Shown here piece after piece: positions 1 to 43,716 of a DNA stretch of 43,716 nt; the stretch's first letter is position 1; the number at the start of each line of letters is the position of its first letter. Source of the stretch: a virus. Location: positions 1-43,716 of the IMG/VR virus record IMGVR_UViG_3300018476_000018; one strand, written 5' to 3'. The position numbers were made by a program, and so were the translations under genes. The notes beneath the pieces were generated by a model. That model searched no databases. It was not told where the DNA came from and saw only the letters and a list, made by a program, of their open reading frames with translations.

Positions 1-6161: not shown

Positions 6162-6626
6162 GCGAGAACCCACCCTCCGGCGCGAGCCCCGAAGAATGCG
6201 AGAACCCATCCGCGCGCGCGAGCCCACCGTTGTGCGAGAACCCAAAACCGTGCGCGAGCCCCCGCTCCGGCGAGAACCCTGTTGCACGCGCGAGAGCCCA
6301 CCCCCCGGCGAGAACCCCACCGAGAGCGCGAGCCCCTCCCGATAGCGAGAACCCGGCTGTGTGCGCGAGCCCTATGAACTGCGAGAACCCGATTGAGCGC
6401 GCGAGCCCCTTGTCGGGCGAGAACCCGAATGACTGCGCGAGCCCGCCTTGTCGCGAGAACCCTTCGTGGTGCGCGAGCCCTGCTGTGTCGCGAGAACCGA
6501 ACTGGCTGCGCGAGCCCGCCTGCCGGCGAGAACCCAGCCAACCGCGTGAGCCCTTATGCGCGCGAGAACCCACCGCCACGCGCGAGCCCTCTCGAAAGCG
6601 AGAACCCTGTTGGGTGCGCGAGTCCC
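6162..6626. repeat. Array of 26 direct 10-mers, GCGAGAACCC x13 alternating with GCGCGAGCCC x13, on an 18-bp phase with variable 8-bp spacers.
   Basis: Hand-indexed repeat starts: 6162, 6180, 6198, 6216, 6234, 6252, 6270, 6288, 6308, 6326, 6345, 6363, 6381, 6399, 6417, 6435, 6453, 6471, 6490, 6508, 6526, 6544, 6562, 6580, 6598, 6616. Of 25 intervals, 22 are exactly 18 bp. The array fills the whole gap between convergent genes. Confidence 0.95.
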
Positions 6627-6634
6627 TTGTGTCA

Positions 6635-6862
6635 TCAGCGCGGCGCGTGAAATCCCAGCGCCGGAAACCCGCCGCCGCCGATCGCCAGCGTCACCAGCCA
6701 GATCAGGGCCAAGAGAGCGATGATCAGCAGCCCAAACTTGTCGACCTGGGGCGGGATCGGCAGGCCGATATAGCGCAGCACCCAGAGGACCGCGAGAAAA
6801 ACGCCGGCAATCAACACGATCGCCAGCAATATCCACAATAGCCCGACGATCAGATTGCCCAT
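6635..6862 (-). CDS. Small integral membrane protein (75 aa, two hydrophobic helices).
   Basis: GAGGT lies 6 nt upstream of ATG 6862. Sequence MGNLIVGLLWILLAIVLIAGVFLAVLWVL...FGLLIIALLALIWLVTLAI. The overlapping plus-frame ORF is a charged antisense artefact. Confidence 0.7.
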   Translation of the reverse strand: MGNLIVGLLWILLAIVLIAGVFLAVLWVLRYIGLPIPPQVDKFGLLIIALLALIWLVTLAIGGGGFPALGFHAPR

Positions 6863-6884
6863 CGCTTTACCTCAATAGAGACCC

Positions 6885-7082
6885 GTGATAATGCCCGGCG
6901 AGGATGACCCGAACGAGCGAGAGCGCCAGCTAAGGATTGACCTGATGACCATCCAGATCGAGCGCCTGCGACAGGAGATCCGGACCGAGAACCGGAAGTT
7001 CCTGGTACAGGTCCTGATCGGAGTTGCGGCTGCGTTGGGCGTCGGCATTGCGATCGGGCGCTTTGTGCTGTTCCACGCGTGA
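6885..7082 (+). CDS. Coiled-coil protein with a C-terminal transmembrane anchor (63-65 aa).
   Basis: GTG at 6885 or ATG at 6891. ERERQLRIDLMTIQIERLRQEIRTENRK is followed by LVQVLIGVAAALGVGIAIGRFVLF. No clear Shine-Dalgarno. Confidence 0.45.
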   Translation: MIMPGEDDPNERERQLRIDLMTIQIERLRQEIRTENRKFLVQVLIGVAAALGVGIAIGRFVLFHA

Positions 7083-7207
7083 ACCATCTGGGCGCGATCG
7101 AGACGCAACTGACGGTGCTCAAGTGGATGGTGGCGACCGTGGTAGCGCTGCTGCTGCCGGCGCTGTGGCTATTGCTGCGCGTCGCCGGCAAGGTCGGGGC
7201 GCTCTAG
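7079..7207 (+). CDS. 42-aa membrane micro-protein.
   Basis: GTG 7079 overlaps the upstream stop (GTGA). Sequence (M)NHLGAIETQLTVLKWMVATVVALLLPALWLLLRVAGKVGAL. Confidence 0.35.
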   Translation: MNHLGAIETQLTVLKWMVATVVALLLPALWLLLRVAGKVGAL

Positions 7208-7221
7208 TGGATATAAGCGAT

Positions 7222-7305
7222 ATGTTGGTATTTATATGGCACAGCTTTCTTGTGTTTATTTTTCTGGTGTTAGCCGTGGGGTGGATGGGGTGGAAGAATA
7301 ATTAA
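7222..7305 (+). CDS. 27-aa membrane micro-protein in a locally AT-rich segment.
   Basis: Sequence MLVFIWHSFLVFIFLVLAVGWMGWKNN. An alternative GTG start at 7207 overlaps the previous stop. Its stop region converges on the stop of the minus-strand gene at 7302. Confidence 0.3.
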   Translation: MLVFIWHSFLVFIFLVLAVGWMGWKNN

Positions 7306-9044
7306 CGAAGCTCTTCGATATATTTGAGTAAGCCCGCCAGCGGATCAGCCGACGCGGGCTTCGGTTGAGCGGCTTGGCCGGCAAGTAGCCCGCTCAACAT
7401 AGGGGGTGTTCCGGTCGGCTGATCATGCAGGAAGTCGGTGATATAGCGCCGACCGCGGCCTGAGTAGAGCGCGCCGAGACCAGCCGCAGCGGCGCCCGTA
7501 CCAACCATAGCCAACGGATGCGCAAGGGCAGAACCAGCGACAAAGGGTGAGGCGACTACCGCCGAGCGGAAAGCGGTGCCGCTGTCGGGCACTGTGTCTC
7601 CGAGCAATGTCTTGCCCTGCTGGGCGTAGTCCTGCATCCGCGCTTGTCCAGCGGCGAATACTCGATGATCCAGCGATTTGTCCAACTCGCGCGTCGCCCG
7701 CAGAAGTTGGTTCGGCGTAGCAATGCCGGCATCGGTGCCGACATAGCTGGCCGCTTTCTGAAGCCGCTGAAAGTCGGCATAAGCATCGTGGATGCGCTGG
7801 AGTGCCTCGGCATGCTGCGGGTTGCTGCGCATCTGCAAATCACGCAACGACCCCTGCAGATCCATCAAGGTTCGCCCCAGTTCCCGGTCGGCCGGGATTG
7901 CCGAATGGATATTGTCCTGCGCCCGTCGCCCGATTTCGCTCTCGGCCGCACGGAAGGCTACGCCGTCGAGCACGCCGCCGGGGGTCAGCCGGTTGATCAC
8001 CTCGTTCTGGAAAACGTTGGTAAACTCACCCTGTTGCTCCGGGCGGAGCATGCGGGCTCGACCGTTGATCCGGTTCAGATCGGTGAGCGCAAATTGTGGG
8101 TCCACCGTCACGGTTAGATGCGGCGTGATCGCGTCGTAAGCCTCACCAAGTCGGGTCTGCCCCTCAGCGATAGCCGGGCTGCCAGTTGCCGTGTCGGGAT
8201 CTAGCCTGGAGCCGATACTCTCTAGGCGCGTGTTGAGCGGACTGCGAATAAATTGATCCATGGCATCGCGCCGGGCCGACCGTGCAAAATCCCCAAGCCA
8301 GGGGGCGCTTGCAAACCCCTGCTCAAAACGGTTGTAGCCGCCGCCGAGCAACTGCCCGATCGTCGGCGTTATCCCAGCGTCGTACATATCGGGGGTGAGC
8401 CGCTGCGCCACCCGGTTGCGAGCTGCGCCGGCTGCCATCTGGGCGGGGGCGGCCAAGAGACCGGGCGCTAGGCTGGCCGCCTCGCTCCAGCGGTCGCTGC
8501 CGGTGATGTCCTTGATAATGGGTCCGAGCGCGCCGGAGAGTCCGCTAAGCAATACGCCCGCGGGCCCGAACGGCGCTCCGGCCACAGCGCCCGTGAGAGC
8601 GCCCATGCCAGCGCGACCTTGGGGAGTTGTCGACTCGTATTCGGGCACGCCGCTCGCGGAAAAGACCGCATCGCCGGCTCGCCGAGCGATTTCAGTCGGC
8701 GGCGGGATGGTCGCCTGCGCCTGCTCGCCAGCCTCGATCTTTGCCAATTCGGGCGAAACGAGACGGCGCAGCCCAGCGAGCGGGTCGGACAGACTGCTCG
8801 CCAGGCCGGTGACCCCGCGCACGCCCGCCGTCATCATGGCGCGGCCGAAATCGTAGTTGGACATCTGCCCCGCCGCCGGCGGCAGCGCTGCCTTGCGCTG
8901 CTCCGCGGTCTTCGCGAGATCCGCAAGAGCAGCGGCATAGGGGCTATCGGGTGGGATCTGGTCGTCCGGGATGGTCACCGTGCCGCCGCTATCGGGTGGC
9001 GGCGCTCCCTTGAGCGCCTCCAGGGCATCGGTAAAGGCGCTCAT
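7302..9044 (-). CDS. Virion internal/ejection-protein candidate (580 aa).
   Basis: Last gene of the structural operon. ATGA-coupled to the 873-aa transglycosylase-bearing protein. Ala/Gly-rich with no recognised domain. Confidence 0.4.
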   Translation of the reverse strand: MSAFTDALEALKGAPPPDSGGTVTIPDDQIPPDSPYAAALADLAKTAEQRKAALPPAAGQMSNYDFGRAMMTAGVRGVTGLASSLSDPLAGLRRLVSPELAKIEAGEQAQATIPPPTEIARRAGDAVFSASGVPEYESTTPQGRAGMGALTGAVAGAPFGPAGVLLSGLSGALGPIIKDITGSDRWSEAASLAPGLLAAPAQMAAGAARNRVAQRLTPDMYDAGITPTIGQLLGGGYNRFEQGFASAPWLGDFARSARRDAMDQFIRSPLNTRLESIGSRLDPDTATGSPAIAEGQTRLGEAYDAITPHLTVTVDPQFALTDLNRINGRARMLRPEQQGEFTNVFQNEVINRLTPGGVLDGVAFRAAESEIGRRAQDNIHSAIPADRELGRTLMDLQGSLRDLQMRSNPQHAEALQRIHDAYADFQRLQKAASYVGTDAGIATPNQLLRATRELDKSLDHRVFAAGQARMQDYAQQGKTLLGDTVPDSGTAFRSAVVASPFVAGSALAHPLAMVGTGAAAAGLGALYSGRGRRYITDFLHDQPTGTPPMLSGLLAGQAAQPKPASADPLAGLLKYIEELR

Positions 9045-11662
9045 TGTATGCCGAACCCGCCGTGCTGCTCGATGAACTGGAGCTGTTTACCGATGGTCTC
9101 CAGCTCCCGCTTGCCTTGTGCGGTTTTTTGCAGGGTGCTGATCAGGCTGTCGCGATCGTCGGGGGCCAGCTTGGCAAAGACGAATGCGTAAGGACTGACG
9201 TTCTGCCGCCACCAGCTATCGAATTTCTCGGCGCCGCCGGGGGTCTCCATCTGGGTAGCGTTGCCGCGAGCGATATCGTGGTCCTGCAAGCCGATCATGC
9301 GGTTGGTGATTTTATACAGCCCTCCCTCGGATTTAGAGGGGATCGGCATGCTGTCCATCGCCATGCGGGTCTGTACAAAGGACGGGTTCGGATCGCTGGC
9401 CCTTACCGCCTTGCGCACCAGTTCGTTGGCCTGCGACGCCATGTCTTCATAGGCTTTGACCTGGCCGCTGAAACCGGGGGCGATCGTGTTGAGGTAGAGA
9501 GCGGCATTCTGCGCGTAATCGGCAAACGGCCCGGTGACGACCTTGCCGATCTCGCCGGAAATACCCTGCAATGTCGTCTTGGCACTTTGGGCGGCGTTGG
9601 CCGCTTCTTGGTAGCTGTTAATACGGGTCTGGGTGTTGGTGGCGGCCGACTCCTGCGTCTTGACTTGTCCCGGCGTATAGCCACCGCTAACGCGCACGCT
9701 GCCATCAGGCTGGATAGCCACATTATCCGGAAGGGCTTGCCCGCGCATTTTGGCGTTTTGGTAGCGCGATGCGCCGACTGAGCCGGGCGGGTAGACAACC
9801 GTGTCGGTGGGACCGATGTGTTGCGGAGCCCCGGCGGCTGTCTCCTGCTCTGCCTGCCCGGGCCGGTAATACGGCGTCGCGGCAATGTCGCCAGGGCGGG
9901 GAGCCGTGTCGCCGCGGGCCGCGCGCGCTGCTTGCTCGGCGCGTTTTTGCGTCAATTCAAGTTGCGTCATCTTCTGAACGACGATTTTCCCGTCAAGACC
10001 GATGACTGGCGCCTCTTGCGTGGAGGTTTGGGCGGCACCTATTTGCTCCAACTGTTTAGAGTAGCGGTCGATTTGCGCTTTGCGCTCCGCCTCGTTGATA
10101 TTCGGATCGATCTTTGCCCAAGCGATAGCCGCTTCCAGTTTCGGCTTAAGCTCAAGCTCCACGTTAAGCTCACCGCGCTTTGTGGCCCCGGCCGCCTCCC
10201 CCAGATACGCCGGCGACTTGTAGTAGGTCTCCAACAGTGAGTTAAACGGGTCGCCCAGCCCGCCCATTTTGGTCAATGCGTTGAGCGCACCCAGTTGCTG
10301 CGCCGTCAGGCCAATGCCGGGGATGACGCCACCGGACGGGGTTGCCAGCGCCGCCCCGGCGCCGGCCGGGGTTGCCAGAGGAGCGGCGCCGCCACCGGAG
10401 CCGCCGCCGTCCCCCATTGGACCCGACCAGCCGACAGCGCGTGCCAGTGCGCGGTTGTAAGGCGCCCAATCGGCAAGGCCCCGCTTGTCGTACAGCGCTT
10501 CCGCCGCCAGTTGTTGGACCTCGCGCGGCGCGTCGATCGCTCTCGGGTATTTTGCCGTGTCGATACCAGCCATACCGGCGGCAGATCGCCAGGTTGAGTC
10601 GATCATCTGTCGGTAGCCGCTGGCCGACGACGGCCCGGTTACCCGCCCGACGCTCGGGTTGTAGCCGCCTTGTGGCCCAACAACCTGTTGCTCGATGTTG
10701 CGGCCGCCGCTTTCGTATTTCTCAACCAGCGCCAGGTCCCGCTCTCGTTTCGCGAGGTACTCCGGACTGTGAGTGTCGCCGCCGCTGCCGACCTCATCTC
10801 CACCCGCGCCAGGGATTTGGCCAAAAGGGGGCGCCCCCGTATAGCTTGCCTGCAGCAGACCGCCGGGTCTGCTACCCTGGCGGATCAGTTCGTCGGGCGG
10901 CGGCAGGCTTGACCCCGACGCGCCATCGCCCAATCGCCCCGCCAGAGCCAGAACGCCGCGGTAACGGTCATCGAGACTGGCGCCGGCCGCCGGATCGTCG
11001 GGCGTCGGAGTGCTTCCAGCGTCTGGTGGTGGATTAGGAACGCCGTAATCAGCGGGAGTGATCCGCCCGCCGGGCGGGGCGGGCGGTATCGGCAGCAGTG
11101 CCGGTGGCGCAGCGGGGGCGGCAGGACGCAAGCCGGTATACGGGGAAAGGCTTTGCCTGGGCGGGTTGCCGTAAATACTGGGGATAGGAGGTATGGCAAA
11201 CATCGCCCCCGCTGGAGCGGCTGGCGCCGCCGGGGCGGCTGGCGCGGTATCAGGGACCGCCGGAGATGCTGGCAGCGCAGCGGCTGGGATAGCAGGCACG
11301 CCCCCCGGCGCTGGCGCGCTTGCGCCCCCAGTGCCGCTGAGGCCCGCTAGACGCAACAGGAGCGGCGATATTTGTTCGTTGAGCGCCATTTTCTGGCGCA
11401 GAGCTTTTATCTCCTGCGCCGTCATCCCGGCCTTCAGCAATGAGAGCGCCGCCTCATCACGGCCGGAACCCATCGCCGCAGCGGCCTTGCCGAGCGCCGC
11501 GCCGAGCGGTATCGGGAGGCGGCTTGGCATTGCCGCGTCGGCAAAGGCGCCGGCCATGGAGAGCAGACCCCGGCTCGACAACTGGTCACGCTGCTGCGGC
11601 GTCAGCAGGTCGTCGTAAAGCCCGCCGCCGCCGCTGAGCAGGCCGCCGAGGAAGTCTGCCAT
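9041..11662 (-). CDS. Internal virion protein with a lysozyme-like/lytic-transglycosylase domain (873 aa).
   Basis: Residues ~310-410 (about 10430-10760) read LVEKYESGGRNIEQQ...SGYRQMIDSTW...ALYDKRGLADWAPYN, which resembles the E-S...GL/YxQ...Y pattern of SLT-type muramidases. Long Pro/Ala-rich linker (aa ~115-230). Size and position fit podovirus ejection proteins. Confidence 0.6.
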   Translation of the reverse strand: MADFLGGLLSGGGGLYDDLLTPQQRDQLSSRGLLSMAGAFADAAMPSRLPIPLGAALGKAAAAMGSGRDEAALSLLKAGMTAQEIKALRQKMALNEQISPLLLRLAGLSGTGGASAPAPGGVPAIPAAALPASPAVPDTAPAAPAAPAAPAGAMFAIPPIPSIYGNPPRQSLSPYTGLRPAAPAAPPALLPIPPAPPGGRITPADYGVPNPPPDAGSTPTPDDPAAGASLDDRYRGVLALAGRLGDGASGSSLPPPDELIRQGSRPGGLLQASYTGAPPFGQIPGAGGDEVGSGGDTHSPEYLAKRERDLALVEKYESGGRNIEQQVVGPQGGYNPSVGRVTGPSSASGYRQMIDSTWRSAAGMAGIDTAKYPRAIDAPREVQQLAAEALYDKRGLADWAPYNRALARAVGWSGPMGDGGGSGGGAAPLATPAGAGAALATPSGGVIPGIGLTAQQLGALNALTKMGGLGDPFNSLLETYYKSPAYLGEAAGATKRGELNVELELKPKLEAAIAWAKIDPNINEAERKAQIDRYSKQLEQIGAAQTSTQEAPVIGLDGKIVVQKMTQLELTQKRAEQAARAARGDTAPRPGDIAATPYYRPGQAEQETAAGAPQHIGPTDTVVYPPGSVGASRYQNAKMRGQALPDNVAIQPDGSVRVSGGYTPGQVKTQESAATNTQTRINSYQEAANAAQSAKTTLQGISGEIGKVVTGPFADYAQNAALYLNTIAPGFSGQVKAYEDMASQANELVRKAVRASDPNPSFVQTRMAMDSMPIPSKSEGGLYKITNRMIGLQDHDIARGNATQMETPGGAEKFDSWWRQNVSPYAFVFAKLAPDDRDSLISTLQKTAQGKRELETIGKQLQFIEQHGGFGIQ

Positions 11663-11678
11663 AGGTTAGTTTCCCTTA

Positions 11679-12029
11679 CTACTTGCGCTTGTCGTCCGCC
11701 GCTGCGGTGGCGGGAGCGGGAGCCGCTGGGGCGGGCGTTGCCGGGTGCTGCGCCGCTTGCTGTTGCCTGCGAGCAGCAGCCTGCTGCTGCCGTTTTGCCG
11801 CCTCTTCTTCATACTTGACGCGGTTCTCTTCCTTTTTACGCGCTATCTCAGCCTCGGCCTTGGCGCGGTCTTCAGGCGACATGGCCGCAAGCTTAGTCGC
11901 CTCTTCCTGCTGGCGCGCCGTCATCCCCATAGCAGCCGGTCTGATAGCTTCAAATTTTGCTATCTCGCTTTCCGGCAGGGAGGCTTCCAGGTTCATCGCG
12001 TAATCCAGCACTGCACCAAAATCAGACAT
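11679..12029 (-). CDS. Hypothetical protein (116 aa), charged coiled coil with an Ala/Pro-rich tail.
   Basis: GGAGGAG Shine-Dalgarno upstream of ATG 12029. No domain recognised. Confidence 0.6.
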   Translation of the reverse strand: MSDFGAVLDYAMNLEASLPESEIAKFEAIRPAAMGMTARQQEEATKLAAMSPEDRAKAEAEIARKKEENRVKYEEEAAKRQQQAAARRQQQAAQHPATPAPAAPAPATAAADDKRK

Positions 12030-12051
12030 GGTCTTCTCCTCCGGGTTAGGC

Positions 12052-12174
12052 TTACTTGCCCTTGCGTTTAGTCGCCGTGAGCGACTTCAGGTCATTCTTT
12101 TTCATCAGCGCGACCATCCCTTTCTCTAGGGGGGTGTTCGGCGGATGACCTTTCGGCTTCGCTTTCGCTTTCAT
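12052..12174 (-). CDS. 40-aa basic micro-protein.
   Basis: ATG 12174 overlaps the upstream stop (ATGA). Sequence MKAKAKPKGHPPNTPLEKGMVALMKKNDLKSLTATKRKGK. Below the ORF-track cut-off. Confidence 0.4.
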   Translation of the reverse strand: MKAKAKPKGHPPNTPLEKGMVALMKKNDLKSLTATKRKGK

Positions 12175-12407
12175 TGATGGGCCTCTTCCAACAGCCTGCG
12201 AACGACCTCGCACGTCTCTATAACGGACAGCACCCGCCCGTCGGCCAGCCAGACGGCGCAGCGCGCCGCCGGGTTTGCTACTATGTTTCTGCCGGGCGTA
12301 GCGGCCGCATGCATGCTGGTGATCTGGGGGCCGGCGACAAGCACCTCGCCGCCATCGGCCCGGTGCAGCAACACCATAGCCAGCCCGGTGACCAGCAAGA
12401 GGTCCAC
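12171..12407 (-). CDS. Hypothetical protein (about 68-78 aa).
   Basis: GTG start at 12407 or an internal ATG at 12377. Its stop is coupled to the next micro-ORF. Confidence 0.45.
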   Translation of the reverse strand: MDLLLVTGLAMVLLHRADGGEVLVAGPQITSMHAAATPGRNIVANPAARCAVWLADGRVLSVIETCEVVRRLLEEAHQ

Positions 12408-12426
12408 CCTTTAGGTCCCGATGGCA

Positions 12427-13200
12427 TCAGGGGACGCCTTCCAGGGCTTCGAGGCGGGTAGCTAATTCAGCGATGGCTGTGACGCACAGCCAGATCAAAT
12501 GCCCCGGCTGCAGGCTCGGCACGTCGTCGCCCTCGGCTTCCAGCATCTCCGGCACGACTGCCGCCGCCTCGCTCGCCACGAGGCCGTAGCGGGTGTGCTC
12601 GCCGACGACAAAGCTCACCGGGCGGAGTTGCCGCAGCTCGGCGAGACCGGCGGTATAGGGCTGCACTTCAGTTGTCGCGCTGGCCGCGTGGGTTAGGTAA
12701 ACCGCGGCGGTAACGCTGCCGCCAGCGTAGATGTCGTTATTGCAAGTGAGCGCACCGACCGTGGCAATGTTGGGCACCGAGAGAGAACTGGCCTGCAAGA
12801 AACCGGTGGTGACGCTGCCGAGAATGGTGGCGCCGCCCTGGACGTTTAGACTGCCGGTGGTGCCGAGCCCGCCCGCGGTCACCGTGCCCGATATTGACGC
12901 CGCCCCCAGCGAGGACAGACTGCCGCCGAGGATGGCCCCCGACGCGGTGATGCCGCCAATGGTGCTGATGCCGGCGACGGAGTTTACCGTCAGCCCGCCA
13001 GTCATCCCGCCGCCGGTCGAGCTTACGTATGGCAGGGCGAGCGAGCCGTCGAGTACGTCGTCATACCAGCGCCGGATCGCCCCCATCATGGCCCGGGCGG
13101 AGTTGTTAACCATCGAATTTTGCATGAACTCCGGCCAGCCATCCGGCGGCGCCGCCGTATTGCTTTCATCGATCGGCGACCACGCTGAGATGTCTGCCAT
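12427..13200 (-). CDS. Tail fibre protein with a C-terminal intramolecular-chaperone-like (peptidase S74-like) module.
   Basis: Gly/Ser/Thr-rich repetitive middle section. The C-terminus LRPVSFVVGEHTRYGLVASEAAAVVPEML...LIWLCVTAIAELATRLEALE resembles the endosialidase-chaperone domain. The N-terminal ...PPDGWPEFMQNSMVNNSARAMMGAIRRWYDD resembles fibre anchor regions. Confidence 0.55.
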   Translation of the reverse strand: MADISAWSPIDESNTAAPPDGWPEFMQNSMVNNSARAMMGAIRRWYDDVLDGSLALPYVSSTGGGMTGGLTVNSVAGISTIGGITASGAILGGSLSSLGAASISGTVTAGGLGTTGSLNVQGGATILGSVTTGFLQASSLSVPNIATVGALTCNNDIYAGGSVTAAVYLTHAASATTEVQPYTAGLAELRQLRPVSFVVGEHTRYGLVASEAAAVVPEMLEAEGDDVPSLQPGHLIWLCVTAIAELATRLEALEGVP

Positions 13201-13219
13201 GCCTATCGCCTCGATTTAA

Positions 13220-14551
13220 TTAAAGGGCTGGCAGCAAGCCCAGCCAAGACAACAGCCCCGGGCTTGCGGCAGCCGCCGTCTCGCCAATCCCCGCCGAGAA
13301 ATCGGCGGCGGTAAGGCCGGCGCCCGCCCCGCCAAACAGCCCGCCCAGCAACCCGCCGCTGCTGCCACTGCCGCCGAACAGTTGCTGACCGATCCCCAGC
13401 GTGCCGGCGACGCCGCTCAGCGCATTGGCAAACTGGTTCTGGAAATACGGCGACTGCGTGGTCCCCGACCCGGTGGTCGGCTGCCCGATCGAGCCCAGGT
13501 ATTTGCTGAGCGTGTCCCACGGCGCGTTCTGCTCGCCATAATACCTTTTCATCTGGTCGCTGATCTCGGCTTGGGTCATCGCCGTCAGCCCCTGCCCGGC
13601 TTCCAGTGCCGATCGCGCCGGGATGAACTGCGCCTGGGCAAATTGCGGGTATTGGCCCAGCGCCTGGAGGGCGGCGGCATTGCCTGACTGGTAGCCGCCC
13701 TGCAGCCCGGTCGCACCGTATTGCTGGCTCGCCATCAGGTTGTTGAGCGCCTGCCCGGAGAGCCCCAAGCCCTGGTTGTAGAGGTTGCCGTAGCCTTGCC
13801 CGGCCTGGTTCTGCAGCCCGGCATATTGATACGCCGCAGCATCCTGCCGGGCGCGCTCGTTGCTGTAGTTCTGGCCGTAGAGGCCGGCCGACTGATCGGC
13901 GAGCGTCTTGCCGAGGTTCTGTTCGTTGGTGGACCGCAGGCCGGCCATCGCGCCGGAGCCGTAGCGGCCGGCATTGGCGAAGTTGTAATCGGCCTGCGGC
14001 GCGGTCGCGGTCTGGTAATTGCGCGTTACCGGGTCCGCCGCCGCCTGCACCATGGCGGACAGATACGGGTTGCTGTTGAGATAGTAGCCGCTGGCCGCCT
14101 GCCCCAATTGCTGCATGCCAGGCCCCTGGCCTTGCGCGACACCGCCCAGCGCGGAGAGACCGAGATTGCCGCCGCCGGCGCTGTTCGCCAGCGCACCAAG
14201 TTGTTGCTGGTAGGGGTTGGTGCCCGCCATAAACTGCTGGTAGGCGCCGTAAGCCGGGGAGTTGTTGACCCCATAGCCGCCGCTGATCGCGGTGTTGTAG
14301 GCGTTGGTAGCGTTGGGCTGCAGCCCCTGCGCGACACCGCCGGCGCCGGTATTGTAGATGTCCTGGTAGCCCTGCTGCACCGCCGGGTTCCACGGTGCCA
14401 TGGTGGCGCCGGGGTAGTACGGCATGACCGGCTGGGCATTGTAGAGCGACTGCGCCGAGCCCCACCCCTGCTGCAAGTACGGGAGCTGCGCCGCCTGCGT
14501 CGGGTTGATGGTGGTCTGGGTGGTGGTGCCGGCGGGCTTTGAACCTTTCAT
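13220..14551 (-). CDS. Gln/Gly/Asn/Tyr-rich virion protein (443 aa), internal or ejection-protein candidate.
   Basis: Low-complexity composition with a Gly-rich hydrophobic C-terminus. Located in the tail/internal-protein block. The overlapping 13203..14465 ORF is an Arg-rich alternate-frame artefact. Confidence 0.5.
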   Translation of the reverse strand: MKGSKPAGTTTQTTINPTQAAQLPYLQQGWGSAQSLYNAQPVMPYYPGATMAPWNPAVQQGYQDIYNTGAGGVAQGLQPNATNAYNTAISGGYGVNNSPAYGAYQQFMAGTNPYQQQLGALANSAGGGNLGLSALGGVAQGQGPGMQQLGQAASGYYLNSNPYLSAMVQAAADPVTRNYQTATAPQADYNFANAGRYGSGAMAGLRSTNEQNLGKTLADQSAGLYGQNYSNERARQDAAAYQYAGLQNQAGQGYGNLYNQGLGLSGQALNNLMASQQYGATGLQGGYQSGNAAALQALGQYPQFAQAQFIPARSALEAGQGLTAMTQAEISDQMKRYYGEQNAPWDTLSKYLGSIGQPTTGSGTTQSPYFQNQFANALSGVAGTLGIGQQLFGGSGSSGGLLGGLFGGAGAGLTAADFSAGIGETAAAASPGLLSWLGLLPAL

Positions 14552-15021
14552 CGCGCGACCCCCGCTACATCACGCACCATCTGAATGTCCCCGGTGGGTT
14601 CGGCGCCCCAAGCTCTTAGCCATCCGGGCCTGGCGACGCTGGCGATATGGCTGCAGCCGCATTGGCAGGCGTGCTCGTCGAGCGCTGCTTTCAATGGTTC
14701 GATCCAATCCTTCATACCCCCGCCGCCGCCTGATACTATCTCCAGCACCCGCCGGCGCGGGTAATCCTTGACCCAGGTGACAAAGGCCGCCGCAATTTCG
14801 CCGTCGACCTCACACAGCCAGATGCCCGCCTGTCCGGTAAGAGCCATACGCAACAGGTCAACGGGCTCGTAGCAGTCGTTTCTGACCGTCGCCTTGCGCA
14901 ACAGCGGGCCAACGACGTGCCATCGCTCCGCCAACTCCTCGATCGGCGGCAGGCGCACGATCACCCTGCCGGGGAGCGCTGCCGGCGCCGCCCCGGTTTC
15001 CCAAGTCGTCAGGAGGCTCAT
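14548..15021 (-). CDS. Hypothetical protein (157 aa), possibly a GNAT-like fold.
   Basis: ATGA-coupled on both sides. The pattern IWLCEVDGEIAAAFVTWVKDYPRRRVLEIV...GGGG...ACQCGCSHIASVARPGW is reminiscent of acetyltransferase-fold phage proteins. Weak call. Confidence 0.3.
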   Translation of the reverse strand: MSLLTTWETGAAPAALPGRVIVRLPPIEELAERWHVVGPLLRKATVRNDCYEPVDLLRMALTGQAGIWLCEVDGEIAAAFVTWVKDYPRRRVLEIVSGGGGGMKDWIEPLKAALDEHACQCGCSHIASVARPGWLRAWGAEPTGDIQMVRDVAGVAR

Positions 15022-15314
15022 ATCCCGATGACGACCCAGTCCGTCCCGTTAAACCAGCACAGCACCGGCGTGCTGCCGCCGCCGGCGACCGTGCCGGTCG
15101 TGACGGTCGAGTCGGTGACGAAGGCCAGCGTGCCGGCGACCGCGTCGGTCGGCAATGTGGCGGCGGTAAGCTGCGCCAGTTGCGGACGGTTGCACCAGAC
15201 ACCGAGTTGGTTAATCGCCGTCGCCATCGATTGCAGCCAGGCCCACCAGTTACCCTGCGACTCGTTGCGGGCGACGCTGATCGTGATGGCGGCGGCTTGC
15301 GAATTGGCGCTCAT
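15018..15314 (-). CDS. Small tail-associated protein (98 aa).
   Basis: ATG 15314 overlaps the upstream stop (ATGA). The C-terminal AGTLAFVTDSTVTTGTVAGGGSTPVLCWFNGTDWVVIG motif is common in small phage fibre-associated proteins. The ORF-track start at 15467 was rejected. Confidence 0.45.
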   Translation of the reverse strand: MSANSQAAAITISVARNESQGNWWAWLQSMATAINQLGVWCNRPQLAQLTAATLPTDAVAGTLAFVTDSTVTTGTVAGGGSTPVLCWFNGTDWVVIGI

Positions 15315-16915
15315 CGCAGCTTGCCTTCCGGGACGATGTCGACGTCGAGACCCTGTAACGCCTGGAATGCGACACCGCGCGCCATAGCAAACCGCAGGCG
15401 GACATAACGGCCGGTGGTGCGCTGCGGGCAGTCCCCGAGGATATTGACCGGGATCTGGGCCGACCACACGACAGGCTGCGACAGCCGCTCGCGCGCCCCG
15501 ACCTGGACGGTTGCGGGGTCGCCGTGGGCCTCGGTGTCGCCGCCGTCGATCAACGGGCGGGCGTTTGTCACCCAGGCGCGGCGGCCGGGGAAAGGTTGCG
15601 TCTCGGGCAAGTCAAGGACGGGCGCCATCGCCGGACCGACCCAGGTGTGGAGACGGTGGTCGGGCGCAAACGTGGTGAGCCGGCCGGCTGTGGTGCCGGC
15701 CCAGAAGGGGTCGTCGAACGGCGGCTGAACGGTGTCGAGATCGCCCAGGTGATCGATCGTGTCGATCGTGTAGTCGTTGTTGTTGAAGAGACCGCGGGTC
15801 AACCACTCGCTGTGCTGGGGGGCTAACCCCGGGTTCTCAAGCTCGCAGATCACGGCGCGCGCCAGGTCCCAATTGTAGACCAGCAGCCGATCGAACAAGC
15901 CGTCGGTCGAGGTTTCGGAGGCAAAGGCCCAGTAAACGAGGTTGCTCCCCGGGTCGGAGACGCCCTGGACATAGCCGATCCACTTACCGTTCAGCTCGCG
16001 GAAGAACTCACGGTCGAACTTGCCCGCGCCAAATGGTACCGCGACGGCGCCATCGAACGCCTGAAAGCCGCTCTCGGACAGGTACATCGCCACCTGGGCC
16101 GCGCTGCCTGCCGCGGTCCGCATCCGGCCCGGCACGATCGAGAGGGGCGACAGCGTCCCCGGAGCGCCGGCAATGACACGGAAGGAAAACAGGATCGGTG
16201 GGCCCACATAGTTGCCGCCCCAGAGCCCGTTTTCGCAGAAAATCGCGACATCGCTGGCGCCAAGAAACCCGGCTGCCATGCCGGTGATGGCGCCCAGATC
16301 CTGTTGCTGCAGGTCCTGGTAGTCGGACTGGAGCTGCAGCGCGGTCACGCTGCCTGGCGTCGGCCACTGATCGGGCTGGCCAAGCCCGGACCAGTGCACA
16401 CGCCATGGCACCGCGCCATCGACCGAACTGAAGATGTTAGCGGCGAAGACGAAGTCCTTTACGACAGTGACGTATTTTGCCTTTGGCGCATCAGGAGACA
16501 GATCGGCGAAATTGGTGCCGGTCAACAGCATGCTCTGGATCGGGTCGGTGTAATTGCTGGCGATGACGCGGTTGCCAAAAGCGGTCATCGACCAGAACCC
16601 GCCGGCGCCAGGGGATGGGGTGGTGTAGGCGCCGCCGGTGGTCCGGCTGACATCGGCGAAAGCGTTGTCGGCCGGCGGCATGCGGTAGAGCTTGGTCGCG
16701 TCGCCGGCGTAGACATAGGGCGCGCCGGTGGCGTCGCGGATGACGTAGCTACCCTGGCAGCGGTCATCCAGGGTGTTGGTCGAGTAGGGCTGCGGCGTCG
16801 GCATCGGGCCGTAGGAGCCCTTGGTCGCCGGCACGCAGTTTTTGATCACCGGGGCGCCGGCGCTAGCGAAATCTGGCTGATCGGGCAACCATTCAGGAAA
16901 CGGGACAATGGTCAT
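15311..16915 (-). CDS. Tail tubular/nozzle-like structural protein (534 aa).
   Basis: The N-terminus MTIVPFPEWLPDQPDF...IKNCVP...GSYGP is typical of podovirus tail-tube/nozzle proteins. Its position after the adaptor candidates supports this. Recognised by motif only. Confidence 0.45.
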   Translation of the reverse strand: MTIVPFPEWLPDQPDFASAGAPVIKNCVPATKGSYGPMPTPQPYSTNTLDDRCQGSYVIRDATGAPYVYAGDATKLYRMPPADNAFADVSRTTGGAYTTPSPGAGGFWSMTAFGNRVIASNYTDPIQSMLLTGTNFADLSPDAPKAKYVTVVKDFVFAANIFSSVDGAVPWRVHWSGLGQPDQWPTPGSVTALQLQSDYQDLQQQDLGAITGMAAGFLGASDVAIFCENGLWGGNYVGPPILFSFRVIAGAPGTLSPLSIVPGRMRTAAGSAAQVAMYLSESGFQAFDGAVAVPFGAGKFDREFFRELNGKWIGYVQGVSDPGSNLVYWAFASETSTDGLFDRLLVYNWDLARAVICELENPGLAPQHSEWLTRGLFNNNDYTIDTIDHLGDLDTVQPPFDDPFWAGTTAGRLTTFAPDHRLHTWVGPAMAPVLDLPETQPFPGRRAWVTNARPLIDGGDTEAHGDPATVQVGARERLSQPVVWSAQIPVNILGDCPQRTTGRYVRLRFAMARGVAFQALQGLDVDIVPEGKLR

Positions 16916-17358
16916 TTACTGTCACCGCCCATCAGATCACCTCCGGCTACCGGCGGCAGGAGCCCGTATTTGCGGAGGATCTCGGTCCAATTGTCATTTC
17001 GCGTATATTCATACGGGGATGCGGTTGGCATATAAGGCGCAGCGAATGCGCGCTCATCTCCGGGCCGGATTACCTCGTCTCCTGGCGGGATTGTCCGGCC
17101 CTGCCATCCGTAGATGCCGAGTTCGTTAGGATGCAGAAAAGTACCGCGGCCAGCAAACGGCCCGGCGGCTGAAGACAAACCACCAGGCTGTCCTGGCGCT
17201 AACCAGTGCTGGTCGCGGTTATCGCCACGCGGCAGCGTGGTGGGGGCGCCCCCTGGATCGTCCATGTAGTCGGCGCCTGCTCCGACCCGGCGCAGCATCG
17301 CCATCCCCGGCGCGTCACCACCCAGAAGCTGCTGCAGCCAATCGAACGGGTCGGCCAC
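16912..17358 (-). CDS. Hypothetical structural-module protein (148 aa).
   Basis: GTG start at 17358 shares one nt with the upstream TAG. ATGA-coupled downstream. Confidence 0.5.
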   Translation of the reverse strand: MADPFDWLQQLLGGDAPGMAMLRRVGAGADYMDDPGGAPTTLPRGDNRDQHWLAPGQPGGLSSAAGPFAGRGTFLHPNELGIYGWQGRTIPPGDEVIRPGDERAFAAPYMPTASPYEYTRNDNWTEILRKYGLLPPVAGGDLMGGDSK

Positions 17359-18017
17359 TACGGCGTTGCCATATCGACGCGCATCTGTAACGGACCGCCC
17401 CAGCGCGCTTTGATGTCAGCGCGTTCCAGGGCCGCGAACGCTGCCTCGCGGCGCTGCGCCCATAACGGCACGCGCTCGTCGTGGCCGATAAAGGCCGCCG
17501 CTTCCAGCAGGGTCCCGAACAGATACGCCGTGGGGCTGGCACGGAGCAGCCAGTTGCTCGGGTTCTCCGCCGATAGCGGCGGCAAGCTGCGCAGGTAGGT
17601 CACGCTGACCGTATAGCTGCTATCCGGCGGCGGGGTCAGGCGCATCTGGATACCGCCACCGCTACTGCAGGGGGGCGTGTCGGTGGCGCCGTAGATCGTG
17701 TAAAACTGCGGGATGCCGCCGGCGAGGACACCGCGCGCCGCCGCCGCCGGAGTCAGGAACTCGAGCGGGACCGCCAGGTCCAACAGCATCGCGTGGCGCA
17801 GTTCGGCGAAATCCTCCGGCATCGCCAGATCCGGGTAGCCGGGCGAGGTGTAGAGGATCTCCATACCCTCGCCGCCGATCGTGCGCAGCCGCGGGCGGGC
17901 CTCGGCCTCGAAAAGTGTCACCATGTCCGGGACGTGATCGACCAGCAGTCGATCGGCCGGTCGGGCCAGCCACTCCAGCACCGCGGTCTGCAAATTCGCG
18001 TAGCTATCAAGCGGCAT
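17358..18017 (-). CDS. Head-tail adaptor candidate (219 aa).
   Basis: The N-terminus MPLDSYANLQTAVLEWLARPADRLLVDHVPDMVTLFEAEA resembles phage adaptor/connector families. Located just downstream of the capsid gene. Confidence 0.4.
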   Translation of the reverse strand: MPLDSYANLQTAVLEWLARPADRLLVDHVPDMVTLFEAEARPRLRTIGGEGMEILYTSPGYPDLAMPEDFAELRHAMLLDLAVPLEFLTPAAAARGVLAGGIPQFYTIYGATDTPPCSSGGGIQMRLTPPPDSSYTVSVTYLRSLPPLSAENPSNWLLRASPTAYLFGTLLEAAAFIGHDERVPLWAQRREAAFAALERADIKARWGGPLQMRVDMATP

Positions 18018-18195
18018 CGGGATCTCGTCGGTTGAGGCGGGATGAGCGAAGCGCAGCGTAAGCCTGTTCTAGAGCCTCATCCGAGATGATGCACATCCTG
18101 TAGGTCGGAGGACGTCCGTCGGGAACCAACTCCACCTCTGTCACCAGCCGCTTCAGCGCGTTGTAGAGGCGGTGTTTGTTGGTGTCCGGCTTCAT
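18007..18195 (-). CDS. Hypothetical protein (62 aa).
   Basis: ATG 18195 overlaps the upstream stop (ATGA). Confidence 0.5.
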   Translation of the reverse strand: MKPDTNKHRLYNALKRLVTEVELVPDGRPPTYRMCIISDEALEQAYAALRSSRLNRRDPDAA

Positions 18196-18515
18196 AGCGT
18201 GAAGGTATTCGTTCTAAGAAATTTCCACTCGTTCGAGTTAAGGAGCTTCTTCACCGCCGGCCAGTGTTCCTTGCGCCAGCAGTTGATGCCGTAATCGTTG
18301 AGCCACATCAGCGCTACCTCGTTCGGGATGCTGGCGGCCAGGCGCATGTCTTTCGCCTCGTTCCAACAGTCGGCGTGGTTCTGCAATTCTTTGTTGCGGT
18401 CGATGATCGGCTGCACGTCGCAGATCCGGCGGATCGTGACGCGGCCATTATCGTTGTCGTAATCGAAGGTTTCGTAAGCCCCGTATTCGGGATCGACGTC
18501 GAACAGGATCGGCAT
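18192..18515 (-). CDS. Hypothetical protein (107 aa).
   Basis: ATG 18515 (MPILFDVDPEYGAY...) was chosen. The ORF-track extension to 18686 runs through the terminator hairpin and was rejected. Confidence 0.55.
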   Translation of the reverse strand: MPILFDVDPEYGAYETFDYDNDNGRVTIRRICDVQPIIDRNKELQNHADCWNEAKDMRLAASIPNEVALMWLNDYGINCWRKEHWPAVKKLLNSNEWKFLRTNTFTL

Positions 18516-18525
18516 GGCTTGTCCC

Positions 18526-18558
18526 AAAAGAAAAGGGCGGCCCGCGATGGACCGCCCT
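18526..18558 (-). terminator. Rho-independent terminator downstream of the major capsid gene.
   Basis: The minus-strand RNA reads AGGGCGGUCC-AUCGC-GGGCCGCCCU followed by UUUCUUUUGGG. That is a 10-bp GC-rich stem (one G-U pair), a 5-nt loop and a U-tract. Confidence 0.75.
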
Positions 18559-18741
18559 GTAGAATGGTGAACGCCGGCTAGGAATGGTCCCTGCCGGCGT
18601 TCGATGGAGAGAGCGATGCCTTCTAGGGCACACCGCCGACTCCTGAGCCTGACTATGGTGCTCTGGCCTTTCCGGGTCAAGATCACCCTAGTCTGGTAAC
18701 AGGGGGGCGTCCAGCCGTGTGCTGGGCGCTACCCCGTCGGA

Positions 18742-19698
18742 TCAAGGCGTGGTCAGATCGTAGCAGGCTCCGCTCGCGGCTTCATTTTTGCTGATCAACG
18801 TGCACTCTTGGATCAGCATACGCTTCTCGGCGTCGCCGGTTTTCGCGAGCGGCACCTGGCTGGTGGGCCGCAGCCAGGCGACAGCCCAGTAGTTCCAGTT
18901 CAAGATAAAAGCATCACGCGGCCGCTGCCAGCGGTTGCTGATGATGTTGATCGTGTGGAAGTCCCCGACATAGATGTCGACGGTTGCCGTGAGTTTCTTT
19001 GTAGCAACATCAACCGTCTTCTGCGCGCCGCCGGTGAACGATGATGCCACCGACTTGTTTGAGCCGCCGCACATCAACACATCCGGTTCCTCGGACGAAT
19101 TAGTCCAAATCTGCCGCAACACGTCCTTCAACATCACCTCGGTAAAAGCGCGCGGTGTGCCGTCCACTCTGACATTGCTGCCGTCGCCGACCGGGTTAGT
19201 ACCGACGTGATTGGTGTTGGTTTTAATCCAGGCGGGCACGCCGGCCATGGTCGGTGCGGTGGTCACGGCGCCGGTGACCTTTGCCTGGTTGTTCAACAAG
19301 ATCGACTCAGTATCGATCTTCAATTCCTTGCCGCGTTTGGTTAGCTGCAGCGCCAATTCGCTGTTGCGGCCGGCCTTGTTAACCTTGTCGACCGTACCCG
19401 AGATGATCACGGTTTTGCGCATGATCTGGGTGCGGTTGCCGAGCCTTGCCGTCACGCTCGCAGCCGAAAATGTGGCGACATCATCGCCCTGATACTGGGC
19501 GTTATTAACATCAGCGGCGGCCAGCGCGTCGGTCTGCCATTCGGTCAGCACCGCGTCACACGTCTCGCGGCCGATGTTGCTGAGGAACGGCGTCGTCTCC
19601 GGACTGATCATGTAGATCATGTTGGAGAGATCTTCGCGCAAACCTTGGAGTCCCGGCTGCCCCGTATAGGTAAGAGCGGTTCCTGGTACGATTGCCAT
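18742..19698 (-). CDS. Major capsid protein (318 aa, DUF5309-like HK97-fold family).
   Basis: Gene order is portal - scaffold - this gene. The N-terminal motif LREDLSNMIYMISPETTPFLSNIG...LTEWQTDAL matches that capsid family. A strong terminator follows. Confidence 0.8.
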   Translation of the reverse strand: MAIVPGTALTYTGQPGLQGLREDLSNMIYMISPETTPFLSNIGRETCDAVLTEWQTDALAAADVNNAQYQGDDVATFSAASVTARLGNRTQIMRKTVIISGTVDKVNKAGRNSELALQLTKRGKELKIDTESILLNNQAKVTGAVTTAPTMAGVPAWIKTNTNHVGTNPVGDGSNVRVDGTPRAFTEVMLKDVLRQIWTNSSEEPDVLMCGGSNKSVASSFTGGAQKTVDVATKKLTATVDIYVGDFHTINIISNRWQRPRDAFILNWNYWAVAWLRPTSQVPLAKTGDAEKRMLIQECTLISKNEAASGACYDLTTP

Positions 19699-19783
19699 GA
19701 TAAATAGGCTCCATCAGAGGGATGCCGGCGCTTCCCAGCGCTGGCGGGCGCCGCTGCCCAGGCGGCGTTTAGGGCGGTAGGGG

Positions 19784-20848
19784 TCAGAGAATTTCGAGCA
19801 GGTACGCGACGGCGTCCCGCTCGGAACCGCTGCGCTCCAGAGCTGCGAGGCGGTTGTTTCTGCGTTGGCTGGCTGAGGTGTCCGAGCGCGCCTTGGTCCC
19901 GGGCTGCTGCACCCGGGGAGCCGGCGCCTTTTGGCGCTCGGCGCCGTTGCGCGCCGCCGCCGCCCGATCCGCCCGCATGGCTTTTTCCGCCAGGAGGATT
20001 GCCCGGTGGTCGACGACCGCGGCCAGTTCCTGGGGGGTGAAACCCTGCGTTTGGAGGTAGTCGGTCAGCTCGCGGACGAACTTGGGGCCGCGCTCGGCGT
20101 CGGCGTAAACGGGCAGTTTCGCCGCCAGCAGTTGTGCCTGCTCTTGGCGGAATTGCCCGAATTGCTGTTCGCGTTCCGCGTTCGACTGATAGTCGATCCG
20201 CTGAATTTCACCTTGGATAGAGGCAATCCGACCGCGCAGCGCGTCGCGTTCCGCGGTGAGCCGGACGTAATCCGCCGGGTTCTCGGCCGCCAAGCGCTGC
20301 CAGTCGATTTGAGTGAATTTCTCCGCCTCGGGCGCCGCCACGAACAGCAGTTTCTCCAAGTTCTGCTTGTACTCACCTCTTTCAGTCAGCCGTGCCTCGG
20401 CGCTCGCTCGCCGCTCTTCGGCCATTTCCTGGCTGCGGGTCGAGATATAGCGATCACGCTCACCTTCCCGGCGGGCAACGATTGCTTGCACCTCTGGGGG
20501 AAGTTTAGCCCACGCTGTTTTCTCATCCGCTTTCCAACTTTGGGGTGGATCGATTGCCGGAGCGGGCTCCTCCTCGGGCTCGTCCGGGTCAATTCCCTCG
20601 TCGTCGTCTGCCTCGGGTGACGGGTCCTCTTCCTCTGTCGGAAGCGGGTCCGGCCCGGGATCTGACGCCTCAGCGGCGTCGGATGGGGTGTCGTCTCTGG
20701 GCTGCTCGGCCGGCTGCGCCCTGCGGCGGCGCGGCGCTTCGGCGTCGAGCAGTCCTTCGATACCTTTGGCGATGTCGGCATCGCTCGGCGCGATATTGGT
20801 GGGCAAGCCAACGGTATCACCGGCGCCAGAGGCGGGTGCGTCACTCAT
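19784..20848 (-). CDS. Scaffolding protein candidate (354 aa).
   Basis: Lies between portal and capsid. Strongly acidic Pro/Asp/Glu-rich N-terminus followed by long helical, charged coiled-coil sequence. Confidence 0.55.
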   Translation of the reverse strand: MSDAPASGAGDTVGLPTNIAPSDADIAKGIEGLLDAEAPRRRRAQPAEQPRDDTPSDAAEASDPGPDPLPTEEEDPSPEADDDEGIDPDEPEEEPAPAIDPPQSWKADEKTAWAKLPPEVQAIVARREGERDRYISTRSQEMAEERRASAEARLTERGEYKQNLEKLLFVAAPEAEKFTQIDWQRLAAENPADYVRLTAERDALRGRIASIQGEIQRIDYQSNAEREQQFGQFRQEQAQLLAAKLPVYADAERGPKFVRELTDYLQTQGFTPQELAAVVDHRAILLAEKAMRADRAAAARNGAERQKAPAPRVQQPGTKARSDTSASQRRNNRLAALERSGSERDAVAYLLEIL

Positions 20849-20902
20849 GCTTTACGTCCATCTCGTGGGATTGCCGGCGTCTCGCGACGCTGGCGGGGTT
20901 AT

Positions 20903-21214
20903 TTATTCCTGGCGCTCAGCGGCCTTGCCGTTGTCGACCATCTGCTGCAATTCGCTGCGCAGTTCTTCGATTGCGGCCTGTAGCCAGTACATCGTCTCAC
21001 GGGCAGTGGTATCGCCAACCTTGCTATGGCGCCAGACATCGGTGGCTCGCGCCTGCACCCGGCCGAGCGCCAGGGCGAAGACCGGGTCCTGGAGCAGGCG
21101 CTGCGCCGCCGCGCCAAGCTCGACCCGGTCAGTAGGTGGCGGATTAGGAGACGCTACCGCCCCGATCTCAGGGTGACCTCGCCGCCAAATCAGCCACTCG
21201 GTCCACCAGTTCAA
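20903..21214 (-). CDS. Hypothetical protein (103 aa).
   Basis: The only in-frame start is TTG at 21214, which overlaps the upstream stop (TTGA). This fits the coupling pattern of the operon. Confidence 0.45.
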   Translation of the reverse strand: MNWWTEWLIWRRGHPEIGAVASPNPPPTDRVELGAAAQRLLQDPVFALALGRVQARATDVWRHSKVGDTTARETMYWLQAAIEELRSELQQMVDNGKAAERQE

Positions 21215-21618
21215 AACGGCGCCCGATAACGCGCCATAAAGTTCGACAGCCCGCCTCCCCGCCCCATCGCGTACGAACTCGACAGATCGAGCGGCAGCCC
21301 AGATACGTTATATTGCAGTTGCACATTTGGCGGCTCACTGGGTCTCCCGGGCCGGGCTATCGAGTAACCGCCGCCCGGAATTCCGAGCCCGAACGGCATC
21401 TCGGAAGGCGGTAGTTGCGGACTCAACGGCCCGTAATTGGGCCTGCTCGGATACGCCCCGGGCAGATCGAACGGGCCTGGCGAAAATCCGCCACCGTTAC
21501 CCTCTGCCGGTTCCGCCAATGGCTGACGCTGCAAGTAATTGCCGCGGTCTTCCGGCCGATACAGCGGCTGACCTGCCAGCAATTGCTGCAATAAGGCTAG
21601 AGTGTCGGGGCCTGCCAT
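21211..21618 (-). CDS. Hypothetical Pro/Gly-rich protein (135 aa).
   Basis: ATG 21618, 3 nt after the portal stop. Confidence 0.5.
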   Translation of the reverse strand: MAGPDTLALLQQLLAGQPLYRPEDRGNYLQRQPLAEPAEGNGGGFSPGPFDLPGAYPSRPNYGPLSPQLPPSEMPFGLGIPGGGYSIARPGRPSEPPNVQLQYNVSGLPLDLSSSYAMGRGGGLSNFMARYRAPF

Positions 21619-21621
21619 CGA

Positions 21622-24087
21622 TCAAATCTCGCCGCCATTCGGCCGATCGACCGGCGCGTCGGGACCCGATGTGTAAACCCCAGCCTGATATTTCAGCCTG
21701 ACCTCAAGCGCCGATATCTGCGCCGCCTGCTCGGCCTTCATCCGCTCGATCGCCATCTCGTTATGCGCTTTTAGCTCGGCGACCTGCATGTCGTGCTGCG
21801 CCCGCTCGCGCTCGACGGCAAGCTGCGACTGGGAGCGGATCTGCTCCATCTGCATCTCGGTCTGGGCGTGCCGCGCCTCGATCTGAGCGTCGATCGCCGC
21901 CTTGGCCTGGGCGATCTGCATGTCAGTCTGCGCTTTGGCTTGGGCGGCCTGTATGTCCGCCTGGGCTTTGGCTTGCGCCGCAGCGGCTTGGGGATCGGGC
22001 TTCGGCGGCTGCGGCGGGCCCATCATCGCCGGGTTGGGCGGGCGTGTCGGGTCCTGGAAAAACGGCGTCTTGAAGCCCGCCTGCTGGGTCAGTTGCTCCA
22101 GCACATCGAAGATATTCTTGCCGTAGACCAACGGCCCCTGGAGCCCGCCCTGCTGCTGCACGATCCCGTTTTGGATCTGCAGGATGGTGTTGAGATGCGC
22201 CAGGATCTGGTCGCGGTTGCCGGTGCCGAGGCCGACAGAGACGGTCAGCGGCAGGTCCTCGACCCACTCGCTGGGGTCGACTTTAAGAAAGCCGCCAGTG
22301 ACCTTGATGATGCGCTCGTTCTGTTGGTGGCGCCTGACCAACCGGAAAACGTGCCCGAGCAGTTCCTGCAGGCCGACGGCGAAAATCCGGGCGAACAGCT
22401 CGACCCGCTGGGCGGCGTTGGCTTGCAGCATGGCGATGCCGCTGGCCGTGCTGTTGTTGAGTTGGTCGGCGCTGATCTGCTGGTTGCTTCGGGCAACGCC
22501 GGTCATCACCTCTTGGCTGCGGTCCAAGTATTCGACTAGGGGAAAAGTTTTATCCGCAGTATATGGCACAGTCAGTGGCGCAATACCGCCAATGCGGCGG
22601 GTTCTCACGACCTGGCCCGGACGTAAATTTAACAAATCATCATACGTATTTTCGTTAACTACGTCGTCGCCGACTTCAATTCTCGGCCAATTACTGAGAT
22701 ATCCGTTGTCGAGCATTTGCCGCAGCAAAGTGCTCTTTATTAGCTGAATGTCTTTCGTCAAATCGGCGAGGCTCAGCCCGACCAGTTTGTGCGGCTGTGG
22801 GATCGGGCACAACGCGACAAACGGGATCTCCGGGACGCACTCGCAGTCGGGTTCGCCGCCCTTGGTCAGGATCACATGGCCGCCGGCCGCCGTCATGACC
22901 TTGTAAAGCTCGGTGGTGCTGTCGTCGTCGCCGAGCGCCAGTTGGACGTAACACTCCTCGACCCACATCTCGCGGCCGGCGTCGCGGCGATCGCTGCTGC
23001 GGTAGTCGAGGTCCTCGGAGTGGCGAGCGACCCGCTCGGAATTGTGCTCGGCGCTGTCGTCCCACGGGATCAGATCCAGGCAATCGGTGTCGTAGCCGGC
23101 GTTGACCAGATCGCTGTAGGTGCGCCGGCAACGGTGCGCCAAGAACGGGATTTCGCCACGTTTACTGCGCCGGGAGAACAGCACCTCCTCGGGCGGCACG
23201 TTGGCGATGACGACACGCTCGCGCGGCTTGGTGACGCGCAGGGTGACGTCATAGAACGTCATCTGCTGCGGCACCGGCGGCGCCGGCATGACCCCGGCGG
23301 CGGGTATCATCGGCGGCGGCATCAAACCAGGCGGCGGGCCGGGCGGGCCCATCCCGGGAGGACCGGCGCCGTTCGGCATCATACCCGGCGGCGGACCCAT
23401 CGGACCCATCGGCCCCGGCATCGGCGGAGGGCCCATCGGCGGCATGCCGGGCGGCATCGGCGGAGGGCCCATTGGCCCCATCGGCGGGCCGCCAGGCGGC
23501 AATGGCAGATCCTCGGTGTAGCTGCTCTCTTTGACCAACTCGACGTCGTCCTGATCCAGGAGCGCGTCGTATGTATCGCGGCTGATGTGGGTGAAACTCT
23601 TTGAGATCGTCTCGCTGTCGGTGTCGAACCAGACTTTGACCCAGCCGAGCCGCTCAAGGAGCGCGTCCTTGAACAGGTCGTGCAGCACCATAAAGCCGGA
23701 ATTGTCCCGGTAGAAAATGTGGTTGATGTACTCGGTGGCGATTTCAGCCTGGTCTTCCTGCCCCGGCAGTCGCGGCTCGATTACGCAGATCCGGTCGCTG
23801 GCGGTAAAGATCCGCAGCAATGCCGGCAACACCCACTCGACGGCTTCCAGGACGCTCCGGTAGACGATCTGGCTGCGGCCCGGCACCTCGTTGCCGAATT
23901 TCTCGCCGTTATAGTATTTGATCGCCTCCAACCGCTCCGCGCTCAGCGTCCCGCCGTCCTGCCCGAGCGCGTCCTCCAGTTCCCGCGAGATGACCGCCTT
24001 GACCTCGTCCTCGTCGAGGTCCGGGCCGAGGTCCAGCCCCTGGAAGCTCTGCGAGCGCGCGATCGCGTCGGCGGAATTGCCGTACAT
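21622..24087 (-). CDS. Portal protein (821 aa) with a Pro/Met/Gly-rich insertion and a C-terminal coiled-coil barrel-like tail.
   Basis: Size and position directly after terL. The N-terminal ...LEAIKYYNGEKFGNEVPGRSQIVYRSVLEAVEWVLPALLRIF is portal-like. The C-terminal QAKAQADIQAAQAKAQTDMQIAQAKAAIDAQIEARHAQTEMQMEQ helix recalls P22-type portal barrels. Confidence 0.8.
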   Translation of the reverse strand: MYGNSADAIARSQSFQGLDLGPDLDEDEVKAVISRELEDALGQDGGTLSAERLEAIKYYNGEKFGNEVPGRSQIVYRSVLEAVEWVLPALLRIFTASDRICVIEPRLPGQEDQAEIATEYINHIFYRDNSGFMVLHDLFKDALLERLGWVKVWFDTDSETISKSFTHISRDTYDALLDQDDVELVKESSYTEDLPLPPGGPPMGPMGPPPMPPGMPPMGPPPMPGPMGPMGPPPGMMPNGAGPPGMGPPGPPPGLMPPPMIPAAGVMPAPPVPQQMTFYDVTLRVTKPRERVVIANVPPEEVLFSRRSKRGEIPFLAHRCRRTYSDLVNAGYDTDCLDLIPWDDSAEHNSERVARHSEDLDYRSSDRRDAGREMWVEECYVQLALGDDDSTTELYKVMTAAGGHVILTKGGEPDCECVPEIPFVALCPIPQPHKLVGLSLADLTKDIQLIKSTLLRQMLDNGYLSNWPRIEVGDDVVNENTYDDLLNLRPGQVVRTRRIGGIAPLTVPYTADKTFPLVEYLDRSQEVMTGVARSNQQISADQLNNSTASGIAMLQANAAQRVELFARIFAVGLQELLGHVFRLVRRHQQNERIIKVTGGFLKVDPSEWVEDLPLTVSVGLGTGNRDQILAHLNTILQIQNGIVQQQGGLQGPLVYGKNIFDVLEQLTQQAGFKTPFFQDPTRPPNPAMMGPPQPPKPDPQAAAAQAKAQADIQAAQAKAQTDMQIAQAKAAIDAQIEARHAQTEMQMEQIRSQSQLAVERERAQHDMQVAELKAHNEMAIERMKAEQAAQISALEVRLKYQAGVYTSGPDAPVDRPNGGEI

Positions 24088-24093
24088 GATGGC

Positions 24094-24288
24094 TTAGCGC
24101 CGCCGCGGGAATTGCGCCCGCTCGGCCCGAGCCGGGCCATGGTCTGGCGGCGCCGGGTAGAGGTCGGACGACACGTCCTTGTCGGCGATGCGCTCCTGCA
24201 ATGCCCCGACCGCGGCAGACAGATCCGCCAGCTTCGCCTCCAACGCGGCAAGGCGCTCGTGGATGGCGTTAATTTCCTGTGCGCTCAA
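24094..24288 (-). CDS. Small coiled-coil protein (64 aa).
   Basis: TTG start at 24288 with TAGGAG 7 nt upstream. Lies between terL and portal. Confidence 0.5.
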   Translation of the reverse strand: MSAQEINAIHERLAALEAKLADLSAAVGALQERIADKDVSSDLYPAPPDHGPARAERAQFPRRR

Positions 24289-24305
24289 TACAAAACTCCT
24301 AAGTT

Positions 24306-25634
24306 TTAAACGAAACCCATTTCCGGATATTTGATTTGCTTAGGTCTTCCGCGCGGAACTTCATATCCAACCGCCATCAGGCCGAACGCATCACTTCCGT
24401 TTGAGGCCCAATCGTGTTCGGGACCCAAACCTATATCCCTGACGTCTTCGCTTCTCTTCTCGTGATACCACGCCAATGCTTCGCGACCGCTCTCGGTGGT
24501 CGCCTCGTTAAACCAACACGCCGGAAATATTCTGCGCCCCGCCTCGACCCGTGCCCGCGCGGCGCCGCGGCCCTGGTTGGGAATGACCTCAACCGAGAAC
24601 CCAGCCTGGCGGAACGCGCTCTCGAAACTGACGTCGTAGACCCGGTCATGGGTCGCGCCGTCGTGCGGCAGAACGACCTGCGCCTTGGAAAAGTTATTGT
24701 CATGCAGCCACTGCACATGCGTCGCCAACGGCTGCCCAACCGCTTCGTAATAGCTCAGGATGCGAACTTCGCGGGCAACGAACTGAACCAGCCACATCGC
24801 AAAGGCGTCGCTGCGAGCACCGGTTCCGCCCAAATCGCAATAGGCCCGGATCGGCAGCAGCGGGTCGCGCATGACGCCGCCGATGCGGCCCTCGCGCCCG
24901 GCTTCCGCCAGGTGAGGGGCGTAATAGGCGCCGACGTGCGCCGATGCATACGCCCCCTCCCACACGAAATCGTAAGTGTCCGGGCGCTTTTCCTTGTCTT
25001 CCAGGCGGATCTGCTTCAGGACGCTCGGAAACCACGGGTTGTCCCGCCAGTTGACCTCGGCGATCTTGCTGTTGGCCGGCGGGTTGAGGCGGAACCGCTT
25101 GTTGGTGGCGCTCTGGCGGCGCTCCGGGTTCCACGTCACCCAGATCTCGGCGCCCTCCTCGCGCACCGTTGGGATTGCCTTCATCCAGGCGGTCTCGGAT
25201 ACCGGCTCGGCCTCGTCGACCCACAACAGCCGTATTCTGGCCGTCGATTTGACGCTTTCAATGTTACGGCGCAACCCGACAAAGGCAAAATCGATCTTGC
25301 CGTCGCGGGTTCTGATGTACTTCTCGCCGACCTCGTACATCGCCGCCAGCCAGGGCTCGCTCTCGATCGCCGCCTTGACCTCGGCCATGCTGCTTTCGTC
25401 GAGGCTGTTCTGAAACTCCCGGCCGCAGACGATGACCCCGGTCTCGTTGGCCTGCGCACAGCGCAGACCGTGAACGGCCGCCATCTTTGCGAAGGATCTC
25501 GATTTGGCCGAGCCGCGGCCGCCAAAAGCGCAGCGATAGAGCGCCGGGCCGTCGAACACCTCGACCAATTTCTCCGGCAACTCGATCCGGCCGGGCTGGT
25601 GCCCGGCGTCACGCCGGGCGCGCGCCGTGCTCAT
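24306..25634 (-). CDS. terL: Terminase large subunit (442 aa).
   Basis: Walker A-like FGGRGSAKSRSF and Walker B-like RIRLLWVDEAEPV, with a nuclease-half signature downstream. ATG 25634 overlaps the upstream stop (ATGA). The Arg/Gly-rich extension to 25886 was rejected. Confidence 0.85.
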   Translation of the reverse strand: MSTARARRDAGHQPGRIELPEKLVEVFDGPALYRCAFGGRGSAKSRSFAKMAAVHGLRCAQANETGVIVCGREFQNSLDESSMAEVKAAIESEPWLAAMYEVGEKYIRTRDGKIDFAFVGLRRNIESVKSTARIRLLWVDEAEPVSETAWMKAIPTVREEGAEIWVTWNPERRQSATNKRFRLNPPANSKIAEVNWRDNPWFPSVLKQIRLEDKEKRPDTYDFVWEGAYASAHVGAYYAPHLAEAGREGRIGGVMRDPLLPIRAYCDLGGTGARSDAFAMWLVQFVAREVRILSYYEAVGQPLATHVQWLHDNNFSKAQVVLPHDGATHDRVYDVSFESAFRQAGFSVEVIPNQGRGAARARVEAGRRIFPACWFNEATTESGREALAWYHEKRSEDVRDIGLGPEHDWASNGSDAFGLMAVGYEVPRGRPKQIKYPEMGFV

Positions 25635-25798
25635 TCCACCGCCGCCAGGCGTTCCGGCCGCTCCGGCCAGCGCCGCAACCGCTTTAGCTCGTCCTGCAGC
25701 AACGCTACCTCGACCTCCAGATCGAGCACCCGGGCCAGCAGATTGTTGCGCTGGTTGCGCAATACCGCCGCCTCCGACAGCGGCGCGGTGTCCGTCAT
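25631..25798 (-). CDS. Small coiled-coil protein (55 aa).
   Basis: ATG 25798 and the stop are both in ATGA overlaps. Sequence MTDTAPLSEAAVLRNQRNNLLARVLDLEVEVALLQDELKRLRRW.... Confidence 0.5.
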   Translation of the reverse strand: MTDTAPLSEAAVLRNQRNNLLARVLDLEVEVALLQDELKRLRRWPERPERLAAVE

Positions 25799-26016
25799 TT
25801 GGCCTCCGCCGCCGGCTTGCACGGTTCGCCGCAGAGCTTCTCCAGTTCGGCGATGCGGTTTTTCGCGGCAGCCAACGTCGCGGCAAGATCCTGCGCCTGC
25901 ACGGCCCGCTTTTGCAGATCCAACGACAGGATAATCCCGGCCTGCACCGGATCGGTTGGTTGTGCCGCCGCTAGCAACGGCAGCAACAAAACCGCCCAAA
26001 ACGCCGCTAGATGCAT
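25795..26016 (-). CDS. Exported or membrane-anchored coiled-coil protein (73 aa).
   Basis: ATG 26016. The N-terminal hydrophobic segment MHLAAFWAVLLLPLLAAAQP is followed by a helical segment and a C-terminal CGEPC. An i-spanin-like topology is possible but unproven. Confidence 0.45.
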   Translation of the reverse strand: MHLAAFWAVLLLPLLAAAQPTDPVQAGIILSLDLQKRAVQAQDLAATLAAAKNRIAELEKLCGEPCKPAAEAK

Positions 26017-27170
26017 GTCGCGCCGGAGGCTTCGTAAACCCGCTTTGTCGTAGTATCGATACACAAGAACCGCTTGCCGGTGCCGGTGCCAATCGGCGGC
26101 AGAGACTGGATCGACAAGGTGCCCCCACTGGGGGCCACGTTGACACTGGTGCCGGCCAGATTAAGCACCGCGTTGACCCCGCCTACCGCCACATTGGCAA
26201 GGCCGGGACCGCTACCGACAAACAGATCGTTGATGGAGCCGCCGATCCCTGTGCCGAGAATGTTGTTGCCGCCCGACGATATGCCGCCTGGCGGGTAGCC
26301 GACCAATTTCAGCATCCCGGACAGCGCCAAATCAACCGATGGCGCGGTAGAGGTAAAACTAAACTGGGGCGTATTGTTGCCAGCCACCGTCCCCGCCCCG
26401 ATACCCACCGCCCCCGATGCCCCGGTGTTATCGTAATACCCAAAAATCGAGCGTTGCGACGGCACGTTATTGCCCGAGCGCGCTACAGCGCCGGCAATAA
26501 AAGCCTCGGACGCGGCGCCCGACGCAGTGACAAACCCGCCGGTCCAATGAATAGGGTTGGGGCCGGCGGCCTGGCTTAACGGCAGAACGACATAAGCACT
26601 CGCCAAGGTCGGCTGCACCAGTGAGTCACCGGTCACCATAACGCCAATGGCCTGATTGGCGGCGTTCGAGACGATAAAATCGTACTCCGCCCCGACGATT
26701 ACCCGGTTTGTCCCCGAGGTCATGCCCTTCCCCGCGGCGTCGACCAGAACGGTGTTGACGCCCCACGTCTTGCACCCGTCGACCTCGCAAGTACCCGACC
26801 CGAACAGCAGCACCGAGTTTTGCCCAAAGCTGGGCGGCGTGCCGGCAACCGCCTGGTTGCGCAGATAGCCGGCTATCGCTGTCGTGTTGACCACGGTGGA
26901 ACCGGCCGGAGCCACGTTGATGCCGCGGATGGCGTCGTTGTTGGTATAGCCGCAGCCAGCGACCCCACCGCACACTGCGTTGGCGATCGACATCGCAGTG
27001 ACGCCAGGCTGGGTGAAGATCGAAAACGTCCCGGAGTCGATCGTTTGCGCTGCTGTTTTGCTGTCGGTCAACGCCGCGGGAGGCGTCTTGCTGAGCGGGT
27101 CCGATACCTGCTGCGCCAATGCCGGCGCGCAGAGCCCCGCGGCGAGCAGAAGCGCAGCGAGACGCCGCAT
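26007..27170 (-). CDS. Sec-exported Gly/Ala/Thr-rich protein (387 aa).
   Basis: Signal peptide MRRLAALLLAAGLCAPALA-QQ. The rest is beta-rich and repetitive Gly-rich. No domain recognised. Confidence 0.6.
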   Translation of the reverse strand: MRRLAALLLAAGLCAPALAQQVSDPLSKTPPAALTDSKTAAQTIDSGTFSIFTQPGVTAMSIANAVCGGVAGCGYTNNDAIRGINVAPAGSTVVNTTAIAGYLRNQAVAGTPPSFGQNSVLLFGSGTCEVDGCKTWGVNTVLVDAAGKGMTSGTNRVIVGAEYDFIVSNAANQAIGVMVTGDSLVQPTLASAYVVLPLSQAAGPNPIHWTGGFVTASGAASEAFIAGAVARSGNNVPSQRSIFGYYDNTGASGAVGIGAGTVAGNNTPQFSFTSTAPSVDLALSGMLKLVGYPPGGISSGGNNILGTGIGGSINDLFVGSGPGLANVAVGGVNAVLNLAGTSVNVAPSGGTLSIQSLPPIGTGTGKRFLCIDTTTKRVYEASGATCI

Positions 27171-27554
27171 CTAAATCTGCACCCAAGCCACGCCGGTGAA
27201 GGCGAGCTGCACCCAGCCGTAATTGCCGCCGATCACCAGGTTCAGCGCCCCCTCGATGGTAAAACCGCCGCCCGCCACGGTGATGTGATTGGCGCCGGCG
27301 TGCCCGGTGCTGTCCTTCACCGTGCATGTCTGGCCCGGGCTTGGCGCCGGCGGCAGGGTCACGGTCATCGGTCCCGCCGTACTATCGACCAGCACCAACC
27401 CGTTGGTCCCGGACGGCAGCGTTCCCGAGACGGTCACGCTGGTAAACCCCGGCTGCCAGGCGGGCCCCGGCGGACCCTGCTGGCCAACCCCGGCGATGAC
27501 CTCGATCACCGGCGTCGGCTGCGCGACGATGTCGATCGCTACGGTGTCGGCCAT
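27171..27554 (-). CDS. Small fibre-associated protein (127 aa) with a short G-X-Y stretch.
   Basis: GVGQQGPPGPAWQPG is followed by ...VTLPPAPSPGQTCTVKDSTGHAGANHITV...GWVQLAFTGVAWVQI, a pattern common in small phage tail-fibre-like proteins. No signal peptide. Confidence 0.5.
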   Translation of the reverse strand: MADTVAIDIVAQPTPVIEVIAGVGQQGPPGPAWQPGFTSVTVSGTLPSGTNGLVLVDSTAGPMTVTLPPAPSPGQTCTVKDSTGHAGANHITVAGGGFTIEGALNLVIGGNYGWVQLAFTGVAWVQI

Positions 27555-27991
27555 ACCACCGGGACCATGTTGTCAAATCTCGGATCGGGGCTCGGCAGGT
27601 AGGTCAGCCACACATCGCGCGGCGCATGCCACTCGTCGGGGTCGAAAACCCGCCCCAAACGGCGGTCACGGCCAAATGGTCCCCAGCGATTGGCGCGAGG
27701 CGGGTCTTCGGCCGTCGTCCTTGCCAGGATTGGCCGCTCCGGCGCGAGATGGCAGGAAAAATAACGACGCACCAACTCCTTGCGGTCATCGCCATACACG
27801 TTCAGGCGGCGGGCGGCGCCACCGTATATTTCCTCTCCGTTCGCAAGCTCGGGGTAAGCGTCAGTCACGAACCTGGATATACCGGCACAAGTCGTCCCAA
27901 GCGAGAGACCCAAGTCTCGTGCGATGTACCGTTGTGCCCGACCCGTGGCCCACTGGTACGCAGCCCATCCAGCCCAAACCGGCGCGGTCAT
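27539..27991 (-). CDS. Hypothetical protein (150 aa).
   Basis: ATG 27991 in an ATGA overlap. No signal peptide or domain recognised. Confidence 0.5.
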   Translation of the reverse strand: MTAPVWAGWAAYQWATGRAQRYIARDLGLSLGTTCAGISRFVTDAYPELANGEEIYGGAARRLNVYGDDRKELVRRYFSCHLAPERPILARTTAEDPPRANRWGPFGRDRRLGRVFDPDEWHAPRDVWLTYLPSPDPRFDNMVPVVWPTP

Positions 27992-28647
27992 TTCCAGTAC
28001 ACGAGCCCAATACCGGGAACCACGCGGAACTCCAGCGCCGCGCCCGGCCCGTGGCCGCTATCGGGCCCCCCAGCCACCGGCAAGCCCGCAGCGTCGGTCA
28101 CGCTCAGAAGCTCGACGTCATAGGCAAACGAGATTTCGACCAGCGCATTGTCGGGAAGACCCGGCGGCAACCGGATGGTCAGCGCCGCCAGCGGCCCGCT
28201 CGCCACATGCAGAGCAAATTCCGACCCCATGATCACGGTCTCGCCGCTCACCGGGTACACCACCCGCACCGAACCCATCACGGCAGGCCCCTCGATCGGC
28301 GACAGCGGCACCGCCGTTTGTGTCACGTCCCCCGTCACCAGGACTTTGCCCGCCACCAGGGTGCGGATATCGCTGCTGGCGTAGGTTATTTGCAGGTCCC
28401 ACACCCCGCGCGGCGGCAGGTTGGCGGTATCGGCCGGCAATATCGAGACGTCGACCGCGTTGGGCGCGATGACCCCGCAATAAAGCTGGGTCACCTGATT
28501 ACCGCCGGGCCGGTCGCGGATCTGCGCCGCGGCGACGGCGCCGGTAAAGTCGCTCGGCAGCGTCTTGGCCGCGTCCTGCCAGCAGACAAACCGCCAGCGC
28601 CCGGTGTCGCCCCGGTAGATGCACAGATCGTAAGTTCCAGGGGTCAT
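27988..28647 (-). CDS. Hypothetical beta-rich protein (219 aa).
   Basis: ATG 28647 in an ATGA overlap. No signal peptide. Confidence 0.5.
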   Translation of the reverse strand: MTPGTYDLCIYRGDTGRWRFVCWQDAAKTLPSDFTGAVAAAQIRDRPGGNQVTQLYCGVIAPNAVDVSILPADTANLPPRGVWDLQITYASSDIRTLVAGKVLVTGDVTQTAVPLSPIEGPAVMGSVRVVYPVSGETVIMGSEFALHVASGPLAALTIRLPPGLPDNALVEISFAYDVELLSVTDAAGLPVAGGPDSGHGPGAALEFRVVPGIGLVYWK

Positions 28648-29819
28648 GCCGCCGCCGTCAATACTGGCTTAATCGCGTTGAGCATGAGCGTCGTCGGCGG
28701 CGTGCCGGTCGGCGGATCGCCCAAGATCGGAATGCCGGTTGTGCCGCCCTCGCTGCACTCGTTCCAGGCGTAGACATACATGAGCTTGGAAGCACACTCG
28801 GTTGGGTGCGCGCCGATAAAATTGATGCAGTTTTGCAGATGCGTCGCGACCTGGGCGGGGGTGCCGCGGACAAAATACTGATCGTGCCCGTTCCAGGGAG
28901 TGCGCGGGCTGTCGCTTTCCGGGATTTGCATCCGAGGACGCACGTCCCACCCCAGAATGGCATTGGGGACGTATTTGATACCGGCGGCAGTAGCTTGCGC
29001 CATCTTTGCCGCCCACCACGCCTGCGTCATCGTGTCGAGATCGGCGGCCGTGTTCGGCAGCGCCGAGTTAAGCAGTGCCGGGTTGTAGTCGGTGATCGCG
29101 TCGGCGGTAATCCAGGGTGCCGCTTGCACCGAGCTGGGGTTGCCCCACGGATCGGCGCGCGAAACGATATACGGGTTGCCTACTCCTGCCGCAGTCGCCT
29201 GTGATCGCAAATAGTTGAATGCCGTGGTGACATTTGCCGTCGAGTTGGCAAAATGCGTCGCCAGAGTGTCGGCGTGCCAACTGATAATCAGAACCGGCCT
29301 GCCGCCTATCTTGAGGTAATTTGTCTGGGTAAACTGATTGTTCACCCACCAATTGCAATGCGACTGCCACGCCGCCGTGTCCGACCAGGGGTTGTTGCCG
29401 AACTCCTCCTGCCCGACATATCCAGCCCATTTGACCAGGCCTTTATAAGGCGAAGAATTGTATAGCTCGTAAGCCTTGAAAACAGGGCTGCCATCGGGAA
29501 TAAACTTTGGGCCGTTGACATAAGCAAAAGCCTTAATCCCCGCGTTCGCCGCCGCCTGCAATTCCAAATCCACGTCGGCCTGGGTGCCTTCGCAAGTGAT
29601 CCGCTCGGGACCGAGAACATTGCAGAACCACGGCGCTCGGAACTGCCACTGCGCCGGGCTCAATTGAACGTGGTTCTGCCGCGACGGGTTCTGTAGCGAG
29701 TACCAGCCGCCCCAGTTAATAAAGATCGGCGTCACGCCGGTTGTCTGCGCCGCAGCCGGGCGTGGCCTGATCAGCGATGCAGCAGCGGCCGAGGCGAGGA
29801 GGGCGCGCCGGGTAATCAT
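28644..29819 (-). CDS. Tat-exported putative glycoside hydrolase (TIM-barrel, GH99/WbsX-like), 391 aa.
   Basis: Twin-arginine signal MITRRALLASAAAASLIRPRPAAAQ. The motifs ELQAAANAGIKAFAY, YLKIGGRPVLIISW and YVYAWNECSEGG resemble GH99-like/WbsX-type domains. ATG 29819 (ATGA overlap) is preferred over GTG 29831. Confidence 0.45.
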   Translation of the reverse strand: MITRRALLASAAAASLIRPRPAAAQTTGVTPIFINWGGWYSLQNPSRQNHVQLSPAQWQFRAPWFCNVLGPERITCEGTQADVDLELQAAANAGIKAFAYVNGPKFIPDGSPVFKAYELYNSSPYKGLVKWAGYVGQEEFGNNPWSDTAAWQSHCNWWVNNQFTQTNYLKIGGRPVLIISWHADTLATHFANSTANVTTAFNYLRSQATAAGVGNPYIVSRADPWGNPSSVQAAPWITADAITDYNPALLNSALPNTAADLDTMTQAWWAAKMAQATAAGIKYVPNAILGWDVRPRMQIPESDSPRTPWNGHDQYFVRGTPAQVATHLQNCINFIGAHPTECASKLMYVYAWNECSEGGTTGIPILGDPPTGTPPTTLMLNAIKPVLTAAA

Positions 29820-30904
29820 AGGACCGTCCACTGTGTTTTATCCGGCGTCGAGACGGCAAACCATTGACCGTCTTTGTGAACTTCCAGGCAGATACTGGCA
29901 AACGGCTGATTTGACGTTATCTTGCCGCCCGCTATCGAGTTGGTCGCACCGATAGCGATCTTATCGCCGGGGGCTGCCTGCACGGTAAAGAGCTGCGGTT
30001 CATCGACCGCGAAGCAGAAATTACCGCCGCCTGTTCCTGCCTGCCCGACCGGCACCGCTTGAACCAAGGCCGCCGGCAGTGTCAATGTTGTGAAGGCCGG
30101 GGTCCCGTCGCCGGAGAGCCAAGTATTGTGATAATGCGTGCCGGCCTCCCCGATTGGGACCGTGTAAGCACCGTGCGCCCGATGCGTCGTTATCCGTTCC
30201 CCGACAATCCGAACCCCATGGCCGTCAGATTTGATCTGCGACGGCTGCGCAGTGGTGTTCGATGCAATAAACGTGAGCTGACCAGTCCCACTAACCGGGG
30301 CATCGTTGTCCTTTAGCCCGACGTTAACCGTGCCGACGCCTTTAGGCCGCAGCTCCAACCCGACATTGGCCGTGCCCGCCGCCGATATCTGGGCAGTGGC
30401 GTCATCACGCGCCACGAGCTTGACCCAAGCCCTGGAGTAGCCCGTCTCCGGGCCTGCCGGCGGCACATAGCCGGTATTGCGAAAGCTGAACTCGGCAACC
30501 CCGCCCGCGCCATTGCCAAAAAAATGCCGGCTGGCCCAGCCCCGACTGATGTAGTTGCAATCCGCCGTCGTCCCGACGCTCGTCTGGCAAACTCGGGTCG
30601 CACCGGCCCCGGTTTTGCCGGCCTGCTCGATCGCCCAATCCGTTGCGTCGGGATCGGTTTGTACCTGAAACTGGATCTTGTCGTAGCTGTAGTTGATGTT
30701 ATCGCCAGGGACATTGGTGTAGCCGTAGAATTTGGTCGACGCAGCGGCGTTCGGCGGCGCGGCGCCCTCCGACTTTACCGTCCCCAGCTCCAGGTTCTGC
30801 CGCGCCGCCGGCAGTTCCGCGTTCTTGGCGTCCTGGTACATATCCGCCAGCACCGCGGTCGTTGCCAGCGACAGGACGGCGGCGATCAGGATGCGCTTCT
30901 TCAT
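29816..30904 (-). CDS. Sec-exported protein (362 aa) sharing an N-terminal module with the next gene.
   Basis: Signal peptide MKKRILIAAVLSLATTAVLA, then DMYQDAKNAELPAARQNLELG. ATG 30904 shares one nt with the upstream stop. Confidence 0.6.
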   Translation of the reverse strand: MKKRILIAAVLSLATTAVLADMYQDAKNAELPAARQNLELGTVKSEGAAPPNAAASTKFYGYTNVPGDNINYSYDKIQFQVQTDPDATDWAIEQAGKTGAGATRVCQTSVGTTADCNYISRGWASRHFFGNGAGGVAEFSFRNTGYVPPAGPETGYSRAWVKLVARDDATAQISAAGTANVGLELRPKGVGTVNVGLKDNDAPVSGTGQLTFIASNTTAQPSQIKSDGHGVRIVGERITTHRAHGAYTVPIGEAGTHYHNTWLSGDGTPAFTTLTLPAALVQAVPVGQAGTGGGNFCFAVDEPQLFTVQAAPGDKIAIGATNSIAGGKITSNQPFASICLEVHKDGQWFAVSTPDKTQWTVL

Positions 30905-33501
30905 CAATGCGCCTCCCAGCTCGTGCCGTTGCAATAAGCCAGCACCGCTATCGTGCCGCCGCCGGTCAACGCCCCCCGATAAGTTGGCGCGCTAAGCTGG
31001 TCCGATACCGGAACCATTGCGTGCTTAGTAACCGGACCGCAGGAAAACAATGTCGCTACCGTAACCGGTGCCATTTGAAAACCGGCATTATTAAACCTCC
31101 CCCGCTCGATCGAGGAGGTAGCAAAAACTATTGGCGCAGCACCGTTAGTCGTAATCAACCCGGCAGCAGTATTCTGAAATATCAGCTTGCCGAGGTTAGC
31201 ATTGGGCACCCCGGTAATCGCATTGCCGGTTACCCCAGACCCCGCATACTGCAAACCGACAGCACTGAAAGTTGAAGAATAATCATGCGCTATTAGAGAA
31301 AGCTGCATATAGGAATTAGCTACCGAGTTTTGGAATACCGCTTGTTTGTTAGCACCCCATATATAAAAAGGAGCATCGTTAAACTGTGACACCCGCCCCA
31401 GCGCGAGTTCACCGGTATGATTATAAAAATTGTGTGGCGGAAACTGCATCCGACCGTTGTAATCCATAAACGTCAGATTACCGTGCCCCGGCCGCTCAGC
31501 AATCACCGGCGCATTGTTCGCCTGATCAAACCCGGTAATAAGCACATTCGTCGACGGCGTTGCACTGCTTTCCAAACCCCGGATCACGCTCGATGTCGAG
31601 AGGGCTTCAAAGATACCCGAGTTTGCGTGATCAGTTTCGCCCGTGCCGTAGACCGGCCCGGCGATATCGACGCCGTAAACTTTCTGGGTGCCACGCTGGA
31701 AAAAGTGGACGTTCTTGACGTTTAGGTTATCCAGCACCCCCAGATAAAGTAGGGGGGCACTTTGATAAACCCCCCACAGATTGCGGATGATAGCGTAATC
31801 GCTGTCGTTACCGGACGGCCCACTGGCATAGTACAGTCCGATACCGTCGCTAAAGTTTGCGTTGAGAAAACTAATATCGTGGATTTCGGCGTGCTGGAAA
31901 TTGGCGCCGGTCACCCCGTCGGTATACATATCGTATTTAGTGCAGGCGTCAAAGCTCAGCCAGCCATACTCCGGCATCTCCTGCGCCCGCGCGTCGAGCC
32001 CCACCGCCGCCACCGGGGTCGACCATTTAGGAAAAATCCCGTTGGGTATGCCGCAGCTAAATCCCACCCCCAGCATCTTGTTCCAGACCGCACCTTGGGC
32101 GCCGGTTATCGGCTGGTCTTTCCACATCGTACCGCCAACCGGACCCAGCCATTGCAGGGTCGACCCGGTTGGAATGATACCGCTCTGCATCCCGCCGACC
32201 GGCGATTTCGAGGTGCCGTGCAACTCGGTGCTGGCACCCGACCGGGTCACCGTCGAGGCGATGCCGCAGGGGCGCTCCGGCATCTCAATAGCAGCGCCGG
32301 TCTGTGGCTCAGGCCACAGATGCGGGTTCATCGCTGTGTTAAACGCCGCGCTGTCGTCGGTGCCGTAGACCAACGACAAACCGTTGTAAGCCGGCATCGG
32401 AGAGAACGTCGCACCCGTGCCCGTGCCGCTCGTGCTCGCCTGGGTGAACTCGGCCGGAATACCGCCATTGGCGTAAAGCCCCGGCGTCAGCGGCGCGATC
32501 AGATCGACATCCATCGTCAGGTTAAGGGTCACCCCGGTCGGCAATGTCATCCCCGGCGCCACTGTCGCTATGCTGGCCGTGGCCGGGGTGGTCGGGTTCG
32601 AGGTGTAATGCCCGCCATCGGTGATCGCGAACCCGGTGGCGATACCGCCAGCTACCGTCAGGTTGCCGACCACCCGCATACCGTTACCGGTCGTGCCGTA
32701 GACCTCGTAGGTCCCGTTGGTGCCGCCGGTACCGCCCGCCGCGATCGTCGCAACTCGCACGTAAGTTTTCTGCACCGTACCGATCGCCGCCGTGCCGCCG
32801 GTCGCCGACAAGGTGCCGCCGGCAAGAGTGATCGTATCGCCCGGCGCATAACCGCTGCCGGTCGCCTTCGACAACAACCCGGTCGTAAACATATTGAGCG
32901 TACCGGGTACACTTGGCGCGCCCAACGTCGCGGTTGTTGTGCTGGTCGGGGTTATCGTCGTGCGCAGAATATTACCGCCGGCTGCGTGACCGCTGATCGT
33001 TACAAGTTTTGGTTTACCGATATCCTTAAACGGCGCCAGTACCGTGATCGCCGTCAATCCTACGGTCTGGCTAGGACTAACGATATATGTCCCGGTGCCG
33101 CCACTCCCGGTGCCGTGCCCGGTTACTTTCGTACCCGAAGCTATACCCGTACCCGTGATAACCGACCCGATCTGCGGCGGGGTGCCCGACAACGCCGTCA
33201 CATCCATCGTGTTGCCGGTGATCGACGCCGTGCCGGTGCCGGGATTAAGCGTTACCGTCGTGCTGCCGGCGGCGATCGTGTAGGCACCGACGATATACTC
33301 GACGTCACACTTCGCGCCGAAATCGGTCACGTTGCGGGTAATACCGAGATTTGTCTTTGTTGCCGGCCTTGCGTTGTCCGCGTTATTCGACATCGCCCCG
33401 AGATTGTTCAAAGCGGCCGGTAGATCAGCGTTGGAAGCATCCTGGTACATATCCGCGCGCAGCAGGATAAGCGCCGCCACGGCCATGAGAAAGCGTCTCA
33501 C
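30904..33501 (-). CDS. Large exported beta-helix-like protein (865 aa), pectate-lyase/tailspike-depolymerase-like.
   Basis: GTG 33501 (GTGA overlap). N-terminal MRRFLMAVAALILLRA, then DMYQDASNADLPAALNNLG. ITRNVTDFGAKCD resembles the start of pectate_lyase_3/tailspike domains. Long Gly/Thr-rich beta-repeats. Confidence 0.45.
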   Translation of the reverse strand: MRRFLMAVAALILLRADMYQDASNADLPAALNNLGAMSNNADNARPATKTNLGITRNVTDFGAKCDVEYIVGAYTIAAGSTTVTLNPGTGTASITGNTMDVTALSGTPPQIGSVITGTGIASGTKVTGHGTGSGGTGTYIVSPSQTVGLTAITVLAPFKDIGKPKLVTISGHAAGGNILRTTITPTSTTTATLGAPSVPGTLNMFTTGLLSKATGSGYAPGDTITLAGGTLSATGGTAAIGTVQKTYVRVATIAAGGTGGTNGTYEVYGTTGNGMRVVGNLTVAGGIATGFAITDGGHYTSNPTTPATASIATVAPGMTLPTGVTLNLTMDVDLIAPLTPGLYANGGIPAEFTQASTSGTGTGATFSPMPAYNGLSLVYGTDDSAAFNTAMNPHLWPEPQTGAAIEMPERPCGIASTVTRSGASTELHGTSKSPVGGMQSGIIPTGSTLQWLGPVGGTMWKDQPITGAQGAVWNKMLGVGFSCGIPNGIFPKWSTPVAAVGLDARAQEMPEYGWLSFDACTKYDMYTDGVTGANFQHAEIHDISFLNANFSDGIGLYYASGPSGNDSDYAIIRNLWGVYQSAPLLYLGVLDNLNVKNVHFFQRGTQKVYGVDIAGPVYGTGETDHANSGIFEALSTSSVIRGLESSATPSTNVLITGFDQANNAPVIAERPGHGNLTFMDYNGRMQFPPHNFYNHTGELALGRVSQFNDAPFYIWGANKQAVFQNSVANSYMQLSLIAHDYSSTFSAVGLQYAGSGVTGNAITGVPNANLGKLIFQNTAAGLITTNGAAPIVFATSSIERGRFNNAGFQMAPVTVATLFSCGPVTKHAMVPVSDQLSAPTYRGALTGGGTIAVLAYCNGTSWEAH

Positions 33502-35156
33502 GGTATGCTCCAGAAGCTCTTCTGATTAGCATGTAGCGCCGCCCGCTCCCCAGACGTAGATGCGCTAAACCAGACTATAAACTCTCGTTCGTCACAAACA
33601 TTCCCCGGCGTTTCATTACCAGCAGCAACATATAAGTTTGTTCCACCAATTACATTCATCGTGCCGACTGTCTCGGCATTTGCGTCAACCAAACCAACCC
33701 CAGCAACACCCGGCGCAAAAACTCCCGTCAGCGAGTGCCAGTTAAGCGCGGTCCATCCGGCGGGATTTATATTATGCGTACCATCAACAATGTATAAAAT
33801 GTCATAGTCTGCGTGTGGTACTATTTGCTGTTGCCCAGCACCAGCAAAATAACATGACAGAAACCCGCCAGGAGTTGGGCGTGTCGTCTGCCGAGCCACA
33901 GCGTTAAGCGTCATTGAAGCGCCTATCGGCAGCGCTACCGTTAGCTCAACTTGCTGAGTATTTGTCACTCGAACACACGGTAACCCATCCCCGCAATTTG
34001 CCAGGAACGCCGGCTGGATCGCCGTCGTCACCTGCGCCAGGTGCCGCGTGTTGCCGCTCTGGTCGTAGAGCGTGCGGACGAAACAGGTTGTGCTGGCGCA
34101 GAACGCGTTCGCCGCCGCCGTATCGATGGGCGCGCCGGTAAAGCCGGTGAAACCCAGGAAACCGATGTCCTGCTCGGCATTGTCGCTGGCTCGGCGCAGG
34201 CGGATCGCCGGGCCGGCGTAGCTGCTCTTCAGCTTGCGCAGGGAGTAAGCGCCGCTCGGGGCGGCGAAGGTGTCGAGCGGCAGCGGCATCCAATAGTTGC
34301 GCTGGTTCTGCTGCAGCGCGGTGCGCTCAGCGCCGGTCAGCGCGTAGCCATTCCACACCACCGCCTCGGTCTGGCTGCACTGGCTCGATGCCGCCGGGTT
34401 GTTCTGTGCGTTAAACCCGCCCGCCACCACGCTGCCGGTGATCGTCCCGGCCGTCTCCGCGCCGTCTATGTTGAAAACGCTCGATGCCCCGTTGACCACC
34501 CCCTCGGCCGCATGCCACGCCCCGTCCGCCGCCGTCGCGATGATGCTGCCGCTGGCGCCAAAGAGCTGCCAACTGTTCGCCGCCGCCGGCGTGATGATCT
34601 GATTGTGCGGCGCCGCCGACGCCATGCTCAGCAAATAACAAGCGTTGCCGCTCGTCACGTTGCGATGCGCCACCGTGGACAAGCTCACCGGCATGGCGGG
34701 CGTCACCGTCCCCGCCATCAACAAAACCGTGCTCGCCGACAGCGCCCTGGCGCACGGCAAGCTGCCGTTGCAGTTGGCGATGTATTGCGGCTGGTTCGCC
34801 GCCGTCGCCTGCACGAGATGGCGCGCGTTGCCCGATTGATCGTACCAAGTGTCGAGGAAACAGGTGGTCGCGGCGCAGAAGGTGGCGGCGGTTGCCGTGT
34901 CGAAATCGTTGCCGACAAAGCCAATGTCTTGGGTACCGCCGGTCGTCCGGCGCAGCTTTACCGCTGACCCGGCGTATGCCGTCCGGAGCTTCCTGAAGGA
35001 ATACGCCGCCGCAGGGGCGGTAAACCCGTCCAGCACCCCCGCATTGGCCGGGATTATCCGGTGCCCGCGATACGGCGCATGCATGCGCGCAGATGCCGGG
35101 ACAGCAATCGCTGCCGCCAGCAACAGCGCCAGCGCCAGGCGCACCGGCTCCGGCAT
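33498..35156 (-). CDS. Sec-exported protein with two tandem GH54-type (alpha-L-arabinofuranosidase B catalytic / concanavalin-like) domains (552 aa).
   Basis: Signal peptide MPEPVRLALALLLAAAIAVPASA. The block AYSFRKLRTAYAGSAVKLRRTTGGTQDIGF...FCAATTCFLDTWYDQSGNARHLVQ recurs as AYSLRKLKSSYAGPAIRLRRASDNAEQDIGF...FCASTTCFVRTLYDQSGNTRHLAQ. Both match the fungal AbfB N-domain block ALYSS(F/Y)SG.LYQ..RGSD...I....FC..TTC.I.IIYDQSGNGNHL.Q, which I recalled from memory. Confidence 0.6.
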   Translation of the reverse strand: MPEPVRLALALLLAAAIAVPASARMHAPYRGHRIIPANAGVLDGFTAPAAAYSFRKLRTAYAGSAVKLRRTTGGTQDIGFVGNDFDTATAATFCAATTCFLDTWYDQSGNARHLVQATAANQPQYIANCNGSLPCARALSASTVLLMAGTVTPAMPVSLSTVAHRNVTSGNACYLLSMASAAPHNQIITPAAANSWQLFGASGSIIATAADGAWHAAEGVVNGASSVFNIDGAETAGTITGSVVAGGFNAQNNPAASSQCSQTEAVVWNGYALTGAERTALQQNQRNYWMPLPLDTFAAPSGAYSLRKLKSSYAGPAIRLRRASDNAEQDIGFLGFTGFTGAPIDTAAANAFCASTTCFVRTLYDQSGNTRHLAQVTTAIQPAFLANCGDGLPCVRVTNTQQVELTVALPIGASMTLNAVARQTTRPTPGGFLSCYFAGAGQQQIVPHADYDILYIVDGTHNINPAGWTALNWHSLTGVFAPGVAGVGLVDANAETVGTMNVIGGTNLYVAAGNETPGNVCDEREFIVWFSASTSGERAALHANQKSFWSIP

Positions 35157-35159
35157 CCG

Positions 35160-35513
35160 CTACAGCCCGTCCCCCGGCGTTATATATAACGTCGCCGCCG
35201 TGCCAGCGCTGATCCCCGCCACATACTGCTGCAGATTGCAGCTCAGCACCTCGACGCTGGCGGGGGCGATCGGCATGCCGGCCGCGACCGTGGCGACGCT
35301 GGCAACATCGCCGCAGACGATAAAGGCCGGGACCGTGCCGCTATTATATATCCGGAAATGCGGGCTATTCGCCGCCGTCTGAACCTGCACCCGCGCCGTC
35401 GCGCCGGTTACGGATAGGGTTACCGTGGGGCCGCCGGGGGCAAACGCATTCTGCGCCGAAGCGGGAAAAACCGCCGCGAGACACAATGCCGCCACCAAAA
35501 GACTAGGTTTCAT
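35160..35513 (-). CDS. Small Sec-exported protein (117 aa).
   Basis: ATG 35513. Signal peptide MKPSLLVAALCLAAVFPASA-QN. The ORF-track start at 35612 was rejected. Confidence 0.55.
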   Translation of the reverse strand: MKPSLLVAALCLAAVFPASAQNAFAPGGPTVTLSVTGATARVQVQTAANSPHFRIYNSGTVPAFIVCGDVASVATVAAGMPIAPASVEVLSCNLQQYVAGISAGTAATLYITPGDGL

Positions 35514-35790
35514 GCGGCTCTCTCTGTGTGGCGGGTGTCTCATTAGGGTCTCGCGCGCGTGTGTGGCGCGCGTGTGTGTGCGCAGCGCGCGGTTTAGATT
35601 GTCGCCAGACAACCGTCAGCCCGACGCCCTGCAGCTCGTATTCCAGGTCGCGCGCCTCGTCGCTATCGCGATCGATATCGCGACACCACGAACTGCCGCG
35701 TGGACCGTACCGGCGAAAGCCGTTTTCAAAGAATGCTCGCCGCAGGTTTACTGGAGCGTCATAGACAACCATGAGTTGCGGCTCACTCAT
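35503..35790 (-). CDS. Hypothetical protein (95 aa).
   Basis: ATG 35790 (MSEPQLMVVYDAPVNLRRAFFENGF...). The C-terminal part is encoded by an alternating CG/TG tract. Overlaps the next start by 11 nt. Confidence 0.4.
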   Translation of the reverse strand: MSEPQLMVVYDAPVNLRRAFFENGFRRYGPRGSSWCRDIDRDSDEARDLEYELQGVGLTVVWRQSKPRAAHTHARHTRARDPNETPATQREPHET

Positions 35791-35992
35791 GCCGGTTCCA
35801 AAAAAAATATTTGGGCGGGGTGGGTAAACGTGGGGGTGGGTGGGGCCCACGCCACCGCCAGCATGGAACCATCCGCGTCAGGGTGTCGGGCCGATGCTGT
35901 CTTCTATACGCGTGCGCGCGAGGGGAGCAGGGCGTATGCGGATACACTCTCCGCAACACCGCCGCAGTAATGCTGGCGTTTAGCCCTGTTAG

Positions 35993-36508
35993 CTACTTTG
36001 TCCCATCATCGCTGCCATCATCTTGATGGTCGATCGTGATCTGCTTCGGCCGCACGGCCACCAGCTCTATGCGCGTGAGGAGTGGCGCGTTGGCGTCGCC
36101 GCTGATCTCGACCTTGTCGCCGTATATCTTAGGCAGAACCTTCGATAGCAGCCACTTCCTGTTGTCCGACATCAGCCTGGCGTGCTGCACAAGCGCGTTG
36201 TCGGGATGACCATTATGGATGATTGGTGCGTCACCAATCGCGATCACTTCATCGGCCAGTTTCTCGTAACCAATAGATTTCGCACGCGCGTATCGAGCAC
36301 CGAAGTCAGCGCGGTCCAACGCCCACTTTCGTATGGCGCTTTGCACTGGCATACCCGGCGATCGGCATATCGCTGCCAGCGGCTCACCATCCGCCAGTCT
36401 GTCACATATCTCATCGGCCAGCGCTTGCGTGTACACCGGCTGCGAGCCGTTGCGACCACCGCGTTTAGCGCCTTTGGGGGTGCCCGCTTTGCGCTTGGGT
36501 GCGGGCAT
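35993..36508 (-). CDS. terS: Terminase small subunit, Sf6 gp1 type (171 aa).
   Basis: YTQALADEICDRLADGEPLAAICRSPGMPVQSAIRKWALDRADFGARYARAK...ARLMSDNRKWLLSKVLPKIYGDKVE parallels Sf6 gp1 (Y.PEVADDICSLLSSGESLLKVCKRPGMPDKSTVFRWL...FRDKYAKA...ARLRVDTRKWALARMNPRKYGDKV), recalled from memory. Confidence 0.8.
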   Translation of the reverse strand: MPAPKRKAGTPKGAKRGGRNGSQPVYTQALADEICDRLADGEPLAAICRSPGMPVQSAIRKWALDRADFGARYARAKSIGYEKLADEVIAIGDAPIIHNGHPDNALVQHARLMSDNRKWLLSKVLPKIYGDKVEISGDANAPLLTRIELVAVRPKQITIDHQDDGSDDGTK

Positions 36509-36510
36509 AA

Positions 36511-36699
36511 CTACGCCGCGCCGCCTCTTCGCGGTGACGGGTCGGGGCGCGTGTCTCGCTCCTCTACCTCTATCTGCAATTCGGCCTCGTGCCAGAATTC
36601 GTCATCGCGGCCAGTGGGCCTGCCAGCCTGCATCCAAAGCCGCTTCGCGCGCTCGCGCACCTGCTCCTCGCGCTTGGTTATATCACTGCCATCTGTCAC
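36511..36699 (-). CDS. DUF2934-family small protein (62 aa).
   Basis: REEQVRERAKRLWMQAGRPTGRDDEFWHEAELQI matches the DUF2934 signature (I..RAY.LW...GRP.G.d...W..AE). GTG start at 36699 in a GTGA overlap. Confidence 0.6.
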   Translation of the reverse strand: MTDGSDITKREEQVRERAKRLWMQAGRPTGRDDEFWHEAELQIEVEERDTRPDPSPRRGGAA

Positions 36700-36872
36700 T
36701 GACAGTCATCACCCTGTGTCACTGCATTTGGTGACGGTTGGTAGTCCCGCATCTCGGCGTCGGTGTCGGTGTGTCGCACACTATCGCTGTGGATCCACAC
36801 ACCGGGCTCGTCGTCATCCTGCACCGGGCGGCACCAGCAATTGACGCTGGCGATGTGCTCCTCGGCCGGCAT
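36696..36872 (-). CDS. Hypothetical protein (58 aa).
   Basis: ATG 36872. Sequence MPAEEHIASVNCWCRPVQDDDEPGVWIHSDSVRH.... Its stop is coupled to the next gene. Below the ORF-track cut-off. Confidence 0.45.
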   Translation of the reverse strand: MPAEEHIASVNCWCRPVQDDDEPGVWIHSDSVRHTDTDAEMRDYQPSPNAVTQGDDCQ

Positions 36873-36875
36873 GCC

Positions 36876-37304
36876 TTAAACCTCGATCAATTCTGAGAGG
36901 TTGCGTCTCGCCGCCAGCGGGCCTGTTTGCTCTGGGGCTATACCCACACCAGGGACATCAGTTCCCTGCATCTGGCGAGCGTCCCGCATAGCTCTCTGGG
37001 CATCCTGATCAGGCATTGGGCTCCACCGCACCTTGTGCACCGGCTGGGTCGCGCTCTCAGCCATCGTAAATCCGGCCATAACGCGGATCGAAGGAAACCG
37101 CGTCTCGCCCCTAAGCCCTTGGCTTATCACGCTCATCGGCTGATCCGGGATACTGGCCGCAACCAAGGCCCTCGCCAACGCATGCGAGGCACCGCTACGC
37201 GAGCTTGCGCGGTAGCCCACACCATCGGCCGTACACTCGGCGATCCACGGGCAGCCACGGTTCGTTCTGCGCTGTTCGTCGGGCCGCTGCTTCGCCTGGA
37301 TCAC
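36876..37304 (-). CDS. Hypothetical protein (142 aa).
   Basis: GTG start at 37304, 6 nt after the upstream stop. No domain recognised. Confidence 0.45.
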   Translation of the reverse strand: MIQAKQRPDEQRRTNRGCPWIAECTADGVGYRASSRSGASHALARALVAASIPDQPMSVISQGLRGETRFPSIRVMAGFTMAESATQPVHKVRWSPMPDQDAQRAMRDARQMQGTDVPGVGIAPEQTGPLAARRNLSELIEV

Positions 37305-37310
37305 CGCGCC

Positions 37311-37847
37311 CTACCTGACCGCATACCCCCGCTCGTCGACCCGCAGGCGTCCCGGTGTCCCGTTGAGGTGGTGGATGATGCGCCACTCGCCGTCGTGCAT
37401 GATCCGCCGGAGTTGATGCTTGCCGCGGCCTCGGCCGTTGCGCTCAAGCGCATCGAGCGCCTCCAGTTTGCGCCAGCCCCAGGGGCGCGGCTGCGATCGG
37501 GCCCACAGCACGAGGCGCTGGTCCCGGGTCAGCAGAAACAACCACGCGAGCACCTCGTCGCATCGGGTGATTTCCTGCGGGGTTGGCGGGATGCGCGGGG
37601 CTTTGGCCGGGAGCCAGCCATAGGCCAGCCAATCGTAGACTACGTCGGGCCACGCGACGCGGAAGTCGTCGGGGCGGCCATTTCGTGGCATTGGCAGGCG
37701 TTGGATGGTCCACGCGGCCTCTCGCAACCGGTCACGGACGGATTCCTGGTCCCATGGCTGACGCTTCGGCCAGCCTGGCTCTGCGAGTACCCCCGGAATG
37801 TTGCATGCGTCAAGCCCATTCGCCACGCGTGCGAGGCTTTGCGTCAT
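37311..37847 (-). CDS. Hypothetical protein (178 aa), possibly a C-terminal DNA-binding domain.
   Basis: ATG 37847 (MTQSLARVANGLD...) shares one nt with the upstream stop. The Arg/Pro-rich extension to 38504 was rejected. Confidence 0.55.
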   Translation of the reverse strand: MTQSLARVANGLDACNIPGVLAEPGWPKRQPWDQESVRDRLREAAWTIQRLPMPRNGRPDDFRVAWPDVVYDWLAYGWLPAKAPRIPPTPQEITRCDEVLAWLFLLTRDQRLVLWARSQPRPWGWRKLEALDALERNGRGRGKHQLRRIMHDGEWRIIHHLNGTPGRLRVDERGYAVR

Positions 37848-38050
37848 CACAGCAGCCCGACCGCGCGGCGCAGCATGGCGTCGCGGGTAGCGGCTTCGCT
37901 GGCGCGGCACAGCGCTTGCCGGGTTTCTTCCGGCGACAGCCGCGGTTGCATCGGCGACAACCGCGGGCCGTCGGGGTCGAGCCCGGCGGAGCGCCGGATG
38001 TGGGGCAGGAGTGGGTTGCTCTTCCAGGCGTCGTAGCGGTCCATCGGCAT
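37847..38050 (-). CDS. Hypothetical protein (67 aa).
   Basis: AGGAGG lies directly upstream of ATG 38050. The stop is coupled to the next gene. Confidence 0.5.
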   Translation of the reverse strand: MPMDRYDAWKSNPLLPHIRRSAGLDPDGPRLSPMQPRLSPEETRQALCRASEAATRDAMLRRAVGLL

Positions 38051-38056
38051 TTCCTC

Positions 38057-38269
38057 CTATCGCTTTGCCCAACGGTTGAGCGGCGAGCGTGGGGTGCCGC
38101 GGCATCCGGTGCATTGGCCTCCGGTGCCGACATGGGAGATGCTGGGCGGGCCGTCGCGCACCCAGCAGCGCGGGCCGTCGTCGCATGCCAGCGGGCGGTG
38201 TGGCTCGCGGCGGTCGCGGTACTCGGCGAAGAGCGCGAGGGCTTCCGGCGGCCATTGGCGCTGGCTCAT
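38057..38269 (-). CDS. Hypothetical Cys-containing protein (70 aa).
   Basis: ATG 38269 is in an ATGA overlap with 38266..38595. The longer ORF-track start at 38617 was rejected. Confidence 0.45.
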   Translation of the reverse strand: MSQRQWPPEALALFAEYRDRREPHRPLACDDGPRCWVRDGPPSISHVGTGGQCTGCRGTPRSPLNRWAKR

Positions 38270-38595
38270 TCGGCGGCCTCCGGCTGTTGGAAGCCTGGCC
38301 GCCGGAAGCCCGGGACATCGGTTGGCTGGACCGACTTCCTCCACTCCTCTGCCTCGGCGTAGCGCGTCGCATTTCTGGCGGCGGTGTCGGCTTGGCAGCG
38401 CTGGGATTGCTCGGCGACACGAGCGCGCAGTGCCGCTTCGGCTTCTGCCACATCGCGCTCGTTGTACCACTCGCCCTTTGGGTCTGGTGGCGAGGTGTGG
38501 ACATCGCGCAATACGCCGAGCAGGACGCGGCGCAGGGCGTAGACCTCGGCGTGCCACTTCCAGCGCTGTGGGATGGACATATCGCTGTACTTCAT
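38266..38595 (-). CDS. Hypothetical protein (109 aa).
   Basis: ATG 38595 is in an ATGA overlap with the DUF1376 gene. Confidence 0.55.
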   Translation of the reverse strand: MKYSDMSIPQRWKWHAEVYALRRVLLGVLRDVHTSPPDPKGEWYNERDVAEAEAALRARVAEQSQRCQADTAARNATRYAEAEEWRKSVQPTDVPGFRRPGFQQPEAAE

Positions 38596-39230
38596 TCGGC
38601 TGCCCCTGCGTGGCCATTGAGGCTTGTGCGCCGAGCGGCCTCCTTCGCGCGGTGGAATTCGGCGAGGCCGGCCGCTCTCTGCTCCGGGGTGATGAGGTCG
38701 TCGGAATTGACCTCCGGTTCTTTGGTGGTTCGGGAGCGCGAGGCGGCGGCGCCGTCGCCCTGCGACGGCAGAGGCGGCGTCGCTTCGCGCGGGGTAAGGA
38801 CAGAAAGATTTAGCTCTTTATGGCTAAATCTTTCTTCCTTACCCTGGTGATAGTGATGGTTAGCTTTTCTACGCGGATAACCTTCCGGTTTGTCTAAGTC
38901 ATTGGGACGACCGCCTTTTGCCCCGTTAAACCGGGCTGTTTCGATCCGGTTTTGTGCCAGTTTGATCTCGGTTTCGCACCGGTTTGACGTGAGTTTGCCG
39001 TCGGTTTCGACGAACTTTGGCATGAGTTTCGGCAAGATGCGCCGCATGGTCTGCGGCCTGACCCCGCATAATCTCGCCAGTTCGGACGGGTCTGCCGGCA
39101 GCGCGCCGCCGTGACTGTAGATGCGGACCACAAGGCGCAGGTAGATCGCCTCTTCCTCTAGGCTCATCCCGAGCGTGCCGGCGATCCACTCGTCGGGGGA
39201 GAAATCGATCCTGCGTATTTTGGCGGGCAT
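38592..39230 (-). CDS. DUF1376 (YdaU-like) replication-associated protein (212 aa).
   Basis: The N-terminal IDFSPDEWIAGTLGMSLEEEAIYLRLVVRIYSHGGALPADPSELARLCGV matches the DUF1376 pattern (d....t..ms.ee.G.Y.rLl...w..G.lP.d...la...). Located in the replication/recombination module. Confidence 0.6.
   Translation of the reverse strand: MPAKIRRIDFSPDEWIAGTLGMSLEEEAIYLRLVVRIYSHGGALPADPSELARLCGVRPQTMRRILPKLMPKFVETDGKLTSNRCETEIKLAQNRIETARFNGAKGGRPNDLDKPEGYPRRKANHHYHQGKEERFSHKELNLSVLTPREATPPLPSQGDGAAASRSRTTKEPEVNSDDLITPEQRAAGLAEFHRAKEAARRTSLNGHAGAAE
38793..38843. repeat. 51-bp AT-rich inverted repeat inside the DUF1376 gene: 21-bp arms, one bulged nt, 8-nt loop.
   Basis: GGTAAGGA-c-AGAAAGATTTAGC tctttatg GCTAAATCTTTCT-TCCTTACC. 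The 13-bp core arms at 38802-38814 and 38823-38835 are perfectly complementary. Confidence 0.9.
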
Positions 39231-39410
39231 TCAATCCTCCCATCGGTCGCGGTGCAGCATGGCCCACGCCGCCAGTTGCTCGCGCACCTGCTGCCAGCGC
39301 CCCGGCACCTCGTTGTGCAGTGCCACCATCGCCTCGCCGGGGCCGATGCCGGCGCGCTGCCACAGCGCTATCTGGGCGTCGGCGTGGCGCAGCGCTTCGG
39401 GCCATGTCAC
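39231..39410 (-). CDS. Hypothetical protein (59 aa).
   Basis: GTG 39410 is in a GTGA overlap with the RecT stop, and its TGA directly abuts the DUF1376 ATG. Sequence (M)TWPEALRHADAQIALWQRAGIGPGEAMVALHNEV.... Below the ORF-track cut-off. Confidence 0.45.
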   Translation of the reverse strand: MTWPEALRHADAQIALWQRAGIGPGEAMVALHNEVPGRWQQVREQLAAWAMLHRDRWED

Positions 39411-40420
39411 AGAGCGAGCCCCTGCCGTGCATCGGCCTCGGCGGCGAGGCTGTGATACTCGTCGCGGAGTGCGCGTATCAGGTCGGCGTCACTGCGGCGC
39501 AGCGTCTTCCACCACTTCTCGAAAGCGGCGACGCCCTCCTTTGTGGCAGCCCGCGCCTCGTGGTCGAGTTCGGAGAAAACATCGCCCGGGGCAATGGGTT
39601 GGCCGGCGTCGTGGGGGAATGGACCCGACGCCGGCCCAGCATCAGGCTGAGACATTGGGGGCTCTGCCTGCTGCTGTTCTGGTGGTGCGATTGGCGGCAA
39701 CCCGAACGGATCGTCGGCGGTGACGGCGATCTTCTGGTAGCCGCCCAAACCGGGCCGCAAAGCATCCCGCTCGAAGGGTTCCAGACCGCTCCGCCAGAAC
39801 TCCCGGAACGCCGCTGCGCCGCGCTCCGCCGCCGCATGCGCCAAGGCGAATATGTCACGCGCTGGAAAGTCCTCGGCGTCACCTGTGACGGCAGCGAACT
39901 GGTCGAGGTCGGTGGTGGTGTCTGATGGCGCATCGGAGCGCTCTCGTGCGGGAATGTCGTCGACTTCCGTTTCGTCGAGGAAGCCGAGGCCAGCGATGGA
40001 TAATGTCACCCGCCGCTTGGCTTTGGTGATGCACTTAAGCGTCGCGTTGGCACGCGCTTCGCCACGCAGGCCGGCGATGCTGACGACACCAAAGTCTTCA
40101 TCGGTGCGGCCACTTTTGTCACGCGCACGGACGTGGACCGTCAGCATGTCGCCGTCGACGCGCTGGCTGACCACCTCGACGGATATGCCGTTGATTTTGC
40201 GGAGCTGATCGGCGGCGTCGCGGAGTGCGTACAGCACCACCTTGCCGTTCAGCGTGATGTATGCCAGCGGCCGGGTGAGCGGGTTCAGCCCGACACTGTC
40301 ACAGACTTTTTTGTAGTACGTTACGCGCTCGATGGGCGTCAGTTTGGCGAGATCGCCCTTGGTGATGACGGCTTCCATAATGTCGCCGCCCTGGCGGATT
40401 GGCACAACGTCACTCGGCAT
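39407..40420 (-). CDS. recT: RecT/Bet-family single-strand annealing recombinase (337 aa).
   Basis: VTYYKKVCDSVGLNPLTRPLAYITLNGKVVLYALRDAADQL...ATLKCITKAKRRVTLS parallels the Bet/RecT core. ATG 40420 has GGAGG 6 nt upstream and is preferred over 40480. Confidence 0.7.
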   Translation of the reverse strand: MPSDVVPIRQGGDIMEAVITKGDLAKLTPIERVTYYKKVCDSVGLNPLTRPLAYITLNGKVVLYALRDAADQLRKINGISVEVVSQRVDGDMLTVHVRARDKSGRTDEDFGVVSIAGLRGEARANATLKCITKAKRRVTLSIAGLGFLDETEVDDIPARERSDAPSDTTTDLDQFAAVTGDAEDFPARDIFALAHAAAERGAAAFREFWRSGLEPFERDALRPGLGGYQKIAVTADDPFGLPPIAPPEQQQAEPPMSQPDAGPASGPFPHDAGQPIAPGDVFSELDHEARAATKEGVAAFEKWWKTLRRSDADLIRALRDEYHSLAAEADARQGLAL

Positions 40421-40628
40421 GGCAGCCTCCGTTACGTCTATCAATTTCGTCGATAATAGCGCGTCGGCACTCGTTGACACGTTCCTGCCAAGTGCCGCCC
40501 GCGCGTGTCCATACGCCGCGCTTCATGAGGTCGGATATCACCTCGATGATGAGGTCGCGGTGGGTCGCAGTGCTGAACCCTCGCTTGTGTAGTTCGCCGG
40601 CATAGTCGAAGAGCTTAGGCTTCGACAT
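40410..40628 (-). CDS. Hypothetical protein (72 aa).
   Basis: ATG 40628 (MSKPKLFDYAGELHKRGF...). Short overlaps with both neighbours. Confidence 0.45.
   Translation of the reverse strand: MSKPKLFDYAGELHKRGFSTATHRDLIIEVISDLMKRGVWTRAGGTWQERVNECRRAIIDEIDRRNGGCHAE

Positions 40629-43716: not shown

Follow-up and report, generated by a model that had tools for sequence, protein, structure and literature searches.

Two alternating 10-nt repeats downstream of a Nop-domain gene very probably form a TIGR-Tas system of the TasA type in a phage genome

What kind of element is formed by 26 short words that alternate strictly between two sequences, are separated by unrelated 8-nt spacers and directly follow a gene in a viral genome? 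This question was raised by IMG/VR record IMGVR_UViG_3300018476_000018, the whole of which (43,716 nucleotides) was analyzed and is referred to here as the window. A preliminary description had offered a long DNA-binding platform or a transcribed RNA decoy as explanations and knew of no described phage element with this organisation. We conclude that the array and the gene upstream of it very probably constitute a TIGR-Tas system of the TasA type, with a dual-repeat array and a nuclease-free effector, in a phage genome of about 43.6 kb. The locus is a member of a known family and not a novel kind of element; the statement that no such phage element had been described is outdated, as the first account of TIGR-Tas, an RNA-guided DNA-targeting system, dates from 2025 and drew mostly on phages (Faure et al. 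2025, PMC12045711).

The window opens and closes with the same 123 bases (1-123 and 43594-43716) and is therefore probably a complete genome, about 43.6 kb long, that was assembled as a circle or is terminally redundant. Its genes are those of a tailed phage and include a portal protein, large terminase, ejection protein, tail fibre, RusA, a YqaJ-like exonuclease and a Dam-like methylase. The gene of interest, here named tasA, comes after two small HTH genes on the + strand. No integrase was found among the ORFs examined, and the earlier label of a lysogeny module is unproven. Two ORFs in the window, 3730-4146 on the - strand (Cro/YdaS-like HTH) and 3872-4318 on the + strand (HTH_3 repressor-like), overlap on opposite strands, so only one of them can be real over the overlap. 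The window also holds a 48-bp tandem repeat of 2.6 copies (42446-42571) inside ORF 41896-43008, whose N-terminal 78 residues match a D12-class adenine methyltransferase domain, as well as 33-bp and 36-bp repeats within the portal gene (21898-21975 and 23386-23486). These are presumably coding repeats unrelated to the TIGR array.

A motif scan for GCG[A/C]GA[A/G]CCC with at most one mismatch recovered 26 words on the + strand, in strict alternation from 6162 to 6625, a recount that agrees with the 13 plus 13 copies (12 and 10 of them exact) first reported. The word GCGAGAACCC is exact in 12 of its 13 copies, the sole variant being GCGAGAACCG at 6490, and GCGCGAGCCC is exact in 10 of 13, with variants at 6290 (GCGAGAGCCC, better parsed as GCGCGAG+AG+CCC from 6288), 6544 (GCGTGAGCCC) and 6616, so that 22 of the 26 repeats are exact. 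Rescanning again gave 18 nt for 22 of the 25 start-to-start distances; two of the others are 19 nt and one is 20 nt. TRF returned a 36-bp period at the array. A listing of the units bears out the earlier observation that the 8-nt spacers have no mutual similarity. Four of the 13 units carry a 1-2 nt length change or a mutated repeat. Exact matches to GCGMGARCCC number 24 in the whole window, 23 of them within the array, compared with a mean of 1.9 and a maximum of 5 in 100 dinucleotide-preserving shuffles of the window. In our assessment the array is a real and functional-looking element.

The array is non-coding, as had been proposed. ORFs span it in several frames of the GC-rich window and its 18-nt period is a multiple of 3, two features that would suit a repeat protein of 6- or 12-residue period encoded in an open frame across the array. 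The chance of such a protein is nevertheless close to nil: three indels within the array shift the reading frame, arrays of the same words in relatives contain between 2 and 9 stop codons whichever of the six frames is read, and conservation is at the nucleotide level, with all codon positions alike. In addition, the dominant unit length in other clades is 37 nt (24 of the spacings in L051, 1487-2897) or 35 nt rather than 36 (L091, 2565-2917), and these periods exclude a protein-coding repeat.

The identity of the element follows largely from the adjacent gene, whose start codon, ATG at 5287, is supported by the alignment of homologues and whose reading frame is intact, with the family-invariant residues kept.

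5287..6150, + strand: tasA, TIGR-associated protein, 287 aa; coiled-coil at the N terminus, Nop-type RNA-binding domain, no nuclease domain

The tasA product scored 176.8 bits (cut-off 100; E 5.7e-52) against NF052498 TIGR_Tas_endo, an NCBIfam equivalog model for the "TIGR-Tas system RNA-guided endonuclease". When profile A1 (alignment A1 comprises 28 diverse homologues) was compared with the PDB, it matched TasR (9mty, E 6.9e-19), to which it aligns from residue 145 onward, TasH (E 1.2e-12) and IS621 (E 1e-3). The AlphaFold2 model of the product is all-helical (pLDDT 83), and its best 10-11 Foldseek matches in the PDB were TasH-tigRNA and TasR-tigRNA chains (E 5e-6 to 6e-5, probability 1.0), followed by the IS110-family bridge-RNA recombinases IS621 and ISCro4. 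The product also matches PHROG 4285 (E 1e-33). Pfam returned only Transposase_20 (aa 112-177), which at 20.6 bits is below the gathering score of 21.3, and detected no HNH, RuvC or DEDD domain; likewise, in alignment A2 nothing in the window protein corresponds to the HNH segment of SpTasH (aa 1 to about 60). With no HNH or RuvC domain, the window protein is of the TasA kind, consisting of the Nop domain alone. TasA is the commonest effector type (PMC12045711).

The gene had been described previously as IS110-like and as functionally linked to the array. The link holds, since the gene encodes the cognate Tas protein, and the IS110 resemblance arises because the RNA-binding domain (Transposase_20 or Nop-like) is common to both families and only that domain matches. 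An IS110-family transposase was rejected, with 23.9 bits against NF033542 (cut-off 140), no DEDD domain and a sub-threshold Transposase_20 match. Several other candidates were dropped once the protein matched TasH and TasR, namely a sopB-sopC-like centromere, iterons or a replication origin, ToxI-like 36-nt antitoxin RNA repeats, IS1111 seekRNA, Chi- or primase-site arrays and packaging-end repeats. As a side observation, three homologues (P0044, P0056 and P0118; A1 columns about 185-232) carry an insertion of ~45 residues that contains CxxC...C motifs and immediately follows the helix-hairpin-helix motif; it could be a zinc-ribbon insertion in the Nop domain.

The anatomy of the array was then compared with that of published TIGR arrays, which consist of two distinct alternating repeats of 8-12 nt, termed edge and loop, in units of 36 nt, lie upstream and/or downstream of a Nop-domain Tas gene, start with an edge repeat that is 5'-truncated, and typically have a terminator after them (PMC12045711). 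Their spacers A and B are short, totalling 16 nt in the Salicola phage system (PMC12045711). In the window, the bases AGCCC at 6149-6153 and an 8-nt spacer at 6154-6161 come before the first full word, and the array as a whole therefore begins at 6149 and has 13 units, with copies of GCGCGAGCCC at both flanks. The 13 units of 36 bp given in the preliminary description stand, and its start at 6162 does not, as the truncated edge repeat and the spacer behind it had been missed. Edge and loop were assigned from this truncated first repeat, from homology to the SpTIGR words and from the cassette boundaries in relatives, giving the following features:

6149..6153, + strand: truncated first edge repeat AGCCC, its 5' part missing, as read from the sequence; shares bases with the tasA stop codon TAG (6148-6150); tigRNA 1 is predicted to start here
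6154..6625, + strand: array read as a dual-repeat TIGR array of 13 units, each spacer A (8 nt), loop GCGAGAACCC, spacer B (8 nt), edge GCGCGAGCCC
6616..6625, + strand: terminal edge repeat GCGCGAGTCC, with a degenerate 3' half and an intact 5' half GCGCG, the part needed by tigRNA 13

The alternation of words was described correctly at the outset, and the proposed composite of GCGAGAACCC, eight bases and GCGCGAGCCC is not the functional unit. Published loop repeats have an A-rich centre and edge repeats an extra base pair (PMC12045711); here the loop repeat has the centre AGAA, and C4 and G7 of the edge repeat can pair. Edge and loop are both bound by a symmetric protein dimer, and for this reason the box D and box C ends of the two repeats covary (PMC12045711); in the window both repeat types start with GCG and end with CCC, box C being CCC and not the commonest CCA. 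RNA folding revealed no extended structure beyond shuffled controls (z 0.32), as expected for dual-repeat rather than stem-loop arrays. No intrinsic terminator was found on the + strand after the array, the 3' end of which runs into the 3' end of a convergent gene.

The CRISPR-like appearance remarked on earlier is apt. The objection that 10+8 bp is far too small was mistaken, as two 8-nt spacers together make a 16-nt guide. A CRISPR array proper was rejected, since the repeats are 10 nt long and of two kinds rather than identical repeats of 25-36 nt, a gathering scan of the whole window with Rfam gave no match, and no cas-like genes were present among the ORFs examined. PADLOC also gave no match.

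IMG/VR was scanned with the exact pattern, and the same two words were found arrayed in 11 viral-contig stretches with up to 62 words (about 1.1 kb), several arrays being present on some contigs. Arrays in related phages keep the words and vary in spacers and copy number, a point about which the preliminary description had asked. At five loci of the window's clade, a tasA homologue (64-86% identity) lies directly upstream of the array on the same strand. More than 3,200 homologues of the tasA product, nearly all unnamed, were present in a metagenome protein collection, and alignment A1 was used to fetch 80 viral loci (homologues of 41-77% identity), about 74 of which have an array of ~36-nt period on the strand of the gene. 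The distance from the stop codon to the start of the array is usually no more than about 100 nt, and some loci have a further array upstream. Words across the loci follow a common plan, 10 nt of G-A/C-G/A-N-G-N-N-C/T-C-A/C and then 8 variable positions, with two word types alternating in every locus. The words differ by protein clade, pairs such as GAGAGAACCA/GAACGAGTCA, GAGCGAGCCA/GAGAGCACCA and GATTGAAACA/GAGAGCACCA being examples, and their ends covary: both repeats have GAG...CCA in other clades and both end in CCC in locus L027, with a few clades imperfect (TCA vs CCA). Array anatomy, Tas family membership, lack of a nuclease domain, linkage and orientation of gene and array, and covariation of words with clade are all direct observations.

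In GenBank phage isolates the family is nearly absent. Neither the window protein (tblastn, 1e-5) nor the region 4600-7300 (blastn) matched any GenBank phage, and a more central family member found only distant matches there, including Salicola phage CGphi29, the TasH reference phage. It is rare among 185,579 species-representative genomes, with five matches, all in metagenome-assembled genomes. Separately, a 61.9-kb contig of the window's clade, IMGVR_UViG_3300021404_000012, holds several separate arrays of the same two words (L001 6744-6807; L003 4-69, 1202-1451 and 7717-7781; L004 208-398; L009 963-1321), some on both sides of tasA and others kilobases off, resembling orphan TIGR arrays.

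Sister phages provide a view of how the spacers change. Six loci were compared (L020 3380-4000, L021 3800-4600, L029 2230-2960, L031 3780-4760, L080 650-1380 and L033 3140-3760). In five phages with tasA genes of 95-99% nucleotide identity, many spacer pairs are common, and whole edge-to-edge units have been gained, lost, duplicated and re-ordered, the unit at either end and a 26-nt anchor in mid-array being conserved. The sixth phage, whose tasA is 89-91% identical to those of the five, shares one unit exactly, and for almost all of its other units the best Hamming distance was about 7-9 of 16, compared with a shuffled-control mean of 7.9. As these units are no closer than controls, the repertoire has been replaced and not mutated; sharing of k-mers could not separate spacer turnover from point mutation, and the best-match test did. 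It appears that guide repertoires are renewed as edge-to-edge units are exchanged wholesale, duplicated and reshuffled, and that point mutation is not the source of the change; this result is descriptive, comes from a handful of contigs and does not reveal the mechanism. If true, this turnover bears on how TIGR arrays gain spacers and would favour recombination between co-infecting phages over a dedicated adaptation machine.

These observations also bear on the DNA-binding platform (iteron, centromere or filament) for prophage maintenance that was favoured in the preliminary description. As double-stranded DNA, whether an iteron array, replication origin, partition centromere or nucleoprotein filament, the array would offer 13 composite sites to the adjacent protein, as sopC does to SopB. 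Its strict phasing, its position directly downstream of a gene for a nucleic-acid-binding protein and literature reports of ParB homologues in operon with some TasA loci are compatible with this idea, which we nonetheless regard as very improbable. The neighbour belongs to the Tas Nop-domain family of RNA-binding proteins, and its characterised members carry array-derived RNA, 36 nt in length (PMC12045711). Furthermore, the orientation of the array relative to the gene is kept in about 74 loci, which is expected of a transcript and of which a DNA site would have no need; the spacers are replaced in pairs, as entire edge-to-edge units; none of the genes seen next to the array is of ParA or Rep type; and no homologue of tasA was found among 72,556 plasmids (tblastn at 1e-5). 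A TIGR array that acts through its transcript is the reading that we retain.

How such an array would work can be proposed from published homologues, from which transcription, processing, tandem-spacer DNA targeting and repression are all inferred here. The array would be transcribed from the + strand, probably as one transcript with tasA, given that its first bases lie within the stop codon of that gene. One weak promoter match is a candidate start of this tasA-TIGR transcript, although sigma-70-like matches in the region are no more numerous than chance predicts:

4378..4406, + strand: weak sigma-70-like promoter match (TTGATC, 17-nt spacer, GATAAT; 9/12 positions), upstream of two genes in the same orientation, 4672-4971 (HTH_17) and tasA

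TasA dimers would recognise the conserved ends of both repeat types, the GCG start and CCC end being box D-like and box C-like motifs. The RNAs carried by TasA, TasR and TasH are 36 nt long and extend from the middle of one edge repeat to the middle of the next, as shown for FpTasA, TaTasR and SpTasH. By analogy, the precursor would be cut in the middle of the edge repeat (GCGCG|AGCCC, the position being inferred) into 13 RNAs of about 36 nt, each of the form 5'-AGCCC-spacerA-GCGAGAACCC-spacerB-GCGCG-3'. The predicted length is 36 nt in 10 of the 13, with units 5, 6 and 10 longer:

6149-6184, + strand: predicted tigRNA 1, 36 nt
6185-6220, + strand: predicted tigRNA 2, 36 nt
6221-6256, + strand: predicted tigRNA 3, 36 nt
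6257-6292, + strand: predicted tigRNA 4, 36 nt
6293-6330, + strand: predicted tigRNA 5, 38 nt
6331-6367, + strand: predicted tigRNA 6, 37 nt
6368-6403, + strand: predicted tigRNA 7, 36 nt
6404-6439, + strand: predicted tigRNA 8, 36 nt
6440-6475, + strand: predicted tigRNA 9, 36 nt
6476-6512, + strand: predicted tigRNA 10, 37 nt
6513-6548, + strand: predicted tigRNA 11, 36 nt
6549-6584, + strand: predicted tigRNA 12, 36 nt
6585-6620, + strand: predicted tigRNA 13, 36 nt

In published homologues one spacer pairs with one strand of a half-site and the other with the opposite strand of the adjacent half-site, there is no PAM-like motif, and a TasA RNP bound to its target DNA acts in vivo as a reversible repressor of transcription. 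The two 8-nt spacers of each tigRNA may likewise pair with opposite strands in the adjacent halves of a 16-bp DNA site. Since the window protein has neither HNH nor RuvC, the outcome would be sequence-specific binding and bending of DNA, that is, a block of transcription or replication, and not cleavage. The targets would most likely lie in the host or in competing mobile elements. Neither the 13 guides of the window nor 114 guides from sister arrays matched the whole window above controls when searched in both strand geometries with a gap of 0-2 bp, so that self-regulation, or targeting of this phage by the sampled siblings, is not supported.

Several points fit this picture poorly, namely the lack of a terminator after the array, box C CCC, the imperfect units and F270 of the window protein. 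SpTasH cleaves its own precursor with Y289 and H296; in alignment A2, H296 corresponds to the invariant H277 of the window protein and Y289 to F270. Most of the 28 homologues in alignment A1 have Tyr at this position, with Phe in the close relatives P0002, P0010, P0023 and P0025. The processing tyrosine has therefore been lost in the window's clade, and self-processing may be impaired or may work differently. TaTasR has Trp at the F270 position (HMM alignment), which suggests that the Y/H dyad may not be universal.

The Phe in place of the catalytic tyrosine of the dyad, the imperfection of some units and the failure to find targets in the phage's own genome might instead indicate that the TIGR array is genuine and its RNA has no role in guiding DNA binding here; it could serve as a sponge or decoy, titrating a Tas or Nop-type protein of the host or of a rival, or could be a decaying remnant. 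We consider this very improbable, as the tasA frame and its family-invariant residues are preserved, more than four-fifths of the repeats are exact, a failed target search is the norm in the field for 16-nt guides, and sister phages keep longer arrays, of up to 62 words, which argues for selection. The earlier suggestion of a transcribed multi-site RNA decoy came near the truth as regards transcription, its RNAs being guides and not a decoy in the TIGR-TasA reading. A more tentative proposal, which we think possible but doubtful, is that the clade is a functional variant of dual-repeat TIGR-TasA in which, given F270 and box C CCC, guides would mature through a host RNase or another catalytic residue, and in which guide repertoires would be renewed by the exchange of units.

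In total, the analysis adds an annotated TIGR-TasA locus in an apparently complete phage genome, and a reading of sequence alone recovered a class of element missed by standard CRISPR finders and Rfam. The scientific value of the instance is modest because such arrays had been catalogued in thousands by 2026. The remaining novelty is the clade-specific change from Tyr to Phe, the missing terminator and the array dynamics. As the genome appears complete and sister phages carry different guide sets, the locus could help with two questions, the guide targets of phage TasA and the acquisition of spacers.

Like the sopC and parC centromeres of F and R1 and like iterons, the locus is a phased tandem array beside a gene for a binding protein, whereas those elements act as double-stranded DNA, have no hypervariable paired spacers and are served by ParB, ParR and Rep proteins unrelated to Nop-domain proteins. 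With CRISPR arrays it shares the logic of repeats and spacers, predicted processing to unit guides and the loss and gain of cassettes between related genomes, and it differs in its two alternating 10-nt repeats, in 8-nt spacers that would work in pairs on opposite strands and in having no cas genes, known adaptation machinery or PAM. IS110 and IS1111 elements with bridge RNA or seekRNA have the RNA-binding domain and split short guide segments in common with it; unlike them, the window protein lacks a DEDD/RuvC catalytic domain and does not keep the serine motif, and the window carries many simple units in place of one two-loop bridge RNA and no transposon ends.

The SpTIGR-TasH system of Salicola phage CGphi29 (PDB 9w03/9w04; PMC13421893), which has been characterised by experiment, is closer, with related words (edge AAGCGAGCCA vs GCGCGAGCCC in the window, loop AAGACAACCA vs GCGAGAACCC), spacers of 8+8 nt and a homologous Nop domain with 26% identity over the alignment, in which the processing histidine is conserved. 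SpTasH cuts DNA with an N-terminal HNH nuclease that the window protein does not have, its Y289 is Phe in the window protein, and its array ends in a clear hairpin-plus-T-run terminator not seen in the window. Compared with systems of the FpTasA type, from Flavonifractor plautii (PMC12045711), the window has spacers of 8+8 nt where 9+9 is commoner, box C CCC in place of CCA and no detected terminator. In other respects it resembles them, with a solo Nop-domain protein beside two alternating short repeats, two short spacers per 36-nt unit, a truncated first edge repeat, an array that lies downstream of the gene and in the same orientation, and a phage or metagenomic origin.

Follow-up and report, generated by a model that had tools for sequence, protein, structure and literature searches.

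The window, meaning the whole stretch of DNA analysed here (43,716 nt), holds the complete 43.6 kb genome of an uncultured, podovirus-like and probably temperate phage, which carries temperate hallmarks at 3.7-6.2 kb (a cI-like and Cro-like HTH pair, a Xis-like ORF and an IS110-type recombinase). Its two terminase genes, both on the minus strand, lie 10,358 nt apart, and the island between them consists of 12 tightly coupled ORFs. The features are listed below from terS to terL.

35993..36508, minus strand: terS, small terminase subunit of the Sf6 type (Pfam PF20901, Sf6_terminase; PHROG), upstream border of the island
35791..35880, minus strand: conserved non-coding element GGTTCCAT..GGCCCC..C-rich..AATATTTTTTTTGGA, in the 202-nt gap after terS
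35503..35790, minus strand: p95, putative 95-aa ORF without signal peptide, called in L003 and L004
35160..35513, minus strand: p117, Sec signal peptide and a jellyroll of ~95 aa with a conserved Cys pair
33498..35156, minus strand: p552, signal peptide and two ConA-like/GH54-N-type domains, 12 Cys
30904..33501, minus strand: p865, signal peptide, 'DMYQDASNA.LP..NLG' N-module and all-beta body (possible beta-helix), 6 Cys
29816..30904, minus strand: p362, signal peptide, N-module as in p865 and a body of no assigned family, 4 Cys
28644..29819, minus strand: p391, twin-arginine (Tat) signal and WbsX-like glycoside-hydrolase-type domain, 6 Cys
27988..28647, minus strand: p219, LtfC-like beta-sandwich, no signal peptide
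27539..27991, minus strand: p150, small HTH-like ORF without signal peptide, unique to this genome
27171..27554, minus strand: p127, short fibre-proximal-type protein, no signal peptide
26007..27170, minus strand: p387, Sec signal peptide ('ALAQQVSDPLS' N-module) and tail-fibre-like body, 6 Cys
25795..26016, minus strand: p73, signal peptide or TM segment (heuristic signal call), coiled coil, CxxxC
25631..25798, minus strand: p55, conserved small coiled-coil ORF of 55 aa overlapping the terL start, kept in L005 and L170
24306..25634, minus strand: terL, large terminase subunit (phrog_3717 at 1.5e-57), downstream border of the island

Both terminases had been correctly named and placed in a preliminary description of this DNA. 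TerS matches PF20901 at 112.6 bits and phrog_1482 at 5.9e-36, and an identical protein occurs on ENA contig ERZ27251438 k141_1264692; terL is 64% identical to that of Mae-JY35 (60-64% across Mae-JY35 and the Sulfitobacter pCB2047 phages). The ten intervening genes counted there are in fact 12 ORFs, the omitted ones being 25631-25798 and the putative 35503-35790. The coupling it described is real: the island genes are coupled in translation to each other and to terL, every junction from p95 to terL measuring -16 to +3 nt, and the only real gap is the 202 nt after terS. The non-coding element in this gap was aligned across 12 clade loci, gave neither a conserved RNA fold nor an Rfam match, and is a candidate promoter or pac-type site. 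Among the smaller ORFs, p95 appears to be a weak gene (GC3 just 0.62, homologue in relatives absent), p55 overlaps its neighbours by 4 nt at each side and has a C-terminus nearly identical in L005 and L170, and p73 has homologues in L090, L093 and L187. No family match for p150 was found in Pfam/PHROG-type searches, and L005 and L170 have no such ORF separating p219 from p127.

Comparison of gene order showed that terS and terL are adjacent in more distant relatives, as had been expected: nine loci from outgroup lineages, whose terL is no more than 67% identical, have the two genes spaced by -24 to 113 nt, and a further one (L126) by 464 nt. Within the clade this adjacency is broken. The p117-p552 cassette lies between terS and terL in ~25 loci, whereas in other relatives it is placed between terL and portal (6 loci), between portal and scaffold (4) or amid tail genes (L197); on the other backbones of L171 and L173 the block is found in the tail-fibre slot. 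The split, singled out earlier as a special feature, is a trait of the clade and incidental, since the cassette takes up varied late-operon junctions in sister lineages. On our reading the terS-terL interval is a mobile, hypervariable accessory cassette in the late (packaging and morphogenesis) operon. Its modules were found in no GenBank phage.

Export signals were scored with our own von Heijne-type heuristic. All seven N-termini named beforehand were positive, six as Sec-type and one as twin-arginine, so that the number seven stands, out of 12 ORFs and not ten. Such signals are concentrated in the island, both in the window (7/12 ORFs against 2/33 elsewhere; Fisher p = 5e-4) and across the clade (27/43 against 5/77 outside; p = 4e-11). 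They are translated, and they are conserved as a property. Start codons of the MYQDA family overlap the upstream stop (TGATG or ATGA) in nine of ten loci; here the GTG start of p865 and the stop of p552 share 4 nt, and p362 starts in a TGATG overlap with the p865 stop. The signal codons have coding periodicity (GC1/2/3 = 0.76/0.50/0.78), and p117 starts are preceded by GGAG-type Shine-Dalgarno motifs. The signal sequence is free to vary and the mature N-terminus is kept in ~90 p117 homologues, in 27 of 31 p391 homologues and in 53 proteins with the 'DMYQDASNAKLP..NLG' N-module, for which a profile search returned 60 representative proteins, 53 of them signal-bearing. The start/stop overlaps, together with varied signals ahead of constant mature N-termini, argue that the signals are genuine, as had been proposed. 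Mature Cys counts are even in every case (2, 12, 6, 4, 6, 6 and 2 in p117, p552, p865, p362, p391, p387 and p73), and N-terminal export modules are conserved while C-terminal bodies are exchanged.

The small jellyroll protein p117 has 96 homologues with hypervariable signal peptides (diverse h-regions, AxA site) and a conserved mature N-terminus, QNAFAPGGPTV. Its AF2 model has a pLDDT of 86.9, and the fold is common to 158 BFVD phage proteins, mostly of ~100 aa. Cys67 is present in 87/88 signal-bearing members of the family and in 0/7 signal-less ones; signal peptide and cysteine pair were acquired together in this family. The signal-less homologues lie amid tail-fibre genes of other phages. 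The double GH54/concanavalin-like nature of p552 was confirmed by two stretches matching PF09206 (ArabFuran-catal, GH54 N-terminal part) at 2e-23, a match that covers only the first ~73 of the 315 profile positions, and phrog_10356 was also hit. This domain is found in minor tail proteins of Gordonia and Arthrobacter phages. In 10 loci a diverse signal region precedes a conserved mature 'RMHAPYRGHR', and two orthologues are without an alternative internal Met.

For p865, described before as beta-helix depolymerase-like, the top Foldseek matches are indeed beta-helix glycanases/lyases and tailspikes, the secreted beta-helix-type RbmB of V. cholerae among the best, at E-values of 1e-4 to 1e-3 with TM scores of at most 0.17 and a model pLDDT of 58, values at which a beta-helix is a possible fold. 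Five full-length homologues are known. Local GC in this region is low (0.52-0.55). Homologues of p362 occur in L095, L106, L171 and L173. The WbsX-like and twin-arginine assignments of p391 were both upheld, with PF14307 at 29.2 bits (cut-off 25.1) and an [ST]RR.[LF][LI] motif in those 27 of 31 homologues. A relative at 33% identity sits in a bacterial glycosyltransferase cluster (L172), and p391 is predicted to be a Tat-exported WbsX-like hydrolase of the polysaccharide-synthesis-cluster type.

The proteins p219, p127 and p387 are of fibre type. The signal-less p219 matches phrog_1084 at 2e-20 and PF23926 at 6e-4, which is under its cut-off, and is 77% identical to its L005 counterpart. Its neighbour p127 matches phrog_972 (tail fibre proximal subunit) at 4e-6, and its N-terminus recurs in L091 and L096 as part of a fusion with a collagen-like fibre of ~550 aa. 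The p387 body matches phrog_32740 (tail fibre) at 2e-19, and over residues 22-247 p387 shares 32% identity with the tail fibre of Burkholderia phages Bcep1 (gp51) and BcepNY3, the match beginning at the predicted cleavage site. Taken with the signal-less kin of p117 and the p552 domain, these matches indicate that most island families originate from tail-fibre modules. The statement that this is not a conventional tail-fibre cluster is supported in part, by the export signals, the carbohydrate-directed domains and a separate fibre, but the block derives from tail-fibre-module families. The phage has its own signal-less tail fibre with an S74 chaperone domain (12427-13200), so the block is not needed as its only fibre; L171 too has separate fibres or spikes without signals. 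The PEP-CTERM protein gene reported earlier was recovered (PF07589 at 30.9 bits).

On balance we lean towards an accessory cassette that is expressed late and whose products are exported to act on envelope polysaccharide. Tail-fibre modules, namely a small jellyroll (p117), ConA-like lectin domains (p552) and fibre/beta-helix-like bodies (p865, p362, p387), appear to have been recruited, and p117, p552, p865, p362, p387 and p391 to have gained predicted cleavable Sec or Tat signals and disulfide cysteines; since both were acquired, the phage most likely sends these proteins out of the cytoplasm rather than assembling them into particles. Secretion in place of virion binding, and EPS as the target, are what we infer. 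The proteins would be produced late in infection, judging from gene arrangement, exported by the host Sec/Tat machinery and folded oxidatively in the periplasm, and lysis would free them more widely. Their substrate would be polysaccharide of the infected cell's own envelope (EPS, capsule or LPS), and binding and cutting it could free progeny from the matrix, destroy or mask receptors on the dying cell and debris, and keep superinfecting phages out. A periplasmic glycan target is plausible given the p391 relative in a glycosyltransferase cluster, the p865/RbmB-type matches and the PEP-CTERM gene; in a diderm host Sec/Tat export would end in the periplasm, and proteins exported in this way would require an additional step to act on extracellular EPS before lysis. 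The varied cassette position and the separate signal-less fibres or spikes of this phage and L171 suggest an accessory, not a structural, role.

Against export as the end point, the fibre-module ancestry of all families and the tail-fibre slot in L171 and L173, where a small w78-like fibre-associated ORF co-travels, also fit a virion role. The proteins could be side fibres or depolymerase spikes matured outside the cytoplasm, exported for their disulfides and docked after holin/endolysin lysis mixes the compartments, with the mature N-termini ('DMYQDASNAKLP..NLG', 'QQV.NPMS') as docking peptides, perhaps via p117/p552 or p219/p127. Constant N-modules with exchanged bodies, as in tail-fibre evolution, and the signal-less fibre stubs p219 and p127 beside signal-bearing bodies would suit this. 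We nevertheless regard it as unlikely: we know of no tailed phage whose fibres are exported and then attached after lysis, dilution at lysis would make attachment inefficient, genes for structural parts do not usually change place among head, portal and terminase genes as this cassette does, the phage already has a signal-less fibre, and the kin of p391 are polysaccharide-cluster enzymes, not virion proteins. That the block is an ordinary cytoplasmic tail-fibre cluster, its hydrophobic N-termini being over-extended ORFs (high GC) or trimerisation helices, is highly improbable. Conserved internal Met codons (MYQDA, MHAPYRG) could serve as alternative starts, and one public gene caller placed the P0098 start at MYPDA; a signal peptide is nevertheless present upstream of that start, L094 and L102 have no internal Met, and members of the p117 and p391 families, which offer no alternative start, have textbook Sec/Tat signals over 30-100% identity. 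The start/stop overlaps, the periodicity of the signal codons and the correlated gain of signal peptide and Cys speak against it as well.

Expression from the prophage, for instance from the conserved element after terS, is also unlikely. The block would then be lysogenic-conversion or auxiliary cargo that remodels the lysogen's EPS/O-antigen (superinfection immunity, floc/biofilm) or scavenges community polysaccharide for the host. The cI-like, Cro-like, Xis-like and IS110-type genes, the PEP-CTERM gene, the element ahead of the block, the signal peptides on some prophage CAZymes (PMC13507307) and a bacterial Tat-exported tailspike-fold enzyme that trims its own EPS (PMC7949094) agree with such a role. 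However, the block is coupled directly into terL and portal, terminators are not enriched (17 found, 11.7 +/- 3.9 expected), the promoter is a candidate only, and the element, seen only where the cassette follows terS, stays behind when the cassette sits elsewhere.

The exported accessory cassette that we favour shares domain families (ConA-like/GH54-N, fibre body, possible beta-helix, LtfC-like, fibre-proximal) with virion fibres and tailspike depolymerases such as P22 gp9, the CBA120 TSPs, Bcep1 gp51 and actinophage GH54-like minor tail proteins. It also shares their modular evolution, with constant N-termini and swapped C-terminal bodies, and in some phages it adjoins tail genes. It differs in that predicted cleavable Sec/Tat signals replace the N-terminal virion-anchor domain, in its paired cysteines and in not being fixed in the tail module. 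Exported phage morons located beside tail/receptor-binding genes, such as lambda Lom/Bor, T5 Llp and phi80/N15 Cor, target receptors at the envelope, giving superinfection exclusion or protecting progeny from debris. Each is one small outer-membrane protein or lipoprotein, often expressed from a promoter of its own. The island likewise encodes signal-bearing accessory proteins within or beside structural genes, but it has up to seven of them, which are large, modular and directed at glycans, and their genes are translationally coupled within the late operon. Sec-exported and SAR endolysins (Oenococcus fOg44 Lys44, P1 Lyz) show that late phage proteins reach the periplasm via host Sec before lysis; they are muralytic lysis enzymes, whereas the island proteins showed no peptidoglycan-hydrolase domain. 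An export signal on a tailspike-like or TIM-type glycanase, as predicted here, is also known from Pantoea WceF (Tat signal, tailspike fold, EPS trimming; PMC7949094), V. cholerae RbmB and periplasmic enzymes of the PslG/AlgL/BcsZ type. Those enzymes act on the producer's own polysaccharide, and their genes belong to EPS operons of the bacterium itself, whereas the island genes are phage-borne, multiple and part of a morphogenesis operon. Finally, signal peptides occur on ~5% of 64,678 prophage CAZymes (pCAZymes), reported as single, scattered auxiliary genes (PMC13507307), unlike the island, where several genes recur together as a cassette that has dedicated N-modules and descends from tail fibres.

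The first 123 nt of the window (1-123) are identical to the last (43594-43716), a repeat that leaves a unit of 43,593 bp, and the sequence is therefore a phage genome in complete form, either circular or terminally redundant. It has a GC content of 64%, and the minus strand carries almost all of the genes. The structural module is of podovirus type, with terL followed by portal, scaffold and major capsid protein genes, and includes ejection proteins, virion proteins of tail-tubular type, a conventional tail fibre and a large internal protein in which a transglycosylase-like domain is recognised. A temperate lifestyle is hinted at by genes at 3.7-6.2 kb, which encode HTH proteins resembling cI and Cro, an Xis-like product and a recombinase of IS110 type. 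The recombinase gene (5173-6150, plus strand) and a 75-aa holin-like ORF with two TM segments (6635-6862) flank an array in which an 18-nt unit is repeated in tandem about 21 times (6197-6589, period 18/36, GCGAGAACCC../GCGCGAGCCC..), which looks iteron-like or att-like. One relative with a 98% terL match (L170; ENA ERZ25039556 contig_39817, 109,935 bp) is placed at its contig end; it could be a long-read concatemer or else a prophage in its integrated state, in which case the contig would show the host. The best terL matches in genome bins are on MAG contigs of Steroidobacteraceae, Pseudolabrys and Hyphomicrobium.

Features of the window discussed below; island ORFs, all on the minus strand, are named by their length in amino acids
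12427-13200, signal-less tail fibre with a Peptidase_S74 chaperone domain, in the structural module
24306-25634, terL, large terminase
25631-25798, minus, p55, conserved coiled-coil ORF (..LLARVLDLEVEVALLQDELKRLRRWPERPERLAAVE) overlapping p73 and the terL start by 4 nt each
35503-35790, minus, p95, weak 95-aa ORF
35791-35880, minus, conserved non-coding element of about 80 nt (GGTTCCAT..GCGGTGGCCCC..C-rich..CCCGAATATTTTTTTTGGA)
35993-36508, terS, Sf6-type small terminase (PF20901, 112.6 bits, curated cut-off 27)
43512-43716 continuing at 124-635, minus, PEP-CTERM protein of 238 aa (PF07589, 30.9 bits, cut-off 20.7)

The distance from terS to terL is 10,358 nt. The small terminase assignment of the preliminary description stands on its PF20901 score, but its count of ten intervening genes does not: there are twelve ORFs, p55 and p95 having been overlooked. 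Its proposal of translational coupling agrees with the spacing, since each junction from p95 through terL measures -16 to +3 nt; the sole non-coding stretch of the interval is the 202 nt after terS. Gene order shows a late-operon cassette with translational coupling.

Gene order was compared by tblastn of the window proteins, for which 169 loci were fetched. Inserts of 1.0-6.8 kb part terS from terL in the clade whose terL is at least 72% identical (L005, L092-L106, L113), whereas in outgroups (terL at most 67% identical) the gap is -24 to 113 nt in nine loci and 464 nt in one. Adjacency, which had been described as the normal arrangement, is therefore ancestral, and the split is a trait of the clade, its content varying between members. 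p117 and p552, placed immediately behind terS, vary least in presence; after them come one to three proteins with a common N-terminal module on differing bodies, a signal peptide and then A|DMY[QP]D[AG]SNAKLP.A..NLG. A two-sequence profile of this module, searched against 1.84 billion representative proteins at E <=1e-3, gave 62 matches, 60 of them new, and 53 of the 60 have a signal-like prefix and the motif within residues 1-50; these range from 52 to 933 aa with unrelated bodies. A second module, ALAQQV.[DN]P[LM]S, is common to p387, a 571-aa protein of L005 and proteins of L106 and L171. Together these matches show a modular build in which the N-terminal modules are kept and the bodies exchanged. 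p55 recurs in L005 and L170; an HTH-like ORF, p150 (27539-27991), is inserted between p219 and p127 only in the window and is absent from both.

The positions of the cassette were recorded in 80 fetched viral loci encoding p117 relatives.

Positions of the p117-p552 cassette
Between terS and terL, about 25 loci
Between terL and portal, L177, L194, L206, L210, L212, L221
Between portal and scaffold, L181, L182, L188, L189
Between tail-tubular-type genes, L197
Downstream of p219, several loci

On unrelated podovirus backbones a larger block is placed in the tail region. In L171 it comprises p117, a three-domain p552, p865-like and p362-like proteins and a Tat-bearing p391-like protein, flanked by an internal virion protein and S74-type virion proteins; a fibre without signal and a spike resembling an EPS depolymerase are encoded by the same phage. 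The block of L173, on another backbone, ends with a homologue of the small ORF at 12171-12407, which in the window follows the conventional fibre. The orientation is always that of the structural genes. From these varied positions the cassette is therefore mobile late-operon cargo with terS/terL as one of several landing sites, and the split of the terminase genes is incidental. It behaves as variable-position cargo but is not a moron in the sense of inserted genes flanked by their own promoter and terminator: the junctions are tight, and promoters and terminators inside the island do not exceed the shuffled expectation.

The small ORF just mentioned has a hydrophobic N-terminus followed by 'HRADGGEV' and occurs at window 12171-12407 (minus), L102 3399-3638, L173 5159-5398 and L091 1892-2116, always just downstream of fibre genes, signal-less or signal-bearing. 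A role as a membrane protein or chaperone associated with fibres is possible, and its 'LL(H)RAD' junction is similar to the one in the MYQDA signal peptides.

The element at 35791-35880 is also found in L005, L092, L093, L095, L099, L102, L103, L105 and L106, and in three copies in L113. It is not part of the mobile cassette, being absent at the other insertion sites and present only in the terS context, and a structured RNA or terminator was rejected for want of a consensus fold (3 pairs, -1.3 kcal/mol); no Rfam family was found in the window. Candidate roles for the element are binding of a protein, a pac-type site and a late promoter.

Export signals were called with our own simple heuristic for n-, h- and c-regions and the -3/-1 positions. 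Sec (SPase I) signals were defined by a positive n-region, 8-18 hydrophobic residues free of charge as h-region, small side chains at -3/-1 and a length of 15-35 aa, and Tat signals by an [ST]-R-R-x-F/L-L-K-type motif followed by a moderately hydrophobic h-region and an AxA site. By this heuristic p117, p552, p865, p362, p387 and p73 carry Sec signals, kept in homologues as the sequence diverges, and p391 carries a Tat signal (N-terminus MITRRALLASAAAASLIRPRPAAA|Q), whose canonical twin-arginine motif is kept in 27 of 31 homologues at identities as low as 31%. All seven signals listed in the preliminary description, six Sec and one twin-arginine, were thereby recovered. Signal-positive ORFs by the same heuristic number 7/12 in the island and 2/33 in the rest of the window (Fisher p = 5e-4), the two outside being one holin-like TM protein and one marginal case; across the clade they number 27/43 in the island (ORFs of at least 100 aa) and 5/77 outside (p = 4e-11). 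Lipoprotein signals were rejected, as the signal peptides lack a conserved lipobox Cys. The mature parts of all seven signal-bearing proteins have even numbers of Cys (2, 12, 6, 4, 6, 6 and 2), mostly in close pairs; these counts, like the joint gain of signal and Cys pair described below for p117, speak indirectly for translocation and cleavage.

Because over-extended ORFs in high-GC DNA can mimic signal peptides, and internal Met codons exist, the start codons were tested directly. Internal Met codons conserved at MYQDA and MHAPYRG are possible alternative starts, which speaks in favour of false signals on an ordinary fibre cluster. On the other side, the MYQDA-family start overlaps the upstream stop (TGATG or ATGA) in 9/10 related loci, the p865 start in the window is a GTG with a 4-nt overlap with the p552 stop, the signal codons show coding periodicity (GC1/2/3 = 0.76/0.50/0.78), GGAG-type Shine-Dalgarno motifs precede p117 starts, and in the p552 orthologues of L094 and L102 the internal Met is absent, so that the alternative start is lacking in these two. 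We regard false signals as very improbable.

The p117 family is informative on the origin of the signals. All 96 homologues come from metagenomic sources; about 90 full-length members have textbook Sec signals, in which the signal sequence drifts and the mature N-terminus Q-x-AF-x-PGG-x-TV is fixed. Distant relatives lack the signal peptide and start exactly at this conserved 'mature' N-terminus. Cys67 is present in 87/88 signal-bearing members vs 0/7 signal-less ones, and both Cys are present in 80/88 of the former. Signal peptide and disulfide thus appear to have been gained together, which makes the family a clean natural experiment in evolution; such a joint gain is hard to explain unless the protein reaches an oxidising compartment, and for this reason export is well supported. 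From their sequences, the seven proteins are very probably exported.

The signal-less relatives are found among tail-fibre and minor-tail genes of other phages; signal-less family proteins of about 100 aa without the Cys pair were seen in eight loci (L238, L242, L245, L247-L251), among tail-fibre genes of phages with 45-66% GC. The AF2 model of p117 (pLDDT 86.9) consists of a signal helix and a jellyroll, a fold common to 158 BFVD phage proteins at TM 0.7-0.85; most of these are about 100 aa long and so would not have a signal peptide. No PHROG or Pfam model covers the family. The best PDB fold match, an Ena-type pilus (spore-appendage) subunit, was rejected (TM 0.44, N-terminal Cys connector absent), as was paralogy with the 164-aa ORF that follows the gene for the capsid protein (0.2% probability in hhalign), and p117 is treated, on its model, as a generic jellyroll.

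Among the other island proteins, p552 has two repeats, each matching positions 15-87 of 315 of PF09206 (GH54 catalytic domain), with the catalytic residues outside the match. The double GH54/concanavalin-like protein proposed earlier is thus present as two PF09206 stretches, but only the N-terminal quarter of the GH54 domain is matched, hence it is treated as a putative ConA-like binding module and not as a proven GH54 hydrolase; minor tail proteins of phages of Gordonia and Arthrobacter contain this domain type too. The suggestion of a WbsX-like protein at p391 gained support from PF14307 (29.2 bits, cut-off 25.1; profile positions 130-334 of 350). A Tat-bearing p391 relative, 33% identical, is encoded within a bacterial cluster of glycosyltransferase genes (L172, a contig of 102 kb), a context that recalls, by analogy, the periplasmic polymer-trimming enzymes of EPS (exopolysaccharide) operons. 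For p865 there are just five full-length homologues and a widespread domain of about 170 aa, and no Pfam match. Its AF2 model is mediocre (mean pLDDT 58), and the best Foldseek matches are beta-helix enzymes and tailspikes (E 1e-4 to 1e-2, TM <=0.17), including GH87 and V. cholerae RbmB glycanases/lyases; on this model a 'beta-helix depolymerase' is plausible but unproven. Sequence searches of the PDB with p865 and p391 were uninformative, and an exact-protein look-up of p865 with two start choices found nothing, the start in the public gene call being Met6. GC is 0.52-0.55 in p865 and at the p552/p865 boundary (31000-32000, 33000-34000) vs 64% for the genome, which suggests that p865 and p552 may have undergone recent module exchange or import.

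Fibre-type proteins are represented by p219 (LtfC-like) and p127 (fibre-proximal), both without signal, and by p387. The p127-type N-terminus heads a collagen-like fibre in L091 and L096. In the window p127 and p387 share one frame with a single TAG between them (27170-27173); read-through fusing them is unlikely because the shared frame is not conserved, the frames differing in L005 and L170. Residues 22-247 of p387 resemble the Bcep1/BcepNY3 tail fibre, the similarity starting right past the predicted cleavage site, and a PHROG fibre profile matches from position 77. A virion tail fibre was defined by an N-terminal virion-attachment domain and a fixed tail-module position; the fibre homology of p387 starting at residue 22 and the varying cassette position depart from both.

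Outside the island, a PEP-CTERM gene crosses the circular junction, amid early genes (RusA, methyltransferase). Its 238-aa product begins MRWISLPAVALLVASTPAFA and has the N-terminal signal peptide, C-terminal PEP motif, TM helix and basic cluster by which such proteins were recognized. The profile score upholds the earlier call, and the gene fits a host with an exosortase/EPS system.

Our preferred reading, held with a little more confidence than doubt, is that the island is an exported accessory cassette acting on envelope polysaccharide. The proteins would be made late, exported into the periplasm and folded oxidatively there, and would bind or cut host envelope polysaccharide in the periplasm and, after lysis, outside the cell. 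Such attack could free progeny from the matrix, and could strip receptors from the dying cell and debris or exclude other phages. Alongside it, the comparisons show late-operon coupling, ancestry of the proteins in fibre modules and EPS clusters, and fibres without signals that these phages encode apart from the block.

Expression from a prophage as conversion cargo has a real though minor chance; it would suit the temperate hints, and has the late-operon placement of the cassette to set against them. That the proteins are fibres which mature in the periplasm and attach to virions after lysis is unlikely; the fibre homology of p387 speaks for it, the separate signal-less fibres and the shifting cassette position against. 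Quite unlikely is a more elaborate version, by which a tailed-phage clade has re-routed a whole tail-fibre module via Sec and Tat for fibre/depolymerase assembly outside the cytoplasm, with mature N-terminal peptides docking on the p117 jellyroll and p552 lectin to give post-lysis virion fibres or a fibre/enzyme array on the infected-cell envelope; the shared N-modules would supply such peptides.

Megablast of the island region against GenBank phages, and tblastn of the N-module consensus and p391 against 50,697 GenBank phage records, gave no match, and we found no literature report of signal-bearing tail-fibre modules or of terS/terL split by fibre genes. As a recurrent mobile unit, the cassette was seen on phage contigs from metagenomes, well over 100 of them, but not in any phage in culture. 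If the preferred reading of an exported, polysaccharide-directed cassette is true, phages can convert receptor-binding and depolymerase modules into exported proteins, and the contest between phage and host over glycans gains an arm in the periplasm or outside the cell (escape from the matrix, destruction of receptors, superinfection exclusion). For annotation, fibre-like virome ORFs are not safely assumed to be virion parts; for application, the cassette is a predicted source of modules that bind or cleave glycans, are secretable by nature and are stabilised by disulfides.

Late-operon cargo, phage depolymerases and exported phage proteins are known ingredients; their combination is not known, namely a cassette of several genes, mobile and recurrent, whose fibre-derived products jointly acquired disulfides and signals for export. 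T5 Llp, lambda Lom and Sec-exported or SAR endolysins are precedents for the logic of exported phage proteins. The same logic applies to the prophage CAZymes that bear signals, about 5% of the total (PMC13507307), and the logic of export with trimming of the producer's own EPS has a precedent in Pantoea WceF, a Tat-exported tailspike-fold enzyme (PMC7949094).
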